Shown: one piece after another, positions 1 through 64,000 of the stretch
Layout: every line of letters begins with the position of its first letter
Numbering within the stretch: the stretch's first letter is position 1
Assembly (NCBI GenBank): GCA_016927735.1
Contig: JAFGMC010000002.1
Coordinates: 4,290-68,289, forward strand
Length of the DNA stretch: 64,000 nt
Reading direction: 5' to 3'
From: Alphaproteobacteria bacterium
GTDB lineage: Bacteria > Pseudomonadota > Alphaproteobacteria > Rs-D84
Notes under the pieces: generated by a model
What the model saw: only the letters and a program-made list of their open reading frames with translations
The model's database searches: none
Told to the model about the DNA's origin: nothing
Position numbers and translations under genes: made by a program

Positions 1-141
1 CGAAGAGGTAAAATAAATTCTTTCATAGCCATAATAATATAAATCTTTTTTCTTAATTTTCAAGACAATAAAAAATCCCGCGTATACAACGGGTTCAACA
101 AAACAAAGTTTTGTTAGATGTAATGTGGGATTTTTTATTTA

Positions 142-375
142 TTAACGACGACGACCACCGTTATGATTATTGTATTGTGAATTATTGCTGGATTTTTTTG
201 ATAAATAACGTGCTGAAATCAAAATTAACCATTCCAAAGCTATAAATCCCATAGCAATAAATTTTGATTCTGGACCTTTTACCCAGACCAAAATGTATAC
301 CAGTTGTGCGACAAAAGAAATATACAGGATTCCGAATACGCCTGTAAAAAATAACTTTTTTATTTTATTAAACAT
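142..375 (-). CDS. small hydrophobic membrane protein (77 aa), unknown function
   Basis: ORF 142..498 trimmed to the internal ATG at 375 because its 5' part overlaps the tmRNA coding piece and terminator. It has two hydrophobic segments and a basic C-terminus. No family recognised. Confidence 0.4.
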   Translation of the reverse strand: MFNKIKKLFFTGVFGILYISFVAQLVYILVWVKGPESKFIAMGFIALEWLILISARYLSKKSSNNSQYNNHNGGRRR

Positions 376-403
376 TTTATTCCTCTGATTTTTATGAATG
401 AAT

Positions 404-440
404 ATTAAAAATGCCCGTCTTCTGGTGCCAGGCGACGGGC
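404..440 (-). terminator. rho-independent terminator of ssrA
   Basis: Minus strand GCCCGTC-GCCTGGCACCAGAA-GACGGGC followed by ATTTTT. Confidence 0.6.
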
Positions 441-733
441 GACCCCGCAAAAGCTTTACGACACGACCAACAATTGTCAGTATTGTGTCAAGCGCCAATT
501 AGGCAGCCAATGCAAAGCGAACGTTGTCGTTCGCAGCGATAGTTTCGCCATTCAGTTTTTAACGGTCTTTAACGACACCACGTCGGATTCACTCTATTTG
601 CCTTTACTGCGCTTGTCGAATCTATGTCAGCCCCATAATTTTTATTGGTGGAGCTGTGGGGTACCGCCCCCCAGTCCAAAACGACTATTCCACAACGAAT
701 TCAGAATCATCTTCACATGTTTACACACGCGAC
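405..733 (-). ncRNA. ssrA: two-piece (circularly permuted) tmRNA gene
   Basis: The minus strand reads TGGGGGGCGGTACCCCACAGCTCCACCA, a T-arm-like hairpin plus acceptor 3' strand, with CCA at 648..646. Eleven nt later comes GGGGCTGACATAGATTCGAC, the canonical tmRNA 5' end, from 634. The tag frame GCG AAC GAC AAC GTT CGC TTT GCA TTG GCT GCC TAA encodes ANDNVRFALAA (534..499). The gene ends at a hairpin plus T-run (440..404). Acceptor piece before coding piece is the permuted alphaproteobacterial layout. Outer ends are approximate. Confidence 0.8.
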
Positions 734-739
734 ATAAAC

Positions 740-767
740 ATTATAATTAAAACACTGGAAATTGCAA
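740..767 (-). promoter_or_regulatory. sigma70-type promoter for ssrA
   Basis: Minus strand TTGCAA (767..762), 16-nt spacer, TATAAT (745..740). The predicted start is near 733. Confidence 0.45.
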
Positions 768-775
768 GTTTTTAA

Positions 776-1792
<1,017 letters not shown>

Positions 1793-1796
1793 GAAG

Positions 1797-2294
1797 ATGC
1801 GATATAAAAATCTCTTATCAGAATTAACAGTTGAAGAAACGGTTAATAAATATAAATCCGATTTAAGAAAAAATGAAAAAATAATGGTTCATTTTTCAAA
1901 TAATACATCATGCCTTTTGAAAGATATCAGTCCATTTAGTGTTGAATTTATTGGTGGATTGTGGCGCGGTCAAAAAGAATTTAAATACAACATAAAAACA
2001 GTTCGTGATAAGAAATTTATTTTGGGTGATAAAATTGAACGTTCAGAATTACCCCGCGAAGAAATACCAATATTTGACTATTATCCGGCTTCTATGGTTG
2101 GTATAAATTGTTATGGATATTCTATTGGTGAATTTGATTATATTGTTGCAAATTGTGGTGGGGCTTGGGGATACGGAAAAACAATTTCTGCTGCACGTGC
2201 GTATTTATCCAGCAAAGTTATAGATATTTCAACACAGAATCCAAAAATTAGTAAAATACTTTTAAAAGAAATGAAACAAAAAAGCTCTCGTTAA
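1797..2294 (+). CDS. hypothetical protein (165 aa)
   Basis: Long ORF 5 nt after obgE on the same strand, followed by a terminator. No recognisable motif. Confidence 0.5.
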   Translation: MRYKNLLSELTVEETVNKYKSDLRKNEKIMVHFSNNTSCLLKDISPFSVEFIGGLWRGQKEFKYNIKTVRDKKFILGDKIERSELPREEIPIFDYYPASMVGINCYGYSIGEFDYIVANCGGAWGYGKTISAARAYLSSKVIDISTQNPKISKILLKEMKQKSSR

Positions 2295-2311
2295 TCGTAA
2301 AAAATAACTTG

Positions 2312-2340
2312 AACGACCCATTATGGTCGTTTTATTTTTT
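2312..2340 (+). terminator. rho-independent terminator
   Basis: AACGACC-cattat-GGTCGTT followed by TTATTTTTT. Confidence 0.6.
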
Positions 2341-2396
2341 GCTTTTTATATTTTCATCTGATATGATTTAAACAAGTTAAATTGAAAGGAGAAAAC

Positions 2397-3023
2397 ATGT
2401 CATCACCAAAATTAAAAGGTACCCGGACAGAAAAAAATCTGTTAATTGCGTTTGCCGGGGAATCACAGGCACGTAATCGTTATGGATTTTTTGCATCTGC
2501 TGCCAAAAAAGAAGGATATTTTGCAATTGAAAAAATATTTCTTGAAACTGCAGAACAAGAACGTGAACATGCATCTCGTTTGTTCAAATACCTAGAAGGT
2601 GGGGATTTGGAAATTACAGCTGCATTCCCAGCAGGTAAGATTGGAACAACTCTTGAAAATCTGCAATCTGCAGCATTTGGTGAAAATTATGAAAATACAG
2701 AAATGTATCCAAAATTTGCACAAGTCGCAGCGGAAGAAGGCTTTACTGCTATTGCAGATGTATTGAAACATATTGGTTATGCAGAACGCTATCATGAATC
2801 ACGTTATCGCGCACTGATTGATGCAATTGAAAAAGGGACATTGTTCAAACAAGATAAAATTGTTATGTGGCGTTGCACAAACTGTGGTAATTGGGAAATC
2901 GGAACCGAAGCACCAACAATATGCCCAGCTTGTTTACATCCACAGGGATACTTTATCAGCGAAGGGACAATTTCCAGATGTGATACGAACGAAGGGTTTT
3001 GTGAATATTCAAACAAAGATTAA
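2397..3023 (+). CDS. rbr: rubrerythrin
   Basis: ATG at 2397 preceded by AAAGGAG. Ferritin-like diiron domain (GESQARNRY, EQEREHA, ERYHESRY) plus a C-terminal rubredoxin-like CTNCG...CPAC. Confidence 0.9.
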   Translation: MSSPKLKGTRTEKNLLIAFAGESQARNRYGFFASAAKKEGYFAIEKIFLETAEQEREHASRLFKYLEGGDLEITAAFPAGKIGTTLENLQSAAFGENYENTEMYPKFAQVAAEEGFTAIADVLKHIGYAERYHESRYRALIDAIEKGTLFKQDKIVMWRCTNCGNWEIGTEAPTICPACLHPQGYFISEGTISRCDTNEGFCEYSNKD

Positions 3024-3033
3024 TTAAAAAATA

Positions 3034-3060
3034 AAACCCGCATTTTGCGGGTTTTGTTTT
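3034..3060. terminator. bidirectional rho-independent terminator
   Basis: AAACCCGC-atttt-GCGGGTTT flanked by an A-run and a T-run, between convergent genes. Confidence 0.7.
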
Positions 3061-3481
3061 ATATTTTTCCAGTCTTTAATTCCATACCTACATAGAATTT
3101 ATATTCTTTTGGTATAAAGTGCAGAAGGGCATAGTTTAAATCTTCTGCGCCAGAGTAACCATATGCTTTATAACTGTCATCCCAATATTTATTTTTTAAT
3201 TCAAGTCTTTCATAAACCTCTATTTGTCCGAAAAGCCTGACAGACATATGTGTTTCTGGGTTATAATAATACAAACAAACATTTGAATTTTTCATAATCT
3301 GCTGAAATTTTGGTGATTTGTTGTTTGTCATAAAATGCAAATCCAGGTCAGTTATTTTTTTATTCATACCATTCATAACATGACGTGTTTCTGGATAGTT
3401 ATCTAATGCGAATGTACAGAATTGCAAAGAATCACAAGATTTTATTATATCAATTATAGATCGCTTTACTTCATTAGTCAT
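3059..3481 (-). CDS. pyridoxamine 5'-phosphate oxidase-family (FMN-binding split-barrel) protein
   Basis: 140 aa whose size and pattern (general stress protein 26-like: ...LHFMTNNKSPKFQQI...VCLYYYNP...) resemble PNPOx-like proteins. Judged by eye only. Confidence 0.45.
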   Translation of the reverse strand: MTNEVKRSIIDIIKSCDSLQFCTFALDNYPETRHVMNGMNKKITDLDLHFMTNNKSPKFQQIMKNSNVCLYYYNPETHMSVRLFGQIEVYERLELKNKYWDDSYKAYGYSGAEDLNYALLHFIPKEYKFYVGMELKTGKI

Positions 3482-3947
3482 TTTTCACCTCCAATTGGTT
3501 TAAAACTTTATCTAATTTATTCAAAGAACTATTTGCGCATCCACGACCACGCCAAGATAGTATTTCTTCACCGGTTTTTTGATCGGCAATTGATACGTTA
3601 AAATTCCACCACCAAAATCCGTTAAATGTGCACCATATTGGAAAGAAAAATTCACGACGCTCGGAAACTTTTACAACATATCTGGCGTTCATAGTATTTG
3701 CAGCATCAACATTAACAAACCCATCATCGGTTAAACCATTTATTGTTTTGCTATTCGTTTCTTTGCCTACAATTACTTTGTACCCACGTTCTTCCATTTT
3801 TTCTTTTACACTACGTTTCATTGTAAACCCACCACGATCCGCAAATATAGTATAGTTTTTATCCAATGTTCCAGGTTTTACATACATACTGTTACATCCG
3901 GTCAGCATAAATAAAAATAGAAAAATTGGTAATAAAACTTTTTTCAT
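3474..3947 (-). CDS. lipoprotein, unknown function
   Basis: Signal peptide with lipobox MKKVLLPIFLFLFMLTGC. The stop overlaps the next gene by 8 nt. Confidence 0.6.
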   Translation of the reverse strand: MKKVLLPIFLFLFMLTGCNSMYVKPGTLDKNYTIFADRGGFTMKRSVKEKMEERGYKVIVGKETNSKTINGLTDDGFVNVDAANTMNARYVVKVSERREFFFPIWCTFNGFWWWNFNVSIADQKTGEEILSWRGRGCANSSLNKLDKVLNQLEVKND

Positions 3948-4039
3948 AAAATCTCCCTAAACTCCAAGATTTTATTCTACACAATTATTTTGGAAAAGTT
4001 CAATAAAAAATAAAACGAACAAAAACTAGTTTGTTTTTT

Positions 4040-4116
4040 TGGTGCACCCGACAAGAGTCGAACTTGTAATCTCCGCCTTCGGAGGGCAGCGCTTTATCCA
4101 GTTAAGCCACGGGTGC
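4040..4116 (-). tRNA. tRNA-Arg (anticodon CCG)
   Basis: Cloverleaf folded by hand. Acceptor GCACCCG/CGGGTGC, D arm GCTT/AAGC, anticodon loop CTCCGAA, T arm ACAAG-TTCGACT-CTTGT, encoded CCA. Confidence 0.9.
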
Positions 4117-4134
4117 ATATTTCTAAATTATATT

Positions 4135-5203
4135 TTATTTCGAAAGCATTGCCAGCATAAAATCGTCCAGGTCGCCGTCCAATACCGCATCAGAATCTGT
4201 TTTCTCAACACCCGTCCGAACATCTTTGACCAATTGATATGGATACAAGACATAATTTCTTATCTGGCTGCCCCATTCGATTTTCTTTTGACCAACCTTG
4301 GCGGCATCTTCTTCTGCGGCGCGCTTTTGTAATTCTAATTCATACAATTTACTGCGCAGCATTTTCATTGCCATTGCACGGTTTTGAATTTGTGATCGTT
4401 CATTCTGACAGGTGACTACTGTATTTGTCGGCAGGTGTGTTATTCGAACCGCACTGTCGGTTTTATTAACACTCTGACCGCCGGCGCCTTGGGATCGATA
4501 AGTATCAATACGCAAATCTTTGTCATTAATTTCAATTTCAATATTATCATCAATATCTGGCCAAACATCCACGGATGCAAAACTGGTTTGACGTTTACCA
4601 TTTGCATTAAAAGGCGAAATTCTGACTAATCTGTGAACACCAGTTTCATTTTTTAACCAACCATAGGCACGCTGTCCACTGATACGATAAGTAACATTTT
4701 TGATTCCGGCGGTATCCCCTTCGTGTTCTTCTATAACCTCAATCGAAAATCCGTGACGTTCTGACCAACGCTGATACATTCGTGACATCATTTGTGCCCA
4801 GTCTTGGGCCTCGGTTCCACCGGCACCCGCCTGGATAAACAAAAATGCACCGTCATTATCTGCAGGTTTATTAAATAAAGTAATAAACTTTGCTGCATGC
4901 GATTTTTTACCCAATTGTTCAATTGCTTTTAGTATCTCTGTATCATTTGGTTCCATTTCGTATAATTCGACCAGATTTTTATAATCGGATTCCAAAGATA
5001 ATAATTCATTCAGTGATTTTTCCAGATTTGATTTCTTTTGCATCAAATTGCGTGCAGCATCAGGATTATCCCAAAGATTGGGGACATCTATGCTTTTATT
5101 TAATTCATTTATTTCGGACTGAAGTTTTTCCGGGTCAAAGAAACCCCCTGATGGCTTCAATGTCATCAGAAATTTGTTTTAAAATATCATTAACTATAAT
5201 CAT
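4135..5203 (-). CDS. prfB: peptide chain release factor 2 (programmed +1 frameshift)
   Basis: Frame 0 reads ATG(5203) MIIVNDILKQISDDIEAIRGFL then TGA. The site is AGGGGG TTT CTT TGA C (CTTTGAC at 5140..5134). The +1 frame continues DPEKLQ... into ORF 4135..5166, which carries SPF and GGQ (SQGAGGQSVNKTDSAVR). Confidence 0.95.
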
Positions 5204-5320
5204 GCAAAGTATATTATCAATTTATTTAATTAAATCAATAATTTTGTAATTTTGAATTTAAATGAATGTTTGCCTTTTTTTTTGCAATATGATAAAATTT
5301 GTTCAATGAGAGAGGGTTTA

Positions 5321-6547
5321 ATGAAGAAATTTTTATTAACAATTGGTATTTTTGCCATTTGTACCTTTGGAAACAATGCTTTTGCGTTGTCCGCAGGAAC
5401 CGTGAGTGGGAATGATACCGCGCGCGTGTCAACCCCAAGCAATGATCGTGGTTATCAAAGTGTTGCCAGTACATATAAAACAAATCAACGTAATACATAT
5501 TATATGGTGACCCAGCCGGATGTTGATACTGCATGTCGTACAAAAATTTACAATTGTTTGGCGGCATATTGTGGTGATGTAACGGTTGTTCCCGGTCAAC
5601 GCGACAGTCGTTGTACTTATTCCACAGAAAGTGAACTTTACAACTATGCTTTATTGTGTTTACAAAAAGATACTGATGTTTTGATGCCCCAGTATAATAC
5701 AGGTACCAGAACCGGAACAGGTGGTATGAATACTGCTGCAAGACTTTGCCCATCGTATGTCCAACAAGAATTAATGTCTTATTTATCTATGGCAAATATG
5801 GCGGAAAAATTGACTAAATCCCGCTCTAGTTTATGTCTTGAACGTCGTCAAGAATTGGAAGCTGCAATGTCTTGTCATTCAATTACATTGTCTTATGGAA
5901 ACGAAACATCAAGTATGCTGAATTCACAATTAACAGATTATTGTGGTTCTGGCGTTCCAGGTGGATCATCAGAAATGGTGACTAAATTTGCTAATGCTGG
6001 GAACGTTGGTGCAAATATTTGGGGTTGGGCTGAAAAGGTTGTTAATTTGGACCTGAATAAAAAAGGTGCAGATTGGCAGGTTGCTGTTGATGCGGTTTTG
6101 GCTGGTTATACAAATCGTATGAATTTGGCATGTGGTGATGATGCAAAGGTGACTACTTCTTCGTATTCTTCTAATAATAGCCAACCGACTAGTTTACAAA
6201 CAGCTGCTGCATTGGCAGTTGGTATGGCGTTTCCAACGACAGAAAAAAATTCTGAAAATATTTATGAATCATTAAATATGTGGCAAGAGGTTCAAAGTGC
6301 ATCTGATGTTTATGACTATGCGACTGCAAAACAGGTTGTACAGGCCGGTTTGACCAATGCTGCGACAACACAAAATGCGTTTTTAAATAGTTCACAAATG
6401 GATAGTATGCAAACATCATATAAACTGGGAACCAAGGTATTTATTCTTCGTGACAGTTCCAGATGTTATATCGTTCCAGTCGCCACATTGGATGCAAAGC
6501 AAAAATCATTGCTGGCGCAATCATTTGCAAACTGTGTAAGTCAATAA
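5321..6547 (+). CDS. secreted Cys-containing protein (408 aa), unknown function
   Basis: ATG at 5321 after GAGAGGG. Signal peptide MKKFLLTIGIFAICTFGNNAFA. 12 Cys in the mature part. The N-terminal motif C-x6-C-x4-C (ACRTKIYNCLAAYC) is shared with the 770-aa protein at 49373..51685. Confidence 0.7.
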   Translation: MKKFLLTIGIFAICTFGNNAFALSAGTVSGNDTARVSTPSNDRGYQSVASTYKTNQRNTYYMVTQPDVDTACRTKIYNCLAAYCGDVTVVPGQRDSRCTYSTESELYNYALLCLQKDTDVLMPQYNTGTRTGTGGMNTAARLCPSYVQQELMSYLSMANMAEKLTKSRSSLCLERRQELEAAMSCHSITLSYGNETSSMLNSQLTDYCGSGVPGGSSEMVTKFANAGNVGANIWGWAEKVVNLDLNKKGADWQVAVDAVLAGYTNRMNLACGDDAKVTTSSYSSNNSQPTSLQTAAALAVGMAFPTTEKNSENIYESLNMWQEVQSASDVYDYATAKQVVQAGLTNAATTQNAFLNSSQMDSMQTSYKLGTKVFILRDSSRCYIVPVATLDAKQKSLLAQSFANCVSQ

Positions 6548-6572
6548 AAAAACCGCCAAATGGCGGTTTTAT
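6546..6572. terminator. bidirectional rho-independent terminator
   Basis: AAAAAAACCGCC-aaat-GGCGGTTTTATT between convergent genes. Confidence 0.7.
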
Positions 6573-7495
6573 TATAAAAGATGGTCCGCTTTTTCTTTTG
6601 CAATACTTGTATACAATTCGGTATACCCCTCGATATATGATAATTCAAACATATTTTTATCGTCGAATTTCATCATTGTTTGAAATACAGCTTGTTCAAC
6701 AGAAACTAATCCATGTCGTCGCATTACAATACATATTGAATCAAAACAATCGCTGAACAAATTTGCCCAATGTTTTGGTATCATAAATGACCCCCCTGGA
6801 ACATCATAATCAGCATTTATCATTGCTATATCAGTCATATTTTGTCGTGCCAACGTTTCATATGTTGCAGGTTTAATAGATTTAGTAAATTTCTTATAAA
6901 TATTATAAACAAATCTTGGTACAAAATGAGGGCGAGATTTTCCCAATGTTGGTGCAATACAAAATCGACACCTTTCAGGACGTGCTTTTATGCTTCCTGT
7001 CAAATTTCTCCAGCATAGCGCATAATTGGGATTAAATGCGCCAGAATCAACCCACATAAAATAATCAGAATTAAAAATATTATTTTCTGAAGCCCACCTA
7101 ATAATAGCTGGTTTAGCTGAAATAATTGTAAAATAATCCAACCAATCAACTGGTTTTTTATGTTTCAGCAGGAAACCTACATTCTTTTGCATATCTGATA
7201 ATAATTTTAAATTATTATCGCGTTCATTGTGTTGGGGAAGTTCTGAAAAATCCATTACTCGCATTAATATTTTTTTGTCCAAACCATTGTTTTTTAAAAA
7301 TTGAGCAGTTTCTTTATCGCACCATAAAGCCACTCTTTCAAAAGTATTTATCAATTTTTTTAATGATTTTAAATAAAATTCTTCAAATTTTCGATTTTTA
7401 CGTTTGATGTTATTTAAATGTTCTTGTTCAGGTATTCTGAATAGCATTTTGCAAAAAGTTATATCTTGTCTTCTTTTTTTGTATGTAATATCCAT
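6572..7495 (-). CDS. putative glycosyltransferase-like protein (HtrL/WlaTC-like?)
   Basis: 307-aa ORF with RBS AAGGAAAG. The motif DYFMWVDSGAF and overall size recall HtrL/YibB-type LPS-associated proteins. This is a weak assignment from memory. Confidence 0.35.
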   Translation of the reverse strand: MDITYKKRRQDITFCKMLFRIPEQEHLNNIKRKNRKFEEFYLKSLKKLINTFERVALWCDKETAQFLKNNGLDKKILMRVMDFSELPQHNERDNNLKLLSDMQKNVGFLLKHKKPVDWLDYFTIISAKPAIIRWASENNIFNSDYFMWVDSGAFNPNYALCWRNLTGSIKARPERCRFCIAPTLGKSRPHFVPRFVYNIYKKFTKSIKPATYETLARQNMTDIAMINADYDVPGGSFMIPKHWANLFSDCFDSICIVMRRHGLVSVEQAVFQTMMKFDDKNMFELSYIEGYTELYTSIAKEKADHLL

Positions 7496-7504
7496 CTTCT
7501 TTCC

Positions 7505-7700
7505 TTATATAAAAAACTCCTAATAAATTAGGAGTCGGGAAGTTCGATAGTCATACAACTTTGACCATGTGGTTTTCAGACATAAGTCTTTTTTTATAGC
7601 CACATCTTCCCGACATAAAGTCGGGACAACTTAGTAAAATACTAATGCATCAGCTGTATGGGTTATCGACGCCCAACTACTAACTTGTTTTATTTGTTTC
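7505..7700 (-). promoter_or_regulatory. structured 5' leader or small RNA ending in an intrinsic terminator
   Basis: The minus strand carries GTCCCGAC(7627..7620)-TTTAT-GTCGGGAAG(7614..7606), a nested hairpin ATGTGG...CCACAT, CTTCCCGAC(7542..7534), then ACTCCTAA-TTTA-TTAGGAGT + TTTTTT (7535..7510). This ends 15 nt before the RBS of the 6572..7495 gene. Confidence 0.45.
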
Positions 7701-7800
7701 TGTTAAGAAACATATAAATCTTAGGATATTATAATGCAAAAATCAATGAATATAAAACCATAGCGCTTGAAGCAAGGCATAATTTCTGATATAATTCTTG

Positions 7801-8955
7801 ATGATGAAAGTTTCTAGAAGAACAGTCTTAAAAGTTGTTGGTTTTGGTACATTGGCTATAAGTTTTTTGCCAAGGGTTGCTTTTGCTGCACGCGGTAAAC
7901 TGAAATCTTTACGTACAGGATTACAGCCAGGTAATAAAACAAGATTGGTAATTGAAACTTCTGCTAAGCCATCATATAACTTATCATATTCTGAAAATAA
8001 ATTGATTGTTGGTATCGCAAATACAGTTGCAGATAATTCTATTAAACCGCAAATGGCATCTGGCACACTTATAAAATCTTTGACACAAACCCAGATTGGT
8101 GACCGTTTAAACATTACTGCAAATTTGACGAAATCTATTGGTGAAATTCCTAAAAGCCAAATTATGCTTTTACAACCAAATGGGGACAATGATTATCGTT
8201 TGGTTCTGGATTTTGTAGCAGGCAGTTCAGCCGCTGTTGCAACCACAACTGCTGCAACTAAACAAAAAACATCGACCAAGAAATACGTGATTGTTATTGA
8301 TGCAGGTCATGGTGGCAAGGATCCTGGTTGTATCGGCAGAAATGGTACCAAGGAAAAGAAAATTGTTTTATCGGTTGCCAAGAAATTAAAAACAAAATTA
8401 GATGCTGCTGGCTTCAAGACTTATTTAACACGCAGTAATGATGTATTTTTAAACTTGGATACACGTGCATCGATTGCTGAAAAACATCATGCAGATTTAT
8501 TTTTATCATTACATGCCAATGCAAATCCCAGCAGGGCAATGAAGGGATTTTCTATATATACACTTTCTAAGAAAGCATCTGACGAAGAAGCTCGAAAACT
8601 GGCAGAGGCTGAAAACGCGTCAGATAAAATAGATGTCGATGGATTTGAACGTTTTTCTGCAGATATCAGAAATGCTTTATCTGCATTACAACAACAAGCT
8701 GTTGCAGAAATGTCTGTTGAATACGCAACAAATTGCGCCAAGATTATTGTTAAATCTGGTATTCAAAAACAATCTGGCCCATATGTTCGTCATGCACCAT
8801 TTGCGGTATTGCGTTCCACAATTCCCGGCGCTTTGATTGAATTGGGACATTTGTCCAATAGTTCAGAAGAAAGATTATTAAATACTGATTATCACCAAGA
8901 TAGATTGGCAAATGCTATATTAAAATCTATCAAAGAATATGATTTTGAAGTTTGA
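7801..8955 (+). CDS. amiC: N-acetylmuramoyl-L-alanine amidase (AmiC-like, AMIN + Amidase_3)
   Basis: Tat-type signal MMKVSRRTVLKVVGFGTLAISFLPRVAFA. Amidase_3 motifs IVIDAGHGGKDPG, SLHANA and ELGHLSN. Confidence 0.85.
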   Translation: MMKVSRRTVLKVVGFGTLAISFLPRVAFAARGKLKSLRTGLQPGNKTRLVIETSAKPSYNLSYSENKLIVGIANTVADNSIKPQMASGTLIKSLTQTQIGDRLNITANLTKSIGEIPKSQIMLLQPNGDNDYRLVLDFVAGSSAAVATTTAATKQKTSTKKYVIVIDAGHGGKDPGCIGRNGTKEKKIVLSVAKKLKTKLDAAGFKTYLTRSNDVFLNLDTRASIAEKHHADLFLSLHANANPSRAMKGFSIYTLSKKASDEEARKLAEAENASDKIDVDGFERFSADIRNALSALQQQAVAEMSVEYATNCAKIIVKSGIQKQSGPYVRHAPFAVLRSTIPGALIELGHLSNSSEERLLNTDYHQDRLANAILKSIKEYDFEV

Positions 8956-8964
8956 CGTTATTAT

Positions 8965-8993
8965 TTGACAATCAGATATCCAGAATATACAAT
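8965..8993 (+). promoter_or_regulatory. sigma70-type promoter of tRNA-Ser(CGA)
   Basis: TTGACA (8965..8970), 17-nt spacer, TACAAT (8988..8993). The tRNA starts at 9004. Confidence 0.55.
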
Positions 8994-9003
8994 CCCCAAC
9001 ACC

Positions 9004-9093
9004 GGAGACGTGGCAGAGTGGTTGAATGTACCTGACTCGAAATCAGGAATACGGGAAACCGTATCGAGGGTTCAAATCCCTCCGTCTCCGCCA
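9004..9093 (+). tRNA. tRNA-Ser (anticodon CGA)
   Basis: Acceptor GGAGACG/CGTCTCC, anticodon loop CTCGAAA, long variable arm, T loop GGTTCAAATCC, encoded CCA. Confidence 0.9.
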
Positions 9094-9105
9094 GAATAAT
9101 AAAAA

Positions 9106-9525
9106 ATGACAAGAATAAATTTAATCCCTGTTTCAGAATTATCAGATCAGCACTTGATGGCAGAGTATCGTGAATTACCACGTATTATTAATGGTGTTTT
9201 GATGGGAAAATTTAATCGAACTAATATTCCAAAAAAATATGTTTTAGGCGCTGGTCATATAAAGTTTTTTACTAATAAACTGATATTTCTTCAAAAACGT
9301 TACGAAGAAATTTACACAGAACTTGTTTACAGAAAATTCAAATTAAATTCAAAATACAACCCAAATAATCTTTTGGCCAAGATTCTAGAAGCCAATACAT
9401 TAGATGAAAAATATTCTTTCTCAGATGATGAAATTGCATTATCTAAACAAAGAATTATTGAAAAAGTTCAAAAAAAACCACTTTGGTATAAATGGACAGG
9501 GCGCAGAAAACCGGATTATTTATAA
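9106..9525 (+). CDS. denV: pyrimidine dimer DNA glycosylase (T4 endonuclease V family)
   Basis: The N-terminus MTRINLIPVSELSDQHLMAEYRELPRI is nearly identical in pattern to T4 endonuclease V. Confidence 0.85.
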   Translation: MTRINLIPVSELSDQHLMAEYRELPRIINGVLMGKFNRTNIPKKYVLGAGHIKFFTNKLIFLQKRYEEIYTELVYRKFKLNSKYNPNNLLAKILEANTLDEKYSFSDDEIALSKQRIIEKVQKKPLWYKWTGRRKPDYL

Positions 9526-9552
9526 ATTAATTAAAAAAATTATATTTTTTTC

Positions 9553-9594
9553 TTGACCTATATATTATATATACTATATTGTAATAACAATATA
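9553..9594 (+). promoter_or_regulatory. promoter with candidate ArsR operator
   Basis: TTGACC (9553..9558), 16-nt spacer, TATATT (9575..9580). The inverted repeat TATATTG-taataa-CAATATA (9575..9594) overlaps the -10, upstream of the ArsR-family gene. Confidence 0.4.
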
Positions 9595-9613
9595 TATTAA
9601 AAGGTTATAGAAA

Positions 9614-9874
9614 ATGATTAAATTCTACACTAATTTATTCAAGACACTTTCGCATCCACTGCGATTTCAAATAGTTGTCGGTTTATTGCAAAAGCAAGAA
9701 TGTAATGTTCAAACAATGTGCGAAAAGCTGGACGTATCACAACCAATGGTTTCACAACACTTGGCTGTACTGCGCAAGGCAAAAATTGTTGAAACAAATC
9801 GTAATGGTAATCAAATTTGTTATTATATCAAAGATCCAAAAATTAAGAAACTTATCAAATTACTTGGGGATTAA
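9614..9874 (+). CDS. ArsR/SmtB-family transcriptional regulator
   Basis: 86 aa, winged HTH pattern (LSHPLRFQIV..L....CNVQTMCEKLDVSQPMVSQHLAVLRKAKIV). Confidence 0.8.
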   Translation: MIKFYTNLFKTLSHPLRFQIVVGLLQKQECNVQTMCEKLDVSQPMVSQHLAVLRKAKIVETNRNGNQICYYIKDPKIKKLIKLLGD

Positions 9875-9876
9875 AT

Positions 9877-10167
9877 ATGACCAGCGAGATATTACTGTAT
9901 TACACTTTTGTTTTAATTTCTTTTTTATTGATTGCACCAATTGTTTCAAAAAGATTAATGAAAAATTTTCATGAAACAGAATCTCTGAAAAAACAAACAA
10001 GAATAGGTGTTGGAATATTACTGATAACCAGTATAATTTTGACTTTGTTTGTATCACCATATTTTCTGGTATTTTCAATGTTTATTGGGACTGGGTTAAT
10101 ATACCAGGGTATAACTGGCTTTTGTGGCCTGACAATAGTTTTATCAAAGATGCCATGGAATAAATAA
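9877..10167 (+). CDS. DUF2892 (YgaP-like) membrane protein
   Basis: Two TM segments and the C-terminal GLIYQGITGFCGLTIVLSKMPWN motif typical of DUF2892. Often paired with ArsR regulators. Confidence 0.65.
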   Translation: MTSEILLYYTFVLISFLLIAPIVSKRLMKNFHETESLKKQTRIGVGILLITSIILTLFVSPYFLVFSMFIGTGLIYQGITGFCGLTIVLSKMPWNK

Positions 10168-10198
10168 TAAAAAATAACAACTTTAATGGAGAACGATA

Positions 10199-11494
10199 AT
10201 GAAGAAAATTAGTATTTTTACTATGTTGATTTTTGCGCCCTGGTACATGGTGCATGCAGAAGAAATTTCTTTTGATGATGCTTGGAATACAATCTATGAA
10301 GAATCACATTATGTTAAATCAGCAGAGTTTGATAAAGATGCAGCACACATGGCACGTACACGCAGTGCATTGAATTGGCTACCAAAGTTTTATATTTCTG
10401 GTTCCGGATTTCAAACAAATGATCCGGCCATGGTATTTATGGGAAACCTGCGACAAGAAAAAATTTCTGCAGCCGACTTTAATCCAGTTGTTTTGAATGA
10501 ACCAGCCAAGGCAGATTTCTATACAGGGTCTGTTGGGGTTGAATTACCTTTATTCGAAGGTGGACAAAAGTATCGTGAATACACAGCGAATAGACATTTT
10601 TTTAAATCAGCTGAATTTAATGAAAAACAAACAAAAAATATGTTGTATGCCCAGGTTGTTCAACAGTATGGTTCATTGATTATTTTAAAACAAGAAAACG
10701 AACAATTAAAAGAAGTACAAAGAATTATCGATAATGTTTCAAAAAATTATCAATTAAATCGTGTTCAAAACCCAATGGGAAAATCTGGTGCACTGGGTCT
10801 GAAATCTTTGAGTAATAGATTAAATATAATGTTGATGGAGAATTCTGAACGTGAAAAGTCTGTTCGAGAATTAATGACACAACAGGGACTTAAAAATCCA
10901 GATTGGCAACCAAGCAATATTTCAATCGAAAATTTATTATCGGAAAAAGTAAAACTGAATTTGTCTGAAGAATCTTTTGGTTTAAGATCCAGTGACGAAC
11001 AAGCGTTGGGAATGCGCCAAAGCGCCAAAGGTGCCGCTGCTGCGCATTTGCCATATATTTCTGCGTTCGTACAGAATGATATATTTAATGGTGATCGTGG
11101 TACAGGTCACAGTTATACAGTTGGATTATCTTTTAAATGGAGTTTGTACGATCCATCAACAATGAGTATAGAGCGAGAGGCCAGGTTAAAAGCCGCCGCG
11201 CAACAAGAAAGAATTGCAATGATGTGGGAAAATGAAAATGCTGCACGCAACAGTCTGATATCTGCTTTGGAATCGAGTAAACAATCAGTTGTTTTAATGA
11301 AAGAAAGTTATGAACTGTTGGTTAAACAAACCAATGAAACGAACAAGATGTTTAAAAATGGTGTGATTAACGTTTTGCAATGGTTAGAGGTTTTATCACG
11401 CAGAGCAGACGTAATTCAAAATATGCGCGATGCAGAATTAAATCTGTTGCAACAAAATGTCTATTCAATAATACAATCAAAATTCGAGATATAA
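10199..11494 (+). CDS. TolC-family outer-membrane efflux protein
   Basis: Signal peptide and two OEP-type repeats with coiled helices. 431 aa. Directly precedes the RND pump. Confidence 0.75.
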   Translation: MKKISIFTMLIFAPWYMVHAEEISFDDAWNTIYEESHYVKSAEFDKDAAHMARTRSALNWLPKFYISGSGFQTNDPAMVFMGNLRQEKISAADFNPVVLNEPAKADFYTGSVGVELPLFEGGQKYREYTANRHFFKSAEFNEKQTKNMLYAQVVQQYGSLIILKQENEQLKEVQRIIDNVSKNYQLNRVQNPMGKSGALGLKSLSNRLNIMLMENSEREKSVRELMTQQGLKNPDWQPSNISIENLLSEKVKLNLSEESFGLRSSDEQALGMRQSAKGAAAAHLPYISAFVQNDIFNGDRGTGHSYTVGLSFKWSLYDPSTMSIEREARLKAAAQQERIAMMWENENAARNSLISALESSKQSVVLMKESYELLVKQTNETNKMFKNGVINVLQWLEVLSRRADVIQNMRDAELNLLQQNVYSIIQSKFEI

Positions 11495-11495
11495 A

Positions 11496-14400
11496 ATGAA
11501 AAACGAGAATAATATGAAAAATCACAAAAAAGGTATCGCAGGTTTCTTGGCTGAAAAGTTTATACATTCACATTTGATTCCTGTATTTATAATCGCAGCA
11601 TTATTAACCGGTATAATGGCTATCTTCTTAACACCAAAGGAAGAGGAACCACAAATATCAGTACCTATGATTGATATTTATACAAACGCAGACGGTTTAT
11701 CTGCCAAAGATGTTGAAAATAAAATAACCAAAGTTATTGAAAAATCCGTCTGGGGTGAAACAGGTGTTGATTATATTTATTCTTCCAGTATGCCAAATCA
11801 AAGTATGGTTACCGTTCGATTCAATGTTGGAGAAGATATAGAAAAGAGTCTATTAAAAGTTCATCATAAGATGACAATTGTAAAAAACGAATTACCACAA
11901 AGTGTTCGTGGTCCAGTTATAAAATCTTTTTCAATTGATGATGTTCCATTCTTGGTTTTAACACTTCATTCAAAAACGGTTTCTGATTATGATATTCGTT
12001 TTATTGCGGCAGAAATGGCGAACAAGCTTTCCAGTACGCCAGATATCAGTCGTATAGATATTCTGGGTGGACAAAAACGTTCTGTTCGTGTTATCACAGA
12101 TCCAAAAAAAATGACGAACAAAGGTGTTTCTTTGTTATCTGTTGCGGATGCAATAAAGATGAATTCGGTCAGGATACCCAGTGGCAAAAACTGGTCCGAT
12201 GAAAATGTATTTGATATAGAAATTGGAAACAGTTTAAAGACCGCAAAAGATGTGGAAAATATTGCAATCGGACAACGATGGGGGCAGGTTGTTTATGTAA
12301 AAGATGTTGCACGCGTTATTGATGGTGCGGAAGAAAAAGTTCGAGCATCATTCTTAAATAAGAAAAATGCAGAACCCGAAGCAGCGGTGTCATTATCATT
12401 TGCAAAAAGAAATGGTACAAATGTTGTATCACTGTCACATGATATTTTAGAAAAAATTCAATCATATAATACGAATAAAGATGTTGAAATAACTGTTGTT
12501 CGTGATTATGGAAAAACAGCAGGCGATAAATCAAATGAATTGATTCATCATTTAATCTTGGCAACATTGTCTGTGGCATTGTTGATTGCATTGGCGATGG
12601 GTTTTCGTGAAGCTATTGTTGTATCAATTGCAATACCGGTCACATTGGCAATCACATTGGCAATATATTATTTCATGGGTTATACCTTGAATCGCGTTAC
12701 GTTATTTGCATTAATTTTTTCGATAGGTATTTTGGTTGATGATGCAATTGTTGTTGTTGAAAATATCGAGCGACATATGAAAAGTGAAAAGGTCAGTATG
12801 GCGCGTGCAACAATTAAAGCAGTCAGCGAAGTTGGTAATCCAACGGTATTGGCAACCTTTGCCGTGGTATCCGCTATTTTACCAATGGCGTTTGTGGGTG
12901 GTTTAATGGGACCGTATATGGAACCAATTCCAACAGGTGCCAGTTTTGCAATGATTATATCACTGATTGTTGCGTTTACAGTGACGCCATGGGCAGCTAT
13001 CAGAATTTTAAAAAAGAAAGAAGAAAAGAAACCAAAAGATAATAAACCTTCAAAATTGGATTCTTTGTATCTGAAAACCATTATAAAGCTTTTAAGTAAT
13101 AAGAAGTCCATGCGTAATTTCTTTATTATGGTTATGGTATTATTAATGGGCGCATTCTCGCTTTTGTTATTCAAGGCTGTGAAAGTTAAAATGTTGCCTT
13201 TTGATAACAAAGAAGAATTCCAAATATTGATGGATTATCCGGAATCAACATCACTGGAACAAAATATAAAGTTGTCTAATGAATTGTCTGCGGTTTTATT
13301 AAAAAATCCAGATATCAAAGAAGTTCAAGTATATTCAGGGCAGGCAGGGCCTTATTCATTTTCTGGTTTGGTAAAACATACATTTATCAGAAACGCTGAT
13401 TATATGTCTGACTTGCAAGTTGTTTTGAAGGATAAAGAACATAGAAGTAAGTCTAGTCACGAATTGATTGCAGATATACGTCCTTTGATATCAGACTTTG
13501 CGAAGCAAAAACGGGCGATATCCAAAGTATTGGAAATTCCACCCGGACCACCGGTTATGGCAACAATGATTGCCGAAGTTTATGGCCCAGATGAAGAAAG
13601 TCGTATTGCAGCCGCAAATGATATTTATAAAGTATTTCAAAATGAACCAAGTGTTGTTGATTTAGATATATCTTCACGACCAATGCGTTCACGTGCGGTT
13701 TATAATTATCGTTCGGATTCTGGTGGTGTTATGGGAACATCGGCTTCGGATATCGCACAACTCGGTCGATTGGTATTTTCAGAAACACCTGTGGCAAGAT
13801 TGGATGATAGAAATGCACCCGAAGATGTTTTTATAAATTTATCTATAAATAATCAACAACGTCAATCCTTAAATTCTATGGATAATTTGACACTACCATC
13901 AATGACATCTGGGGTTGTTGACATGTCTTCGGTTTTGGCAGACCCAGTTATTGAAGAAACCACAGTTTTAACCAGAAAAAATCTGAAGCCTGTTGTTTAT
14001 GTGACTAGTGAATTATCCGGTGCAGACGAAGCGCCAGTTTACGGAATCTTGAAATTGTCACCAAAAATAAATTATCCAATGTACACTATTTTGACGCCAT
14101 GGGATAACAGTAATGTCAGCGTTAAATGGGACGGCGAATGGTTTATGACATATGAAGTATTTCGTGATATGGGTCTGGCATTTTCAGTTGTTCTTGTACT
14201 GATTTATATATTATTGGTTGGTTGGTTCAAAAGCTTTTCAGTACCAATTGTTATAATGTTGCCAATTCCAATCAGTCTGATTGGAATAATACCTGGACAT
14301 TTATTATCAGGTGTATATTTTACAGCAACATCAATGATTGGGTTTATTGCGGGGGCTGGAATTATAGTTAGAAATTCTATTATATTGGTCGACTTTATCG

Positions 14401-14678
14401 AACATGAAATTAGAAAAGGTGTTTCACCACACGATGCTGCAATAAATTCAGGTATGATACGTTTCCGTCCAATGTTATTGACCGCTGCTGCTGTTATTGT
14501 CGGAAGCTTTGTAATGTTGTCTGATCCAATATTACAAGGACTGGCGGTCAGTTTGATATTCGGTGAAATAGCTGCAACGTTGCTCAGTCGATTTGCTGTT
14601 CCAGTGTTGTATTACTATATGATATCAAAGAAACGGCAGAAAATACTGCTTAGTGATGATAAATTTAATGAAAAATAG
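11496..14678 (+). CDS. RND efflux transporter permease (AcrB/CzcA superfamily)
   Basis: 1060 aa, 12-TM architecture, motifs FSIGILVDDAIVVVENIERH and GFIAGAGIIVRNSIILVDF. Confidence 0.9.
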   Translation: MKNENNMKNHKKGIAGFLAEKFIHSHLIPVFIIAALLTGIMAIFLTPKEEEPQISVPMIDIYTNADGLSAKDVENKITKVIEKSVWGETGVDYIYSSSMPNQSMVTVRFNVGEDIEKSLLKVHHKMTIVKNELPQSVRGPVIKSFSIDDVPFLVLTLHSKTVSDYDIRFIAAEMANKLSSTPDISRIDILGGQKRSVRVITDPKKMTNKGVSLLSVADAIKMNSVRIPSGKNWSDENVFDIEIGNSLKTAKDVENIAIGQRWGQVVYVKDVARVIDGAEEKVRASFLNKKNAEPEAAVSLSFAKRNGTNVVSLSHDILEKIQSYNTNKDVEITVVRDYGKTAGDKSNELIHHLILATLSVALLIALAMGFREAIVVSIAIPVTLAITLAIYYFMGYTLNRVTLFALIFSIGILVDDAIVVVENIERHMKSEKVSMARATIKAVSEVGNPTVLATFAVVSAILPMAFVGGLMGPYMEPIPTGASFAMIISLIVAFTVTPWAAIRILKKKEEKKPKDNKPSKLDSLYLKTIIKLLSNKKSMRNFFIMVMVLLMGAFSLLLFKAVKVKMLPFDNKEEFQILMDYPESTSLEQNIKLSNELSAVLLKNPDIKEVQVYSGQAGPYSFSGLVKHTFIRNADYMSDLQVVLKDKEHRSKSSHELIADIRPLISDFAKQKRAISKVLEIPPGPPVMATMIAEVYGPDEESRIAAANDIYKVFQNEPSVVDLDISSRPMRSRAVYNYRSDSGGVMGTSASDIAQLGRLVFSETPVARLDDRNAPEDVFINLSINNQQRQSLNSMDNLTLPSMTSGVVDMSSVLADPVIEETTVLTRKNLKPVVYVTSELSGADEAPVYGILKLSPKINYPMYTILTPWDNSNVSVKWDGEWFMTYEVFRDMGLAFSVVLVLIYILLVGWFKSFSVPIVIMLPIPISLIGIIPGHLLSGVYFTATSMIGFIAGAGIIVRNSIILVDFIEHEIRKGVSPHDAAINSGMIRFRPMLLTAAAVIVGSFVMLSDPILQGLAVSLIFGEIAATLLSRFAVPVLYYYMISKKRQKILLSDDKFNEK

Positions 14679-14680
14679 AA

Positions 14681-14712
14681 TTAAATGCCCCATTTGGGGC
14701 ATTTAATATTTA
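14681..14712 (+). terminator. rho-independent terminator
   Basis: TTAAATGCCCC-attt-GGGGCATTTAA followed by TATTT. Confidence 0.6.
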
Positions 14713-14801
14713 AAATATCAAAAAAAACTTTACTCTTGATAAAATATGCTAAGATATAAATAATAAGTTGTAATGCGAGAAAATAAAGAAAAGGTTTAAA
14801 A

Positions 14802-15080
14802 ATGAAACGTTCTGACATCGTACGGTCTATCCAAGTACAGTTTAAACATATGCGTCCTGCAGATGCTGTAGCCATATTAGATACAGTTGCAAATCAGTTA
14901 ATAGATTCTGTATCTGATGGTGATAGAATTGAAATCAGGGGCTTTGGAACATTTCAACCACGTGTTCGCGCAACTAAAATTGGATATAATCCTTGTACTG
15001 GACAGCCTATGCACTTGGATGCAGGGAAAACAATATTGTTCAAGCCCAGTCGTGAATTAACAAAAAAAATGAATGGATAA
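14802..15080 (+). CDS. ihfB: integration host factor beta subunit (HU/IHF family)
   Basis: 92 aa. RIEIRGFGTF...YNPCTGQPMHL...ILFKPSRELTKKMN matches the IHF-beta pattern. Confidence 0.8.
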   Translation: MKRSDIVRSIQVQFKHMRPADAVAILDTVANQLIDSVSDGDRIEIRGFGTFQPRVRATKIGYNPCTGQPMHLDAGKTILFKPSRELTKKMNG

Positions 15081-15083
15081 AAA

Positions 15084-16826
15084 ATGTTATTTGGAAAAAA
15101 ATCTGGTATTAAAAACCGTAATCGCGATCGTTATGACCGCGTTCGTCGTTTAATGTGGATTAAATGCGAATCTTGTGGTCGATTGGTTTATTATAAAGAT
15201 TATAAAGACAATAAATATATTTGCCCACGCTGTAATCGTGCGTTTATTATGACGCCGAAACAAAGATTTGATATGTTTTTTGATAATAAAAATTGGGAAA
15301 AATTTTCTTTACCGATTGTTTCTGATGATCCATTAAAATTTACAGACCGTGTTTCTTATAAAGAAAGATTGGTAGATGCACGAAATGAAACGGGATCTCA
15401 TGATGCTATCACAACTGCCGATGGTGTTATAGGTGGAATTAAAACAACTGTTTGTGTATTGAATGGTGACTTTATGATGGGATCTATGGGACGCGCAGCA
15501 GGTGACGGTATTATTGCCAGTATTGAACATGCGATTGAATTAAAGCAACCGTTTATTATGGTGACATGCAGTGGCGGTGCACGTATGCAGGAAAATATCT
15601 TGTCATTAATGCAGATGGCACGAACAACTGTCGCTGTGAATAAACTGCATGCTAATAAAATTCCTTACATAGTATTGTTGGCAGACCCAACATTTGGTGG
15701 TGTGACCGCGTCTTTTGCTATGTTGGGCGATATTCATATTGCAGAGGCCGGTGCACGTATCGGTTTTGCAGGACGCCGTGTTATTGAACAAAATATTCGT
15801 GAAAAATTACCTTCGAATTTCCAAACTGCGGATTACTTGTATGAACATGGAATGGCAGATATGGTCGTGAAACGCGAAGACCTGAAACCATGTTTGGAAA
15901 AAATATTGGCAGTTCTGACAAAACAAACGAAAGAACCAAAAGAAATAACTGTTATAACACCTAATGCGGATCATACTAAAAAAATTCGTGGTATGGGGGA
16001 ATCTGGTGCATATGACAAAGTACTCTTGGCACGTAATGAAAATAGACCACACTTCTTGGATTATATCGAAGGTATAGTAGAAGATTGGACATACTTGGCT
16101 GGTGACAGACTGTATGCCGAAGATCCTGCAATGTGCAGCGGTATCGGTTTTTGGCGTGGAACCCCAGTTGTTATAATCGGTCAAGAAAAAGGTCGTACAA
16201 TCGAAAGTCGTCAAAAACATCGCTTTGGTATGCCAAACCCAGATGGTTATCGCAAAGCACAACGTATGATGAAATTGGCTGAAAAATTTGAACTGCCATT
16301 AATTTCATTATTTGATACCGCTGGTGCTTTTGCTGGTCGCGAAGGTGAAGAACGCGGACAATCCCAGGCAGTTGCCAGTTCCATTTCAAATGGATTATCA
16401 TTCAAAGCACCTTATGTTTGTGTGAATGTTGGCGAGGGTGGATCTGGTGGTGCAATTGCTATTGGGACCGGTGATCGTGTACTGATGTTGGAAAATGCAA
16501 TATATTCTGTTATTGCACCAGAATCTTGTGCATCTATTTTGTGGAAGGATAATAAATTCAAAGCTGTTGCAGCAACAGCTATGAAATTGACATCTCGCGA
16601 TATGGCAGAAATGGGTGTAATTGATGAAATTATCCAAGAACCATCAGGTGGGGCACATACAGATTGGCAAACAACTATGCAAATTCTTAGTAAGACTGTT
16701 GAAAAACATATTAAAGAATTGCAGAAGATTCCAGTTGATGAACTGCCATCACGTCGCGGGGATAAATTTATCTCTATGACACGTGATGTAGAAATATATA
16801 AACCTGATCATAAAACATCAGATTAA
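15084..16826 (+). CDS. accDA: acetyl-CoA carboxylase carboxyltransferase, fused beta (AccD) and alpha (AccA) subunits
   Basis: N-terminal AccD zinc ribbon CESCG...CPRCN and CT-beta core. From about aa 300 comes the AccA pattern (NRPHFLDYI, FGMPNPDGYRKAQRMMKLAEKF, DTAGAFAGREGEERGQ, GEGGSGGAIA, PESCASILWKD). Confidence 0.9.
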   Translation: MLFGKKSGIKNRNRDRYDRVRRLMWIKCESCGRLVYYKDYKDNKYICPRCNRAFIMTPKQRFDMFFDNKNWEKFSLPIVSDDPLKFTDRVSYKERLVDARNETGSHDAITTADGVIGGIKTTVCVLNGDFMMGSMGRAAGDGIIASIEHAIELKQPFIMVTCSGGARMQENILSLMQMARTTVAVNKLHANKIPYIVLLADPTFGGVTASFAMLGDIHIAEAGARIGFAGRRVIEQNIREKLPSNFQTADYLYEHGMADMVVKREDLKPCLEKILAVLTKQTKEPKEITVITPNADHTKKIRGMGESGAYDKVLLARNENRPHFLDYIEGIVEDWTYLAGDRLYAEDPAMCSGIGFWRGTPVVIIGQEKGRTIESRQKHRFGMPNPDGYRKAQRMMKLAEKFELPLISLFDTAGAFAGREGEERGQSQAVASSISNGLSFKAPYVCVNVGEGGSGGAIAIGTGDRVLMLENAIYSVIAPESCASILWKDNKFKAVAATAMKLTSRDMAEMGVIDEIIQEPSGGAHTDWQTTMQILSKTVEKHIKELQKIPVDELPSRRGDKFISMTRDVEIYKPDHKTSD

Positions 16827-16831
16827 CACAA

Positions 16832-16860
16832 CCCCGCAACATGCGGGGTTTTTGTTTTTA
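16832..16860 (+). terminator. rho-independent terminator
   Basis: CCCCGC-aacat-GCGGGG followed by TTTTTGTTTTT. Confidence 0.75.
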
Positions 16861-16885
16861 TTTTATAAAACTGATAAATTCCAGC

Positions 16886-16914
16886 TTGATTTTTAAAAAA
16901 GCTTTATATATAAT
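16886..16914 (+). promoter_or_regulatory. sigma70-type promoter of tRNA-Ser(GCU)
   Basis: TTGATT (16886..16891), 17-nt spacer, TATAAT (16909..16914). Leaves a leader of about 50 nt before the tRNA. Confidence 0.5.
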
Positions 16915-16972
16915 ACCCCGGCACAAACCATCGCGAAGCAGGGCAGAAATCCAGCAAATTCGCAACGTTAAC

Positions 16973-17060
16973 GGAGCGTTGGCAGAGTGGTAATGCAGCA
17001 GATTGCTAATCTGTGATCGGTAATACTGATCCATAGGTTCGAGTCCTATACGCTCCGCCA
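16973..17060 (+). tRNA. tRNA-Ser (anticodon GCU)
   Basis: Acceptor GGAGCGT/ACGCTCC, anticodon loop TTGCTAA, long variable arm, T loop GGTTCGAGTCC, encoded CCA. Confidence 0.9.
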
Positions 17061-17190
17061 GTTTTTATAAAAAATGATAGTTAAATATATAAATTTTTAT
17101 TGTTGTTGTTAATTTCTTATGTGGTTATCAGAAACCACTTGCGTAATATTTACAAATTTAATACTTTTAATAGAACGAAAAAGGTCAGCT

Positions 17191-18615
17191 ATGACAATAA
17201 AATTATATAACACCATGTCCAGAAAAATAGAAGAATTTAAACCACTGATTCCAAATCAGGTCAGTTTTTATTCTTGTGGCCCAACAGTTTATTGGAATCA
17301 GCATCTGGGCAATATGCGTACTTTTATAAGCAACGATATAATCAAAAGAATGTTTATCGAAAATGGATTCAAAGTTAACCATGTTATGAATTACACTGAT
17401 GTGGGACATTTGACCAGCGATGCTGATGAAGGTGAAGATAAAATGGAAAAGGGTGCCGCACGCGAGAATAAATCCGTTTGGGAAGTAGCACAAACTTATA
17501 TAGATTCTGTTGAATCTGATATGAAAGACCTGAATCTTATTAAACCGATTACCCCACGCGCTACAGATTATATTGATGAACAAATAGACTTGGTCAAGAA
17601 ACTGGAAGATTTGGGTTATACCTATATTATACCGGGCAAAGGGGTTTATTACGATACCAGTAAATTTGCCGATTATGGATTACTGGGCGGACAAAATTTA
17701 TCTGAACTGCGTTCTGGTATCCGTATTGATAATGACGGTAAAAAGAATCCTACGGATTTTATGTTATGGGCGTTTTCCCCAAAAGATAAGAAACGTGAAA
17801 TGGAATGGGACAGTCCTTGGGGCGTTGGTTTCCCAGGTTGGCATATAGAATGCAGCGCGATGAGTATGAAATTATTGGGTAATCATTTTGATATTCATAC
17901 AGGTGGTCAGGAACATATCAAGGTTCATCACAGTGATGAAATTGCACAAAGTGAACCTATTGTCGGAAAACCATGGGTAAATTATTGGGTGCATTTTGCT
18001 TGGTTAATGGCAAAAGATGGAAAAATGTCTAAATCTGCAGGGGATTCTCTGACTGTGCCTTATATTAAAAACAAGGGCTATGATCCAATGGAATTCAGAT
18101 ATCTGATGTTATTGGGACATTACAGACAACCGGTTGATTTTTCATGGGTATCATTAGACGCGGCTGCAAATGGATATAAAAATATTGTCCGCAAAGTTGC
18201 TGATTTAATTGACTCACAAAATCAGAATCCAGAAAAAGAAAATTCTAAAATTTATGAAGAATGGAATAAAAAGATATTAGATATTGTTTCAGATAACATA
18301 AAAACCGCAGAATCTTTGGTCCAAGTTCAAGAATTATTAAAAGCTGATGATATAAATTCAGCTACAAAGTTGAAATTATTTGAATTTATTGACCGTTTAT
18401 TGGGATTACAGTTCATTAATCGCGCCCAAAAACTGCTGGATTTAGAATCTGTAGAAGCACCGGAAAATATCAAAAAAATGGCTTTAGAACGTGTCGCTGC
18501 CAAGGCCGAAAAAGACTGGGTAAGGGCAGACGAATTACGTGATAAAATTGATGCTGCTGGATGGAATGTTATTGATACCAAAGACGGTATAAAAATAATT
18601 AAAAAAATGGCTTGA
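17191..18615 (+). CDS. cysS: cysteine--tRNA ligase
   Basis: Start moved to ATG 17191 (MTIKLYNTMSRK...) after AAAAGG. HIGH-type motif region (CGPTVYWNQHLGNMR) and KMSKS present. Confidence 0.93.
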   Translation: MTIKLYNTMSRKIEEFKPLIPNQVSFYSCGPTVYWNQHLGNMRTFISNDIIKRMFIENGFKVNHVMNYTDVGHLTSDADEGEDKMEKGAARENKSVWEVAQTYIDSVESDMKDLNLIKPITPRATDYIDEQIDLVKKLEDLGYTYIIPGKGVYYDTSKFADYGLLGGQNLSELRSGIRIDNDGKKNPTDFMLWAFSPKDKKREMEWDSPWGVGFPGWHIECSAMSMKLLGNHFDIHTGGQEHIKVHHSDEIAQSEPIVGKPWVNYWVHFAWLMAKDGKMSKSAGDSLTVPYIKNKGYDPMEFRYLMLLGHYRQPVDFSWVSLDAAANGYKNIVRKVADLIDSQNQNPEKENSKIYEEWNKKILDIVSDNIKTAESLVQVQELLKADDINSATKLKLFEFIDRLLGLQFINRAQKLLDLESVEAPENIKKMALERVAAKAEKDWVRADELRDKIDAAGWNVIDTKDGIKIIKKMA

Positions 18616-18665
18616 AATTAGCCAAATTTTAAGCTATATTTCAACGCGCAAGAAGAGGAATTTTT

Positions 18666-19184
18666 ATGAACTATCCGTATATGCCAAAATCAACTGCTCT
18701 TTGGTTGATCGAAAATACATCATTATCTTTTGAACAAATCGCCGATTTCTGTGGTTTACATGAACTAGAAGTTAAAAATATTGCAGATGCTGAAACCTAT
18801 AAAATACAAGGTTTGAATCCCATCTTGAATGGTCAATTAACTCGTGAAGATATTGAAGAATGTGAAAATAATTCATCTTCACGTTTAACTTTGCGCACTT
18901 CAATCGTTAACGCACAAAAAGCACAAAATAAAAAAGGTGTCGGTTATACACCAAAATTGCACCGTCAAAATAGACTCGGCGGGGTTCTATGGATTTTAAA
19001 AAATTATCCAGATTTATCTGATGGACAGGTTGCACGTCTTATGCGCAGCACAAATCCAACAGTTGCTTCTGTACGTAACAAAACCCATAAATCTTATTCT
19101 ACAATTCAAATACAAAGCCCTGTAGTTTTGGGTTTAGTGTCAGAGTCAGCTTTACAGGAAGCTGTTTCAAAAATAAAGAAATAA
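18666..19184 (+). CDS. DUF1013-domain protein (alphaproteobacteria-conserved)
   Basis: N-terminus MPKSTALWLIENTSLSFEQIADFCGLHELEVKNIADAE matches the DUF1013 pattern. Confidence 0.75.
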   Translation: MNYPYMPKSTALWLIENTSLSFEQIADFCGLHELEVKNIADAETYKIQGLNPILNGQLTREDIEECENNSSSRLTLRTSIVNAQKAQNKKGVGYTPKLHRQNRLGGVLWILKNYPDLSDGQVARLMRSTNPTVASVRNKTHKSYSTIQIQSPVVLGLVSESALQEAVSKIKK

Positions 19185-19207
19185 TCTAAAATTTCAAAGG
19201 GTTGTTG

Positions 19208-21289
19208 ATGGCTAAAAAATTAGACGGAGCAACGAAGCTTCTTATTGAGTCTTTACCAGGAAATTTGCAAAAACTTGCAACCGCCGCGGTAGAATTAGGA
19301 TATCTTTCTCACGCAGATTTTATCGCTGCAACCGAAGCTGACGAAGTCCCAGCCGAAGAACACGATGAAGTTTTATCTTTTTTTCAACAAGATTTAGGGC
19401 TTGAAGTAATCGAGGCCGCTTCTTTTACGCGTGATATAGAACAATATTATGAAGATGATTCTGATGAACCACGCGATAAAACTCGTAATTTATTGAATTC
19501 AGATGCAGAACAAGTTGATGTAAACGATGATGACTATGAACATTTTGCAAAACAACTTGAACGCAGCTCTACAGGAAATCTTGTTTTGGGTGTACAAGAT
19601 TCCGTTCAGTCTTATTTAAAACAAATTGGTACAGTTCAACTTCTTACTGCTGCAGGTGAAGTTGCAATTGCACAACGTATCGAAGCTGCATCTCGTCTTA
19701 TGGTTTATGGCTTGTGCGAAAGCCCAATGACAATCCAAGCAATGTTAGATTGGTATCAACAACTTTTGAATGATGATATTCGTCTGCGTTATATTGTAAA
19801 TTTGGAAGTAATGTATTCTTCTGATTCCGAACAAAAATCTTTGGCTGCACTGTCCGAAGCATTAAAATCCAAAGGTGTTGAACATGTTGATGACCTGGAT
19901 GATGACGATTTAGACGACTTGGAAGAAACTTCTACAGAAACAGAAGACGAAGAAGACGAAGAAACAGAAGATGAAAACGGTGTAAAAAAAGAAGATGCTC
20001 CACGTGGAACATCTGGTATACCAATTCCTGTAATGGAAGAATCTTTATTCCCAATGGTTATGGAATTATTTACAAAGGTTAAACGTATATTTAATAGTAT
20101 GCAAAAGTTGCAGGCCAAGCGTTTGGAAAACTTATTATCATCTGCAAAACCAGACGAAACTCTGGAAAAAAAGTATTGTAAATTACGTTTGGAATTGTTT
20201 GAACATGTCAGCAAAATTCGTCTGAATGAAGATCGTGTTTGTGATATATTGGAACACCTTACAAAACGTGATAAATTGTTAATGGGTCTAGAGGGTAAAT
20301 TGTTAAGACTTGCATTGGCTTCAAAAATAAAACGTGAAGAATTTTTGGAAGAATATACTGGTAACGAATTAAATCGTAATTGGGTAAAAAAATTATTAAA
20401 ACATAAAAACCCTGCATGGGTAAAATTCGCACAAAAACATGAAAATGACATTCTTAAAATCCAAGAAGATATAACTGCAATCGCAGCAGAAACAGGACAA
20501 CCAACTGCAGAATATAAAAAAGTTGTTGAATTGGTTCGACGTGGACAGATCGAAGCAGCCCGTGCAAAACGCGAAATGATAGAAGCTAATTTGCGTTTGG
20601 TTATCAAATTTGCAAAAAAGAGTAGTAATCGTGGTTTGGGATTGGATTTCTCTGACCTTGTTCAAGATGGAAATATTGGTTTAATGAAGGCAGTTGATAA
20701 ATTTGATTATCGTTTGGGTAATAAATTCTCTACCTATGCGACCAATTGGATTCAACAGGGTATTTCGCGCAGTATCGCAGACCAGGCAAGAACAATCAGA
20801 ATCCCTGTACATATGATTGATAATATTCATAAGATTCAACGTGCATCACGCCAATTTATGCATAAATTTGGCAGAACCCCAACGGCCGAAGAATTATCCA
20901 AGATTATCTATCTGCCAGTGGATAAAATTCACAAGGCTATGAAGGTTAATCTGAAACCAATTTCATTAGAGGCACCAGTTGGAACCGAAGACGATAGCAG
21001 CCGTATTGAAATTATTGCTGATGAAACAGCCAAGAATCCATTTACATCTGCCGCACAAAAGAATTTGCGTAAGATTGTGACCCAGATTCTATCTGAATTG
21101 GATCCAAAAGAAGAAACTGTCCTGCGTCAAAGATTTGGGATGAGTACGAACAAAACCAGTACCCTGGAAGAGGTTGGTGAATATATCGGTGTAACCCGAG
21201 AACGTATCCGTCAAATTGAACAAAAGGCGCTGAACAAGTTGAAACATCCAACCCGCGCACGTAAACTGCGCAGCTTTTTGGAAGACTAA
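19208..21289 (+). CDS. rpoD: RNA polymerase sigma factor RpoD (sigma-70)
   Basis: ATG at 19208. Regions 1.2-4 are recognisable ([58 protein letters not shown]). Acidic non-conserved insert. Confidence 0.95.
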
Positions 21290-21295
21290 ATAATA

Positions 21296-21324
21296 AAAAC
21301 CGCCATTTCGGCGGTTTGTTTTAC
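21296..21324. terminator. bidirectional rho-independent terminator
   Basis: AAAAACCGCC-atttc-GGCGGTTTGTTTT between convergent genes. Confidence 0.7.
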
Positions 21325-21337
21325 CATTTGCGATAAA

Positions 21338-22099
21338 CTATTCGCCTGGGGCAATTTTTATATTATTAATATTCAATAAATTAACTTCTTTCGGTTTCAA
21401 CTTATAATCAGGACATTTTGCTTTGCCGAAATTTGCGCATGGCTTTCCTTTGTACGCTGCCCATGCACGATCGCCAAAAGAATAATGCCACCATTCGCCC
21501 GGATAATTAAAAAAACCTGCGTTTTCCATGGCTGTTAATAAAATTTTTCTGTTTCTTTTTGCGACATCAGATATGTTTTTATATTTTGTAACGCAACGCT
21601 TGGAATGCTCTGAAAACGGCGTCCCCATATCTAATTCTTTGCCGTTGGTATCTATTATTGTTAAATCAATTGCACCACCTGTTTGATGTGGTCCGTATCC
21701 GTTTTCAGGCGAAGCAGAAGTTTTGCGAGAAATATTTTTTACTTGTTCCAAAGATAATCCTGGATTTTCATTCTTTTTATTTTCAAGATTTTCCAACCAA
21801 TTAGACCATTGAACCGCCAAAGAACGCCACCCACCAAAAATATGTAACTTATATCCATCAGGCAATGACAAGGATGCTTTTCCCAACATTTCAACAAGTT
21901 CTGAACGAACCCAGCAACCATCACGTCGATAACATTTATCAGAAAAAGAAATTTTCGGATTATTAATTATATTAACCAATGCGGAATCATTTTCACATAC
22001 GAGTTTTTTATTAACTATTACATTTGGCAAAATATCCCGCAGCCCGAACCACCATAAAAAATAATTTATATAAACTTTTCTTTGTTTCCATATTTTCAT
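21338..22099 (-). CDS. M15-family D-alanyl-D-alanine dipeptidase-like peptidase (VanX/DdpX-like)
   Basis: Motifs GGWRSLAVQ, GPHQTGGAIDLTI and GEWWHYS correspond to the Zn ligand pattern of M15 peptidases. Confidence 0.6.
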   Translation of the reverse strand: MKIWKQRKVYINYFLWWFGLRDILPNVIVNKKLVCENDSALVNIINNPKISFSDKCYRRDGCWVRSELVEMLGKASLSLPDGYKLHIFGGWRSLAVQWSNWLENLENKKNENPGLSLEQVKNISRKTSASPENGYGPHQTGGAIDLTIIDTNGKELDMGTPFSEHSKRCVTKYKNISDVAKRNRKILLTAMENAGFFNYPGEWWHYSFGDRAWAAYKGKPCANFGKAKCPDYKLKPKEVNLLNINNIKIAPGE

Positions 22100-22101
22100 A
22101 A

Positions 22102-22812
22102 TTACAAACTCATTGCTTTTTGTTTCATATCTGCTGGCAGTTTTTCAATGGCATAGCGGTATGCAGTGCGTGGCATTTTATCTGCGCGTGACGTCACAAA
22201 ATCATATACGCATTTTGGGTCTGTTTCGCCGACAACTTTCAGCGCCCATCCGTAACCTTTTTGAACCATATCTTGTTCATCGGTCAGCAGAACTTCGGCA
22301 ATTTCAAAAATGTCATCTGTAAATTTATTGTGACGGGCAGGTACTATAAAACTGACCGCGGCCGCGCGACGAACCCAAAGATTTTCTGACAGTGTCCAAT
22401 TTTTAATTTCTGAAATTAACTCTGGAAACTTTTCAATCATTTCACCCATTGTATGATTACAAAAAGTATCGCACGCCGCCCAATTATGAATATAATTTTT
22501 CACCCATTTTTCAAAAACCCTAAAATCTGATTTTTCAAAACTTTTTCGCATATGATAAGAAAATTCACACGCCACCATAAAATCTTCGTACCAAACAGAT
22601 TGCATTAAATCTTCACATAAACTAAAAACCGCCGATTTTTCCATTTTATCAATTTGTGTAAAATATGCGCGTGCCAGTTTTTTTATATCAGCTGACCGAA
22701 TGCCACGAAGGTTCACAGGTTCTTTAAAAAAATTCTTACCACTTTCCGCAAAACGCGTATCAGAAATTTTAGATAATTTATTTTGTATCTCGATTAACAT
22801 AATTTTATACAT
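22102..22812 (-). CDS. DNA alkylation repair protein (AlkD-like HEAT-repeat glycosylase family)
   Basis: 236 aa, helical repeats. The pattern NWAACDTFC, WVRRAAAVSF, GYGWALK matches the DNA_alkylation family. Confidence 0.65.
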   Translation of the reverse strand: MYKIMLIEIQNKLSKISDTRFAESGKNFFKEPVNLRGIRSADIKKLARAYFTQIDKMEKSAVFSLCEDLMQSVWYEDFMVACEFSYHMRKSFEKSDFRVFEKWVKNYIHNWAACDTFCNHTMGEMIEKFPELISEIKNWTLSENLWVRRAAAVSFIVPARHNKFTDDIFEIAEVLLTDEQDMVQKGYGWALKVVGETDPKCVYDFVTSRADKMPRTAYRYAIEKLPADMKQKAMSL

Positions 22813-24730
22813 GATTGTTTAATGCTGTATAAACTTGTCCCAGTTCGGTCTTTAATAATGTATTCATCAGCATATCTTTATTATCTGCTTGCTCGGCACC
22901 AGCCAATATTTTACCAAAACTGCGTACAAACTGTGTTGCCTGGGAATTGAAAACTGAATCCGATTTTAATAAACTGCGAACTTGTTTTTTATCAGCAGCT
23001 GATAACATTTTTGCCAACCATTTTGTAAAGATTATTTTATCACCTGCATGATACTTTTTCCAAATTGCATCTGGAATATCTGCACCAATGCTACGCGTCA
23101 AATCCAAAGAATGTTCATGCATTTTTTCAATCATTTTTTCAGTTTGTTTTATAAAGTCCTGACTGCTAATTCTACTGAATGATGCTGATGGGGCTGCCTT
23201 TATCGCTTCCATTGGTGCAGTTGCGCGTGCGACCATCATTTGTTTATTCAGTGTCTGCATTGTATTTACGGCCTTGGCATAATCAGACATTAAATCTATC
23301 ATCTGTTGTCTGGATTGTCCCGACAGGCTTTCTAATTTTACCGAAGATTCCGATATATTGCCCATAGATTCTGACACTGTGTCTTTTAAGATATTTATCT
23401 TTTCATTCATGGCTGCGACCATTTTTTCAAGGTTTGCTGCCATTTCTACTGACCCTTGGGATAAACCTGGAAGGGCAGCATAATATTTCTCAATCAATTC
23501 AGAAAGTGGTTGCAATTGTGCAGTTGTATCATTAGACATCTTTATTAAATTAACTGATTGTCCAGATAATTGTTTATGTGCAGTATTCATCTCCATTAAT
23601 GTTTCGCGTACACCAGATGCCATTGCGCGAACAGATTCGGAAAATGCACCAGCGGATGCCTTGGTATTTTCAAGTGTCACATTTGCAACACCAGAAACTG
23701 TTTTCAATTCATTAACGACACCAATTGTAAATTCTTTTATTTCACTGTTGAATCTGCTGGTCAACGTTGCCAATTCACCAGATACATTACGAACAGAGCT
23801 TTCCGTTGTTGTCGCAGATGACATGAGATTTTCAACAGCATCTGCAAGTTTTCTGACTTGTTTTTCAATAGAAGATTCAGCCAGTCTGATTTGTCCACCA
23901 ACTACATTTGCAGTATTGCTGAGCGTATTCATTTGGTTATTTAGTAATGTTTTGGATTGTTTTGTAAATGTATCTAACTTTTCAAGTTGTGAGCTTAACA
24001 ACTTATCATTACTATCCATCAACTTTTCATAATCTGTGGCTGATGTTTTAATCTTATCAAATCCTTCGGCTGTCGAATTTGATAACTCAACCAGCTTGTT
24101 TTGTATAATATTTGTTTCATCTGTCATATTTTTCATTTGTGAAATATTATTTTCTACATCTGATTTTAATTGTTTTGATAACTCTTTACCTGAATCAATC
24201 CAGCCATCAATATGATTCTGTATTGTTGATGTTTTATCTATTGTTTCTTGTGATACTGTATCAACTCTATTTAATAATTCATTGACACGACTTGTAAATC
24301 TTTCTGTAGATTCTTCTACACCGTTCCACCCTGGTGATGTGACAACAGTCTGTAATCCTGTCAGAGTATTATCCAAACGCTGGGACATAATTGCCATTTT
24401 CTTTGCAGCATCATCCGCCAGTTTAACCAAATTTTCATTATTACCTGATAATTCTTGTTTTAATTCTTGTGCTGATTTTATTTGAGAGCCCAGTGTTTCT
24501 TGCATTGATTTAAAACTGGTATGAATCTTATTTACTTCATCTGCTAAAATAATTTGCAACACACGTGAAGCATCTTGAATCTTTGCACGTTCAGGACGAG
24601 TTAATAATAAAAGCAATGATTCCATAACTTTTTGTGAACGACGTGATATAAAAAACAATATTACTAAGGCAACAAGTAAAACAAAGCCTAATATTCCACC
24701 ACTAATTAAAACAATCAAATCTATTTCCAT
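22805..24730 (-). CDS. membrane-anchored long coiled-coil protein, unknown function
   Basis: N-terminal TM (LIVLISGGILGFVLLVALVILFFI), then about 500 aa of Ser/Thr/Asn/Glu-rich helical low-periodicity sequence, then a distinct C-terminal domain of about 110 aa (IPDAIWKKYHAGDKIIFTKWL...). Confidence 0.7.
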   Translation of the reverse strand: MEIDLIVLISGGILGFVLLVALVILFFISRRSQKVMESLLLLLTRPERAKIQDASRVLQIILADEVNKIHTSFKSMQETLGSQIKSAQELKQELSGNNENLVKLADDAAKKMAIMSQRLDNTLTGLQTVVTSPGWNGVEESTERFTSRVNELLNRVDTVSQETIDKTSTIQNHIDGWIDSGKELSKQLKSDVENNISQMKNMTDETNIIQNKLVELSNSTAEGFDKIKTSATDYEKLMDSNDKLLSSQLEKLDTFTKQSKTLLNNQMNTLSNTANVVGGQIRLAESSIEKQVRKLADAVENLMSSATTTESSVRNVSGELATLTSRFNSEIKEFTIGVVNELKTVSGVANVTLENTKASAGAFSESVRAMASGVRETLMEMNTAHKQLSGQSVNLIKMSNDTTAQLQPLSELIEKYYAALPGLSQGSVEMAANLEKMVAAMNEKINILKDTVSESMGNISESSVKLESLSGQSRQQMIDLMSDYAKAVNTMQTLNKQMMVARATAPMEAIKAAPSASFSRISSQDFIKQTEKMIEKMHEHSLDLTRSIGADIPDAIWKKYHAGDKIIFTKWLAKMLSAADKKQVRSLLKSDSVFNSQATQFVRSFGKILAGAEQADNKDMLMNTLLKTELGQVYTALNNHV

Positions 24731-24870
24731 AATATTCTCCCATAATCGTTTATTCTAATACCAATTTTTTACCAATTCAAAGAAATAAATAAACATTTAC
24801 AATAATACATATCGTTATTGCAGTCTGTAAAAATTTATACTAAAATATCTTTAATAAAGCAAGGGTATAA

Positions 24871-26472
24871 ATGTCGCAAAAACATCTAATTTCAACAGAG
24901 CAAGATATAGCTGCGAACCCCAATGAAAATGTATGGGTCCAGGCAAATGCAGGTACCGGTAAAACCAGTGTTTTGGTACAACGCCTTTTACGTATTCTTT
25001 TTAGATCTGTTGGAAATGATTATCCAACTGGTATACTGTGTTTAACCTATACAAATGCCGGTGCCAGCGAAATGCGTAACAGAATATTATCTGCTTTGCA
25101 TGATTGGGCGATTGCATCTGATGACGAACTAGTTGATATGTTAAAAGATATATCAAACAATAAAAATCCAAATAAATCTGATTTAAATCAAGCTAGAAAC
25201 ATCTTTTATAAATACATTGATAACACTGATATTTTAAAAATAAAAACTATTCATGGTTTTTGTGAAGAAATATTAAGAAGATTTCCAATAGAAGCTGAAA
25301 TATCACCTGCGTGGAATCTGATTTCAGATTCTAATCAAAGAATATTACTTTCCGATGCTTTTCACAGATTAATAAATTCACCAATACAACAAAATGATTC
25401 AAGTCAGGGCAATTTTGGTATAAATAAAACAATGGTTAACGATGCCTTTTCGCGCATAGTCGAACGTATATCAGAGCACTCGTTTGAAGAGCTTTTAGGG
25501 ACCTTGACCAAGCAATATAAACTTTTCTTTAAAATCGCTGATATTATTAAATACAGAGAATACTTTATTGATAAAACTAAATATTTTTTAGATCTAAATT
25601 CACCGATTATAACCGAAATTGAAGTTGATATATTACATAATATTATCAAAAAAGCGGAAGAAGAGGTAAAATCATCGAAAAAGCCGGCTGGATATCTGCT
25701 TACTATTATTGACTTAACAAAACAATACATTGATAAAACTATAAATTTTGAAGAATATAAATCTGCTTATTTAACCGCCTCTGATACCAAAAATGTGAAT
25801 GTGGGAAAGAAAGATTATTTGGCTGATGAGCAGGATCGTGTTTATAAATTAAATCAACGGATATTAGATGAACAAATATTTGCAGACACTGTTGCACTAT
25901 TTGATTTATCAGCCGCATTTACAGAAACATATAAAAATATAAAAGCCGAAAGAAACGCCTTGGACTTTGATGATTTAATTTTATATACCGGAAAACTATT
26001 TTCTAAACCAGATGTTATGGGATGGGTACTGTCACAACTGGATTTATCACTCAGTCATATACTCGTTGACGAGGCGCAAGACACCAGTCCAGAGCAGTGG
26101 GAGATACTGCGAATGCTTTCTGGTGACTTCTTTATAGATGGTGATACAGAATATCATACACATTCTTTATTTGTTGTTGGTGATACAAAGCAGTCTATAT
26201 ACGGCTTTCAGGGTGCAGACCCATTGGCTTTTGCAACTAGCAAAGATGATATTACTAATCAAATCAAGCAGAATCTACGCACAATCAAAGAAGTCCCACT
26301 AACCCAGAGTTTTCGTTCAACAGAACCAATTTTGCGGGCCGTAGATCATTTCTTTGGTAATTCTGATATTCTTCATATATCTGGATTTATTAATAATGAT
26401 CACAAATGCTTTCGTATTGATAAACCGGGATTGGTTGAATTACACAAATTATTCTCAAAAGAATCAAATTAG
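24871..26472 (+). CDS. addA: AddA helicase-nuclease, fragment 1 (UvrD-like helicase motifs I-IV)
   Basis: Alpha-type AddA N-terminus (NVWVQANAGTGKTSVLVQR, ILCLTYTNAGASEMRNR), DEAQDT, GDTKQSIYGFQGA and QSFRS. Ends in TAG at 26470..26472. Confidence 0.85.
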   Translation: MSQKHLISTEQDIAANPNENVWVQANAGTGKTSVLVQRLLRILFRSVGNDYPTGILCLTYTNAGASEMRNRILSALHDWAIASDDELVDMLKDISNNKNPNKSDLNQARNIFYKYIDNTDILKIKTIHGFCEEILRRFPIEAEISPAWNLISDSNQRILLSDAFHRLINSPIQQNDSSQGNFGINKTMVNDAFSRIVERISEHSFEELLGTLTKQYKLFFKIADIIKYREYFIDKTKYFLDLNSPIITEIEVDILHNIIKKAEEEVKSSKKPAGYLLTIIDLTKQYIDKTINFEEYKSAYLTASDTKNVNVGKKDYLADEQDRVYKLNQRILDEQIFADTVALFDLSAAFTETYKNIKAERNALDFDDLILYTGKLFSKPDVMGWVLSQLDLSLSHILVDEAQDTSPEQWEILRMLSGDFFIDGDTEYHTHSLFVVGDTKQSIYGFQGADPLAFATSKDDITNQIKQNLRTIKEVPLTQSFRSTEPILRAVDHFFGNSDILHISGFINNDHKCFRIDKPGLVELHKLFSKESN

Positions 26473-26924
26473 TAATATTTATAATTAAATTACAAACGTT
26501 TTTTTGATAAACAATCTTTAACATTAAGCTTATTAACATACCAATACTAATGATTCATATTTTTTTACATTACGAACTATCATATACGGCAATCGACATA
26601 TGTATATAAATCGGTAAAGAATAATAAAACTCTTGAATTATAAGGCTTTTATAACAATTATTATATTGGATAATATTCCTTTATAAAACATTATGATATT
26701 TCAATATTTATTTAATTATTAAAGGGTAAAATTGACACTTTTTACTAAAAAACATTCATCCGAACGTATTGATTATTAATTTATTAAATTAATATATTGG
26801 AAATAAATCTTCAATATTCCGTTTACAATAAAAAATCATGTGATAAAATTAATCGTTGGTTTGATAATAAGTATAAAATTAGAAAATAGACATTAGAAAT
26901 TTTATATAATAAAATGAAAGTTGA
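26473..26924. other. 452-bp AT-rich non-coding spacer interrupting addA
   Basis: No ORF of 60 aa or more on either strand. Visibly lower GC than the flanks. The promoter-like TAGACA(26887)-17-TAAAAT(26910) lies immediately before the ATG at 26925. Confidence 0.7.
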
Positions 26925-28031
26925 ATGAAAGAAAAAGAAACTAAAACTTTATCAGAAAAAAAATCAACTGCGATTGCTCGTAAAGAATATTTATGTGCTA
27001 TCGCGGATAAAATTCAATCCCTGGTTACTAATGAAAAATTTATACCCAGTGATATAATGGTTTTGGTACAACGTCGCAATCCTTTTGCGGGACCTTTGGT
27101 AAAAGAATTAAAATCACGTGGTATAGATGTAGCAGGTAACGATAGAATTATTCTACCTGAATTTCCAGCAATTCGTGATTTGTTGAACCTTATCAGATTT
27201 TGTATAGATCCATCAGATGATTTTGCTTTATGTTGTACTTTAAAAAGTCCATTTTACAGACTGAATGAACGTAATATTTTTGATATTTGTTCATACAGAA
27301 AAGAACTGGCAAAAAATACATTAAACGATGCAAAAACTGTTACAGTTTTTGATGTTTTACAAAAAAACAATCCTGATATTTTTGCAAAACTTTCTGAAAT
27401 TATACAGTGGTCAAAAACGCTCGCACCTTATTCGTTTTTTATGCGTGTTTTGAATACTAATAATAATCGCGAGAATATGATTGCGGCACTGGGGACACAA
27501 ATTATTGACCCACTGGAAGAATTTCTAACAATTTGTTTGGCGTACGAGCGTACACAACCAGGAACATTAAAACATTTTATTAAATGGTTCATTACAGGTG
27601 GCAGTGAAATCAAACGAGATATGGATTCCAGCAGTGGTGTACGTATTGTCACAGTCCATGGCAGTAAAGGTTTAGAAGCCCCTATTGTGTTTTTAATTGA
27701 CACTATTACGACACCAAAATCTGAAAAAGTATTTATGATTGAATCTGATATACATAATACAAATAGAGAAAATTTGAAAGCTTGGCTTTGGGCACCTCAA
27801 AAAAATACCAGCGAAAAATTGGATATTGCTGCAGACATTGTTATGAATAAAAAAATTGCTGAATATTACAGACTGTTATATGTTGCAATGACGCGTGCAC
27901 GCGACAGACTTTATATTTATGGTTTTACCGCAAATAAAAATTCACCTGAAATTGCATGGTATACACAGCTGACAAAAATTTTATCTGAAATATCGGATGA
28001 TAAAACAATCAGGATTGTAAATGACCAATAG
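26925..28031 (+). CDS. addA: AddA fragment 2 (helicase C-terminal lobe, motifs V-VI)
   Basis: DIMVLVQRRNPF, TVHGSKGLEAPIVFL, YVAMTRARDRLYI. Confidence 0.85.
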   Translation: MKEKETKTLSEKKSTAIARKEYLCAIADKIQSLVTNEKFIPSDIMVLVQRRNPFAGPLVKELKSRGIDVAGNDRIILPEFPAIRDLLNLIRFCIDPSDDFALCCTLKSPFYRLNERNIFDICSYRKELAKNTLNDAKTVTVFDVLQKNNPDIFAKLSEIIQWSKTLAPYSFFMRVLNTNNNRENMIAALGTQIIDPLEEFLTICLAYERTQPGTLKHFIKWFITGGSEIKRDMDSSSGVRIVTVHGSKGLEAPIVFLIDTITTPKSEKVFMIESDIHNTNRENLKAWLWAPQKNTSEKLDIAADIVMNKKIAEYYRLLYVAMTRARDRLYIYGFTANKNSPEIAWYTQLTKILSEISDDKTIRIVNDQ

Positions 28032-28467
28032 TTTAAACGCCTTTTTATCACAAAGAAAAAAGCAAAAATTTGCAACTGATACTGGTACTGAAAAGCATTC
28101 AAAAATGCAAAAGATTTTTATGGATATTGATTTAAATTGTAATAATAACACATTGATAGAACAAATAAAATCAAAACCAGAATTATTACCATTTTTTTTA
28201 AAAAATTCGCAGACAGAGGTTCCAATTGCAGGTATTATAAACGGAAAATTTATCAGTCGTCGCATAGACAGATTGGTAAAAAACGAAGCTGATAAATCAA
28301 TAGTATTTTTGGATTACAAAACAGATATAAATAAAAGTTTATTTCGTGAAAAATATGTTTATCAAATGCGCGAATATTCCGAACTATTAAAAAAAATTTA
28401 CCCTGATTATTCAATTCGAGGTTTAATACTTTGGCTGCAAGATTTTACTCTCGAAAAGATTTGTTAA
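28021..28467 (+). CDS. addA: AddA fragment 3 (RecB-family PD-(D/E)XK nuclease domain)
   Basis: Overlaps fragment 2 by 11 nt in another frame. Motifs GKFISRRIDRL, VFLDYKTD, YVYQMREY. Confidence 0.8.
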   Translation: MTNSLNAFLSQRKKQKFATDTGTEKHSKMQKIFMDIDLNCNNNTLIEQIKSKPELLPFFLKNSQTEVPIAGIINGKFISRRIDRLVKNEADKSIVFLDYKTDINKSLFREKYVYQMREYSELLKKIYPDYSIRGLILWLQDFTLEKIC

Positions 28468-28509
28468 AAGCTCTTGAAATAGATAGGGTAGTTTGTCTAT
28501 AATTGGGCC

Positions 28510-30168
28510 ATGTTAACAAGCTTACACATTTCTAATATAGTTCTTATTGAAAAGCTGAATCTGGAATTTGGTCGCGGTCTGAATGTTTTGACTGGGGAAA
28601 CCGGTGCAGGTAAAAGTATTTTGCTGGACGCATTATCTTTGGCACTGGGGGCACGATCGGACATTGGATTAATACGTCATGGTTGTGAGAATGCACAGGT
28701 AGTTGCTGAATTTGATATTATTAATAATGATTTAAAATCAATACTTATTGAAAATGGAATTGAATTTGACGGGACATTGATACTGCGCAGAATGTTGTCA
28801 CAGGATGGAAAAAGTCGTGCCTGGGTAAATGATATTCCTGTTTCTATAAAAATATTAAACCAAATTGGTAACGCACTTGTTGAAATTCATGGACAGTTTG
28901 AAAACCATTCTTTATTAGATCAAACAACACACAGAAAAACATTGGATGAATTTGGTATTGGTAGTAATTCAAAATATACCGAAATTTTAAATAATGTAAA
29001 GGTTGCTTATACAGAATTGCATTCTGCAGAAAAGAAATTAAAAGAACTGGAAGCTTTGGTTGAAAAATCCGAAACAGAGCGCGAGTTTCTGGAACATAAT
29101 ATTGCAGAACTATCTGCACTGAACCCACAAATTGGCGAAGAAGAAGACTTGGCAAATCGTCGTGCAATTATGATGAATGCAGAAAAAAATGCTGGAATTC
29201 TGTCTGATGCGATTACTATTTTGAATTCAAAAGGAAAAAGTTTAGATTCTTTGGTTTTCGATATTGCGCATACTTTGGAAAGAATAAAAACAGATCCAAA
29301 TCCTTATCAAAAACAAATTGATAAACTTTATGAAATTGCAGATAATATTTCTGAAATATCAGATCAATTATTACCGCAAGACACCGATCAAGAGAGTATT
29401 GAAAATATAGAAGAACGCTTGTTCGCAATCCGCGCAGCTGTACGAAAGCATCGCGTTTCTGCCGATGATTTATCTGTTAAATTAATTCAAATGACTGAAC
29501 AGTTGAATCAAATTGATAACTCTGATATTGAATTAAAAAAACTGAAACAAGAAGTAAAAAATAAAAAATCCGAATTTATAGAGGTTTCTTCAAAACTAAC
29601 CATAGAAAGAATTTATGCCAGTGATAACCTGCGAAAACAAATTCTGCGTGAATTTCCTGATTTAAAATTGGGGCAGGCTGATTTTATGGTAGAACGTAAA
29701 GAAAATGCGCCCAACGCATCTGGCACGGATGAAATCGTATTTATGATTAAAACAAATCCAGGAAATCCTTTTGCACCATTACATAAAATCGCATCCGGGG
29801 GCGAGCTGGCCCGTTTAATGTTGGCACTGCGTGTTGTTTTACAGGACAAAACTCATCCACGTACCTTTATTTTTGATGAAGTTGATACTGGAATCAGCGG
29901 TGCGACCGCCAGCAGTGTCGGTGAGCGTCTAGCACGTTTAGCAGATGAGGGTCAAGCACTGGTTGTGACACATTCTGCCCAAGTTGCTGGCTTTGCTGAT
30001 AAACATTTTAAGATAGAAAAAATTATTGACAATAATTCAACTTTAACTGTTGTAACAGAGGTAATTGGCGATGCAAGAATTAATGAAATAGCACGTATTA
30101 TAAGTGGTTCAAAGATTACATCGGAATCAATTGCCTCTGCAAAAATATTGACAAAAGATTTATATTGA
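28510..30168 (+). CDS. recN: DNA repair protein RecN
   Basis: N-terminal Walker A (LNVLTGETGAGKSILLDAL), long coiled coil, C-terminal SGGELARLMLAL and FDEVDTGISG. Confidence 0.95.
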   Translation: MLTSLHISNIVLIEKLNLEFGRGLNVLTGETGAGKSILLDALSLALGARSDIGLIRHGCENAQVVAEFDIINNDLKSILIENGIEFDGTLILRRMLSQDGKSRAWVNDIPVSIKILNQIGNALVEIHGQFENHSLLDQTTHRKTLDEFGIGSNSKYTEILNNVKVAYTELHSAEKKLKELEALVEKSETEREFLEHNIAELSALNPQIGEEEDLANRRAIMMNAEKNAGILSDAITILNSKGKSLDSLVFDIAHTLERIKTDPNPYQKQIDKLYEIADNISEISDQLLPQDTDQESIENIEERLFAIRAAVRKHRVSADDLSVKLIQMTEQLNQIDNSDIELKKLKQEVKNKKSEFIEVSSKLTIERIYASDNLRKQILREFPDLKLGQADFMVERKENAPNASGTDEIVFMIKTNPGNPFAPLHKIASGGELARLMLALRVVLQDKTHPRTFIFDEVDTGISGATASSVGERLARLADEGQALVVTHSAQVAGFADKHFKIEKIIDNNSTLTVVTEVIGDARINEIARIISGSKITSESIASAKILTKDLY

Positions 30169-30192
30169 ATTTGTTTTTTGATATACTATAAT
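30165..30192 (+). promoter_or_regulatory. sigma70-type promoter for the amidoligase-GNAT pair
   Basis: TTGAAT (30165..30170, overlapping the recN stop), 16-nt spacer, TATAAT (30187..30192). The ATG is at 30215. Confidence 0.5.
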
Positions 30193-30214
30193 AATATAGA
30201 ACAAGGGAAAACAA

Positions 30215-30958
30215 ATGTCGTTTAATACTTTTTATATCAACAAATCCAAGAAAAAAGAATTGGGTGTTGAATTGGAACTTGAGGGATTTTCTAATAATTT
30301 CTCTGCAAAAAATGATTTACCAAAAAATATTCAGCAAAAATACATATTTGATCATATTAAAGATGAAAGTGTTGCTGATGATGGAACAGAAATAATATTT
30401 AATCATTTTCCTCTTAATAATTGGGTCCCCAGAGAAATTAAAAAAATCTATAAAATTGTATCATCATTTAAATTACATGCTGGTGAAACAGCCGGTATGC
30501 ACATCAGTTACTCTGGTCCAAATATACACGCTATTTATGATATACATAAACGTGAATGTGAACATATAGACAAAACCAGAGAAAATGGTTTTATTACAGA
30601 TTTATTTCAAACCATTGGGGCCAGAAAAGGTCATTTTAATGGGGTCTTTGTTTATGGTACGGATTATGATGTTTTTGAAGTTGCAAAAAAAGATGATGAA
30701 ATAATTGAAGTTCGTGCCTTTGAATCAACAATGAATCCAGATGTGTTTTATTTTAGACTGTGTATTACACAATACTTATTAAACTATATGGCAAAAAATT
30801 CTTATAATGATATTCCAAAAAGATTATTCCAGGATATGCCTAATCATATTAAAAACATATTTTGGTTTTTAACAATTACTGAAAATCCAAATAAATATGG
30901 TTTTAAAAGAGAATTTATTTATAATCAATTATTTAATAATAATTTAAAAACATATTAA
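30215..30958 (+). CDS. amidoligase-like protein (glutamine-synthetase-fold COOH-NH2 ligase family)
   Basis: Ordered motifs LGVELELEG, DESVADDGTEIIF, TAGMHISYSG and IIEVRAFESTMNPD resemble the Amidoligase_2 / GCS2-like core (E-x-E, D-x-S..G-x-E, G-h-H, E-h-R). Judged by eye only. Confidence 0.5.
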   Translation: MSFNTFYINKSKKKELGVELELEGFSNNFSAKNDLPKNIQQKYIFDHIKDESVADDGTEIIFNHFPLNNWVPREIKKIYKIVSSFKLHAGETAGMHISYSGPNIHAIYDIHKRECEHIDKTRENGFITDLFQTIGARKGHFNGVFVYGTDYDVFEVAKKDDEIIEVRAFESTMNPDVFYFRLCITQYLLNYMAKNSYNDIPKRLFQDMPNHIKNIFWFLTITENPNKYGFKREFIYNQLFNNNLKTY

Positions 30959-30967
30959 GGGAATAAA

Positions 30968-31315
30968 ATGCCAGAATTTATAAAAACTATTGAAGAAATT
31001 GATAAAGATTATTTTTATGTAAAAATTGATTTTGTTGATAATGAAATAGAATGTGCAACATTAATTGGTAAAATAGAAAATGATTCTGCAAAGATATGCA
31101 AATTAAAAACTGAGAAGAAATATCAATTTAAAGGTATTGGTAGAAAACTTGTTAAAGAATTTGAATTAATTGCAAAATCGAAATCATGTAAAAAAATAGA
31201 ATTGGTTTCATCAGATACAGAATCTGATAAATTTTGGAATAAAATGGATAGTTTTAGTCCTGAATCCAGTTCAATGTTTATAAAAAACCTTATTAATAGT
31301 GATTATCATAATTAA
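30968..31315 (+). CDS. small GNAT-family acetyltransferase-like protein
   Basis: 115 aa. Motif A QFKGIGRKLVKEFE and C-terminal FWNKM resemble GNAT. 9 nt downstream of the amidoligase-like gene. Confidence 0.45.
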   Translation: MPEFIKTIEEIDKDYFYVKIDFVDNEIECATLIGKIENDSAKICKLKTEKKYQFKGIGRKLVKEFELIAKSKSCKKIELVSSDTESDKFWNKMDSFSPESSSMFIKNLINSDYHN

Positions 31316-32547
31316 ATCTTGATAAGACCATCTGCAAACTCAATCGAAGCAGGTGTTTTAAAGTTTTTAACACTGGAAATAATTTCATCATCTGTGCGTA
31401 CAATTGCATAGCCACGCATCAAAACATTTTTATACGACAACGAATTCAGCATCTGATCAAGATGCGATACAGCCTGGTTTAATGAAGAAAGCCTGTTCTG
31501 TAAATTTTTTGGAAATCCGCCCAGCAATTCTATTTGCTGTCTGGTTGTTGCAATCTTCCCATTTATAATTATTGCAAAAGTTCGCGATAAATCATCCAAT
31601 CTTTGTGTATGTTCCATTATCAATTGTTTCGGATTTTTTATATTTATACCCGCAACTTTTTGTTTTGCATTTACTAATTTATTTGCAAAATTTCCAGATA
31701 ATCTGTGTGATAAATTATCAATTTCTTGAATCAGTAACAGTTTTGTTGGTACGACTATTTCCGCTGCCATTGTCGGTGTTGCGGCGCGCACATCCGCTGC
31801 AAAATCAATCAGCATCCAATCTGGTTCATGACCAACACCGGATACCAGTGGAATTTTACTAGCTGCTGCAGCACGAACAACAATTTCTTCGGAAAATGGT
31901 AATAAATCTTCCAGTGATCCGCCACCACGCGCAACAATAATCACATCAACATTCTGCATACGATTAAAGTATTCAATACCGGCAGCAACTTCTGCAGCGG
32001 CAGTTGTCCCTTGCACAGTTGCTGGGTATAATATCACATGTACTGGAAAACGCTCGCGCAGTCTATTTTGAATATCCTGGAACGCCGCACCCGTTGGACT
32101 GGTGACAATTCCAATTGTCTGTGGAAAACGTGGCAGTACTTTTTTTCGCGCGTCGTCAAATAAACCCTCTGCTGTGAATTTCTTTTTACGTTCTTCCAAC
32201 ATTTTAAGAATTGCACCAACCCCAGCCATTTCAATTTCATTTGCAATAAGTTGATAATTACTGCGGGCAGGATAGGTGGTAAGTTTTCCAGTTATAATTA
32301 CTTCTGATCCTTCTTCCAGATTAAAAGATACAGGTGTGCCACGCCAAACAATTACAGAAATAGATGATGATGAATCCTTTATCGTCATATAAATATGTCC
32401 AGACGATGCCTTTGTAATCTGGGATAATTCACCACGAATTTTTATAGACGGAAAAGCTGTTTCAACAACGCCCTTTAACAGGGCAGAAGCGTCACTGACG
32501 CTGAAAATCATATCTGGTTTAACAAAAGGTTCTGGTTTTTGTAACAT
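31312..32547 (-). CDS. xseA: exodeoxyribonuclease VII large subunit
   Basis: N-terminal OB fold (VSDASALLKGVVETAFPSIKIRGELSQ...SGHIYMTIKD) and catalytic core (IGIVTSPTGAAFQDI, ARGGGSLEDL). Confidence 0.93.
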   Translation of the reverse strand: MLQKPEPFVKPDMIFSVSDASALLKGVVETAFPSIKIRGELSQITKASSGHIYMTIKDSSSSISVIVWRGTPVSFNLEEGSEVIITGKLTTYPARSNYQLIANEIEMAGVGAILKMLEERKKKFTAEGLFDDARKKVLPRFPQTIGIVTSPTGAAFQDIQNRLRERFPVHVILYPATVQGTTAAAEVAAGIEYFNRMQNVDVIIVARGGGSLEDLLPFSEEIVVRAAAASKIPLVSGVGHEPDWMLIDFAADVRAATPTMAAEIVVPTKLLLIQEIDNLSHRLSGNFANKLVNAKQKVAGINIKNPKQLIMEHTQRLDDLSRTFAIIINGKIATTRQQIELLGGFPKNLQNRLSSLNQAVSHLDQMLNSLSYKNVLMRGYAIVRTDDEIISSVKNFKTPASIEFADGLIKI

Positions 32548-32987
32548 TATTCAAGTCCCGAATATTTTGCAAGAAACATGGATTGTTTTTGAATTTCATT
32601 TGTAAATAATTTTGATTTACCAATACGTGTTTCAATTTTCCCTTTGGAATAGTCATACCTTGACCATTGGTCATAAGTTATATCAAATATTTTACCAGAA
32701 GATTTATGAACAAGCCACCAATGCAATGGTCCAGACATCAAAGTCCAAACTTCTTCTCCACCAGTATTTTTCATAATATAATAACTGGCGCTTAAACAAA
32801 AACCGTTACCAAAATTTTTTATTTCATCACCAAACATAATAATATTTAATTTATCATCAGATATGGCATTTCTTAATTTTTCAACCATATATGGTAATGA
32901 TAATTTTCCCATAAAAACTTTATAATCACCTGATAATTTCACAAGTTTTTGTGTTCCAATATTAAATTCATCTTTTGTTTGTCTCAT
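32547..32987 (-). CDS. Cys-His-Asp small protein, paralog C (transglutaminase-core-like)
   Basis: 146 aa. GFCLSASYY, 25 aa, HWWLV, 13 aa, DITYDQ. The stop overlaps the xseA start by 1 nt. Homologous to the two upstream ORFs. Confidence 0.6.
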   Translation of the reverse strand: MRQTKDEFNIGTQKLVKLSGDYKVFMGKLSLPYMVEKLRNAISDDKLNIIMFGDEIKNFGNGFCLSASYYIMKNTGGEEVWTLMSGPLHWWLVHKSSGKIFDITYDQWSRYDYSKGKIETRIGKSKLFTNEIQKQSMFLAKYSGLE

Positions 32988-33047
32988 AAAATGATTCTAT
33001 CAAAATAGAATAAAGAATTCAAATTTATAATATAAAGCATATTTTTA

Positions 33048-33560
33048 CTATTTATGATTCAGGTTTATTCCTATAAATTCGGCGAATTTATATGCACGTT
33101 GGAATTTAAAATTTGAATCCGCATATTTACCGAGCTCGTAAGGGATTTCAAAATATTGACCATATTCATTCATAGACTGGTCAAATGTAAAATCTAGTTT
33201 AGAAAAATCATATACATTTTCTACCCATACATGATCCTTTAATCCACCCATTTCATTATTTGATATCTGTTTCAATCGCCATATTTCTGAACCATCTGGT
33301 GCACGAAATAAATGATTCCAAATATAACTGGAAATACCGCAAAAACCTGCAGAAAATCTGCAATTTTTAAAACGTTCTTCTTCGTATTTATGTAGTAAAA
33401 GTTGCTCGCGAATTTTTTTATCTTTAAAACCTTCACGAATTAAATAAACTATTTGTTCCATATCATAACACGCAGAAAAACCATCCGGCATTTTCATATT
33501 TCTTACTTTATCAACCAACTTTTCAGTTGCAGCATCATATAATTTTAATTTATTTAACAT
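33048..33560 (-). CDS. Cys-His-Asp small protein, paralog B (divergent)
   Basis: 170 aa. Shares KLYDAATEKLV, GFCGISSYIW, HVWV and DFTFDQ with the neighbours. Confidence 0.6.
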   Translation of the reverse strand: MLNKLKLYDAATEKLVDKVRNMKMPDGFSACYDMEQIVYLIREGFKDKKIREQLLLHKYEEERFKNCRFSAGFCGISSYIWNHLFRAPDGSEIWRLKQISNNEMGGLKDHVWVENVYDFSKLDFTFDQSMNEYGQYFEIPYELGKYADSNFKFQRAYKFAEFIGINLNHK

Positions 33561-33619
33561 GTTTTGATTTTATCAGAAAAAATATAAACTTCAAATTTAT
33601 AAATTATTATTATTAATCC

Positions 33620-34075
33620 CTATAAATCTGCACATTTTCCAAGAATAAAAGCCTGTTCTTGGATATATTTTGCAAATTTTTTGTCTTCTCCAATACTTTG
33701 CTCCGGAACACCATATTTATAATCAAAATCATATGGGAACTGACAATATGTTATATCAAATGGTTTATTTGTTATCTTGTCTACTAACCACCAATGATCA
33801 GGATCTCTCATAATTTTCCAATTTGAACCACGACCAGTGTTTTCATATAAATAATAACTACTGACCATACAAAAACCTTCTGAAAAAGAATCATTTTCAC
33901 CAACAATATATGCGCCAAAAATTTTAATATGAGTTTGTTCTTTTTTAAAAGATTCTCTTAATGAATAAACAATATCTGGAAATGAATATTTGCCAAATTT
34001 AGAAAACTTGTAGTTTTCAGCTTGTTTTACAAGTTTCTGTGTTGCTGCATCATATAATTTTAATCTGTTTGACAT
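33620..34075 (-). CDS. Cys-His-Asp small protein, paralog A
   Basis: 151 aa. KLYDAATQKLV, GFCMVSSYY, HWWLV, DITYCQ. Confidence 0.6.
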   Translation of the reverse strand: MSNRLKLYDAATQKLVKQAENYKFSKFGKYSFPDIVYSLRESFKKEQTHIKIFGAYIVGENDSFSEGFCMVSSYYLYENTGRGSNWKIMRDPDHWWLVDKITNKPFDITYCQFPYDFDYKYGVPEQSIGEDKKFAKYIQEQAFILGKCADL

Positions 34076-34112
34076 CTTCTAATTCTAACATAAAAAAGTT
34101 TAAAAACCAAAT

Positions 34113-35153
34113 TTATAACTCTGTCAGTGGCCAACGGGGACGAGGAGCAATCGGTTCTTTGACTACTTTGCCAACTAGATAGTTTTCAATTCCAGCCCAG
34201 GCAATCATTGCGCCATTATCTGTACATAAATTAAGTGGTGGGGCAGCAAACTGCATTTTACGTTCAATTGCCATTTTTTCCATAACAGCGCGTATTTCCG
34301 TATTTTTTGCAACACCACCTGCAACAACTAATGTTTTTGGTGCCGCATCTTTGACCCTGTCGTCATCCAGGGCATTGTTTAGTCGATTAATGATACAATC
34401 TACCACTGATGCCTGAAAAGACGCGCAAAAGTTATTTATAAAGCATTCATCATTATGCAGTGTCGGATATTTTGCCAACATTGTTCTGGCTGATGTTTTG
34501 ATACCTGAAAAAGAGAAATCACATCCAGGCTTATCACAAAGTGGACGTGGAAACTTAAAAGCCTTTGGGTTACCAGATTGTGCGCGTTTATCAATTATTG
34601 GACCACCGGGATATCCCAGACCCAACATTTTTGATACTTTATCAAAAGCCTCACCCGCACTGTCATCCAATGTTTGACCGATTAATTCATATTTACCGAC
34701 ACCATTTGCCAATAAAATCATTGTATGTCCGCCACTGGCCAGTATTAATAAATAAGGAAAAGGTACATCATTTGTTAAACGTGGGACCAATGCATGCCCT
34801 TCCAAATGATTCACAGCAACCAACGGTTTGTCTGTTGATTGTGCAATACCAGTCGCCGCCATCCAACCAACCAAAACACCACCAATTAAGCCCGGACCAG
34901 CAGTTGCCGCAATTACATCAATATCTTCGATTGTTTTTCCAGCATCGATAAGTGTTTTATTTATAACCTCATCAATTGCCAATATATGCGCACGTGCTGC
35001 CAATTCTGGTACAACACCACCATATTTTTGATGCTCTGGGATTTGTGAATAAATTATATGAGACAGTATATTTCTGTCAGAATCAACGACTGCTGCTGCT
35101 GTCTCGTCACAACTGGATTCAATACCCAGACAAAGAATTTTTTTATCAATCAT
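34113..35153 (-). CDS. tsaD: tRNA N6-adenosine threonylcarbamoyltransferase
   Basis: ILCLGIESSCDETAAAVV, HLEGH and GGVAKN patterns of Kae1/TsaD. Confidence 0.95.
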   Translation of the reverse strand: MIDKKILCLGIESSCDETAAAVVDSDRNILSHIIYSQIPEHQKYGGVVPELAARAHILAIDEVINKTLIDAGKTIEDIDVIAATAGPGLIGGVLVGWMAATGIAQSTDKPLVAVNHLEGHALVPRLTNDVPFPYLLILASGGHTMILLANGVGKYELIGQTLDDSAGEAFDKVSKMLGLGYPGGPIIDKRAQSGNPKAFKFPRPLCDKPGCDFSFSGIKTSARTMLAKYPTLHNDECFINNFCASFQASVVDCIINRLNNALDDDRVKDAAPKTLVVAGGVAKNTEIRAVMEKMAIERKMQFAAPPLNLCTDNGAMIAWAGIENYLVGKVVKEPIAPRPRWPLTEL

Positions 35154-35863
35154 TTTATTTTATACAGGGCAATACCCAGGTTTGTTTTACTCTTTTTACG
35201 CGCATTTACATAATCGAAAAAGTTTATATCAACAACTTTTCCACCATCCAAAGACGCGTGACGCAATATACCATTTGTTAACAAAAATCCCATATGAGAA
35301 ACCGCCAAATCAGTACCCAGTTTATCATGTATTTTTGGATTATCCATTACAAACAATACCAGCAAGGTTTTATCTGTTTTTATTTTATTTAAATCGGAAT
35401 AGGGTATATATTCAATCTGCGAGCTTACTTCTGGAAAGTCCGTATCAATATTGTGAACTTTTTTAAACCATTCTTTTTTATTTATTGTAAAATTGCGTAT
35501 TTTTGTTTTACCGAATAATTTATTTACATTTTCAATAATTTCGGAATTATTTTTCACCCAATCGTATTCAATAAAATGATTGCGATTCAGAAAATCTATT
35601 TTACTATCTTTGTATCTGATTTTATTTAATTTCGCCAGATTGCCATCTGCCAATACAGTTTCAACAAAAGTCACACAATCAAATGCATCATATCTTATTA
35701 AAGGGTCATTGTCCGGGGCGTTCTCTTCGCCCAGCGGATCAGATATATATTTAACATCCAAGTATTCACAACCAATATTATCACATCTATGCAAAAATGT
35801 GCATGATGACAAAACAAATGTTAATAAAAATATAAGATTTTTTTTATTTTTCATAACCTGCAT
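35150..35863 (-). CDS. DUF1460-family lipoprotein (N-acetylmuramoyl-L-alanine amidase-like)
   Basis: Lipobox LTFVLSSC. The patterns FDCVTFVETVLA and HMGFLL...LRHAS recall DUF1460. Confidence 0.55.
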   Translation of the reverse strand: MQVMKNKKNLIFLLTFVLSSCTFLHRCDNIGCEYLDVKYISDPLGEENAPDNDPLIRYDAFDCVTFVETVLADGNLAKLNKIRYKDSKIDFLNRNHFIEYDWVKNNSEIIENVNKLFGKTKIRNFTINKKEWFKKVHNIDTDFPEVSSQIEYIPYSDLNKIKTDKTLLVLFVMDNPKIHDKLGTDLAVSHMGFLLTNGILRHASLDGGKVVDINFFDYVNARKKSKTNLGIALYKIK

Positions 35864-35900
35864 CTTATTTGCTGTCTAAGAAATCCGCAGGGGAATATAA

Positions 35901-36221
35901 TTAGATATTATCTTTTAATTGTATACCCATAAAACACAATGATGTTGCATCACGAACAGACATGTCTGCAGAATTCGGCAATGTAGATACCTTATCCAAA
36001 CATTGAACCATCAGGTCTGTATTTTCATCGTTTCCTGTTAAAATTTTAACAGCTGCAGCGCGACGTTCAAGAGACGCCGTTGCCCAATGTCGCATATTAT
36101 CATTTTCAAGATCGCTTGATTTTTGATAAAAGAAAAAACCAACAGCGACTAAAATTAAAGCAGAAATTCCAATAAATAATTTTAAATGTTTTTTAAAAGC
36201 TTCCATACTATCCTCACTCAC
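35901..36221 (-). CDS. small single-TM protein, unknown function
   Basis: 106 aa with one TM (LFIGISALILVAVGFFFY). Overlaps the upstream gene end by 8 nt. Confidence 0.5.
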   Translation of the reverse strand: MSEDSMEAFKKHLKLFIGISALILVAVGFFFYQKSSDLENDNMRHWATASLERRAAAVKILTGNDENTDLMVQCLDKVSTLPNSADMSVRDATSLCFMGIQLKDNI

Positions 36222-36591
36222 ATTTTACCAACCACAAATCATAATCTGCATTTTGTAATGGATTATCACCTGGTTCATTACGACTCATCCAATTACTGAA
36301 AATTCTACCTTCGGATTTTTTTAATATTTCGATGAACATAAAAAAGTCTTCTGGTTGAAAAGGATCCGTCTGTTTACAAGTACGAACTGTTAACGTTAAC
36401 TTTTCGAAATTTGTTTGTTTTCTAACAGGGATTGTAATTGTCTGAGATTTTCCAGCTGCTTTATTCATAATTCTTACAACAGCAGTTTTCTTTTCAATAT
36501 AAGCATTTGCATCAGATAAAGATGCAAATAAAAAGGGCACAGTCAATAAAAACAACAATTTTGTGATTTTCATTTTCTGTACCCTTAACAT
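36214..36591 (-). CDS. DUF2155-domain periplasmic protein
   Basis: Signal peptide. The pattern LTLTVRTCKQTDPFQPEDFFMFIEI...FSNWM...PLQNADYDLWLVKC is typical of alphaproteobacterial DUF2155. Confidence 0.7.
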   Translation of the reverse strand: MLRVQKMKITKLLFLLTVPFLFASLSDANAYIEKKTAVVRIMNKAAGKSQTITIPVRKQTNFEKLTLTVRTCKQTDPFQPEDFFMFIEILKKSEGRIFSNWMSRNEPGDNPLQNADYDLWLVKCE

Positions 36592-36594
36592 TTT

Positions 36595-36987
36595 TTATTC
36601 CTTATCCGCTTTTCTTTCTAAAGAAGCAGCAGCCAAGTCTTCAACGATACGTGCCTTTTTACCAGACAAATTACGCAAGAAGAATAATTTAGAACGACGT
36701 ACTTTACCAATACGTGTTTTTTCAATTTTTTCGATTGATGGGCTGTACAATGGGAATTTACGTTCTACACCAACACCATAAGATTCACGGCGTACAGTAA
36801 ACGATGAATTTACACCACCACCATCACGAGCAATTACAACACCTTCAAAAATCTGGATACGATATTTTTCGCCATCTTTGATTTTTACGTGTATTTTCAA
36901 AGTATCACCTGATTTGAAATTTGGAATTTTCTTATCAGCAGACAACTTTGCAACTTCTGCTTGCTCTATTTTTTTAATGATATTCAT
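36595..36987 (-). CDS. rplS: 50S ribosomal protein L19
   Basis: Start trimmed to ATG 36987 ([12 protein letters not shown]...), forming an ATGA overlap with the trmD stop. L19 core [28 protein letters not shown]. Confidence 0.93.
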
Positions 36988-37670
36988 TTTTGACTTTCCT
37001 TTATTAAATCTGGTCGACGTTCTTTTGTTATATCGACCGACTGTTGTTCCCGCCATCTTTCTATATTGCCGTGATGACCGGACAGCAGGACTTCTGGGAC
37101 ATTACGTCCACGCCATACTGACGGGCGGGTGTATAACGGCCACTCTAACCCCCCGATTTCAAAACTTTCATTTGCAATGGTGTCTTCACCACCGTGGACA
37201 ACATTATCCATCAGACGAACGGTACTGTCAATAAAAACCTGCGCTGCAATTTCACCACCAGACATTATGTAATCGCCAATAGATATTTCCATTATATCAT
37301 ATTCTTCGATAACACGTTCATCAATTCCTTCGTAACGACCACAAATCAACGTCAGGTCTTTTTCACCACCATTTACGAATTCACGTACCATTTTTTGATT
37401 TAACAACTTACCACGCGGGGAAAAATATATAATCCTTCCGCGATTTTTCACAGAGTCCAGCGCCGCACCCAAAACCTCAGGCAACATAACCATACCAGCA
37501 CCGCCACCAAATTGTGTATCATCAACACTGCCGTAATTACCAATCGCAAAATCACGAATATTTATTGCATTATAAGACCATATTTTATTTTCCAATGCGC
37601 GACCAACAACCCCACCCGACAGGGTTCCTGGAAACATTTCTGGAAAAATAGTCAGTATATTAAAATTCAT
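36984..37670 (-). CDS. trmD: tRNA (guanine37-N1)-methyltransferase
   Basis: [15 protein letters not shown]..., [21 protein letters not shown]. Confidence 0.95.
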
Positions 37671-37957
37671 CTTTGTTTATTACTTTCCAGTATATCCTGT
37701 GAACAAGCATAAAAGAATTGCCCATAACATTTGCATTTGTTTTTCAGAAAAGAATTTCTTGTACAGAAATCAACACCATAATCCTTACAAACTTGACTGC
37801 AGATTACCAAATGATTTCCCCTGACAAGTGTTTCTTTATCGCTTATTATTTGCGATTCTAATAATTTGAATTCATCGCCTTCATCTGTACAAATTTCACT
37901 GATAAAACAGCCAAAATTTGATGACATCCGAGAATTTATAGATAAGATTTTTGCCAT
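37667..37957 (-). CDS. Cys-rich 96-aa protein inserted between rimM and trmD, unknown function
   Basis: RBS AAAGGATGG. The stop overlaps the trmD start by 4 nt. 8 Cys and no recognisable family. Confidence 0.5.
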   Translation of the reverse strand: MAKILSINSRMSSNFGCFISEICTDEGDEFKLLESQIISDKETLVRGNHLVICSQVCKDYGVDFCTRNSFLKNKCKCYGQFFYACSQDILESNKQR

Positions 37958-37999
37958 GTTACCATCCTTTTTGTTGGATTTTTAACATACATTCTCTCA

Positions 38000-38443
38000 T
38001 TAAATAACTATTATTCCTTTTTCAATATCAACATTCGCGCCAATAAAAGAAATCATTTTACCAGATTCCATTTCCAAAATATCCCCAGCGCCAAAGTTTT
38101 GAATAGATTCAACTTTTCCTTGTTCTTCACCATTTATTATAACCGTCATACCTATCAGATCAGTTTGATAATATTCACCGTTTGGTAACGCGGGCAGGGA
38201 TTCACGATTGATAAACAATTCTGTTCCACGCAATTCTTCTGCTGCATTTCTATCATTTATACCAGAAATTTTACAAATAGCAACATCACGTCCAGCCGTA
38301 CGTATAAATTTTAAATCAATATTTTCAATTTTTAAAGTTTGTAAATCCGAAGGTTCAGAAGTAAAAGTCTGAACACGAACATCGCCACCCAAACCTTGGG
38401 CTGCTACAATTTTACCAATTAAAATCTTTGATTTTTCTGACAT
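38000..38443 (-). CDS. rimM: 16S rRNA processing protein RimM
   Basis: Start trimmed to ATG 38443 (MSEKSKILIGKIVAAQGLGGDVRV). PRC barrel C-terminus. Confidence 0.9.
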   Translation of the reverse strand: MSEKSKILIGKIVAAQGLGGDVRVQTFTSEPSDLQTLKIENIDLKFIRTAGRDVAICKISGINDRNAAEELRGTELFINRESLPALPNGEYYQTDLIGMTVIINGEEQGKVESIQNFGAGDILEMESGKMISFIGANVDIEKGIIVI

Positions 38444-38496
38444 ATATAAAATTATATAAACACTTGGTATTTTAACCAAGTGTTTATTTTTAAAAA

Positions 38497-38979
38497 TTAT
38501 TCAGCAGATGGAGTTTCTTCAATAGCAGTTTCTACTACTACATCAACAACTGGTGTTTCTTCTGCAACAGCTTCCACTGGTGCTTCAACAACTGGTTTTG
38601 CAGCTTCTTCTGCAGCGGCTTTGGCTTCAGCAATTTTTGCCAACTTGTCTGCTTTATCTTTTATTCTTAATTTTGTTTTTTCAGATTGCAGATGTTTCTT
38701 TGTTTGAACTGGATATTCTTTCTTTGGTAATACTTCAGCATTTGCCAAGAATTTATAAACTCTGTCTGATGGTTTTGCACCTTTTGCAATCCATGCTTTA
38801 ATTTCATCTATTTTTAAAATCACACGTTTTTCACTGTCTTTTGGTTGCATTGGATCGTATTTACCAACGGTTTCCAAAGTATTTCCAGAATTACGTGAAT
38901 TACGCGAATCTGTAACCACAATGTGATAATATGGGCGTTTCTTTGCGCCGAAACGAGCAAGTCTTATAACTGTTGCCAT
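38497..38979 (-). CDS. rpsP: 30S ribosomal protein S16 with Ala/Glu/Lys-rich C-terminal extension
   Basis: [22 protein letters not shown], followed by a charged tail of about 75 aa. Confidence 0.93.
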
Positions 38980-39189
38980 TTTATTTTATCCTTTTTATTT
39001 TTTATACAAACAAACCCAACATCAAGAGCGAAAACTCGCCAGTTGATGTTCCGTTACGCATACCGCGTCCAGAGTCCAGTGATAGCAATCTTTGGGGATT
39101 TGCTTGCCGATTATGCAATATAATTATCAAAAAGTCAAATATATTCTGGACTTTTTATCATGCCAGTCCTAGAATCTCGGATATTATTT

Positions 39190-39263
39190 GCGGGCGTAGT
39201 ATAGTGGTAGAACGAAAGCTTCCCAAGCTTTAGGTGAGGGTTCGATTCCCTTCGCCCGCACCA
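39190..39263 (+). tRNA. tRNA-Gly (anticodon CCC)
   Basis: Acceptor GCGGGCG/CGCCCGC, anticodon stem AAAGC/GCTTT with loop TTCCCAA, T loop GGTTCGATTCC, encoded CCA. Confidence 0.9.
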
Positions 39264-39360
39264 AGTCTAAAATATATAATTTATAAAGAGGGGTATCTCT
39301 CGATGCAAACCTGCAATTCGCGACTAATAACGTCGCTCATTGTGTTTTTATTCGTTCGGT

Positions 39361-39379
39361 TTCCCTTCGCCCGCACCAA
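39361..39379 (+). repeat. direct repeat of the tRNA-Gly 3' end (att-like scar)
   Basis: TTCCCTTCGCCCGCACCAA at 39246..39264 (inside the tRNA) recurs exactly at 39361..39379. The similarity extends imperfectly into GTTCG upstream. Confidence 0.8.
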
Positions 39380-39382
39380 TAT

Positions 39383-39409
39383 AAAAACCGCAGTAAAACT
39401 GCGGTTTTT
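39383..39409. terminator. bidirectional rho-independent terminator
   Basis: AAAAACCGCAG-taaaa-CTGCGGTTTTT. Confidence 0.7.
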
Positions 39410-39719
39410 ATCTTTGTATTTCATTATTGTTTTTCATTTTTTCTATTTCTTGCAAAGAAATTTTAAATTCAACATCTGTCTTAACGGCTCTTAATGTCTT
39501 TACCGTTTCTTTTGATATTGTTTTTGAACTAAAATCTTTTTCTGCTTTTTCTATAATATGTACGATATCATTCATATGCAAAGCAATTGCTCTTTTCTTT
39601 AACTTATCCAAATCTGCAATTACACGCTCAGCAGCCACTTTTTCTTTATTTTCGACAGAAAAGCGACGATCTATAATTTTTCCTGATTTTACAAGATTGT
39701 TATATCTTCTGTCATTCAT
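39408..39719 (-). CDS. hypothetical helical protein (103 aa)
   Basis: ORF with charged helical composition, downstream of the LysM gene on the same strand. Confidence 0.45.
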   Translation of the reverse strand: MNDRRYNNLVKSGKIIDRRFSVENKEKVAAERVIADLDKLKKRAIALHMNDIVHIIEKAEKDFSSKTISKETVKTLRAVKTDVEFKISLQEIEKMKNNNEIQR

Positions 39720-39738
39720 TGCTTTTATCTTTAAAATC

Positions 39739-40947
39739 TTATTGAGTTTTTATAGGTATTTGCAAAGTTTGTTTTGGGAATATCAGGTTAGGGTTTTTAA
39801 TATTATTCTTTTCTGCAATGATGCTGAACAGAACACCTTTGCGTAAAAAATTTCTTGCAATAATCCATAAACAATCGCCACGACGAACAGTATAGAAAGT
39901 ATCATCCGTGCCGGTTGCAATTGGCATTATGAATTTATGTTTTATTTCTGAAACAGTTTTACCATCACCATCATGCAAACGTATAACCAAATTATATTCT
40001 TTGCCTGGTTCTAATTTTTCAACATCAGCGCCAATACCAAAATATTTATGATCTGACACATGTGCAAAACCAAGATATTTATCATTCAATGTTAATGATA
40101 CTCTTAAACGTGGCAATGCATTCCCGGTTATAACAATGCGTCCGCTTTCCAAATAATCAATTTTTGATACTGATAAATCACCGTCAACCAATTTTGGTGA
40201 CTGTAATAATTTACTTCCATCTTTTGTCATCAATAATGAAATAGAATTCGCATATCCGCGTTCTGAAATATAAATAAATACATTGTCTTTGGACTTTGTA
40301 TCATCAGAACCAATTAAACCTATGGTATAATTCCCAGGTTTAAATGTATGTTTTGGTGCATAAACAAATTCACCCTGCATATCTGTACGTTCTGTTGCAA
40401 CAACTTTTTTATTTACAACAATAGAGATATTTTGTTGTGGTAACCAACGACCAGCAATAACAACATCACCATCTGGTTCTATACGAACAATATCAAAGCT
40501 TGGCACAACTTTTTCATTAACTATTTTTATTATTTCTTTTGCTTCTTTAACTTCTTTGACAACAGGTTCTGGTACAGAAGGTACAATTACAATTTTACTT
40601 TCTTTTACGACATTCATATCAGAACGGATAAACGCGACCCAAACACCAACAGCAATAACTATGACCGAGCAAAAAATAGGGAACCAATATGCCATTATTC
40701 CAGAACGACTTTCTTTTTTAAATTCTGCGCGTTTTAATTTTCTGGCTTCTTTGGCAACAATTTTTGCTTTTCTTTCTGCAGCGTTTGTTGGGCGTGCAAA
40801 TATATTAAGTTTTTTCAGGAAACTTTTTGCAAAATCACGACGGCGCGACATCCAAGAATTTTGGCGGGCAATTGCACCATCAATCATATCATCAGTAGAT
40901 ATTTTAGTTTTGCCAATTCGGGCAGATTTATTAATTTTTTTCGCCAT
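39739..40947 (-). CDS. LysM-domain peptidoglycan-binding membrane protein
   Basis: Start set at ATG 40947 after GGAGAA. One TM (IMAYWFPIFCSVIVIAVGVWVAFI). C-terminal LysM (YTVRRGDCLWIIARNF...IKNPNLIFPKQTLQIP). Confidence 0.75.
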   Translation of the reverse strand: MAKKINKSARIGKTKISTDDMIDGAIARQNSWMSRRRDFAKSFLKKLNIFARPTNAAERKAKIVAKEARKLKRAEFKKESRSGIMAYWFPIFCSVIVIAVGVWVAFIRSDMNVVKESKIVIVPSVPEPVVKEVKEAKEIIKIVNEKVVPSFDIVRIEPDGDVVIAGRWLPQQNISIVVNKKVVATERTDMQGEFVYAPKHTFKPGNYTIGLIGSDDTKSKDNVFIYISERGYANSISLLMTKDGSKLLQSPKLVDGDLSVSKIDYLESGRIVITGNALPRLRVSLTLNDKYLGFAHVSDHKYFGIGADVEKLEPGKEYNLVIRLHDGDGKTVSEIKHKFIMPIATGTDDTFYTVRRGDCLWIIARNFLRKGVLFSIIAEKNNIKNPNLIFPKQTLQIPIKTQ

Positions 40948-41076
40948 ACCTGTTCTCCGATATTTATTAATAGATTCTCTATCTGTCCCTCTAGACAAAT
41001 ATTATTACAAAAAATCTTTCTTTGTCAACTTAATTTATGATATAATCACAAAGATAACACATAATCGGGGGAAATA

Positions 41077-42156
41077 ATGAAGAAAATTGGTATTATGACA
41101 ACTGGTGGGGATTGTTCTGGACTGAATACAATAATTCAAAGGTTGATTTTGGGTGCCACAGTCCGCGGTTGGCAAGTGATTGGTGTAAAAGACGGAACAG
41201 ATGGTTTGAACAAAAAAGATCCTGGTATCATTACTTTTGATTTAAATACCATGCCAATTGAAACTGCTAGATTATCTGGTAGTTGGTTGGGAAACGGTCA
41301 TCCTGGGGCTGAAAACTTTGAAACCGCCGCCCGCGAAAACAGAATTGAACAATTTAATAAGCAAATAAACCTATCATTATTAAAGCTGGGGTTGGATGCA
41401 TTGATTCTAATTGGTGGAAATGGCAGCTTGTCATTGGCGCATAATAACCGGGAAATATATTATGGACTATCACTGGTATGTATACCAAAAACAATAGATA
41501 TGGATATACCTATGACCGATAGAACCATCGGGTTTGAAACAGCGGTTCAACAAATTGTAAATTTCTGTGACCAATTGATTCTGACGGCACGCAGTCATCA
41601 CAGATGGTTTGTTGTGCAAACTATGGGACGCGATACTGGAAATCTTGCATTGAATGCGGGAATTGCGTTTGGTGCGGATGCTATTTTAATTCCAGAAATA
41701 AAATTTGATACCGATAATTTAATACAGCATATAAAAAAATCATATCGCGATTATGGAATAATATTGGTATCCGAAGGTATATCTTTACGTGGACATTCTG
41801 GACGTCCAGCAGATATTATTTCACGCATTCTGACCAAGGCTGGTATCACAAATCGTGCAGACTTTCCAGAACATACCCAAAGGGCAGGCGATACAACCGC
41901 AAACGACAGAATACTTGCCACATCAATGGCTGACTGTGCATTGAATGCGATTGATAATAATGAAACCTATGTTATGACAGCAAAGATTGGAAATGAAATT
42001 AAAACAGTTTCATTGGAAGATTTCTTTCATTCGGGAAATATAGTTTTTGATCCAAACATACCAGAATTAAAAGTATCAAATGCGTATGTATCCCCAAATA
42101 ATCCTTTATTAGAAATTGCAAATAACATGGGCATTTATATTGGTGAAACAAAATAA
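41077..42156 (+). CDS. pfkA: 6-phosphofructokinase
   Basis: KIGIMTTGGDCSGLN, LIGGNGS, IPKTIDMDI, TMGRDTGNLAL. The phosphoryl donor (ATP versus PPi) was not determined. Confidence 0.85.
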   Translation: MKKIGIMTTGGDCSGLNTIIQRLILGATVRGWQVIGVKDGTDGLNKKDPGIITFDLNTMPIETARLSGSWLGNGHPGAENFETAARENRIEQFNKQINLSLLKLGLDALILIGGNGSLSLAHNNREIYYGLSLVCIPKTIDMDIPMTDRTIGFETAVQQIVNFCDQLILTARSHHRWFVVQTMGRDTGNLALNAGIAFGADAILIPEIKFDTDNLIQHIKKSYRDYGIILVSEGISLRGHSGRPADIISRILTKAGITNRADFPEHTQRAGDTTANDRILATSMADCALNAIDNNETYVMTAKIGNEIKTVSLEDFFHSGNIVFDPNIPELKVSNAYVSPNNPLLEIANNMGIYIGETK

Positions 42157-42158
42157 TA

Positions 42159-42185
42159 AAAATCCCGCGATTGCGGGATTTTTAT
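42159..42185. terminator. bidirectional rho-independent terminator
   Basis: AAAAATCCCGC-gatt-GCGGGATTTTT between convergent pfkA and dnaK. Confidence 0.75.
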
Positions 42186-42204
42186 TATTATACAACTTTA
42201 TTTA

Positions 42205-44106
42205 TTATTCTTTTTCAGAAAAATCTGCATCGGTTGTTTTGTCATCTGATGGTTTTTCTTCATCCGATGATTTTTCGCCTTCGGCAGTGGCGGATTGTTG
42301 TGCCTTGTAGACCGCTTCGCCCAGTTTCATAGCCTTTTCAGTCAACGCGTCTGTTTTTTCTTTCAGACTTTCAACTGTTGCGCTTTCATTTGCCAATTCA
42401 TCTGCCAATTCTTTTTTGGCCGATTCAATAGCATTTTTTTCGTCGTCGCTGATTTTATCGCCATGTTCTTTCAGTGATTTTTCAATACTGAAAACTGATG
42501 CTTCGGCTGTATTTTTGGCCTCTACCAGTTCACGCTTTTTCTTATCTGATTCTGCGTTTGCGGCGGCTTCATCAACCATTTTTTTAATATCTTCTTCGGA
42601 CAAACCGCCATCAGATTTAATAGAAATCATTTGTTCTTTGCCGGTACCCTTATCCTTGGCCGACACATGAACGATTCCATTTGCATCAATATCAAATGAT
42701 ACTTCGATCTGTGGCATACCACGTTGGGCAGGAGCAATACCTTCTAAATTAAACTGACCCAGTAATTTATTATCTGCTGCCATATCGCGTTCACCCTGGA
42801 ATACACGAATTGTCACAGCAGATTGGTTATCTTCGGCTGTACTGAATACCTGTGATTTCTTTGTCGGGATTGTTGTGTTTCTATCAATCAATCTTGTAAA
42901 TACGCCACCCAATGTTTCAATACCCAATGACAGTGGTGTCACATCCAACAATAAAACGTCTTTTACATCACCCTTTAACACACCGCCTTGTATTGCCGCA
43001 CCCAAACCAACAACTTCGTCTGGATTAACACCCTTGTGTGGTTCACGACCAAAGAATTCTTTGACTGTATCATAAACCTTTGGCATACGTGTTTGACCAC
43101 CAACCAAGATTACTTCGTTAATTTTTGATTTATCCAAACCCGCGTCTTTCAAAGCTTTGCGACATGGTTCAATTGTTTTTTCAATCAAGTCTGCAACCAG
43201 TGATTCCAATTTTGCACGTGTCAGTGTTGTGTTAAAATGTACAGGACCAGATGCGTTTGCTGTTAAATAGGGCAAATTAATATCTGTACTGGTTTTTGAT
43301 GATAATTCAATTTTTGCTTTTTCTGCAGCTTCTTTTAAACGTTGCAGGGCCAATTTATCTGAAGATAAATCAATACCTTTTTGTGATTTAAATTCTGAAA
43401 CCAGGTGTTCCAAAATACGTGCATCAAAATCGGATCCGCCAAGTGCTGTATCACCATTTGTAGATTTAACCTCGAACACGCCATCAACAATTTCCAAGAT
43501 AGAAACGTCAAATGTTCCACCACCAAGGTCATAAACAGCAACAGTACCATTTTTATTTTTATCTAAACCATATGCCAACGCAGCAGCAGTTGGTTCATTA
43601 ACAATACGCAGAACGTTCAGACCAGCGATACGACCAGCGTCCTTGGTTGCCTGACGTTGGGAATCGTTAAAGTATGCAGGGACGGTAATAACAGCATCTG
43701 TGACTGTTTCACCCAAATAGCTTTCTGCGTCTTTTTTTAATTTTGAAAGAATCATTGCAGAAATTTGTGAAGGTGCATATTTTTTACCATCAATTTCTAC
43801 CCAAGCATCACCGTTATCACCGGCAATAATTTTATAAGGAACACGACCAGCAATTTTCTTAACCGCTGGGCTATCAAAGCGCAATCCCATTAAACGTTTA
43901 ATTTCATAAATCGTATTTTCTGGATTTGTGACCGCTTGATTTTTGGCTGTCACACCAACCAGTTGTTCGTTACCACCCGTAACAGCAACCACAGAAGGGG
44001 TTGTACGTTGTCCTTCGGAATTTTCTATAATCTTAGGGTCAGAACCATCCATAAATGCCATTGCTGAATTTGTGGTTCCTAAATCAATACCTAATACTTT
44101 TGCCAT
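42205..44106 (-). CDS. dnaK: molecular chaperone DnaK (Hsp70)
   Basis: [35 protein letters not shown]. 633 aa. Confidence 0.97.
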
Positions 44107-44143
44107 TTTTTACACTCCTTGTATAAACATTAGTCTGTGTGTG

Positions 44144-44171
44144 ATATAGTTATAAAAAAATCGATTTCAAG
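44144..44171 (-). promoter_or_regulatory. RpoH (sigma-32)-type heat-shock promoter of dnaK
   Basis: Minus strand CTTGAA (44171..44166), 16-nt spacer, CTATAT (44149..44144). This fits the alphaproteobacterial consensus CTTG-N17-CYTATNT. Confidence 0.5.
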
Positions 44172-44192
44172 GTTTGTATATAAAAAAATATC

Positions 44193-44222
44193 AAAAAAAA
44201 CCACCAAAATGGCGGTTTTTTA
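44193..44222 (-). terminator. rho-independent terminator after rplY
   Basis: Minus strand AAAAAACCGCC-atttt-GGTGGTTTTTTTT, with one mismatch in the stem. Confidence 0.6.
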
Positions 44223-44246
44223 TCTTTTATATTATTATTTACTTTC

Positions 44247-44879
44247 TTATTCAGCTTTTTTTACAGCTTCTTTCGAAACTTCTGCTGCAGAGGCTGTATT
44301 TTTAGCTTCTGTTTCTTCTGCCATTTTACCACCAATAGTAGCAAATGTTAATTCTTCTTGACGTAATCCCAATTCAACACCTTTTGGTAATTTCAAGTCA
44401 GAACCATGAACAGAGTCGCCAATATCCATATTTGTTAAGTCAATTTCAATTTTTTCTGGTATTGAGTCAATTAATCCGACCAATTCAACACTACGAACTG
44501 CAAAGTTTAATACACCACCCAATTTCAAACCCTTTGAAATTTCGTTATTAACAACTTCTACAGGAACAATCACTGTTACCGGTTTCTTAGAATTGATACG
44601 TTTAAAATCAACATGAATAACTTTATCGCTCACTGGATGATATTGAATATCAACCAACATTGCATTTTCTTTCGCTTCTTTTGTATCTATTTCAAATAAT
44701 TCTGTACGCAATCCTGGTTTTTTAATCAGCATTTCAAAGCTGTGACCATCCAATTTAATAGCGACAGGTGTTTTGTTTTCACCGTAAATTACGGCAGGTA
44801 TATTTTTGTTATTGCGAACTGCACGTGCGGCCCCCTTGCCAGCAACATTGCGAATTTCTGCGTTTAATTTAATTGCCAT
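44247..44879 (-). CDS. rplY: 50S ribosomal protein L25 / general stress protein Ctc
   Basis: Start trimmed to ATG 44879 (MAIKLNAEIRNVAGKGAARAVR..IPAVIYG) after AAAAGGAAAAAG. Two-domain Ctc form with an acidic tail. Confidence 0.9.
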   Translation of the reverse strand: MAIKLNAEIRNVAGKGAARAVRNNKNIPAVIYGENKTPVAIKLDGHSFEMLIKKPGLRTELFEIDTKEAKENAMLVDIQYHPVSDKVIHVDFKRINSKKPVTVIVPVEVVNNEISKGLKLGGVLNFAVRSVELVGLIDSIPEKIEIDLTNMDIGDSVHGSDLKLPKGVELGLRQEELTFATIGGKMAEETEAKNTASAAEVSKEAVKKAE

Positions 44880-44956
44880 TTCTTTTTCCTTTTTTATATA
44901 AATCCGACCTCCAAGGGTGTCGGCGGGGTACATTATTTATCAAAAATTCTGAAAAA

Positions 44957-45499
44957 TCAAGCTTTTTTTATTATTATAAAACGTGCCCGACCATATTTTT
45001 TATCTTTTAATACCGACCAATTTTCGGGGATTATTGGATGAAAATTTTCATTTTCCATTTCCCAAACTATGATTGCACCAGATTTTGCAATTATTGCGAG
45101 TTTTTGAACGAAATTCTTACCAAGATAATCTTTTTCATATGGCGGATCTAAAAAAAACAAATCTGCATTTGCGGCATATTTTTTAATAAAATCAATTGCT
45201 TCTGATTTTTCTACTTTGAAGTTTCCGGTTATATTCTTTAAATTACTTTTTATAGTATTTATAGAATCTTGTGAATTGTCTGTAAATATTACTTCTGCAT
45301 CATATCTGGATAAACATTCAATTCCAAACGCGCCACTGCCAGCAAAAACGTCCCATACAATACCTGGTTTAATCCCCATTGATTCAATCATATTAAATAA
45401 AGCGATTCTTGCACGATTTTGTGTTGGACGTGCATCGATTGGTACGGAAAGCTTTTTGCCACGCCACTTTCCTGAAATAATTTGCAAATTAGAATTCAT
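44957..45499 (-). CDS. rsmD: 16S rRNA (guanine966-N2)-methyltransferase
   Basis: IISGKWRGKKL, RPTQNRARIALFN, DVFAGSGAFGIECLSR, LDPPY. Confidence 0.88.
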   Translation of the reverse strand: MNSNLQIISGKWRGKKLSVPIDARPTQNRARIALFNMIESMGIKPGIVWDVFAGSGAFGIECLSRYDAEVIFTDNSQDSINTIKSNLKNITGNFKVEKSEAIDFIKKYAANADLFFLDPPYEKDYLGKNFVQKLAIIAKSGAIIVWEMENENFHPIIPENWSVLKDKKYGRARFIIIKKA

Positions 45500-45516
45500 A
45501 TTGTAAACTATATAAC

Positions 45517-45960
45517 ATGGACTTTATGAAGCAAGCTTTTATTTGTGCAGAAATGGCAAAAAGCCATGATGATGTGCCAATCGGCGCAGTGATTGTTCAT
45601 GATGGAAAAATAATTGCACATGGTGAAAACCAGGTACAGTTTAAAAAAAATCCAATATTGCATGCTGAAATAGTTGCAATAAACAAGGCTTGTAAAAAAC
45701 TGAATTCAAAATTTTTGGACGATTGCGAAATATACATTACGCTGGAACCTTGTGCAATGTGCGCCGTTGCAATTTCATATGCACGAATAAAGAAAATTTA
45801 TTTCGCTGCACGTGATATAAAAGGTGGGGCGATTCTGCATAATTCGAAAATCTTTCAAACCGACAAACATCTCTGGAAACCAGAAGTTGTTGAAGTTCCA
45901 GAATTCGGAATACAATCTGCAGATTTATTACAAGACTTCTTTAAAGCGAAACGAAAATAA
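45517..45960 (+). CDS. tadA: tRNA adenosine(34) deaminase
   Basis: CDA zinc motifs HAEIVAI and PCAMCAVAI. Confidence 0.9.
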   Translation: MDFMKQAFICAEMAKSHDDVPIGAVIVHDGKIIAHGENQVQFKKNPILHAEIVAINKACKKLNSKFLDDCEIYITLEPCAMCAVAISYARIKKIYFAARDIKGGAILHNSKIFQTDKHLWKPEVVEVPEFGIQSADLLQDFFKAKRK

Positions 45961-45972
45961 TTTTTAATTTTT

Positions 45973-47448
45973 TTAATCTATTAAACTGTGACCAGTCATT
46001 TCAGATGGTTGTGGCAGGTTTAAAATCTTTAAAATTGTTGGCGCGATATCTGACAAACCACCGTCTTTTACAGAATAATTTGTGTTGGACACAACGATAA
46101 AATTTACCTGATTCGTGGTATGCGCTGTCCAAGGCGAATTATCTTCTTTGTCCCACATTTTTTCCGCATTTCCATGGTCCGCTGTTATTAATATTGTCCC
46201 ACCCAAATTTAAAACTGCTGGAACAATTTGCGCCAGTTGTTTATCCAAACATTCCATTGCTAAAATTGTGGCGGATTCGTTTCCTGTATGACCAACCATA
46301 TCGCCATTCGCATAATTCAAAATAACAACATCAAATTCCGATAACCGCAACAATAATTCATGTGTAATTTCTGGGGCAGACATTTCAGGTTTTAAATCAA
46401 ATGTTGCGACATCTGGGGATGGTATTAAAACTTTTTCTTCACCAGGAAAATCTATATCACGTTCCGCATCAAAAAAATATGTGACGTGATTATATTTTTC
46501 AGTTTCTGCTATTCTTAATTGTCTTTTTCCAGCCGCTGATAATACCTCACCCAGAGTATTTTTTACTAAAACTTCAGTCAACAGTGCAGGGCATGAATCA
46601 TTCAACCCACCACCATATTCCGAGAAACAAAGCATTCTGGCATTTGTCTTTAATAACATTCTTAATATTTGTCGGGCACGATCACTGCGATAATTACCAA
46701 ATAATATTCCATCTTTTTCAGTTATAGGAACAGCACCAGAAATTATTATCGGTTTTATAAATTCATCTGATTCACCACGATTATACGCATCTGTCAATGC
46801 AGAATCAACCGAAGCAGAGGAATGTTCTGATTTTATATTTGCGATTGCATCAAAAGCAACTTGTGTTCTATCAAGATTTTGGTTTCTATCCATTGAATAA
46901 TATCTACCAGATAATGTTCCAAAAAAAACATCTCCAGATTCAATTGAACTTCCCAGCTCTTTTTTTATTAATCCTATATAAACACTTGCAGACTTTGCCA
47001 AAGTATCGCGACCATCTGAAATAAAATGGATACAAACTTTTAACCCTGATTTTAAAATTCTTTTTGTTATAAGAATTATTTCATTAATATCAGAATGAAC
47101 GCGACCATCTGACATCATTCCAATAACATGAACAATTCCGCCAAGATTTTTTATATCCAAAATAAAATCATTTAATGGTTTATTTTTATTCCAATCTTCC
47201 AATAAGAATCGACGCAAAAATTGATTTATTATACGACCAGAACCAATTGTTGAATGTCCAACCTCTGAATTTCCTATTACATTTTCTGGTAATCCAACTG
47301 CTGCACCGCTGGCGTCTAGTTTTGAATCGGGATATTTTTCAAATAATTCATTTAAAAACGGCATTTTTGCCTGTGCCACTGCATTATGATTTTTATCAGT
47401 ATTTATACCAACACCATCAAGAATACATAAAACCAAAGGCTTTGTCAT
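45973..47448 (-). CDS. gpmI: 2,3-bisphosphoglycerate-independent phosphoglycerate mutase
   Basis: LCILDGVG, NSEVGHSTIGSGR, ITADHGNAE. 491 aa. Confidence 0.93.
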   Translation of the reverse strand: MTKPLVLCILDGVGINTDKNHNAVAQAKMPFLNELFEKYPDSKLDASGAAVGLPENVIGNSEVGHSTIGSGRIINQFLRRFLLEDWNKNKPLNDFILDIKNLGGIVHVIGMMSDGRVHSDINEIILITKRILKSGLKVCIHFISDGRDTLAKSASVYIGLIKKELGSSIESGDVFFGTLSGRYYSMDRNQNLDRTQVAFDAIANIKSEHSSASVDSALTDAYNRGESDEFIKPIIISGAVPITEKDGILFGNYRSDRARQILRMLLKTNARMLCFSEYGGGLNDSCPALLTEVLVKNTLGEVLSAAGKRQLRIAETEKYNHVTYFFDAERDIDFPGEEKVLIPSPDVATFDLKPEMSAPEITHELLLRLSEFDVVILNYANGDMVGHTGNESATILAMECLDKQLAQIVPAVLNLGGTILITADHGNAEKMWDKEDNSPWTAHTTNQVNFIVVSNTNYSVKDGGLSDIAPTILKILNLPQPSEMTGHSLID

Positions 47449-47587
47449 TTTATCTCCGATATTTCATTACTTTCATCGGAAGGTATCATAACTGTTTTTT
47501 GATTGCAAAAGAAAAAGAAACCTTGTATAAACTACAATATAGTACTAGGAAGTTTTTCACAATTGTATTTCATTGGGGGATTAAAAG

Positions 47588-48001
47588 ATGAGCGGAAAAA
47601 TCTTCATGCCTACATCAATAGACCAACATATCGGACAACGTATGCAACTGCGACGTAATATGCTGGGGCTTTCCCAAAAAGACTTGGCAAATATATGTGG
47701 TGTGACATTTCAACAAATTCAAAAATATGAAGCAGCAGAAAATCGAATCTCTGCATCCAGACTGTTTGATGTCAGTGCTGCATTGGAAACACCTATTTCA
47801 TTCTTTTTTTCTGGGTTACCAGGGAATATGCCGGAAGAAACCCGGGCAAACAGATCCACACGTGTATCTGAACAAAAGAATGATGACCCATTGGGTAAGA
47901 ACGAATCCCTGTTATTAATAAATTTATATTGGAAATTACCTAATGAAGATCAAAGAAAAATCGTTATGAAAATGCTGAAAAGTCTTAACGGTACCGTTTA
48001 A
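47588..48001 (+). CDS. XRE-family helix-turn-helix transcriptional regulator
   Basis: IGQRMQLRRNMLGLSQKDLANICGVTFQQIQKYEAAENRISASRL. Confidence 0.8.
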   Translation: MSGKIFMPTSIDQHIGQRMQLRRNMLGLSQKDLANICGVTFQQIQKYEAAENRISASRLFDVSAALETPISFFFSGLPGNMPEETRANRSTRVSEQKNDDPLGKNESLLLINLYWKLPNEDQRKIVMKMLKSLNGTV

Positions 48002-48020
48002 TAATGAATTTACTTAATTA

Positions 48021-48047
48021 AAAAAGACCCATTTTCGGGTCTTTTTT
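48021..48047. terminator. bidirectional rho-independent terminator
   Basis: AAAAAGACCC-atttt-CGGGTCTTTTTT between convergent genes. Confidence 0.75.
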
Positions 48048-48057
48048 ATTGAAAGTA

Positions 48058-49344
48058 TTATTGCATCACTTCATTATCATTTTTTTTCAAAATTTTCGGA
48101 TTTACGGTTTTTATTACAGGTTTATCTACAACAGGATTTTCTTCATCCACGACAGGATCTTCTGTTGTCAGAGTTTCTTTTTTATCTAATACACAGTTTT
48201 TGTATTCTGTTGGTTCTATTTTTGTCCAACATTGGGTTTCTAAGGCTGAATTTTTATCTTTCTTAGGACCAAATGTTAAATCTTGGGTTGTAAACTTCAC
48301 TGAATTTTTACAAAAACCGGTTGTAGTGGCTTTGTTATCAAAAATTTTACCAGCAGGGCATTTTATACAAACACCTGTACTTTCTGGAACACCAACCCTG
48401 GCATCACCAGAACATTCAATACAAGTTTTATCTGTTGCAGATGTAAAAGCCATACCAGCAACCTTGCAACGATATTCAAAACAGCTGCCTTTGGCCGTTA
48501 AATCATGAAATTCTTCAGCAAATTTAGCCTTGTCCCAACCTGTACAAAGTGTATTCATACTGCATAATGTGTTATTTATAGCTATACAATCTGTTTTTGT
48601 TGCGTTTGGTTCATACCCATCTTTACATAATAATGTTTCTTCACCAACGCCCCAGATTGTTGCAGTAGAAACCATATCTTTCCACCCATCACGTTGCGAT
48701 CTGACCACCATTGGTCTCGCAAAAGCCCCATGTCCAGATTGCAACCATCCAGATATTCCCAAAACCATATCATGTTCCTGACCAGCATTCAAACCACAAC
48801 CTTTGTATTCGTCCCAATTAAACATAACAATTGTACTTTCTACACTTGGACCAGATTTTGTTATTTTATAACCTGAAAAATCTGACTTTTTTATAAGTGT
48901 AGAATCACATGTTGTAGAATCATCACCCGTACAACCTTCACCACTGTGACCTGGTTTACATAACCAAAAGCATTTTGCCATATTTCCTGCAGGATTATAA
49001 TATTGTGTCCATGCATTTCCCTTATTTTTATTTGCACCTTGGGCCTGAGTTACACAGAATTTTGCACCATTTTCATTTACATCACGTGCCAATAACAATA
49101 AAGTCGCCATTTCATCATCAAAAGTTCCACGATTTGCTTGATCTTTCTTAGTACCAACCCAATTTTTACAACCAGATAAACTGTTTCCAACACAAGCATC
49201 ACCCAAACTCTGTCCTAAACAATGAGACATAGGTGGATTTCCCCAAAACGCTTTCATATCACTCTTTTTTTTACCAGCGGCAAAACTAGGTACAACCAAT
49301 GTACTTAAAATAAAAGTTAAAAAGATTTTCTTTATTAATTTCAT
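48058..49344 (-). CDS. secreted Cys-rich protein (428 aa, 22 Cys), unknown function
   Basis: Signal peptide MKLIKKIFLTFILSTLVVPSFA. Cys clusters include CIECSG...CIKCPAGKIF...FC. Pro/Val/Glu-rich tail. Confidence 0.7.
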   Translation of the reverse strand: MKLIKKIFLTFILSTLVVPSFAAGKKKSDMKAFWGNPPMSHCLGQSLGDACVGNSLSGCKNWVGTKKDQANRGTFDDEMATLLLLARDVNENGAKFCVTQAQGANKNKGNAWTQYYNPAGNMAKCFWLCKPGHSGEGCTGDDSTTCDSTLIKKSDFSGYKITKSGPSVESTIVMFNWDEYKGCGLNAGQEHDMVLGISGWLQSGHGAFARPMVVRSQRDGWKDMVSTATIWGVGEETLLCKDGYEPNATKTDCIAINNTLCSMNTLCTGWDKAKFAEEFHDLTAKGSCFEYRCKVAGMAFTSATDKTCIECSGDARVGVPESTGVCIKCPAGKIFDNKATTTGFCKNSVKFTTQDLTFGPKKDKNSALETQCWTKIEPTEYKNCVLDKKETLTTEDPVVDEENPVVDKPVIKTVNPKILKKNDNEVMQ

Positions 49345-49372
49345 ATATTTTTATTACTCCGAAACAATATTA

Positions 49373-51685
49373 TTATAAATAACACATATTGTTGTCCCAA
49401 TAACCGCCAATTTTTTCGCACTGTAGTTTATACCAATCTTCTGTAAAACTGCATGCATCAGTTGCAGAATCATATTTTGCATAACCATTACCACCGGTTG
49501 CATCATCTTGTGCTAAACACTGATAACGTGTTGTGTTTTGTATACAATATCCACGTTCACTGGAATTAGCCTCTGAATCACTTGGGGCCTCTTTACCGAA
49601 AACGTTTGAATAGAATATAGCTTCTTTTTTGATTCCAGCTGCATCTTCAGGATCAACCCATACACCATTTGCTTCTTCACAAGCAGCGGTAAACACATAA
49701 CTTAAATTTACCTCTATATCATTAATAATATTATTAATTGAACCACCAACCAAACTCTCATCTAATGTGTTTGTTGACGGATCTATGCAATATATATTTG
49801 CACGATCATAAAACATTTTTTTCAAATCCGCACTGGAAGTAGAACGACATGCATAAGGATATTCTTCATCACCAGCTGTTGGTGTACAAACATCTTTTGC
49901 ATAATTACTAATTGATTTTTCACAACCTTCGGCAACCTTTACATTGTCAACAGTTTGAACGAATGTCAAAAGAGCTGTCAAACCACATTGTGTATTCTTT
50001 AAACGACCATTATTATCAAATTCACATTTTACATCATTTGGCCCAGCATAAAGCGCTGCACAAGCAGCAACCTTGTCTGCACACATTGCACGTGCTGCAT
50101 AGGCATTCAAAGCGCCTGTTGCCTGAGCATTAGTGTTATCAAAACTTGCCAGTGCACCAGATTGCGTATCATAACATTCTTTCATAATACTGACGCAACT
50201 ATTTTTAATTGATTCTATTTTTGCATCTTGTGCCTGTGCAATTTCAATCAGAGCACTGCGTTTAAATTCTTCCCAAACGGTTGCAGCCTTATCACGGCAA
50301 GAATCTAGGGCTTTTTCTGCAAATATTTTTTTATCGTCTAAGAATTTACTAAATCTTGGATTTGAAGATATAACATCACCAGTCTTACTGTTCAGATTCA
50401 ATATTTCGGTCAATTGGAATAACTGGGGGGAATAAATAGGGTTACCAGTATTCACATCAATATAACTGCCTGTATAATCCAAACATTTTTTATAGTTTTC
50501 ACCACATGCCATTTCACCTGTAATATTTGCTTTTACATTTGTTATACATGCATTGACATCTGCAGAATTATGGGAACGATATTCTTCTAATCTAGATTCA
50601 CGTAAAATCTTTTCTGCGTCACGAACTGTTTTTGTCACAGCTTCTTTTTGTGTATCTATCTTTTTCTCGTATACATTACAATCTTGGGTTATTAAAATAC
50701 CATAAGAACTTTTCGCCATTGTTAAAACAGCACTGTTTTCACATGAATTTTTTATTAATTCCAAACATTGTTTGTTCGCTGAATTGTATAAAGAAGTACC
50801 TTCCAATTTACTTAAATCTTCATTTGTTCCGAAATTGAAAACAGAGCCAGAAGAATTATCACCCCAAATATCACCCAAATCAGATGTAAAATCTAATGAT
50901 AAACTGGATAATGATGTCGCAGAAGAATCAACTTTTTTCTTACCAGATAATAAATCACCAATTTCAGATAATACACTGGCTGCTGCACTAGGGTCATTCT
51001 TTATCGCATTTTCACCAACCGTGGCAGAATACATTGCATTAACTTCTGAAGCTGTTTTATCAATTGCATTTAAATTATTATCTTGGAATTGCATTAACAA
51101 TGTTTTTGCTTGATCCAATGCCGCTTCTGTATCACGAAAATCTGTAATTTTACCGCTGCAATAGCAACGACGATAAGTATCATTTGATTTTGCACAAAAT
51201 TGATCCATACAAGTATTGTACGCTTCACGACATGTCGCGTAACCACCACCAATTTTCGAAACATCATCAAAGACAGCTGTTGCACGAGAAGAGGCCGCAC
51301 GAGATACAGAGCCAGGTTGAACCGATGCAGAACGTGCAGCTAAAGGAATTTGTCCTGATCTGGTTATTGTTGCCGATCTGGCATTTGTACTGTCGGGTCT
51401 GGAATTTACAGAAACTGTTTGTTTTGCTGCCGAACGATTTGTCACAACACCATTACTTTGTTGTTCAATTGTTGCCCTAGAAGTGTTTACACGACGTACC
51501 GCGGCAGATCTGTTGGATTCTTTAATATCACCCCTTTGGGAGACAATAACAGCCGCAGAACGTGGGTTAGGTGACTGTACAGCGAACGTCATACCATGAA
51601 TCCCAGCCGTAGCAAGAAAAACAAATCCAAAAAATTTAAACAGTTTTTTATTCAAAATTCTACTCTTCCTGCTGCATTTTATCAT
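49373..51685 (-). CDS. large secreted Cys-rich protein (770 aa, 28 Cys after the signal), unknown function
   Basis: Signal peptide ...FFGFVFLATAGIHGMTFA. N-terminal RSA-type repeats, then CREAYNTCMDQFC...RRCYC and paired Cys throughout. Confidence 0.75.
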   Translation of the reverse strand: MIKCSRKSRILNKKLFKFFGFVFLATAGIHGMTFAVQSPNPRSAAVIVSQRGDIKESNRSAAVRRVNTSRATIEQQSNGVVTNRSAAKQTVSVNSRPDSTNARSATITRSGQIPLAARSASVQPGSVSRAASSRATAVFDDVSKIGGGYATCREAYNTCMDQFCAKSNDTYRRCYCSGKITDFRDTEAALDQAKTLLMQFQDNNLNAIDKTASEVNAMYSATVGENAIKNDPSAAASVLSEIGDLLSGKKKVDSSATSLSSLSLDFTSDLGDIWGDNSSGSVFNFGTNEDLSKLEGTSLYNSANKQCLELIKNSCENSAVLTMAKSSYGILITQDCNVYEKKIDTQKEAVTKTVRDAEKILRESRLEEYRSHNSADVNACITNVKANITGEMACGENYKKCLDYTGSYIDVNTGNPIYSPQLFQLTEILNLNSKTGDVISSNPRFSKFLDDKKIFAEKALDSCRDKAATVWEEFKRSALIEIAQAQDAKIESIKNSCVSIMKECYDTQSGALASFDNTNAQATGALNAYAARAMCADKVAACAALYAGPNDVKCEFDNNGRLKNTQCGLTALLTFVQTVDNVKVAEGCEKSISNYAKDVCTPTAGDEEYPYACRSTSSADLKKMFYDRANIYCIDPSTNTLDESLVGGSINNIINDIEVNLSYVFTAACEEANGVWVDPEDAAGIKKEAIFYSNVFGKEAPSDSEANSSERGYCIQNTTRYQCLAQDDATGGNGYAKYDSATDACSFTEDWYKLQCEKIGGYWDNNMCYL

Positions 51686-51711
51686 TTTTAATGGGTATCA
51701 ATCAATACGAA

Positions 51712-52293
51712 TTATTCAATACAACAATTAACCGCGTTTTTAACCCATTCACCCAGACGTTTTACAGTAGATTTATGTTCTGTATTTGAAGATTTTTCTA
51801 ACTTTTCTTCTGTTTCTTTTACATGAAAAGCCTCTGAAATAGTAGAATTATAAGTTTCTGATGCAACTTTTTTAACCCCTGTTATATCAATCAATTCCAT
51901 ATTCAGTCCCCAGAATAAAGAATATAAATCATATGCCTTATTAAATAAACTGTATGCATCTTCTTTTTTGCCGGCACCAATTGCCTTGGTTCCAACTTCC
52001 ATTACTCTCATTGACGCGGCCAATAAATGCTTTGATATACACCAGACTTCGCCATTGTCATTTTTAACAATATTTTGCATTAATTCTTTACGCATTTCTC
52101 GAACAGTATTAATCAAATCATAAAAACCTGTTTTTTCAGTCTTGGCACCACTAAAAAAGAAATGTTCTTCCAGTGAAATTAAGTTCATCAAAGCAATTGT
52201 TAAATCTTGGTCAGATGATAAATCCAAAGGGTTAGCCTTTTTGGCTGCATCAACTTTTTCAATCATTTGTTCCAGTGTCAATTTTTTTACCAT
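51712..52293 (-). CDS. helical cytoplasmic protein ending in CCIE, unknown function
   Basis: 193 aa with no signal peptide. Conserved-looking core DQDLTIALMNLISLEEHFFFSG...EVWCISKHLLAASMRVMEVGTK. C-terminus NAVNCCIE. Confidence 0.6.
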   Translation of the reverse strand: MVKKLTLEQMIEKVDAAKKANPLDLSSDQDLTIALMNLISLEEHFFFSGAKTEKTGFYDLINTVREMRKELMQNIVKNDNGEVWCISKHLLAASMRVMEVGTKAIGAGKKEDAYSLFNKAYDLYSLFWGLNMELIDITGVKKVASETYNSTISEAFHVKETEEKLEKSSNTEHKSTVKRLGEWVKNAVNCCIE

Positions 52294-52318
52294 TTCATTT
52301 TCCCTTATACTTAAATAT

Positions 52319-52834
52319 TTATTTTATATAAACTATTGCTGCGAATATTGCTGTGGCTATCATCAAGAACAATGTAGGTACAACTACTTTTTGAAAAGCA
52401 AATTTTGCATGACCATTATTATCACGTTTAATTCTCACATACCAACGTGCACCAAAATAAAATGCGATTGTTCCGACTATTATCCCGATTAAGAATTTAT
52501 CAATTCCCCACAATGTCAATGCACCAAAATCAATTCCTGGCATTAAATAAACACAGCCCAACAAAGCGTAATATGATATAAATGGTACAACTATTTGCCA
52601 GAATGCAGTGTTAACACCACGTTTTTTCAGCCAGCCAGCCGTCCAAAAGAACATAGACAATGTTAATCCACCCGCCCAAATACCAGTAATAACATCGTCA
52701 ACCCCCAACAATCTGGCACCTTCGAGTCCTGCACCAACCGCAACCGTGCATACTGGACAAACTGCCTGTGCAACAGGATTAAGCACAATTAATATTCCTA
52801 ATGATGCTAATAATATTTTTGTAATCTTATTCAT
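52319..52834 (-). CDS. polytopic membrane protein with N-terminal CPVC motif
   Basis: Signal-like N-terminus ...NPVAQA followed directly by VCPVCTVAVGAGL. About 4 further hydrophobic segments. Confidence 0.6.
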   Translation of the reverse strand: MNKITKILLASLGILIVLNPVAQAVCPVCTVAVGAGLEGARLLGVDDVITGIWAGGLTLSMFFWTAGWLKKRGVNTAFWQIVVPFISYYALLGCVYLMPGIDFGALTLWGIDKFLIGIIVGTIAFYFGARWYVRIKRDNNGHAKFAFQKVVVPTLFLMIATAIFAAIVYIK

Positions 52835-52887
52835 TATAAAAGTTCCTTTCTTTTCCCATGGATATTAGTAAAAAATGTGTTATTTGG

Positions 52888-53736
52888 TCAACATGATTTT
52901 TGTACCGCGCGCAAATGTGCAGACCGTGCACGTAGATTATTCTCTAATTCTTGTTCTGATGGCATAAAAGTTTTTAACAATTTGAATTTTGCAGGTTCAA
53001 TTTCTGGCATTCTGGGATCGCCAAGTGCGGTTGCCCATTCACGAAATACATTTTTTACCAATCTATCTTCCAGCGAATGAAAAGTCACACAAACACAAAT
53101 TCCACCAGTTTTTAAACGAGCGGGTACACTTTCCAGCGCGCGACGTATTTCACCCAACTCATCATTAACTGCAATTCGCAAGGCTTGAAAAACCGGCGCA
53201 ATATCTTTTGGATTATGAACCAGTTCTTTTAATTCAAAAGTTGTTTTTGGTAACTTTTCTTTAATTACCCTGGCAATTGGCATCGCTTTTTTAATATCCC
53301 CAAAATCATGTAATATTTTTGCCATTTCAGAAATCGATGAATTTTCTATTAATTCAGCAGCACTTTGACCTGTACTTTCCATACGCATATCCAATGGACC
53401 ATCAAAACGAAATGAAAACCCGCGTTCACCTTCATCAATTTGCATAGATGATATCCCCAGGTCAAAAACAATTGCATCCACAGTTTCATTTATATCTGAT
53501 ATTTTCGAGAAAGGTTTATTTATAAATTTGAAATTATTTGGAAATTCATTCTTGATGATATCTACTGTACTTTGAACATTTGGATCACGATCAAACGCAA
53601 TCACATTTGCGCCAGCAGCCAAAAAAGCCCGGGTATACCCACCAGCCCCAAAAGTACAATCAATGATTGTTTTGTCTTTAACATCGCCAAGAGTTTCCAA
53701 AACTTTATCAATAAGAACAGGAATGTGTTTCATCAT
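52888..53736 (-). CDS. rsmH: 16S rRNA (cytosine1402-N4)-methyltransferase
   Basis: HIPVL, DCTFGAGGYTRA, FDLGISSMQID, SFHSLEDR pattern. Confidence 0.93.
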   Translation of the reverse strand: MMKHIPVLIDKVLETLGDVKDKTIIDCTFGAGGYTRAFLAAGANVIAFDRDPNVQSTVDIIKNEFPNNFKFINKPFSKISDINETVDAIVFDLGISSMQIDEGERGFSFRFDGPLDMRMESTGQSAAELIENSSISEMAKILHDFGDIKKAMPIARVIKEKLPKTTFELKELVHNPKDIAPVFQALRIAVNDELGEIRRALESVPARLKTGGICVCVTFHSLEDRLVKNVFREWATALGDPRMPEIEPAKFKLLKTFMPSEQELENNLRARSAHLRAVQKSC

Positions 53737-56700
53737 TCAATTTCAACCTTTATCCCAAACCCTGCCAAATCAGAAGCGGTTGATTCAGAAAGTTCAACCA
53801 TTTTTGGTAATACCATCTTTGCAACCTTATCACCAGTATAAAGATTTAATATAATCTTGGTATGACCAGGGATTAAATTATCGAATACTTTTTTTATATC
53901 CGCCAAAACTGATTGATTTTTTATATCCAGGATAATTTTCTTTGCAATTTTGGCGACCCAGAAATTTAATGGAATTATAGAATCAACAAAAATAGAAACC
54001 CTGTCATCACGATTACTTACCTTGCCAGAAAGTATCACAACATTTTCGCCAGATAAGATTTGCGCAAATTCTGCTGCACTGTCACCAAATGCAACCGCAT
54101 CAATATTTCCAAAACTATCTGATGCATTGATTGTTATCATATCTTTACCCGCCTTGGTACGGCGACGTGAATACGAACTTACGTTTACTGCAATTTGAAC
54201 AGGCATACGATCACCCTTTTGTGACAGGGTGTTGCTGGTTGTTAATTTTGCGCGTGAAATTAAATTCTTGTACTGGTCTAATGGATGTGCAGAAATATAA
54301 AAACCAATTGCGGATAATTCATTTGCCAATATTTCCCCAAAACTCCATGCTGATGTTTTAGACAGATTTTTATGCAATCTATTCTCAGAAATGTCATCTT
54401 CAACTGTATTTGCAAATAAAGACAACGAATTAGAAAATTCTTTTGATTTTGATGCATAAGATAAAATAGTATCAGCATTCATAAACAACTTTGCACGATT
54501 TGGTTCCAAGGAATCCAGTACACCAACCTTGATAAATGCTTCCAATATTCTTTTGTTCATAACACCTGCACAACGTTTTGCAAAGTCAGTTAAATTCTTA
54601 AATTTGCCGTGTGCATTACGTTCTGCTATAATTAAATCAGTCGCTGTTGTTCCAACACCTTTTAGCGCAGCCAAACCATAAATAATCTTACCATCACGAA
54701 CCGTGAACAAAGATTCGCTTTCATTTATATTCGGTGGAACAACTGTTATGTTAAAATTAGATTTAGCATCATCAAAAAATAATGCCATTTGATCTGAATC
54801 ATTTAAATTACTGGACATTGATGCTGCCAGAAATTCTGGTGGATAGTTTGCCTTTATATACGCACACTGATTTGCAACAATAGAATAAGCAATAGCATGT
54901 GATTTGTTAAAAGCATATTTTGCAAATTCTTTGAACTTTTCCCATAAATTTTTTGCTGTTGCTTTATCCAAGGTTTTTTCCCGCTCGCAACCATCTAAGA
55001 ATTTAATCTCTAATTCATCCATCATTTTGGCGATTTTTTTACCCATCGCTTTACGCACGTTGTCAGATTCACCACGAGTAAATCCGGCAAGTGTACGTGT
55101 TAATTGCATAACCTGTTCTTGGTATACAATAATACCATAAGTTTCTTTTAATACTGGTTCTGCCTGTGGGTGAACATATTCTATTTTCTCATCACCATGC
55201 ATACGTGCTATAAATTGCGGAATAAATGCAATTGGACCTGGACGGTTCAAAGCATTCAAAGCAGATATTTCTAAAAAGCTATTAGGTTTCATTTTGCGTA
55301 ATGTCTGCTGAACAAATGGGGCATCAAATTGGAATATACCTTCGGTTAAACCTGCTTTCCATAATTTCATTGTTTTTGGATCATCTGTTGGAATTTTATC
55401 TAAATCAATATTTATTCCACGTGTTTGACGAATTAGTTTCGTCGCGTATTTTAAAACAGATAAAGTTTCCAAACCCAAAAAATCAAATTTTATAAGACCA
55501 GTTGCTTCCAAATAATGTCCATCAAATTGCGAAGATGGCAAGGCGTTTGATGGATCACGATAAACAGGTGCAACACATGTAGTTGGGCGATCACCAATAA
55601 CAACGCCACAGGCATGCTGGCCCAAGTTGCGTAATGAACCTTCCAGTTCTTGAGCGACATCAATAACCTTTTTCATATCATCATCATTACACAATATTTC
55701 TTGAATTTCTGATGAATCTTCGACAGCTGCTTTCAGAGTTTTTGCATCATTTGGTATTAATTTTGATAAACGATCTGATTTTGAATAAGGTATACCATAA
55801 ACACGACCAATATCACGAACCGCCCCGCGGGCTTGCAAACTGCCAAATGTAATTATACGACAAACAGAATCGCGTCCATATTTTTCACCAATGTAATTCA
55901 AAACACGTTCAATACCAATTGGTTCAAAATCCACGTCAAAGTCTGGCATTGAAATACGATCTGGATTTAAAAATCTTTCAAACAATAAACCATATTTTAA
56001 CGGATTAACATTTGTTATTCCCAATGACCATGCAACAATTGAACCTGCACCTGATCCACGTCCCGGTCCAACTAAAATATCATTTTTACGACACCATTCT
56101 ATGTAATCAGCAACAATTAAAAAATATCCTGGAAAACCCATATTTATAATTGTTTGAATTTCAAATTCTGCCTGGTCATAGTATGGTTTTGTATCTGTTA
56201 TACCTTCTTGTTCTAAACGTTTCGCCAGACCTGACATTGTATCATTGCGCAGAATTTTACTTTCTTGCTCTATACTTTCAGCGAATCTTGGTAACAAAGG
56301 TTTTTCGTGAACATTAACCATAAATGCACAACGTTTTGATATTACGACTGTGTTTTCTATCGCTTCGGGCAGATCTGAAAATAAATCTGTCATTTCTTCT
56401 ATTGATTTAAAATATTGTTCCGAAGATTTACGCGGACGATCCGGATCTATTACTTTTGTTTGTGATAAAACACAGGCCAGGGCGTCTTCGGCTTCATAAT
56501 TTTCAGGGCTAGCAAAACAAACATCATTTGTTGCAACAATTGGTATATTTAAATCTTGGGCGATATCCAGAAACATTTTTTCTGTTTTTATTTCTGATTC
56601 AAAACCATGTCTTTGAATTTCAATATAAAATCTGTCGCCAAATATTTTATGAAATCTTTTTGCCTGAATTTTAACTAAATCGTCTTGCCCATTTAACACA

Positions 56701-57140
56701 GACATTCCAAGTGGTCCAGTATGTGCACCAGATAAACAAATTAAGCCTTCATTATAATTTTCCAACTCGTCAAAAGTTATGTACGGTCCCAGATGATGAT
56801 TATCCAAACGCATATACATTATTTTGTTTAATTCACACAAATTTAAATAACCCGCATGATTTTGTACCAACAAAACAATTTTTGATAATGATGATTCACG
56901 TAAAATTTTTGGATCAGCACTATGATGATTTAAAGAAATTTCAATCCCGATAATCGGTTGAATTTTGTCTTTTGGCATAAGATCTGAAAACTCTGCCGTG
57001 CCAGACATTAAATTTGTATCTGTCAAAGCGCACGCAGACATACCATTCTTTTCACATAATTTCGGGATTTCTTTTATCTTCAGCGTACCACTGCCGATAG
57101 AAAATCTTGAATGCGTACGAAGATGAACAAATCCCGCCAT
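53733..57140 (-). CDS. dnaE: DNA polymerase III alpha subunit
   Basis: PHP domain FVHLRTHSRFS, core GPGRGSGAGSIVAW, PDFDVDF. 1135 aa. Confidence 0.96.
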   Translation of the reverse strand: MAGFVHLRTHSRFSIGSGTLKIKEIPKLCEKNGMSACALTDTNLMSGTAEFSDLMPKDKIQPIIGIEISLNHHSADPKILRESSLSKIVLLVQNHAGYLNLCELNKIMYMRLDNHHLGPYITFDELENYNEGLICLSGAHTGPLGMSVLNGQDDLVKIQAKRFHKIFGDRFYIEIQRHGFESEIKTEKMFLDIAQDLNIPIVATNDVCFASPENYEAEDALACVLSQTKVIDPDRPRKSSEQYFKSIEEMTDLFSDLPEAIENTVVISKRCAFMVNVHEKPLLPRFAESIEQESKILRNDTMSGLAKRLEQEGITDTKPYYDQAEFEIQTIINMGFPGYFLIVADYIEWCRKNDILVGPGRGSGAGSIVAWSLGITNVNPLKYGLLFERFLNPDRISMPDFDVDFEPIGIERVLNYIGEKYGRDSVCRIITFGSLQARGAVRDIGRVYGIPYSKSDRLSKLIPNDAKTLKAAVEDSSEIQEILCNDDDMKKVIDVAQELEGSLRNLGQHACGVVIGDRPTTCVAPVYRDPSNALPSSQFDGHYLEATGLIKFDFLGLETLSVLKYATKLIRQTRGINIDLDKIPTDDPKTMKLWKAGLTEGIFQFDAPFVQQTLRKMKPNSFLEISALNALNRPGPIAFIPQFIARMHGDEKIEYVHPQAEPVLKETYGIIVYQEQVMQLTRTLAGFTRGESDNVRKAMGKKIAKMMDELEIKFLDGCEREKTLDKATAKNLWEKFKEFAKYAFNKSHAIAYSIVANQCAYIKANYPPEFLAASMSSNLNDSDQMALFFDDAKSNFNITVVPPNINESESLFTVRDGKIIYGLAALKGVGTTATDLIIAERNAHGKFKNLTDFAKRCAGVMNKRILEAFIKVGVLDSLEPNRAKLFMNADTILSYASKSKEFSNSLSLFANTVEDDISENRLHKNLSKTSAWSFGEILANELSAIGFYISAHPLDQYKNLISRAKLTTSNTLSQKGDRMPVQIAVNVSSYSRRRTKAGKDMITINASDSFGNIDAVAFGDSAAEFAQILSGENVVILSGKVSNRDDRVSIFVDSIIPLNFWVAKIAKKIILDIKNQSVLADIKKVFDNLIPGHTKIILNLYTGDKVAKMVLPKMVELSESTASDLAGFGIKVEIE

Positions 57141-57176
57141 TTTTACCCCATATTAAAAAATTCACAATTCCAAACT

Positions 57177-59789
57177 TTATTTCAGTTTGCCACAACAATG
57201 TTTATATTTCAATCCAGATCCACAAGAACAAAGATCATTTCTACGTTCTGTTGATTGAATTTTATTTAATTCATTGTCATGTTTAACCTGTTCTTCTTCT
57301 GTTGCCTTTATATCTTCTTGGGTTAATTCCATTCTGCAGATATAAGATACTGACATTATCTTGAAATTATTTATTGTGTTACGGAAAAGTTCTAGGGCCT
57401 CTCTTTTATATTCATACAATGGATTTTTCTGTGCGTAACCACGCAGTCCGATTCCAGTTTGCAAATAATCCATTTGTTGAAGATGACGTTTCCATACAGA
57501 ATCCAACGCACCCAACATCATCTGACGTTGTGCAGTTTTCATCATATCATCATTATAACGACTCTTCTGATAATCGTATCGGCTGATTCCAAAATCTAAT
57601 AATTTTTCATAGGCTATTTGCTCTGTAATATTTTCGTCTTTTTTCCAAAGTTCTATATCTGTTATATCCAATGCAAATGTTTGCAACATTTCTTCATGAA
57701 TACCTTCAATATTCCAATCTGATGAATGTGATTTTTCTGGAATATTTTTTTCACAAATCATTTCTACAACATCGCCAATTAATTCCCTGACTAATGGATT
57801 AAAATCTTCTGATATCATCAAATCATTACGTTGCTTATAAATAACCTTACGTTGTTCGTTCATAACGTCATCGTATTTAAGCAACTCTTTACGTGATTCG
57901 AAATAACGTGCTTCTACACGCTTTTGTGCCTTTTCCAGCGCCTTTGTAATCCAAGGGTGTGTTATTGCTTCGCCAGTTTTTAATCCCAAACTTGTCATCA
58001 TTCCATCTAAACGCGCGGCGCCAAATATACGCATTAAATCATCATCCAATGCCAAGAAGAATTTAGAATTACCAGGATCCCCTTGACGTCCGGAACGACC
58101 ACGCAATTGGTTATCAATACGACGTGATTCATGCCTTTCGGTTCCGATAACATATAAACCACCCGCATCTAAAACCTGTTTTTTATTTTTTTCTATTAAA
58201 TCGTATATAGCTTTCTTTTTTTCTTCATATTCTGGATCTGCTTTGTTTAATCCCGCAATCAGTTCTTCGGCGTTACCACCCAATTTAATATCAGTTCCAC
58301 GACCCGCCATATTAGTTGCAATAGTCACAGAACCTGGTGCACCAGCCTGTGAAATTATTCGTGCTTCGGATTCATGTTGTTTTGCATTCAAAATTGCAGG
58401 TCCTATGCCGATTTCACGACGAACAACTTTTGCCAATTCTTCAGATTTTTCAATTGATACAGTTCCGACCAACACAGGTTGCTTGCGTTCCAAACATTCC
58501 CTTATTTGATTTGCAATTGCCTTGTATTTTTCATTTTTATTACGATATATCTCGTCATGATGATCAATTCTGGTGACTGCACGATTTGTTGGTATTGATA
58601 CAACACGCAAGTTATAAATTTCTTCGAATTCTGCCGCTTCGGTCATGGCTGTTCCCGTCATACCAGACAACGTAGGATACAAACGGAATAAGTTCTGATA
58701 AGAAATACTGGAAACTGTTTGATTTTCAGGTTGAACACTTACATGTTCTTTGGCTTCGATTGCCTGATGTAATCCCTTGCCGAATCTGCGACCTGTCATA
58801 ACACGACCTGTAAATTCATCAACAATTAAAATTTCATCATTACGAACAACATAATTAACATTTTTCTGATATAAATGATGCGCCAATAATGATTGTTGAA
58901 TATGCATAACCAACGCAGCGTTTTCAGAAGCATATAAATTGTCACCAACCAATAATTCACTTTCTTTTAATAGATTTGTAATTGTATCCACACCACTTTC
59001 AGTCAGTGTTACATGACGATCTTTTTCATCTTTTTTATAATCATCAGGTGACAGTTTTATAACAATTTCATTAACCTTGGCATATAATTCAGTGGTATCT
59101 TCTGATGGTCCAGAAATAATTAATGGTGTACGCGCTTCGTCAATTAAAATACTGTCCACTTCGTCAACAATTGCATAGAATAGGGGACGTAATACTTGTT
59201 GTTCTTTTGTAAATTTCATATTATCGCGCAGATAATCAAATCCCAATTCAGAATTAGTCACATAAGTAATATCACAAGCATATGCACTTTGGCGTTCTTC
59301 ATCGGACATATCATGCTGAATAATACCAATTGACAATCCCAAGAATTTATAAACTTGCCCCATCCATTCTGCGTCACGCGCAGCCAAGTAATCATTAACA
59401 GTAATCAGATGTGCACCCTTGCCATGCAAAGCTTTTAAATACAGCGCCAATGTTGCAACCAATGTTTTTCCTTCACCAGTTTTCATTTCTGCAATCTGAC
59501 CATTTGTCAAAACCATTCCACCAATCATCTGGACATCAAAATGTCGCAGACCAATTGTACGTATAGACGCTTCACGCACGGCAGAAAATGCATCCGCCAT
59601 GATATCTTTTTCTTTTTCACCAGAAGCCAACCGCTGTTTTAATAAATCTGTTTGTGAACGCAACTCTTCATTTGACATTGCGTGATATTTAGGTTCCAAA
59701 TCGTTAATCAAAGAAACATTTTTATCATAAGATTTTACAATTCTATCATTTGCAGAACCCAGAATTTTACCAAGAATACTCTTCAACAT
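57177..59789 (-). CDS. secA: preprotein translocase ATPase SecA
   Basis: MKTGEGKTLVA, DEVDSILIDEARTPLIISG, TNMAGRGTDIKLGG, C-terminal zinc motif CSCGSGLKYKHCCG. Confidence 0.97.
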   Translation of the reverse strand: MLKSILGKILGSANDRIVKSYDKNVSLINDLEPKYHAMSNEELRSQTDLLKQRLASGEKEKDIMADAFSAVREASIRTIGLRHFDVQMIGGMVLTNGQIAEMKTGEGKTLVATLALYLKALHGKGAHLITVNDYLAARDAEWMGQVYKFLGLSIGIIQHDMSDEERQSAYACDITYVTNSELGFDYLRDNMKFTKEQQVLRPLFYAIVDEVDSILIDEARTPLIISGPSEDTTELYAKVNEIVIKLSPDDYKKDEKDRHVTLTESGVDTITNLLKESELLVGDNLYASENAALVMHIQQSLLAHHLYQKNVNYVVRNDEILIVDEFTGRVMTGRRFGKGLHQAIEAKEHVSVQPENQTVSSISYQNLFRLYPTLSGMTGTAMTEAAEFEEIYNLRVVSIPTNRAVTRIDHHDEIYRNKNEKYKAIANQIRECLERKQPVLVGTVSIEKSEELAKVVRREIGIGPAILNAKQHESEARIISQAGAPGSVTIATNMAGRGTDIKLGGNAEELIAGLNKADPEYEEKKKAIYDLIEKNKKQVLDAGGLYVIGTERHESRRIDNQLRGRSGRQGDPGNSKFFLALDDDLMRIFGAARLDGMMTSLGLKTGEAITHPWITKALEKAQKRVEARYFESRKELLKYDDVMNEQRKVIYKQRNDLMISEDFNPLVRELIGDVVEMICEKNIPEKSHSSDWNIEGIHEEMLQTFALDITDIELWKKDENITEQIAYEKLLDFGISRYDYQKSRYNDDMMKTAQRQMMLGALDSVWKRHLQQMDYLQTGIGLRGYAQKNPLYEYKREALELFRNTINNFKIMSVSYICRMELTQEDIKATEEEQVKHDNELNKIQSTERRNDLCSCGSGLKYKHCCGKLK

Positions 59790-59932
59790 ATTTTTTCCTT
59801 ATTTACCTAGATTGATATACCAATTTTGATGGTTGCGGTCAAGACTCTTTATGATATAATGCATAAGTTTTAACAAACAAGTGACATATTTTAAAAATTA
59901 CTATTTTTTTATCATCATAAAGGCCGTAAAAC

Positions 59933-60148
59933 ATGAAAGAAACTATTAAAAAACTGAACAGTTCTGATATTTCAAGTGAAGTTTTTATAATTTCGCCTAC
60001 ACAAATTGAATATATCGCACAAATTTTTGGCGATTCTGTAGCAGATGCAATGAATATGCGTACATTCGCACAAAAAATCAGAAAAATTGCTGAACAATCT
60101 TTACTAAAAGCTTTAAATACTGCAAAAAAACAGGGATTGAAAAAATAA
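59933..60148 (+). CDS. hypothetical small protein (71 aa)
   Basis: An ORF only. Charged helical composition. Converges on the Cys-rich repeat gene with a 7-nt gap. Confidence 0.3.
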   Translation: MKETIKKLNSSDISSEVFIISPTQIEYIAQIFGDSVADAMNMRTFAQKIRKIAEQSLLKALNTAKKQGLKK

Positions 60149-60155
60149 ATTTATT

Positions 60156-62168
60156 TTATATACTATCATCGTATATAGAATAATCTATCCCATTGTAATT
60201 AGCCCTTATCGAACCTTTTTGACCGGTATCCATATTTCCATAATACGTTGACCCGTTTAATTGAATATACAAAGCAGGGGTTGTTTTCTTCTGACTACGT
60301 AAATGAACTTGATTACTGCCTATATTAAATACTTTTCCGCAATCACCAGCTTCATCTGCCCCAGCACCAAAACCAATTGTTGTTAATCCTGCATCGCACG
60401 CTGTACGCGTTATTAAACCATCTGCTGACCAATAAGTTGTTCCAACAGCATCACAAGCATCAACCGCAACATAATATCCACCAAAACAACCCGAGATAGA
60501 ACATAAATTATTTACTGTATTACTTCCAGAAAGCCAAGTTGCATTCGCCCAAGAACTGTCATAATTGTTATTATTTGAACAAATTGCATCACAAGAAGTT
60601 TTTCCAGTTGTACTGGTTGTTGTTCCATCTTGACATGCGATACATGAGTTTTCACCGTTATTGGTATTATACGATCCAATCGTACATGCTGTACATGTAG
60701 AATTTCCACCACGGGAATATGTCCCAGCTAAACATTCTATTGCTCCGCCGGTGACACCATAATTAATCAAGGTAGAAGGGCAATAATATCCGGCTGTACA
60801 CGTAGTTAATGTTGATGAACCAGCAGTTGAAATATATGTACCATCAATTGTTTGTATCTGACATTGGGAATCATCAGTTTTACCAGCGATAGTATTTGCC
60901 GTATAATCCGTTGGGCAATTTGTGCAAATAGATGCACCAGTCGCGGAATATGTTGCACCTGTACATTGAATTATAGAACCAATATTACCATAACCAATCA
61001 ATGCAGCAGGGCAATAATATCCGGCTGTACAAATTACCTGGGTTGTAGAATTTGCAGTTGCAATATATCGACCAGCAGTTGTTTGTAAGGCACATTGATT
61101 TAATGTTGATAAACCTGTCCCACCAGATGTATATCCCGCAGGACAAGAGTTCCTGGTGCCAGTACCACCATAGTTAATCAAAGTATCCGGGCAATAATAT
61201 CCGGCTGTACACATAGTTAATGTTGATGCATTAGCCGTTGCAATATATGTTCCCCCAGTTGTTTGTACTTGGCACTGTGAAGATGAAGTTTTGTTATTTG
61301 TTAAATTCGCATTATATATACTCGGGCAACTTGTACAACTGGCAGCACCAGACCCAGAATATGTTGCACCTGTACATGGTAATATTGAACCAGTACTGCC
61401 ATAACTGACCAGCGCAGAAGGACAATAATATCCAGCCGTACATGTTGTCACATATGTCACATTTGGCGTTGCAATATATGTTCCACCTGCCGTTTGTATC
61501 TTGCATTGATCTATCGCTGACAAACCTGTCCCACCAGATGTATATCCTGCAGGACAAGCAATTCTATTACCAGTACTGCCATAGTTTATTAATGCAGCGG
61601 GACAATAATATCCAGAATCGCAAGTATTTATTATTGTATAATATGCATATGCAAGATAGGTTCCTGCATCTGTTTGAATTTGACATTCTGAAGATGATGT
61701 TTTCCCATCTTCAAGATTATCTGTATAGCCACTCGGGCAATTTGTACAACTGGATGCACCAGATCCGGAATAGGTCGCACCCGTACAAGGTAATCTGGAG
61801 CCTGTACTGCCATAATTAACCAATGCGGCAGGACAATAATACCCAGCTGTACAACTTGTTTGACTTGTTGAATAAGCTGTTGCTATATACCGACCAGCAG
61901 ACGTTTGTAATACACATTGATCTATTACTGATAAACCCATCCCACCAGATCTATATCCCGTTGGACATCTTACACGTCCATAATTCCTTTTTGGATTATT
62001 AACATTTGAAAACCCCTCGCAATAATATTGTGATGTGCATGTTGCACAATAACTTCCACTCCAATAAGTACCGGGGTTACAACTAACTATGGCTGCCATT
62101 GCATTGCTTGTAAATGAAACTACAAACAACATCATTAAACTAGCAAAAAAATATTGGATTTTTCTCAA
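60156..62168 (-). CDS. secreted modular Cys-rich repeat protein 1 (670 aa)
   Basis: TTG start after GAGAG. Signal peptide MRKIQYFFASLMMLFVVSFTSNAMA. Alternating modules with CTAGYYCP...YGSTG and CTGATYSGSGA.SCT.CP. 142-aa non-repeat C-terminal domain ending YSIYDDSI. Confidence 0.8.
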   Translation of the reverse strand: MRKIQYFFASLMMLFVVSFTSNAMAAIVSCNPGTYWSGSYCATCTSQYYCEGFSNVNNPKRNYGRVRCPTGYRSGGMGLSVIDQCVLQTSAGRYIATAYSTSQTSCTAGYYCPAALVNYGSTGSRLPCTGATYSGSGASSCTNCPSGYTDNLEDGKTSSSECQIQTDAGTYLAYAYYTIINTCDSGYYCPAALINYGSTGNRIACPAGYTSGGTGLSAIDQCKIQTAGGTYIATPNVTYVTTCTAGYYCPSALVSYGSTGSILPCTGATYSGSGAASCTSCPSIYNANLTNNKTSSSQCQVQTTGGTYIATANASTLTMCTAGYYCPDTLINYGGTGTRNSCPAGYTSGGTGLSTLNQCALQTTAGRYIATANSTTQVICTAGYYCPAALIGYGNIGSIIQCTGATYSATGASICTNCPTDYTANTIAGKTDDSQCQIQTIDGTYISTAGSSTLTTCTAGYYCPSTLINYGVTGGAIECLAGTYSRGGNSTCTACTIGSYNTNNGENSCIACQDGTTTSTTGKTSCDAICSNNNNYDSSWANATWLSGSNTVNNLCSISGCFGGYYVAVDACDAVGTTYWSADGLITRTACDAGLTTIGFGAGADEAGDCGKVFNIGSNQVHLRSQKKTTPALYIQLNGSTYYGNMDTGQKGSIRANYNGIDYSIYDDSI
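60585..62090 (-). repeat. in-frame tandem module repeats (about 411-nt super-repeat) inside repeat protein 1
   Basis: The exact 23-mer gggcaataatatccggctgtaca occurs at 60778, 61009 and 61189. Related copies lie near 61420, 61600 and 61830. Confidence 0.8.
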
Positions 62169-62267
62169 CTCTCAATTCTCTTGATTAATATCTTAGAAAA
62201 AACACCACGAGCCTCGCAAGCTAAAAACTTTTTTATATATAAAAATTGGCTAGGAATATGATTATTT

Positions 62268-64000
62268 TCACATACTGTCATCATATACAGAATATTGTGT
62301 ACCACTTGAATTTATTCTTAAACTTCCCTTGGTATCTGTGGTCATATTTCCATAATAAACAGTACCACCAACATTTATATTCAAAGAAGGTGTTGTCTTC
62401 TTATTGCTGCGCATATATATTCTTTCAGCACCAAAGTTTAATATACGTCCACAGTCACCAGCCTCGTCAGCACCAACACCAAATCCAATTGTTGTTAACC
62501 CAGCACTGCATGCTGTACGAGTAATTGAATTATTAGCAGACCAATATCCAACACCAACTTCTGAACATGTATTAACCGGGGTATAATAACCACCCATACA
62601 TCCGTTGATTAAACATAAATTGCTGACAATATTATTATTCCATGTTGCGGTTGCCCAAGAACTGTCATATGAATTATTATTTGAACATACAGCATTACAA
62701 GAAGTTTGACCAGTTGTTGTTGTTGTTGTACCATTCTGACAAGCATAACAAAAATCTGACGCATCATCACTGTACGAACCAATCGCACAATCTGTACATT
62801 CTGACGCACCTGCATCAGAGTAAGTTCCAGGTAAACAACCATCTGTATATCCTGTGCTTCCATAACTAATTAACGCTGATGGACAATAATATCCAGGCAT
62901 ACAAGATGTTAAAGTTGTATCATTTGCAGTCGCAATATATGTTCCAGCAGTGGTTTGCCATTTACACTGAGTATTTGTTGTTTTACCATCACTGGTATCG
63001 TCAACATAATTCGTTGGACATGATGTACAACTGGTCGCTATTCCACCGGCACTGTAAGTTGGTCCAGAACATATATTACAAGTAGCGGTAGCGGTATTAT
63101 TATTTGCAATTACATAACCACCACTTGCATTTACACTATAAGTGCTGGCTGGCCAAGCAGAACCTGTATATGTAACCTGTATTGAATTCACATAAGAACA
63201 ACCTGTTATTGTTTTGTTCGGTGCTGTATATTTACAAGATATACTTCCCCCACTGCCTGTTGAAGATGTATAAGTACCGCCACTGGGGTTTACACCCGGA
63301 AGCGAACTGCATGCTATTATGGATCCAGTGTCACCGTACGCTAATAAAACAGAAGGGCAATAATAACCACCGATACATTGTGGTGCACTTGTAGCATATG
63401 CGGTTGAAACATATGTACCAGCAAGTGTTTGCCATTTACATTGATTTTGTTCAGATAATCCCGTGCCACCATCATCATAGTTTGTTGGACATGCCGTCCT
63501 GGTACCTGTACTGCCATAATTAACTAATGTAGAAGGACAATAGTATCCGGCTGTACATATTGTTTCAGTTGTATCATTACTAAATTTTATATACGTACCC
63601 CCCGTTGTTTGTAATTGACATTCATTTATTGTGCCGGCCATAGTTCCGCCATCATCATAGTTTGTTGGACATGATATTATATTACCAGTACTGCCATAAT
63701 TAACCAATGCGGCAGGACAATAACTACCAGCTGCACATGTTGTTGCACTCGTTGCATTTGCAGTTGGAATATAATAACCAGTAGTTGTTTGAAACTGACA
63801 TTGGGTAGCCGCAGTTTTATATGATTCTGTATTATCATCATAATTCGTTGGACAAGCTGTACAACTTGGTGCACCAATTGATGAATATGTAGCACCTGTA
63901 CATGCATCACAAGAAGATGTCTGACCTTGGATTACTGTATGAGCAAGTTTTGCTGTACCAGCGGCACAGGAGCTTTCCGGTGAAGATAAAACAATTACTT
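62268..64000 (-). CDS. secreted modular Cys-rich repeat protein 2 (5' end beyond the window)
   Basis: Hand translation shows the frame stays open from 63707 to 64000 (...CPAALVNYGSTGN is preceded by further modules). It has the same module types, plus a unique segment and a 139-aa C-terminal domain ending YSVYDDSM. Confidence 0.8.
   Translation of the reverse strand, partial: VIVLSSPESSCAAGTAKLAHTVIQGQTSSCDACTGATYSSIGAPSCTACPTNYDDNTESYKTAATQCQFQTTTGYYIPTANATSATTCAAGSYCPAALVNYGSTGNIISCPTNYDDGGTMAGTINECQLQTTGGTYIKFSNDTTETICTAGYYCPSTLVNYGSTGTRTACPTNYDDGGTGLSEQNQCKWQTLAGTYVSTAYATSAPQCIGGYYCPSVLLAYGDTGSIIACSSLPGVNPSGGTYTSSTGSGGSISCKYTAPNKTITGCSYVNSIQVTYTGSAWPASTYSVNASGGYVIANNNTATATCNICSGPTYSAGGIATSCTSCPTNYVDDTSDGKTTNTQCKWQTTAGTYIATANDTTLTSCMPGYYCPSALISYGSTGYTDGCLPGTYSDAGASECTDCAIGSYSDDASDFCYACQNGTTTTTTGQTSCNAVCSNNNSYDSSWATATWNNNIVSNLCLINGCMGGYYTPVNTCSEVGVGYWSANNSITRTACSAGLTTIGFGVGADEAGDCGRILNFGAERIYMRSNKKTTPSLNINVGGTVYYGNMTTDTKGSLRINSSGTQYSVYDDSM

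Follow-up and report, generated by a model that had tools for sequence, protein, structure and literature searches.

The YunG-like proteins, represented in Pfam by YunG (PF24585) and Phage_YunG-like (PF24591), are a functionally and structurally uncharacterized family widespread in bacteria, phages and mobile elements, and no biochemical or literature data were found on any member. Their core of approximately 115 amino acids, characterized by the motifs G-x-C, H-x-[WYF] and D-x-T-x-x-Q-[FY], is homologous to that of three small proteins encoded by an uncultured gut alphaproteobacterium and described here. The same order of Cys, His and Asp is common to the transglutaminase-like/papain clan (for example Transglut_core, PNGase, NlpC/P60 and arylamine N-acetyltransferase), in which the Cys lies at a helix N-terminus, the His and Asp lie on consecutive strands and the short motifs G-x-C, H-A-W and D-P-T have resembling counterparts in the proteins studied here. 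At the level of expression the closest comparison is with leaderless extended -10 genes, which likewise carry TGnTAnAAT 6 nt before the ATG and lack a Shine-Dalgarno sequence. Most plausibly, the locus encodes a thiol-dependent enzyme with a possible connection to exonuclease VII and the processing of DNA. To the joint explanation, combining a branch of the YunG-like family, a thiol-enzyme site, leaderless promoters and a weakly inferred exonuclease VII link, we assign a probability of roughly 0.55.

The stretch of DNA analyzed (64,000 nucleotides, hereafter the window) contains three homologous genes on the minus strand, for proteins of 151, 170 and 146 aa, between tsaD (34113..35153, minus strand; Pfam TsaD PF00814, E 8.6e-90) and xseA, encoding the exonuclease VII large subunit (31312..32547, minus strand; Pfam Exonuc_VII_L PF02601, E 6.6e-85). 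Copy 1, a type-A YunG-like protein of 151 aa (ORF 33620..34075, minus strand), is identical to P0001, a hypothetical protein at NCBI from an alphaproteobacterial metagenome-assembled genome, and its codons for Cys69, His94 and Asp107 lie at 33869..33871, 33794..33796 and 33755..33757. Copy 2 (type B, 170 aa; ORF 33048..33560, minus strand) has the corresponding codons for Cys74, His110 and Asp123 at 33339..33341, 33231..33233 and 33192..33194, and copy 3 (divergent type A, or A', 146 aa; ORF 32547..32987, minus strand) those for Cys64, His89 and Asp102 at 32796..32798, 32721..32723 and 32682..32684. By BLASTP copy 1 was 41% identical to copy 3 (E 1e-33) and 33% identical to copy 2 (E 1e-14), whilst copies 2 and 3 were 25% identical (E 5e-5). 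ORF calls and pairwise comparisons thus agree with the preliminary description of three mutually homologous ORFs, the shared motifs claimed for them are present, and a hydropathy scan likewise detected no signal peptide or transmembrane segment in any copy (maximum 19-residue hydropathy ≤0.63). The last copy does overlap the xseA start codon, by a single nucleotide (TAATG). A Cys-to-His spacing of 25–30 aa held for copies 1 and 3 (25 aa) but not for copy 2 (36 aa), and the His-to-Asp distance is 13 aa in all three. The position of these genes within a housekeeping operon had been considered unusual; however, the order AmiA-like, tsaD, one to three family genes and xseA was kept in all 32 related loci examined, from 25 reference species. 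The three neighboring small genes are real and conserved.

A profile search of 1.84 billion representatives yielded 149 relatives. Among 142 of these, 75 matched YunG and four Phage_YunG-like, and no other Pfam family recurred. The three window copies gave no match to the YunG HMM directly, even at E values up to 10, nor a match of any kind in Pfam/NCBIfam, XseB included. Nevertheless, the type-A half of a fusion protein, P0007, scored 35.9 bits against YunG, above the Pfam gathering score of 27 bits. Comparison by hhalign of the type-A alignment (A5) with an alignment of compact YunG-type members (A7) gave a probability of 99.6% (E 3.5e-24) over residues 32–151 of copy 1, and 13 of the 24 compact members themselves matched YunG, P0160 with 28.1 bits. 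These profile comparisons place the three copies in an N-terminally extended, lineage-restricted branch of the YunG-like family. They differ from the Pfam members in having an N-terminal helix that is specific to their clade and bears a conserved Y-D-x-A-T motif, and in their fixed chromosomal position between tsaD and xseA; those compact members that were examined are carried by phages or islands.

Conservation in homologues from other genomes, which had been put forward as a means of refuting the Cys-His-Asp proposal, was near-invariant. In approximately 150 divergent homologues the Cys was present in 145 of 147 sequences, the His in 131/140, the Asp in 133/136, the Thr in 132/135 and the Gln in 131/134, so that the exceptions comprise two members without the Cys and nine without the His. 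The G-x-C, H-x-aromatic and D-x-T-x-x-Q columns were invariant in alignments A6 and A7 even at approximately 20% identity. A partial second paralogue in locus L005 reads G-F-L in place of G-F-C. AlphaFold2 models were obtained with a pLDDT of 85.6 for copy 1 and 91.5 for a compact member. In the copy 1 model DSSP assigned a helix at residues 68–79 containing Cys69, a strand at 94–99 containing His94 and a strand at 105–106 followed by Asp107; the equivalent elements of the compact model were a helix at 42–52 (Cys42), a strand at 71–77 (His72) and a strand at 83–84 followed by Asp85. In both models, therefore, the Cys is at a helix N-terminus, the His opens beta-2, the next strand but one, and the Asp lies at or just after the end of beta-3, and this placement is the papain/transglutaminase-like layout at the level of predicted secondary structure. 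Each copy would accordingly be a small soluble alpha+beta protein whose sole strongly conserved set is Cys, His-x-Trp and Asp-x-Thr-x-x-Gln, with the Cys predicted to cap a helix and the His and Asp to lie on the two following strands. A thiol-dependent hydrolase or transferase activity may reside in these residues, which would work much like a minimal papain/transglutaminase-type triad, a likeness that either very remote descent or convergence might explain. If the triad is catalytic, the family would represent a new minimal thiol-enzyme scaffold.

The preliminary description went further in assigning the proteins to the transglutaminase/papain core itself. Residue order, conservation and secondary-structure placement are compatible with this; the matches to profiles and known structures that would be expected of such a core were absent. 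True homologous members of this fold, acting as thiol amidases, transamidases or peptidases, are the best-surviving alternative, though a doubtful one. The G-x-C-x-x-[FS], H-x-W and D-x-T motifs are alike and occur in Cys-His-Asp order, the Cys-His and His-Asp spacings (25–36 and 13 aa) fall inside the range of PNGase-type cores, and the modeled secondary-structure placement fits the fold. Foldseek lists below threshold also include papain-clan proteins, namely BpJOS (ranks 1–2), Tse1/Tae1 (several ranks), yeast PNGase (rank 48) and, in the first search, Ceg10 (rank 3), but all of these matches were at noise level (E >0.5, probability ≤0.08, TM ≤0.24). No PDB hit was significant for either model, the best E values being 0.57 for copy 1 and 1.6 for the compact member in a search that may miss a core of approximately 60 residues. 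The triad reading is thus without backing from any known enzyme fold. At E values up to 1, none of the 142 members matched transglutaminase, NlpC/P60, CHAP or other papain-clan Pfam models, the window copies themselves had no papain-clan profile match, and PDB sequence profile searches returned nothing relevant. The predicted protein is also mostly helical, with a sheet of only three strands, much smaller than that of the papain clan, and the family has an extra invariant Gln five residues after the Asp. Since neither profiles nor structures match, the resemblance concerns a possible mode of working rather than family membership.

Metal binding offers a further, improbable interpretation of the same residues, as ligands of Zn or Fe in a small metalloenzyme or metal-stabilized binding module. 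Metal ions are commonly bound by Cys, by His and by Asp alike, and with exactly three such near-invariant residues one coordination site would be free for water or substrate. Against this, a second Cys or His is missing, as are typical metal-binding motifs of the CxxC or HExxH kind, the modeled arrangement, in which the Cys starts a helix and the His and Asp lie on strands, is more typical of nucleophile triads, and the invariant Thr and Gln appear better suited to substrate or oxyanion contacts.

In 21 of the 25 distinct loci the last family gene overlaps or directly adjoins xseA, at a distance of −4 to +5 nt, which suggests translational coupling between the two. A thiol enzyme so placed may work in the same process as exonuclease VII, in the processing of DNA ends or DNA adducts, although this is a weak inference. 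The idea fits with compact phage relatives found in replication and recombination modules: in CcrRogue a relative adjoins DNA Pol I and an exonuclease, in S-CAM9 one lies between gp46 and gp45, and in locus L037 gp47/gp46 are directly downstream of one. Replication genes abound in large phage genomes in any case, and the compact relatives examined in mobile islands showed no DNA-repair link. A shared promoter alone may account for the position next to xseA. That YunG-like proteins form a class of small thiol enzymes not recognized before, working alongside exonuclease VII on the ends or adducts of nucleic acids, is a speculative proposal with a low chance of being right. Under it, DNA ends would, for example, be freed of a remaining protein or peptide, or of some other blocking group, before exonuclease VII digestion; if true, it would explain both the translational coupling to xseA in one bacterial lineage and the compact phage versions beside gp46/gp47, DNA polymerase and exonucleases. 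The proteins could instead be non-catalytic accessory, regulatory or immunity-type partners, of exonuclease VII for example, with paralogues diversified for different partners. The apparent tight coupling of the last copy to xseA, the coexistence of several old subtypes, the apparent lack of the Cys in the L005 paralogue and the frequency of relatives in phages and mobile islands, which are rich in inhibitors and immunity proteins, would all be compatible with such a role. Near-invariant polar Cys, His, Asp, Thr and Gln residues at approximately 20% identity are, however, unusual for pure binding proteins, and the window proteins resembled neither XseB nor any PADLOC defense model; this reading is unlikely.

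Upstream of the copies, a conserved motif was present as claimed, although two of its start coordinates had been given one nucleotide out. The 12-mer TTATAAATTTGR occurs once per copy, at 34107..34118, 33591..33602 and 33019..33030, ending 30–31 nt ahead of each ATG. With a further match at 53520 there are four in the window against 0.25 expected, and none of 100 shuffles contained four or more. This fourth match lies inside a coding region and is apparently due to chance. TTATAAAT, suggested earlier as a -10 element, is not the best candidate for one: the -35 lies within the 12-mer, and a distinct extended -10 sits 6 nt before each ATG. For copy 1 the promoter-like block (34082..34118, minus strand; identified from sequence, alignment and the pattern TGNTANAATN6ATG) comprises a -35 TTGGTT (34105..34110), a 17-nt spacer and an extended -10 TGtTAGAAT (34082..34090), then 6 nt to the ATG at 34075; it includes the last codons and the stop codon of tsaD, the latter held in TTATAA (34113..34118). 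The blocks of copies 2 and 3, each supported by a promoter scan match with TG, by alignment and by the same pattern, lie on the minus strand at 33567..33602 (-35 TTGAAG, 33589..33594; 16-nt spacer; extended -10 TGaTAAAAT, 33567..33575; 6 nt; ATG 33560) and 32994..33030 (-35 TTGAAT, 33017..33022; 17-nt spacer; extended -10 TGaTAGAAT, 32994..33002; 6 nt; ATG 32987). Within the window the pattern TGNTANAATN6ATG has exactly three matches, one at each of these starts, and no Shine-Dalgarno-like sequence was found upstream of any of the three copies. A promoter ending 6 nt before each ATG implies leaderless mRNAs. From these sequence features each copy probably has its own sigma-70 promoter and a leaderless mRNA, and the copy 3 promoter probably also drives xseA. 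Leaderless-type promoters were also seen at 5 of 48 other ORFs of the window, and the layout is therefore partly a property of the organism. The same promoter layout was found again in orthologues from other species, and across the loci compared 27 of 46 family genes had an extended -10 placed 5–8 nt upstream of the ATG, as against 1 of 279 neighboring ORFs. In contrast to other leaderless extended -10 genes, the layout here is kept for one gene family over many species, and the leaderless cistron is predicted to precede a translationally coupled xseA. A strong extended -10 promoter, predicted leaderless expression and a coupled downstream housekeeping gene make this an unusually clean comparative case.

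The copies are, as judged from sequence comparison, old paralogue subtypes A, B and A' rather than products of a recent triplication, and the subtypes recur among gut and rumen Alphaproteobacteria, in at least 25 species. In these uncultured organisms the genes belong to the chromosomal core and have a fixed place between tsaD and xseA, with one to three copies of the old subtypes A, B and C. A tandem triplication of recent local origin, with a decaying middle copy and the upstream 12-mer as a duplication leftover, as the tandem arrangement and common 12-mer might suggest, is very unlikely, as the copies are just 25–41% identical with synonymous sites saturated, closer orthologues of each type exist in other species, type B is under purifying selection and the promoter layout recurs elsewhere. 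The label "triplication" is therefore misleading. The 12-mer is conserved at 11–12 of 12 positions across copies, and such near-identity beside genes so diverged must be held by selection. With a stably inherited core gene, a candidate active site, a fixed partner in xseA and several old paralogue types, this lineage offers concrete experimental handles on the YunG-like family. Copy 3 is 49% identical to P0008, the xseA-adjacent gene of locus L042, and copy 2 clusters with type-B genes of 182–198 aa from L001, L008, L011, L013, L019 and L020. Omega values were 0.04–0.09 for type A, 0.09–0.14 for type B and 0.10–0.24 for type C, indicating by codon comparison that every subtype is under purifying selection. 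The divergent middle copy, which had been thought possibly inactive or decaying, belongs to type B, a type that retains the triad at an omega of approximately 0.09–0.14.

Three homologous minus-strand ORFs were confirmed between tsaD and xseA, encoding proteins of 151 aa (copy 1, 33620..34075), 170 aa (copy 2, 33048..33560) and 146 aa (copy 3, 32547..32987). The flanking genes were both supported by Pfam matches, tsaD at 34113..35153 (PF00814, E 8.6e-90) and xseA at 31312..32547 (PF02601, E 6.6e-85). The mutual homology proposed in the preliminary description was borne out by pairwise comparison, with 41% identity between copies 1 and 3 (E 1e-33), 33% between copies 1 and 2 (E 1e-14) and 25% between copies 2 and 3 (E 5e-5). 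The shared Cys, His and Asp motifs are real in all three copies and correspond to C69, H94 and D107 in copy 1, C74, H110 and D123 in copy 2 and C64, H89 and D102 in copy 3, with Cys-to-His distances of 25, 36 and 25 residues respectively and a His-to-Asp distance of 13 residues in each. No hydrophobic segment was found in any copy, in agreement with the reported lack of a signal peptide, and the stop codon of copy 3 overlaps the xseA ATG (TAATG), as had been claimed for the last copy. At the other end of the cluster an AmiA-like, lipoprotein-like gene (35150..35863, minus strand; PF07313, E 3.5e-28) has 4 nt (ATGA) in common with the tsaD start, and most related loci likewise carry it ahead of tsaD.

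Direct scans of copies 1–3 against Pfam, PHROGs, NCBIfam and PADLOC returned noise matches only and no family was recognised; matches to Hisat_C (E 0.28), T3RM_EcoP15I_C (E 0.038) and REase_II (E 0.0028 over 40 residues) were dismissed as such. A word-indexed search gave only five close relatives, one of them the identical NCBI entry, and an exhaustive profile search of 1.84 billion representatives gave 149 relatives at E values up to 1e-3. When 142 of these relatives were scanned against Pfam, 75 matched PF24585 (YunG protein), an uncharacterised Bacillus family, and four matched PF24591 (Phage_YunG-like); no other Pfam family recurred among them. The type-A half of P0007, a natural tandem fusion protein, scored 35.9 bits against a YunG gathering score of 27. 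Alignment by hhalign of the type-A clade, to which copy 1 belongs, with compact members of approximately 125 aa gave 99.6% probability (E 3.5e-24) across copy 1 residues 32–151, and 13 of the 24 compact members used matched YunG. The library, profile and hhalign results therefore identify copies 1–3 as YunG-like domains carrying a clade-specific N-terminal helix, which bears the motif Y-D-x-A-T. The best explanation, to which we give somewhat better than even odds (about 55%), is that the genes form a branch of the uncharacterised YunG-like family that has gained an N-terminal extension and is fixed in the chromosome; it is probably a thiol-dependent enzyme, driven by strong predicted leaderless promoters and co-expressed with exonuclease VII. 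A literature search on YunG and YunG-like proteins found nothing relevant.

The positions of the proposed active site were near-invariant among approximately 150 representatives: in copy 1 numbering, C69 was conserved in 145/147, H94 in 131/140, D107 in 133/136, T109 in 132/135 and Q112 in 131/134. When the window copies were compared with mobile-element members approximately 20% identical to them, G, C, H, D, T and Q were the sole invariant columns besides the start Met. Poor conservation of Cys, His and Asp in homologues, which the preliminary description had named as evidence against its proposal, is thus contrary to what was found. Confident AlphaFold2 models were obtained for copy 1 (pLDDT 85.6, pTM 0.84) and for the compact member P0155 (pLDDT 91.5, pTM 0.87), and these have a common core. 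The Cys (C69 in copy 1, C42 in P0155) is the first residue of a helix, the His (H94 and H72) starts the second strand and the Asp (D107 and D85) lies right after a short third strand. A helix-first Cys, a strand-start His and an Asp after the next strand is the layout of papain/transglutaminase-type triads, and the best reading of the YunG-like Cys-His-Asp is a putative thiol-nucleophile active site. The earlier assignment to a transglutaminase-like or papain core is supported as to the conserved residues and their papain-like placement but not as to superfamily membership. No transglutaminase or papain-clan Pfam model was matched by the 142 relatives scanned, and PDB sequence searches with two profiles gave no relevant match, those to an EF-hand thioredoxin and a glucosylceramidase being attributed to chance. 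Foldseek searches of PDB with the copy 1 and P0155 models gave nothing significant (best E 0.57 and 1.6), with the papain-clan enzymes BpJOS, Tse1/Tae1, PNGase and Ceg10 listed at noise level only. Against BFVD, Foldseek gave one probable nameless family member (A0A8S0IAK0, E 0.014, TM 0.50) and nothing informative beyond it. The partial second paralogue at the contig end of L005 (4179..4394), the locus most closely related to the window, has K-G-F-L-T where all others have G-F-C and may be a natural Cys-less variant.

Among 185,579 reference genomes scanned, 25 species carried the subfamily, nearly all of them uncultured gut or rumen Alphaproteobacteria (for example Candidatus Enterousia and a "Rickettsiales" MAG), and it was also present on further metagenome contigs. 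The gene order in every locus was AmiA-like, tsaD, family gene(s), xseA, with recN, encoded on the other strand, coming next in most cases; the placement within a housekeeping operon, previously considered unusual, is not so for this lineage. Clustering resolved subtype A (about 151 aa; HWWL and FDITYTQF), subtype B (about 182 aa; FSAGFCGIASY, HVWLEN and LDLTFDQS) and subtype C (about 170 aa; HHWL or HHYL). Copy 2 is orthologous to the type-B genes. Copy 3, a divergent type A, shares 49% identity with P0008, encoded next to xseA in locus L042, and thus more than the 41% that it shares with copy 1. A recent tandem triplication is not supported, the copies being old subtypes with orthologues elsewhere. 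Related loci carry one or two copies and three were seen only in the window, although L005 breaks off after a second copy. Orthologue pairs gave omega values of 0.04–0.09 for type A, 0.09–0.14 for type B and 0.10–0.24 for type C, indicating purifying selection in all types; copy 2, the middle copy described as divergent, is therefore a maintained paralogue rather than one in decay. Between the window paralogues synonymous sites were saturated and dN/dS had no informative value.

A 12-mer had been noted ahead of each copy, and TTATAAATTTGR was indeed found upstream of all three genes. In the window four hits to the 12-mer were obtained against 0.25 expected. The fourth, an exact copy (TTATAAATTTGA) at 53520..53531 on the plus strand, lies inside an apparent coding sequence on the opposite strand; no -10 and ATG are arranged downstream of it, and it was put down to chance. 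Because coding synonymous sites are saturated, selection must be keeping the near-perfect 12-mer intact, and it is not left over from a recent duplication. Alignment of the three upstream regions defined a shared block of TTATAA, 2–3 nt, TTG(A/G)(A/T)(T/G), 16–17 nt, TGnTA(G/A)AAT, exactly 6 nt and ATG; in copy 1 TTATAA includes the tsaD stop codon. Spacing, the presence of TG and conservation across species spoke against the earlier suggestion that TTATAAAT is a -10 element, which was rejected in favour of TTG(A/G)(A/T)(T/G) as a -35 element and TGnTA(G/A)AAT as an extended -10. A promoter scan detected the elements of copies 2 and 3, each with TG, and the 64 kb contain exactly three instances of TGNTANAATN6ATG, those at the start codons of copies 1–3. 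No SD-like sequence precedes these genes, as compared with its presence before 21 of the 51 large ORFs of the window. The layout recurs ahead of orthologues in other species, for example as TTGCAA, 17 nt, TGCTATAAT, 6 nt, ATG. An extended -10 at 5–8 nt before the ATG was found for 27/46 family genes, whose start codons were picked among nearby ATGs with the motif known, compared with 1/279 of the remaining ORFs of 120 aa or longer in these loci. Judged from this layout, the upstream block is a promoter for a predicted leaderless mRNA. Where a type-B gene directly follows tsaD, this promoter is usually missing and the gene is probably expressed as part of the tsaD message.

Leaderless-type promoters also stand ahead of 5/48 other window ORFs, including recN, so the mechanism would be used more widely in this organism, in which leaderless mRNAs may be fairly common. 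These genes, with a -10-like box 5–8 nt before the ATG and without an SD-like sequence, are at 28510 (recN), 5306, 7801, 791 (+) and 38443 (-), giving 8/51 large ORFs when copies 1–3 are counted.

The distance from the last family stop codon to the xseA start was -4 to +5 nt in 21 of the 25 distinct loci containing both, the exceptions being L006, L019, L020 and L023, and tsaD was mostly separated from the first family gene by 12–55 nt. The conserved unit thus comprises promoter, predicted leaderless YunG-like gene and xseA. In L023 xseA (4441..5667) seems split into ORFs at 4441..4788 and 5062..5667, with a gap of 69 nt to the family gene, possibly because it is a pseudogene or was misassembled. 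A crude motif scan found no xseB-like ORF in the 64-kb window, a span that gives this result little weight.

Compact relatives occur in other contexts, including an integrase island, a type III R-M/resolvase/umuDC island, an IS605/YopX element and a T4-like phage contig, in which the gene adjoins gp47/gp46, UvsY/UvsW lie upstream and the locus closes with a gp45-like gene at its far end. Searches by tblastn located relatives in 40 phage genomes, among them 26 Caulobacter phiCbK-like phages and 11 Synechococcus phages (S-PRM1 and S-CAM9 being T4-like among the records examined), and in all the records listed the match was either annotated as a hypothetical protein or left unannotated. In CcrRogue the family gene is flanked by DNA polymerase I and an exonuclease, in S-CAM9 by gp46 and gp45. 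With copy 1 as tblastn query no match was obtained in either the phage or the plasmid collection. Domain fusions were also observed: P0144 joins GNAT to a YunG-like domain with a D-P-T motif, P0129 (1070 aa) combines a YunG-like domain with a SWIM zinc finger and a 2H phosphoesterase (LigT/Acb1-like), and P0007 and P0018 are single ORFs joining two family domains, the second of P0007 being type-A-like and the first of P0018 type-B-like. Together with the coupling to xseA, these contexts weakly suggest, by circumstantial association, a role in nucleic-acid processing.

A very AT-rich stretch (30215..31315, plus strand; GC 0.20–0.29) separates recN from the 3' end of xseA and contains two genes, an orphan 247-aa ORF without a Pfam match and one for a 115-aa GNAT acetyltransferase. 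As recN adjoins xseA directly in several related loci, this stretch looks like a local insertion, and the presence of GNAT both here and fused to the YunG-like domain of P0144 is probably a coincidence.

Follow-up and report, generated by a model that had tools for sequence, protein, structure and literature searches.

The locus was analysed within a window of 64,000 nt, the whole stretch of DNA under study, from an Alphaproteobacteria bacterium of the order Rs-D84. Directly 3′ of rsmH lies a cluster of four co-oriented genes on the minus strand, referred to here as p1, p2, p3 and p4. The features are:

52888 to 53736, minus strand, rsmH (Pfam Methyltransf_5, 3e-72; TIGR00006, 1e-70)
52319 to 52834, minus strand, p1, open reading frame for a polytopic membrane protein of 171 aa with a signal-like helix, a predicted outward helix bearing a CxxC and four transmembrane (TM) helices
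52748 to 52759, minus strand, CPVC motif of p1 (Cys26 and Cys29, from the translation), capping the N-terminus of helix 27–42
51712 to 52293, minus strand, p2, open reading frame for a protein of 193 aa ending in NCCIE, a putative cytoplasmic four-helix bundle with a flexible C-terminal tail
52027 to 52044, minus strand, W-C-I-S-K-H motif of p2 (Trp84 to His89), of which W84, C85, K88 and H89 are invariant family-wide
51715 to 51726, minus strand, C-terminal C-C-I-E of p2 with the invariant vicinal C190/C191, in a tail of low model confidence and variable length
49373 to 51685, minus strand, p3, open reading frame for an exported protein of 770 aa with an Arg/Ser/Ala-rich N-terminal stretch (approximately 51266–51580)
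48058 to 49344, minus strand, p4, open reading frame for an exported protein of 428 aa with 22 Cys, poorly conserved, its slot being variable in relatives
48019 to 48048, no strand assigned, bidirectional intrinsic terminator between the convergent p4 and HTH genes (fold −18.5 kcal/mol, z = −7.4 versus shuffles)

Translation gave the four open reading frames after rsmH, their cysteine counts and their motifs as described in a preceding sequence-only reading of this DNA, and the strong terminator with which that reading had closed the cluster is borne out by the folding energy of the hairpin. A consensus terminator scan did not pick up this hairpin, probably because the runs of A and T on either side of it base-pair as part of the stem. 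The intergenic gaps amount to 53 nt (rsmH–p1), 25 nt (p1–p2), 26 nt (p2–p3) and 28 nt (p3–p4), and the start of rsmH overlaps the stop of dnaE. No terminator-like site was found by the scan in the 53-nt gap and no internal terminator within the p1–p4 cluster; rsmH is possibly co-transcribed with p1. Searches with Pfam and NCBIfam profiles gave no match for p1, p2, p3 or p4, in line with the earlier failure to assign any of them to a known family. Since conserved homologs were found in hundreds to thousands for each of them, the four are real genes.

p1 has homologs in 504 clusters. Its AF2 model (pLDDT 87, pTM 0.78) comprises the signal-like helix, a short helix and four TM helices. In the translation, AQA, an A-x-A signal-peptidase-like site, is directly followed by VCPVC. 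Across 38 diverse sequences neither C26 nor C29 varies, and a CxxC is present in 141 of 142 homologs, as CPVC (99), CPIC (18), CAVC (13) or other variants. Counts of Lys and Arg place the N-terminus and the loops 70–77 and 134–149 inside and the CxxC segment outside (positive-inside rule); the CxxC is thus predicted to face outward from the cytoplasmic membrane, the extracytoplasmic position that had been assumed for it. With this charge-bias topology, none of the Cys conserved in the 38 diverse sequences lies in the membrane or faces the cytoplasm and, therefore, there is no evident path from the cysteines of p2 to the outward CxxC. A second conserved Cys pair is missing from the p1 of the window, where C94 is not conserved; 15 of 141 homologs have a CxC in an outer loop. 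When the model was compared with the PDB by Foldseek, the lowest E was 1.6, and the 50 matches listed included neither a DsbB nor a VKOR chain. The 38 sequences matched neither the profiles of DsbB (PF02600, cut-off E ≤ 0.1), VKOR (PF07884) and MauE (PF07291) nor those of DsbD/CcdA (PF02683, PF13386); as a positive control, a neighbouring protein in locus L133 scored 1.7e-18 for DsbD_2 with the same profile library.

p2 is, as described before, a helical protein (predicted) without a signal peptide. The AF2 model is a four-helix bundle with pLDDT > 90 at residues 30–130 and a C-terminal tail of low pLDDT; Foldseek against the PDB returned generic bundles only (best E 0.39), so that the structural search suggested for both proteins led to no known structure. 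The family is large, numbering at least 8000 clusters when grouped at 90% identity and at least 541 at 50%; it spans widely differing organisms and is found in bacterial loci and metagenomes. Invariant are C85, C190 and C191 and a set of Glu, His, Arg and Lys residues. C85 is the sole invariant Cys inside the bundle, which has no CxxC, and as part of W-C-x-x-K-H it is catalytic-looking; in the homolog P0455 an intein is inserted immediately before it. Of 163 homologs, every one has the vicinal pair among its final 6 residues, as CC-x-E, and this pair is the invariant hallmark of the family. Rab-type CC/CXC substrates have a small-GTPase fold and are recognised by the eukaryotic REP/RabGGTase. 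Profile searches revealed no GTPase domain in the bacterial four-helix bundle p2, nor was a recognisable nucleotide-binding motif found; a prenylation substrate was therefore rejected, and the likeness of the C-terminus to such motifs is only formal, as had been said. An Erv/ALR sulfhydryl oxidase, in which an FAD-binding helical bundle has a CxxC next to it, was rejected as well, given the generic Foldseek matches and the single invariant bundle Cys. In some homologs p2 is fused to a Thioredoxin domain (P0407) or a Glutaredoxin domain (P0427, P0432). It is present without p1 in several contexts, from which it follows that it has a function of its own. It is more widespread than p1 and is the core of the module.

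In 150 of 164 loci p1 immediately precedes p2 on the same strand, with a median gap of 18 nt and at a locus GC of 23% to 60%, and the pairing is kept in the most divergent lineages checked. The unit is p1 plus p2, neither the four-gene quartet nor p1 alone. The pair has no relatives in Pfam, NCBIfam or the PDB, and p1 founds an uncatalogued family here.

p3 contains 29 Cys in total and 28 after the signal peptide, all 28 of which are invariant across 26 sequences. Its homologs form 952 clusters, without a match in the PDB. All 82 loci in which p3 follows p2 are of Rs-D84 type; p3 is restricted to this order and is a candidate client of p1–p2. p4 has identities of 24–57% in relatives where it was detected, was not detected in about 20 relative loci with downstream sequence, and other loci carry different Cys-rich proteins in its slot. 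In Rs-D84, where the secreted proteins have between 22 and 51 cysteines, the slot after p2 is always occupied by 1–3 very Cys-rich exported proteins. As to conservation of the quartet, which had been proposed as a check, p3 and p4 are absent outside Rs-D84 in the loci compared, and the p1–p2 pair turns up in numerous bacterial lineages with thioredoxin-like proteins next to it. p3 shows no relationship to p4, and neither belongs to a Pfam or NCBIfam family.

The genomic company of p1–p2 is overwhelmingly thiol-redox and includes CPHC glutaredoxin-like and TlpA-like proteins, CcdA and the thioredoxin and glutaredoxin fusions. An exported glutaredoxin-like protein joins the operon in 40 of 83 distant loci; it has lipobox or signal-anchor N-termini, four conserved Cys and, in 34 of the 40, the DsbA motif CPHC. 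The same subfamily is exported when free, yet fused inside the signal-less p2. A TlpA/Redoxin-like protein with CHPC is encoded after p2 in L168, and in L112 a DsbD_2 protein immediately precedes p2. Three loci (L116, L133 and L154) share one operon that encodes an ArsP_1 permease, a TM-thioredoxin, DsbD_2, a ferredoxin, the glutaredoxin-like protein, p1 and p2 and that resembles a reducing arm combined with a second one. The window showed no exported thioredoxin-fold gene, nor did the Rs-D84 loci within 8 kb. The motifs of the partners do not agree on a direction: CPHC recalls DsbA, and the CHPC of a TlpA-like fold is suggestive of a reductive pathway.

We propose that p1–p2 is an undescribed two-component thiol-redox module that serves extracytoplasmic disulfide chemistry, a reading to which we give an even chance. 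p1 would expose its invariant CxxC at the outer surface of the cytoplasmic membrane, and p2 would be cytoplasmic, with Cys85 in the bundle and the vicinal Cys-Cys ending a long flexible tail; its most likely docking site on p1 would be the two loops on the cytoplasmic side that are conserved and basic. The two proteins would exchange redox equivalents between the cytoplasm and thiol-disulfide carriers outside it, the carrier in many lineages probably being the operon-encoded exported glutaredoxin-like protein with CPHC. In the Rs-D84 host the operon that begins with the module also encodes Cys-rich exported proteins, and the module would most likely support the forming or repairing of their disulfides. 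The physical contact of p1 and p2, the electron flow and its direction and the role of p3 and p4 as clients are what we infer. Several findings speak against this reading: the absence of a Cys path through p1, the contexts in which p2 stands without p1, the glutaredoxin-like subfamily that is exported when free yet fused inside p2, the lack of an exported thioredoxin-fold gene close to the Rs-D84 loci, the mixed motifs of the partners, the synteny of the block and the Cys-rich exoproteins outside the cluster, neighbours such as ArsR, ArsP, ZIP and PCYCGC that would fit a metal or metalloid role, and the want of structural similarity to any redox enzyme. Of the dedicated thiol-disulfide factor with its substrates that the sequence-only reading had suggested, the factor gains from the invariant, predicted outward CxxC, the redox neighbours and the Cys-rich proteins after p2 in Rs-D84; the grouping had to be changed, since the unit is p1 plus p2, p3 and p4 are confined to one order with a syntenic block, and p4 went undetected in about 20 loci.

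An oxidising, DsbB-like role is favoured over a reducing, DsbD-like one. Like DsbB and VKOR, p1 is a small helical membrane protein with a CxxC predicted to lie outside the cytoplasm where a TM helix ends, and it shares with DsbB (CVLC) a hydrophobic dipeptide within the motif (CPVC, CPIC, CAVC, CIVC). The outer-loop CxC seen in a minority of p1 proteins is a further point of resemblance. The exported thioredoxin-fold protein with DsbA's CPHC, encoded beside p1 in distant loci, recalls DsbA–DsbB. Unlike DsbB and VKOR, p1 has neither sequence-profile nor fold similarity to them, and the single Cys pair of the window's p1 leaves out the second, shuttling pair; furthermore, the obligatory-looking cytoplasmic partner p2 has no counterpart in the DsbA–DsbB, VKOR or newly proposed MauE pathways. 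The C-terminal CGC of Erv2 and the C-terminal Cys-Cys of insect thioredoxin reductase and MerA are mobile-arm shuttles of electrons or ligand. By analogy, the Cys pair at the end of the mobile C-terminal arm of p2 (vicinal also in thioredoxin reductase and MerA) may act in a similar way, although p2 has no fold or sequence relation to these flavoenzymes.

The Rs-D84 lineage is reported to be fermentative and without a respiratory chain (PMC12306168), and, therefore, the usual electron route from quinone to respiration is unavailable. A more specific version of the module, which we hold only tentatively, is a quinone-independent disulfide generator: Cys85 of p2 would be the site where a disulfide is made or accepted, and the tail of p2 with its vicinal Cys pair, inserted into p1, would hand this disulfide to the outward CxxC and from there to the CPHC protein or directly to clients. 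Approximately 20% of bacterial species are without DsbB, VKOR and MauE (bioRxiv preprint, 2026, 10.64898/2026.03.05.709764). If true, the quinone-independent version would fill part of this gap for disulfide-rich secretomes without DsbB, VKOR, MauE or a respiratory chain, as in Rs-D84 and apparently other small-genome lineages. To our knowledge, disulfide formation in bacteria without DsbB or VKOR has been an open question since 2008. p1–p2 is a concrete candidate for disulfide handling in species without a known enzyme, present in a respiration-less, reduced-genome gut lineage with Cys-rich secreted proteins, and it may be the disulfide management of such small-genome bacteria for these proteins. 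Even if direction or ligand differs, p2 is a sizeable unknown family with what appears to be a clear catalytic signature, and p1–p2 a new membrane-coupled pair.

Electrons could also run outward, with cytoplasmic thioredoxin or glutaredoxin reducing p2, its Cys-Cys tail reducing the CxxC of p1, and exported thioredoxin-fold proteins thereby kept reduced for isomerisation or repair of Cys-rich exoproteins. The thioredoxin and glutaredoxin fusions of the cytoplasmic p2 speak for this analogue of DsbD/CcdA, and such a flow is thermodynamically easy in fermenters. TlpA-like proteins are typical CcdA/DsbD clients, which fits the CHPC protein of L168, and the DsbD_2 protein directly before p2 in L112 points the same way. 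As in DsbD/CcdA, thioredoxin-fold proteins are found on either side of a membrane Cys protein with operon links to TlpA-like proteins, and one Cys pair in the membrane protein might in principle be enough. Yet CcdA has six TM helices and, in each of two, one Cys buried mid-membrane, whereas the p1 cysteines stand close together as a CxxC outside, without a DsbD or DsbD_2 profile match and without an embedded pair reachable from both sides; DsbD, moreover, needs no p2-like adaptor. Since the commonest partner has the motif of the strongly oxidising DsbA and the relay would be redundant with the genuine CcdA and thioredoxin pair in the L116/L133/L154 operon, we consider it unlikely.

A soft metal or metalloid (Cu, Zn, Hg, As) or persulfide sulfur might instead be handed across the membrane without electron transfer, in analogy to MerP, MerT and MerA or the YeeE/YeeD pair. 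ArsR-type regulators and the ArsP_1 permease in some p1–p2 operons, the ZIP transporter and PCYCGC-motif protein adjoining p1–p2 in L167 and the four conserved Cys of the glutaredoxin-like partner are in its favour, and the invariant Glu/His/Cys set of p2 could be a metal site. We regard this ligand relay as improbable, because p1 has no ladder of Cys or other soft ligands through the membrane, the fusion partners of p2 are classical redox folds, and identities of ~70–80% for p1 and p2 within Rs-D84, with genomes < 1 Mb (PMC12306168), speak for housekeeping rather than detoxification. The Mer, HMA and TusA families show no similarity to p1 or p2, and a Mer-type relay proper (MerP/MerT/MerA) was rejected in the absence of a Pfam or NCBIfam match, only the vicinal C-terminal Cys pair being reminiscent.

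Little probability is also given to the view that p1–p2 is unrelated in role to p3 and p4, acting, for instance, in membrane homeostasis or in signalling where p2 is a redox sensor, and that the Cys-rich genes are mere neighbours in a syntenic reduced genome. The block dnaE, rsmH, p1, p2, p3, (p4), HTH, gpmI is syntenic throughout Rs-D84 and includes unrelated housekeeping genes, so that the adjacency of p3 and p4 may be inherited gene order. Further, 5 of 56 ORFs in the window are Cys-rich, some of them away from the cluster, an ECF sigma factor adjoins the p2–glutaredoxin fusion, and L039 and L073 have p1–p2 without p3, just as both exoproteins are absent outside the order. Against this stand the short gaps (25–28 nt) between the four genes, which are closed by one strong terminator with none found inside, and the different Cys-rich exoproteins that repeatedly fill the downstream slot. 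A Cys-rich secreted protein is encoded beside p2 also in an unrelated lineage (L161–L164).

The four minus-strand ORFs claimed by the sequence-only reading were found where it had placed them, with the same motifs and Cys counts:

52319-52834, minus strand: p1, membrane protein of 171 aa in which AQA is followed by VCPVC
51712-52293, minus strand: p2, helical protein of 193 aa with the C-terminus NCCIE
49373-51685, minus strand: p3, exported protein of 770 aa with 28 Cys beyond the signal
48058-49344, minus strand: p4, exported protein of 428 aa with 22 Cys

The gene upstream of p1 was identified as rsmH by Pfam and NCBIfam matches, and the intergenic gaps rsmH-p1, p1-p2, p2-p3 and p3-p4 amount to 53, 25, 26 and 28 nt. 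The strong terminator proposed for the end of the cluster was recovered as a hairpin at 48019-48048 (ΔG -18.5 kcal/mol, z = -7.4); it was not picked up by a simple consensus terminator scan, which gave no terminator-like site from rsmH to p4 except two weak intragenic matches. Promoter-like sites were not more common than in shuffled sequences, and no promoter is claimed. All four proteins, which derive from an alphaproteobacterial MAG, are labelled 'hypothetical' by NCBI. In the NCBI version p3 (49373-51685, minus strand) comprises 760 aa, its start lying 10 codons further downstream than the first ATG, from which p3 is counted here; the signal peptide is kept in both versions. The start of rsmH overlaps the stop of dnaE at 53733-53736 (52888-57140, minus strand). 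In the dcw cluster rsmH is usually followed by ftsL/ftsI; here neither follows, and p1-p2-p3 hold that position across the order Rs-D84.

That none of the four proteins can be assigned to a family was borne out, since Pfam and NCBIfam scans of p1, p2, p3 and p4 gave nothing above noise. A Pfam scan of 38 p1 and 36 p2 sequences revealed no meaningful match, including to DsbB, VKOR, DsbD, MauE and DUF3429; as a control for the library, a true DsbD_2 neighbour of p1-p2 was recognised. The p1 homolog P0046 from Ca. Enterousia intestinigallinarum carries the UniRef name 'DUF3429 domain-containing protein', but the p1 family gave no such match at E<=0.1 and the label is probably spurious. Sequence profile searches of the PDB with p1, p2 and p3 were empty. 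Foldseek searches with the AlphaFold2 models of p1 and p2 against 350,542 PDB chains gave no significant hit (lowest E: p2 0.39, p1 1.6), nor did the p2 model match significantly in BFVD. Sulerythrin (E about 0.6, TM about 0.3) was rejected as a relative of p2, because the likeness is that of a generic bundle and the ligand pattern of p2 is not E…ExxH. Literature searches for p1-p2 motif strings or a described pair returned nothing relevant. The p1 and p2 families are new to curated libraries and to the PDB.

Clustering of homologs at 90% identity gave 504 clusters for p1, 952 for p3 and at least 8000 for p2. Close relatives are gut and rumen MAGs with chromosomes of ~1 Mb, named Candidatus Enterousia, Rickettsiales or Alphaproteobacteria, whose order is GTDB Rs-D84 (PMC12306168). 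A pattern scan of genome contigs gave Rs-D84 relatives only, the derived patterns being clade-specific. Among 80 Rs-D84 genome loci the order dnaE > rsmH > p1 > p2 > p3 > (p4) > HTH > gpmI is kept, with the complete gene set in 38 and p4 undetectable in 18. Identity within Rs-D84 is ~70-80% for p1 and p2, ~50% for p3 and 25-55% for p4. Since the flanking housekeeping genes are equally syntenic, gene order within Rs-D84 is by itself no proof of joint function and was not counted as functional evidence. With p2 as the query, an exhaustive profile search yielded 541 clusters (50% identity, E<=1e-3), of which 304 reach E<=1e-10; distant neighbourhoods were obtained from look-ups plus a metagenome scan. 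The neighbourhood conservation proposed as a check of the quartet held for one half only: 150 of 164 loci have a p1 homolog immediately upstream of p2 and co-oriented with it, but p3-like genes are confined to Rs-D84-type loci. The gap between p1 and p2 has a median of 18 nt, and abutting or overlapping genes are frequent. These loci span a GC content from 23% to 60%; some hosts are LPS-bearing diderms, as judged from Lpt and Mla neighbours, and others are represented by low-GC contigs. No p2 relatives were found in viral contigs. The p1-p2 pair, not the quartet, is the real unit.

Besides, p2 occurs without p1 in four settings: beside a tlyA-type methyltransferase gene on some Rs-D84 contigs (loci L065, L070, L091 and L095), where it looks like a second copy; in the arrangement ArsR < p2 > Grx-like lipoprotein on gut contigs; in the order ArsP > Trx > CcdA > p2 (L112); and as a p2-Grx fusion adjoining an ECF sigma factor. 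The module therefore centres on p2, with p1 as the partner found most often.

A CxxC motif is present in 141 of 142 p1 homologs (CPVC in 99, CPIC in 18, CAVC in 13, CIVC in 3, others in the remainder) and is always preceded by a small-x-small signal-peptidase-like site; C26 and C29 are invariant in an alignment of 38 sequences with a mean column identity of 41%. The AlphaFold2 model of p1, built on 34 fairly close sequences (pLDDT 87, pTM 0.78), consists of a signal-like helix (3-24), a helix (27-42) whose N-terminus is capped by the CxxC, and TM helices 47-71, 77-97, 113-138 and 148-170. The family mean of K+R is 1.8 at the N-terminus, 3.2 in loop 70-77 and 4.2 in loop 134-149, compared to 1.05 in the CxxC segment and 1.5 in loop 98-113, both of which are balanced by acidic residues. 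This distribution places the CxxC outside, in line with the extracytoplasmic position claimed before, and both conserved basic loops (…KKRG… and …K-x-K-R-x-N-G-G-H-A-x-F-x-F-Q-K-V-V…) inside. An extra CxC is found in the outer loop of 15 of 141 homologs. GxxxG-type motifs (G51…G55, G117…G121) and the Gly/Ala-rich helix 27-42 may create a packed site within the outer half of the helix bundle.

The p2 model is a four-helix bundle (22-52, 56-75, 81-106, 110-131; pLDDT above 90), beyond which a low-confidence linker of variable length and a short helix lead to the terminal C-C-x-E. Invariant throughout the family are D24, S26, M36, E42, E43, H44, R65, R68, E82, W84, C85, K88, H89, R96, E99, K103, C190 and C191, and CC lies within the last six residues in 163/163 homologs from the loci. 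Thiol chemistry at C85 is indicated by three naturally occurring variants: P0407 carries a Thioredoxin domain (CGSC) at its N-terminus, in P0427 and P0432 an inserted Glutaredoxin domain (CPHC) precedes the CC tail, and P0455 (L167:3735-5393) contains an intein with a LAGLIDADG domain directly before the invariant C85 of W-C-I-S-K-H. Inteins tend toward functionally critical sites. In tandem-duplicated p2 proteins (P0381, P0383 and P0386) the Cys motifs are retained in the second copy only, which suggests that p2 acts as a dimer.

In the best-supported reading, p1 and p2 would form a thiol-redox module that is coupled to the membrane and serves thioredoxin-fold carriers or clients outside the cytoplasm. 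A glutaredoxin-/thioredoxin-like protein of ~130 aa accompanies the pair in 40 of 83 distant loci; it is located at position -2 relative to p2 in 33 loci and at +1 in 7, and is predicted to be extracytoplasmic from its lipoprotein or signal-anchor N-termini. This Grx-like partner has a conserved second Cys pair and, in 34 of the 40, the motif CPHC, which DsbA of E. coli also has at its active site. Seven co-directional, tightly packed genes form an operon in L116, L133 and L154: ArsP_1 permease > TM-thioredoxin (CWSC) > DsbD_2/CcdA > 2x[4Fe-4S] ferredoxin > Grx-like (CPHC) > p1 > p2. They resemble an uncharacterised envelope-redox super-operon of low-GC organisms.

As to the direction of electron flow, we lean towards an oxidising, DsbB-like role, because the usual partner carries CPHC and because the complete reducing pair (TM-thioredoxin plus CcdA) in the same operon would otherwise be redundant. 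The reverse, a reducing DsbD-like relay, would fit the thioredoxin fusions and the membrane-anchored TlpA/Redoxin-like CHPC protein encoded downstream of p2 in L168. The relay could also carry a soft metal, a metalloid or a persulfide, to which the neighbours ArsR, ArsP and, upstream of p1 in L167, a ZIP transporter and a PCYCGC-motif membrane protein would be suited, as would the vicinal Cys tail that p2 shares with MerA. The main weakness of the redox-module reading is that p1 has no conserved Cys within or below the membrane. The only plausible route would be that the long p2 tail reaches the outward CxxC of p1 through the bundle, or that a small carrier bridges the distance. Rs-D84 is reported to be purely fermentative and without respiratory chains (PMC12306168), which would leave a DsbB or VKOR without its usual outlet for electrons, and many bacteria still are without any known disulfide-generating enzyme (preprint 10.64898/2026.03.05.709764). 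There is a realistic chance that p1-p2 is a genuinely new disulfide-forming pathway. Coupling thiol chemistry from one side of a membrane to the other is in itself a known kind of function.

p3 and p4 were regarded as candidate clients. In p3 the signal peptide is followed by an Arg/Ser/Ala-rich low-complexity stretch of ~105 aa (residues 36-140, about 51266-51580, minus strand) with four N/P-R-S-A-A/T repeats, which could be an envelope-spanning linker or anchor, and by a large domain in which 28/28 Cys are invariant, a pattern typical of a disulfide-rich extracytoplasmic fold. p3 has no CxxC and is therefore not itself an oxidoreductase. A relationship between p3 and p4 was dropped as BLASTP found no similarity. 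p4 is poorly conserved, and elsewhere in Rs-D84 its slot is taken by other Cys-rich exported proteins, e.g. with 29, 51 and 34 Cys in L067 and 29, 29 and 27 in L035. In the window, 5 of 56 ORFs are Cys-rich, and three exported ones exist besides p3 and p4:

60156-62168, minus strand: secreted protein of 670 aa with 46 Cys, paralogous and adjacent to the next
62268-63707, minus strand: secreted protein of 479 aa with 30 Cys
5252-6547, plus strand: Cys-rich exported ORF of 431 aa with 15 Cys, no family match

The two paralogs are about 46-49% identical and both contain eukaryote-like Ephrin_rec_like (furin-type Cys-rich) repeats. Since such ORFs are found elsewhere in the window too, the organism as a whole needs extracytoplasmic disulfide chemistry, and the position of p3/p4 next to p1-p2 is suggestive rather than specific; as a rival reading, p1-p2 could be functionally unconnected to p3/p4. 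The proposed oxidoreductase with its substrates is partly supported: a membrane-coupled thiol-redox role is favoured, with the nearly universal CxxC of p1, but its centre is the p1-p2 pair and p3/p4 are not specifically tied to it.

In L161-L164, from an unrelated lineage, a secreted, extremely Cys-rich protein of 334 aa is encoded convergent to p2 (about 1971-2972, minus strand in L164), which recalls the Rs-D84 arrangement. The window further encodes a rubrerythrin (2382-3023, plus strand; Pfam 3e-30), which suggests that the fermentative host still copes with peroxide or oxygen and bears on the source of oxidising equivalents.

Follow-up and report, generated by a model that had tools for sequence, protein, structure and literature searches.

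Two cysteine-rich repeat proteins with a shared, undescribed C-terminal domain in an Rs-D84 alphaproteobacterium: candidate surface stalks of variable length

Introduction

Bacteria of the alphaproteobacterial order Rs-D84 (Candidatus Enterousia and relatives) are common in the guts of humans, livestock, birds and insects. Their genomes are smaller than 1 Mb and lack biosynthetic pathways, and a partner-dependent life has been proposed for these organisms (PMC12306168). At one end of a 64,000-nucleotide stretch of an Rs-D84 genome (the window, meaning the whole of the DNA analysed), two adjacent minus-strand genes encode proteins of repeated Cys-rich modules that end in the same C-terminal domain (CTD). 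What are these proteins, where in the cell would they act and what might the shared domain do for them?

Gene organization

The features are collected in Table 1. A preliminary description, made from the sequence alone, had correctly placed a complete gene of 670 aa next to a truncated one, for which it gave at least 577 aa; within the window the frame holds 576 codons. The NCBI call for gene 1 (JW974_00640, 'hypothetical protein') begins at an internal ATG and has 659 aa. From its N-terminus the product comprises a Sec signal, a Cys-rich cap, the array A-B-A-B-A-B, one Ephrin_rec_like repeat and a CTD of 141 aa. The signal, read by eye as MRKIQYFFASLMMLFVVSFTSNAMA followed by AIV, combines a basic n-region and a hydrophobic core with an AXA site, in agreement with the earlier prediction, and three orthologues share the layout (AFA/A, AYA/A and AFS/A, with the slash at the predicted cleavage site). 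The cap is conserved in close orthologues. The number of Cys residues is even in every segment of the two proteins, and mature gene 1 product has 46; the pair had already been suspected to be disulfide-rich.

Gene 2 could be followed beyond the window in its public record (P0007, JW974_00645, 'partial'), which reaches at least 922 aa, still without a start; the contig ends inside the gene. This upstream part carries a weak F5/8-type-C-like insert. A Pfam search assigned no family to the insert of about 80 aa lying within the window.

Table 1. Coordinates in the window of genes 1 and 2, their segments and two neighbours.
Feature	Coordinates	Strand	Basis or remark
secA	57177..59789	-	Conserved downstream neighbour; marks the orthologous locus
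Conserved 71-aa ORF	59933..60148	+	Convergent with gene 1, between gene 1 and secA
Gene 1, complete, 670 aa, TTG start	60156..62168	-	ORF
Gene 1 predicted Sec (signal peptidase I type) signal peptide, aa 1-25, ...TSNAMA/AIV	62094..62168	-	By-eye sequence reading
Gene 1 N-terminal cap, 42 aa, 4 Cys (C.PGTYW.G..C..C...YYC.GF)	61968..62093	-	Sequence
Gene 1 array A1-B1-A2-B2-A3-B3	60735..61967	-	Boundaries 61788, 61557, 61377, 61146, 60966
Gene 1 'linker', Ephrin_rec_like (PF07699) repeat, 51 aa, 6 Cys	60582..60734	-	32-35 bits, cutoff 23.1
Gene 1 CTD Cys-rich N-lobe, 61 aa, 4 Cys	60399..60581	-	Sequence and model
Gene 1 CTD core, 80 aa, ending ...YSIYDDSI	60159..60398	-	No known family
Gene 2, C-terminal 576 codons in window	62268..64000	-	Frame open to base 63998; stop 62268-62270
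Gene 2 modules B (63672-63902), A (63492-63671), A (63312-63491)	63312..63902	-	Sequence
Gene 2 non-repeat insert, ~80 aa, Ser/Thr/Gly-rich, 4 Cys	63072..63311	-	Sequence
Gene 2 last B-type module	62838..63071	-	Sequence
Gene 2 Ephrin_rec_like repeat ('linker')	62688..62837	-	23.3 bits, borderline against cutoff 23.1
Gene 2 CTD	62271..62687	-	N-lobe 62511-62687, core 62271-62510; 62-63% identical to gene 1 CTD

The order tolQ-tolR-TolA-like, CTD gene(s), 71-aa ORF, secA, dnaE is conserved among relatives. The 71-aa ORF, which matched no family, keeps its position in 43 of 80 related loci at 52-85% identity. In the DNA covered, 64 kb of this genome and 20-kb pieces of related ones, none of the neighbour genes of CTD loci pointed to a partner for outer-membrane secretion or anchoring.

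The A and B modules

One A and one B module span 137 aa (411 nt), as first reported, but the individual modules are longer than the 55 and 75 aa estimated: A has 60 aa with four Cys and B has 77 aa with six. They share the tail QT..G.YI...C..GYYCP...YG.TG. The repeats are indeed recognizable in the DNA, where copies spaced by 231, 180 or 411 nt are 60-73% identical; the exact 23-mer GGGCAATAATATCCGGCTGTACA recurs at 60778, 61009 and 61189 and at no other site in the window, and no exact repeat in the region exceeds 36 nt.

A likeness to ephrin-receptor and TNFR-type repeats had been proposed, and it holds for the linker and, at marginal scores, for the modelled fold, though not for the A and B sequences, which match no Pfam family at significance. 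The linker of gene 1 (aa 482-525) scores 32.1 bits against Ephrin_rec_like, or 35.0 bits when scanned alone (gathering cutoff 23.1 bits). Module B reaches 11.7 bits (E = 0.24) over only 16 residues, and module A has no match to this profile. TNFR_c6 (PF00020; cutoff 29.4 bits) stays below threshold, with 11.4 bits and E = 0.46 in the linker only. A profile built from an A-B-A alignment found no match among PDB sequences. The AlphaFold model of A-B-A is of high confidence (pLDDT 96.3, pTM 0.82), and the top matches in a fold search (8wa2, 9vqm, 2x11 and 3me4) all belong to the Cys-rich ladder class, at marginal E-values of 1.6e-3 or above and TM-scores of 0.2-0.38. The best are mastigoneme MST1 (8wa2; probability 1.0, 22% identity over 190 columns), Elapor1, EphA2 and RANK/TNFRs. 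Our model suggests that A and B fold into a β-hairpin disulfide ladder resembling that of ephrin receptors and TNFRs. A furin-like or Giardia VSP-like relationship, also put forward at the outset, found no support, as no profile matched (for VSP, no Pfam match at E ≤ 1).

Module number changes quickly between relatives, as the preliminary description had anticipated. Orthologues carry three, four, six, seven or nine modules, with lengths quantized at 60 and 77 aa, and between two near-identical relatives the count differs by about one. At secA-linked loci SecA is 80-86% identical, while the adjoining CTD protein ranges from about 450 to more than 3500 aa. One minimal family member has the cap and the CTD and no modules at all. 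Some genes of the family exceed 10 kb and so take up more than 1% of the genome; gene length is fast-evolving.

The C-terminal domain

Both proteins close with the Cys-paired linker, TIGFG.GADEAGDCG, KKTTP and Y-S-[IV]-YDDS-[IM], and their last 145 aa are 62% identical, slightly above the 55-60 percent first judged by eye. Comparison of the sequences places these features far beyond chance: phmmer searches between the CTD and its relatives return E-values of about 1e-16 to 1e-98. We define the family, called here the Rs-D84 'YDDSM' CTD family, by a core of 80 aa, C-x-G-L-T-T-I-G-x-G-x-G-A-D-E-x-x-D-C-G ... L-R-S-x-K-K-T-x-P-x-L ... Y-G-N-M ... Y-S-[VI]-Y-D-D-S-[MI], at or near the C-terminus. 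Against the profile from alignment A2, genes 1 and 2 score 137-147 bits. No part of the protein is more strongly conserved than the CTD (mean column identity of 71% in the A2 alignment), and about 600 protein clusters (598 representatives) of 57-6644 aa carry it. It is nearly always extreme C-terminal, lying at or within three residues of the protein end in 178 of 241 cases; about 11% of members have an extension of 97-209 aa beyond it.

The genomes concerned are almost all Rs-D84 / Candidatus Enterousia MAGs, each with several copies, and come from humans, other mammals, birds, termite guts and, to judge from the record name of a Zodletone MAG, a sulfidic spring. Many members begin with clear signal peptides. 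Their N-terminal parts are variable and include the cap (which the minimal member retains), lectin-like F5/8-C-type inserts and Flg_new repeats.

The CTD model is compact, globular and monomeric, with strands of 4-8 residues that are polar on both faces and with conserved Arg/Lys and acidic residues. In gene 1 the core is modelled as a Gly/acidic loop closed by a disulfide (GLTTIGFGAGADEAGDCG) and, after it, three β-hairpins; the N-lobe is less conserved and its first 40 or so residues are of low confidence. The domain had been called novel, and searches of Pfam, NCBIfam (E ≤ 10), PHROG and PDB sequences gave no match, nor did a fold search give a significant or informative one. By these comparisons the CTD is an undescribed protein family.

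Divergence of the two genes

Over the C-terminal 192 codons dN/dS is 0.22-0.26 at a saturated dS (1.3-1.45), which indicates purifying selection; over the last 84 codons it is 0.09-0.21. In sequence, genes 1 and 2 are old duplicates. Gene conversion between the copies, an earlier suggestion, is not supported, since synonymous divergence over the 192 codons is saturated.

A proposed role and its alternatives

We favour, with confidence that goes about halfway, the view that the two genes are old paralogues within an Rs-D84 family of exported, disulfide-bonded rods, forming surface stalks of variable length with the CTD as their shared sorting or anchoring handle. The proteins would be synthesized in the cytoplasm, exported by Sec, oxidized in the periplasm and displayed on the cell surface as rigid stalks or fibrils. 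The A/B array may serve as a spacer of adjustable length, joined to the CTD by the one canonical Ephrin_rec_like repeat. The variable N-terminal parts (cap, F5/8-C-type inserts, Flg_new repeats) could then touch the partner cell or substrate, and the invariant CTD would be the common handle for outer-membrane sorting or for retention on the outer membrane. We infer that the family is probably the cell-surface fibril or adhesin of the lineage.

Related Cys-rich arrays occur in many uncultured bacteria, fused to a T9SS sorting domain or to an N-terminal prepilin motif. In one distant relative, P0120, the T9SS domain Por_Secre_tail takes the position equivalent to that of the CTD, which suggests a slot for a sorting module. 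The extensions beyond the CTD in some 11% of members imply that the C-terminus need not be free, and this speaks against a cleaved signal of strictly terminal type. Since all passengers are versions of a single design, the CTD could also be a part of one family and not a portable sorting tag. A bolder proposal, which we regard as unlikely, would give Rs-D84 a novel route for sorting proteins to the outer membrane or attaching them there, with the CTD as its address tag; the tag would be a functional counterpart of the type IX CTD of Bacteroidota, possibly linked to the adjacent Tol genes. Its carriers would be the long, disulfide-laddered fibrils by which these sub-1-Mb, metabolically dependent gut bacteria attach to the cells on which they live.

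The orientation might instead be reversed, with the CTD as a ligand-binding head, for example a lectin-like tip directed at a conserved partner structure, on a protein otherwise held or released. The compact, globular model with its conserved charged residues would suit a head, as would the extra domain that follows the CTD in some members, and there is a precedent in that some bacterial adhesins, such as the type I-secreted RTX adhesins, have C-terminal binding domains. We nevertheless find this reading doubtful. It leaves the protein no N-terminal anchor after signal cleavage, as the orthologues lack a lipobox and no transmembrane segment is present. The lectin-like inserts, which are variable, sit on the N-terminal side of the CTD, and conservation this strong in settings as different as humans, termites and a sulfidic spring is more readily expected of a self component than of a host ligand.

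The position of the genes directly after tolQ-tolR-TolA-like raises the possibility that the products are periplasmic or envelope-structural proteins working with the Tol system and not surface fibrils. The usual genes at this point are tolB-pal. The order ybgC-tolQ-tolR-TolA-like followed by a CTD gene is kept in 16 loci, that of the closest relative included, and a Sec signal alone leads only to the periplasm. We consider a Tol partnership improbable: half of the family loci lie elsewhere amid unrelated housekeeping genes, one lineage member encodes a Pal-like lipoprotein elsewhere, and members of 2000-6644 aa would be far too long for the periplasm. The genomes are, moreover, close relatives, so the shared gene order may be mere inheritance.

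Could the proteins be secreted decoys, TNFR/Eph-like receptors acquired from eukaryotes that mimic the host and bind its signalling ligands? Bacterial Ephrin_rec_like domains have been treated as eukaryote-derived transfers (PMC6993872), weak matches to eukaryotic sequences occur (E of about 1e-9 to 1e-10) and the modelled fold recalls the Cys-rich regions of TNFR and Eph. Yet the A and B modules lack a significant TNFR_c6 or Ephrin_rec_like match, the GC content of the genes matches that of the rest of the window, and the family is found in termite-gut MAGs and in one that its record name places in the Zodletone spring, besides those of mammals and birds. The many bacterial arrays with bacterial sorting modules also tell against a decoy, which we judge very improbable, and they make the earlier label 'mainly eukaryotic' an overstatement. 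Ephrin-receptor-like cysteine ladders, usually deemed eukaryotic, are widely used in what are probably surface proteins of bacteria.

Pseudogenes in decay or artefacts of repeat assembly, suggested by a contig that ends inside gene 2 and by the many related loci at contig ends, are scarcely credible given intact reading frames, purifying selection, the same architecture in more than 40 species, and modules whose modest DNA identity and short exact repeats make short-read collapse unlikely.

The surface-stalk reading makes the CTD family a concrete candidate for the contact apparatus of Rs-D84 / Candidatus Enterousia. The domain could help to identify family members in metagenomic data, guide a search for the envelope machinery that goes with it, and serve in targeting the cells, for instance by antibodies in an enrichment.

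Comparison with known systems

The Giardia VSPs and high-cysteine membrane proteins likewise combine a variable Cys-rich exterior with a highly conserved C-terminal end and are multi-copy. The family described here has no C-terminal transmembrane helix or CRGKA tail; its conserved end, YDDS[IM], belongs to a polar and apparently soluble β domain without a hydrophobic helix.

Gram-negative giant repeat adhesins (autotransporters, trimeric autotransporters, RTX proteins) are similarly very long, with strain-variable repeat numbers and a conserved terminal module that serves export or anchoring. In our proteins Pfam detects neither an autotransporter β-barrel nor a YadA-type anchor at the C-terminus, there is no TPS or RTX domain, and a Sec-type signal, which type I-secreted RTX adhesins lack, is predicted at the N-terminus. 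Proteins that pass the outer membrane in unfolded form do not usually have disulfide-rich repeats.

The substrates of T9SS, a Bacteroidota system, share the plan: a variable passenger between an N-terminal Sec signal and a conserved, β-rich C-terminal domain of about 80 aa, with several such proteins per genome. No secretion machinery was identified in the stretches of genome covered here. The differences are the alphaproteobacterial host, the extensions past the CTD and the sorting-domain profiles (PF18962 / TIGR04183), which miss the CTD at E ≤ 10 in the same Pfam scan that finds the domain in P0120.

With the Ephrin_rec_like/TNFR-type repeats (a clan including TNFR_c6, NCD3G and TNFR_ELAPOR1) the proteins share a linker above the Pfam cutoff. 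The best, though marginal, fold matches of the A-B-A model include the ectodomains of EphA2, Elapor1 and TNFR, which like the model are elongated ladders of disulfide-stapled β-hairpins. Unlike those receptors, they are bacterial, have modules of fixed length (60 and 77 aa) that escape Pfam, and lack a transmembrane segment and a kinase.

The best structural match is the Chlamydomonas mastigoneme protein MST1 (PDB entries 8wa2, 8tx1 and 9b4h), for which the A-B-A profile detected no sequence-level homology. MST1, a glycoprotein of eukaryotic origin, carries Ig domains and a polyproline helix and polymerizes into a filament. It is nonetheless the hair-like extracellular filament that the proposed stalks would most resemble, its domains being similar to the ephrin-receptor CRD and its disulfide ladder making the filament robust (PMC10602792).

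Gene calls and architecture of the proteins

Two ORFs, both on the minus strand, take up 60156-64000 in the ORF call (genes 1 and 2 in the table). The NCBI record for gene 1, JW974_00640 from an Alphaproteobacteria MAG, lists a 'hypothetical protein' of 659 aa. From the alignments we prefer the longer TTG start: it gives back a basic n-region (MRK...), which can be aligned to the signal peptides of three orthologues that start at ATG. Gene 2 extends past the window edge, as the preliminary description had supposed: its public record, JW974_00645 ('partial'), gives at least 922 aa, still without a start, and upstream of the window it includes a segment with weak F5/8-type-C likeness. The region between the two genes was inspected and presented neither a convincing terminator nor a convincing promoter.

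The gene 1 protein consists of a signal peptide, a Cys-rich N-terminal segment (the cap), an array of A and B modules, a Cys-paired repeat (the linker) and the C-terminal domain (CTD) shared with gene 2. The mature protein is acidic (pI 4.75), has a high content of Thr, Ser, Gly and Tyr and contains 46 Cys (7.1%), with an even count in all segments. Modules A and B have a 43-aa tail in common and unlike heads. The repeat search resolved the 411-nt period reported previously into 231 + 180 nt and the exact 23-mer is present at 60778, 61009 and 61189; the linker and the C-terminal motifs were likewise recovered. Two kinds of module had been described, correctly, but their lengths are now corrected to 60 aa for A and 77 aa for B. 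An IVSC sequence in gene 1 resembles a lipobox. Lipoprotein anchoring was ruled out because the orthologues have KVTC, RITC and AVDC in its place.

Features of the window and segments of the gene 1 protein
Feature	Position	Strand	Length	Remarks
Gene 1	60156-62168	minus	670 aa	TTG start
Gene 1, signal peptide	residues 1-25		25 aa	
Gene 1, cap	residues 26-67		42 aa	4 Cys
Gene 1, modules A-B-A-B-A-B	residues 68-478		60 / 77 aa each	4 / 6 Cys each
Gene 1, linker	residues 479-529		51 aa	6 Cys
Gene 1, CTD	residues 530-670		141 aa	6 Cys
Gene 2	stop 62268-62270	minus		frame open up to window edge
71-aa ORF	59933-60148	plus	71 aa	convergent with gene 1, immediately upstream of secA
ORF	49373-51685		770 aa	no NCBIfam family, no significant Pfam match
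ORF	48058-49344		428 aa	no NCBIfam family, no significant Pfam match
AddA-like ORF	24871-26472	plus	533 aa	matches first 532 of 1138 positions of TIGR02784, no further
ORF	22805-24730		641 aa	no NCBIfam family
AccD-AccA ORF	15084-16826	plus	580 aa	AccD match residues 16-282, AccA match residues 304-567
ORF	10199-11494		431 aa	no NCBIfam family
ORF	5252-6547		431 aa	no NCBIfam family

Elsewhere in the window, the gene matching the alphaproteobacterial AddA model may be truncated or split. The acetyl-CoA carboxylase carboxyltransferase subunits AccD and AccA appear, from the two consecutive matches, to be fused in one ORF. A Cys-containing protein with a Ser/Thr-rich N-terminus, encoded downstream of dnaE in 23 related loci, may be a relative of the 428-aa ORF.

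The cysteine-rich modules

In Pfam, NCBIfam and PHROGs scans of the whole proteins, single modules and the CTD, the sole match was Ephrin_rec_like on the linker, with 32-35 bits for gene 1 and a borderline 23.3 bits for gene 2 (Pfam cutoff 23.1). By these scores the linker alone is a bona fide repeat of that family. Modules A and B searched by themselves matched no Pfam family significantly, and no PDB sequence was matched significantly by gene 1, by the module profile or by the CTD profile.

An AlphaFold model of A2-B2-A3, based on 34 related segments, has pLDDT 96.3 and pTM 0.82. Its top fold match is a Chlamydomonas mastigoneme filament protein (E = 1.6e-3, probability 1.0, with 22% identity across 190 columns), and the other leading matches are to Elapor1, EphA2, RANK and other TNF receptors, one class throughout. 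The mastigoneme domains matched here are highly similar to the ephrin-receptor cysteine-rich domain, and in the mastigoneme a regular disulfide ladder produces a robust extracellular hair (PMC10602792). The likeness to ephrin-receptor and TNFR-type repeats proposed in the preliminary description is therefore probably right at the level of fold, given a confident model and fold matches of one class, yet no Pfam profile matches the modules significantly; they form a divergent subfamily that existing profiles do not cover.

The C-terminal domain

Conservation within the protein is highest over the last 80-110 residues. The CTD is carried by 63 of 120 relatives among the matches listed for gene 1, and when 1.84 billion representatives were searched exhaustively with its profile, it was detected in 598 proteins at E <= 1e-3 (393 at E <= 1e-10), up to 6644 aa long; its 84-aa profile retrieved short fragments only from a word-indexed protein database. 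We retrieved 241 proteins in which the domain is complete; the CTD ends within three residues of the C-terminus in 178 of them, is followed by 4-20 residues in 37 and by a 97-209-aa extension in 26 (11%). After the CTD, P0028, P0043, P0046 and about 20 other relatives carry a second conserved Cys-containing module of ~130 aa (...GTGCWC...C..KCG..CANNMKG...); the P0028 extension has no Pfam match.

The novelty claimed for the domain holds: profile searches of Pfam, NCBIfam and PHROGs assign it to no family, and it has no relative among PDB sequences. Its model, with pLDDT above 90 over residues 40-145, comprises a small Cys-rich lobe, a disulfide-closed Gly/acidic loop (GLTTIG.G.GADE..DCG) and three beta-hairpins that lead up to the terminal YS[VI]YDDS[MI]. 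When PDB and BFVD were searched by fold, no match fell below E = 0.19; the PDB matches cover mainly the Cys-rich N-lobe and the top viral matches are uncharacterized phage proteins. A phage tail-fibre module was ruled out, since 2.9 million viral contigs contained no copy of the CTD. The modelled strands are short and polar and a hydrophobic helix is absent; the CTD is therefore not a membrane barrel, nor is it a transmembrane anchor. The CTD is the undescribed domain family within these proteins, and all public copies of the family that we encountered are unnamed or 'hypothetical'.

Distribution and synteny

We scanned 185,579 species, each represented by one genome, and located 137 CTD loci. 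Nearly all of the best 80 come from MAGs of gut, rumen or termite origin, which carry the labels Alphaproteobacteria, 'Rickettsiales' or Candidatus Enterousia; a further locus comes from a MAG that we take, from its isolate name (Zod_Metabat.497) alone, to be from Zodletone spring. At 40 loci SecA is 80-86% identical to that of the window, which is therefore very probably from this lineage too. The family is confined to a single lineage, with several copies per genome. Members of this lineage, the GTDB order Rs-D84, are described as mostly having genomes of < 1 Mb without biosynthetic or respiratory pathways and as probable symbionts or parasites, in a paper that mentions only hypothetical membrane proteins of unspecified kind (PMC12306168). 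Four CTD-carrying records (L002, L050, L074 and L056) are labelled Muribaculaceae or Bacteroides fragilis and are probably mislabelled or mis-binned. L002 (OZ246409.1, 716,531 bp 'chromosome 1') has equal synteny and a SecA 83% identical to that of the window, and may be a complete 0.72-Mb Rs-D84 chromosome.

Within the best 80 of the 137 loci, secA follows the CTD gene in 40 (median gap 431 nt), dnaE lies downstream in 26 and a conserved 71-aa ORF separates the CTD gene from secA in 43. This ORF (MKETIKKLNSSDISSEVFIISPTQIEYIAQIFGDSVADAMNMRTFAQKIRKIAEQSLLKALNTAKKQGLKK in the window), conserved there at 52-85% identity, was searched and has neither a Pfam family nor a PDB sequence relative. The closest relative, L001, keeps the tandem pair, with a 905-aa gene 2 orthologue bearing an F5/8-C-like insert and a 454-aa gene 1 orthologue.

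Variation and selection

Module gain and loss had been anticipated and is borne out by the gene 1 orthologues, in which the array is AAB (L001, three modules), ABAB (P0006, four), ABABAB (gene 1 itself, six), AABABAB (P0003, seven) or ABAABABAB (P0002, nine). P0006 and the L001 protein are identical in their final two modules; gain or loss of a module has therefore been recent. Proteins at the secA-linked locus range from about 450 to > 3500 aa, and one termite-gut member consists of cap and CTD with zero A/B modules. From this variation, the array behaves as an adjustable-length spacer joining two functional ends would be expected to. In a termite-gut MAG (L031), a small secreted Cys-rich protein of 221 aa (632-1297, plus strand; signal peptide MKKILFLIFALALLPISVFA) is encoded ~8 kb upstream of the minimal family member.

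Over the C-terminal 192 codons dN/dS is 0.22-0.26 with dS > 1, and the same pattern is found between gene 1 and gene 2 (dS 1.3-1.45). These values argue that both genes are functional and that their duplication is old. Recent gene conversion between the copies, suggested in the preliminary description, left no sign in the CTD and is rejected on dS > 1. A 36-nt exact match does link a gene 1 module (61804-61839) to a gene 2 module (63688-63723) despite saturated synonymous divergence, a weak hint of a small local exchange or of codon constraint on the YYCPAALVNYGSTG motif.

A proposed role

The proteins combine a Sec-type signal, modules with a predicted disulfide-ladder fold, a variable module count and a conserved CTD under purifying selection. 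We propose that they would be exported, undergo oxidation in the periplasm and then be displayed in the form of rigid stalks. The reach of the stalk would be set by the A/B array, the variable N-terminal parts (cap, lectin-like inserts, Flg_new inserts) would contact a partner and the CTD would serve as a common handle for sorting or attachment. We consider the chances of this arrangement to be about even. In other bacteria, distant relatives of the Cys-rich array carry recognized sorting modules, and this is the strongest indirect argument for the handle: residues 868-944 of the 947 in P0120 are a type IX Por_Secre_tail, in the same C-terminal slot as the CTD, and P0048, P0060, P0066 and P0083 have an N-terminal prepilin methylation motif. 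Partner machinery for the CTD was looked for among neighbouring genes and none was found. Against a sorting handle, 11% of members run on past the CTD and the passengers vary one theme rather than being unrelated proteins. The reverse orientation, with the CTD as a binding head, we regard as unlikely.

A periplasmic role associated with Tol carries less weight still. In 16 loci ybgC-tolQ-tolR and a TolA-like protein lie ahead of the CTD gene, an arrangement visible only where that gene is short enough for the upstream flank to be captured. In L001 (3114-5713) and 16 other loci, ruvB-nudix-ybgC-tolQ-(GNAT)-tolR and the TolA-like gene are followed directly by the family gene; in the window's own genome this block would lie upstream of gene 2, beyond the window. 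The usual next genes after tolQ-tolR-TolA are tolB-pal. We considered whether the family takes the place of Pal and abandoned this, as one lineage member encodes a Pal-like lipoprotein, away from the family gene (L031, 2792-3208). The remaining half of the family's loci are set among unrelated housekeeping genes (HI0933-like flavoprotein, DnaK, ABC ATPase, TatD, Trp/Tyr-tRNA ligase), and at loci unlinked to secA a dedicated partner gene was sought and none recurs.

Decoy receptors of eukaryote origin are also given a smaller share of the probability. The literature we found treats bacterial cases of Ephrin_rec_like as rare eukaryote-derived transfers (PMC6993872), and the preliminary description had called such repeats mainly eukaryotic. 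This is overstated: our homology search returned many uncultured-bacterial relatives with Ephrin_rec_like, TNFR_ELAPOR1, NCD3G and Flg_new repeats. An artefact is similarly improbable; identity between module copies is 60-70% at the protein level and 60-73% at the DNA level, and since exact matches between them are no longer than 36 nt the short-read assembly of the region is credible. The exported stalk bearing a CTD handle remains our preferred reading of a real, well-delimited finding, one that offers a plausible clue to the way in which a poorly understood gut lineage makes contact with other cells.

Relationship to known systems

Tests of membership placed the proteins outside TNFR_c6, Giardia VSP, the T9SS C-terminal domain, autotransporter anchors and RTX adhesins, and the resemblance to Giardia VSP suggested previously is accordingly not supported. 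They belong to Ephrin_rec_like through one repeat only. By analogy, they may work like giant repeat adhesins with a terminal sorting domain, and their modelled stalk is similar to the ephrin-receptor-like ladder found in filaments and receptors of eukaryotes.
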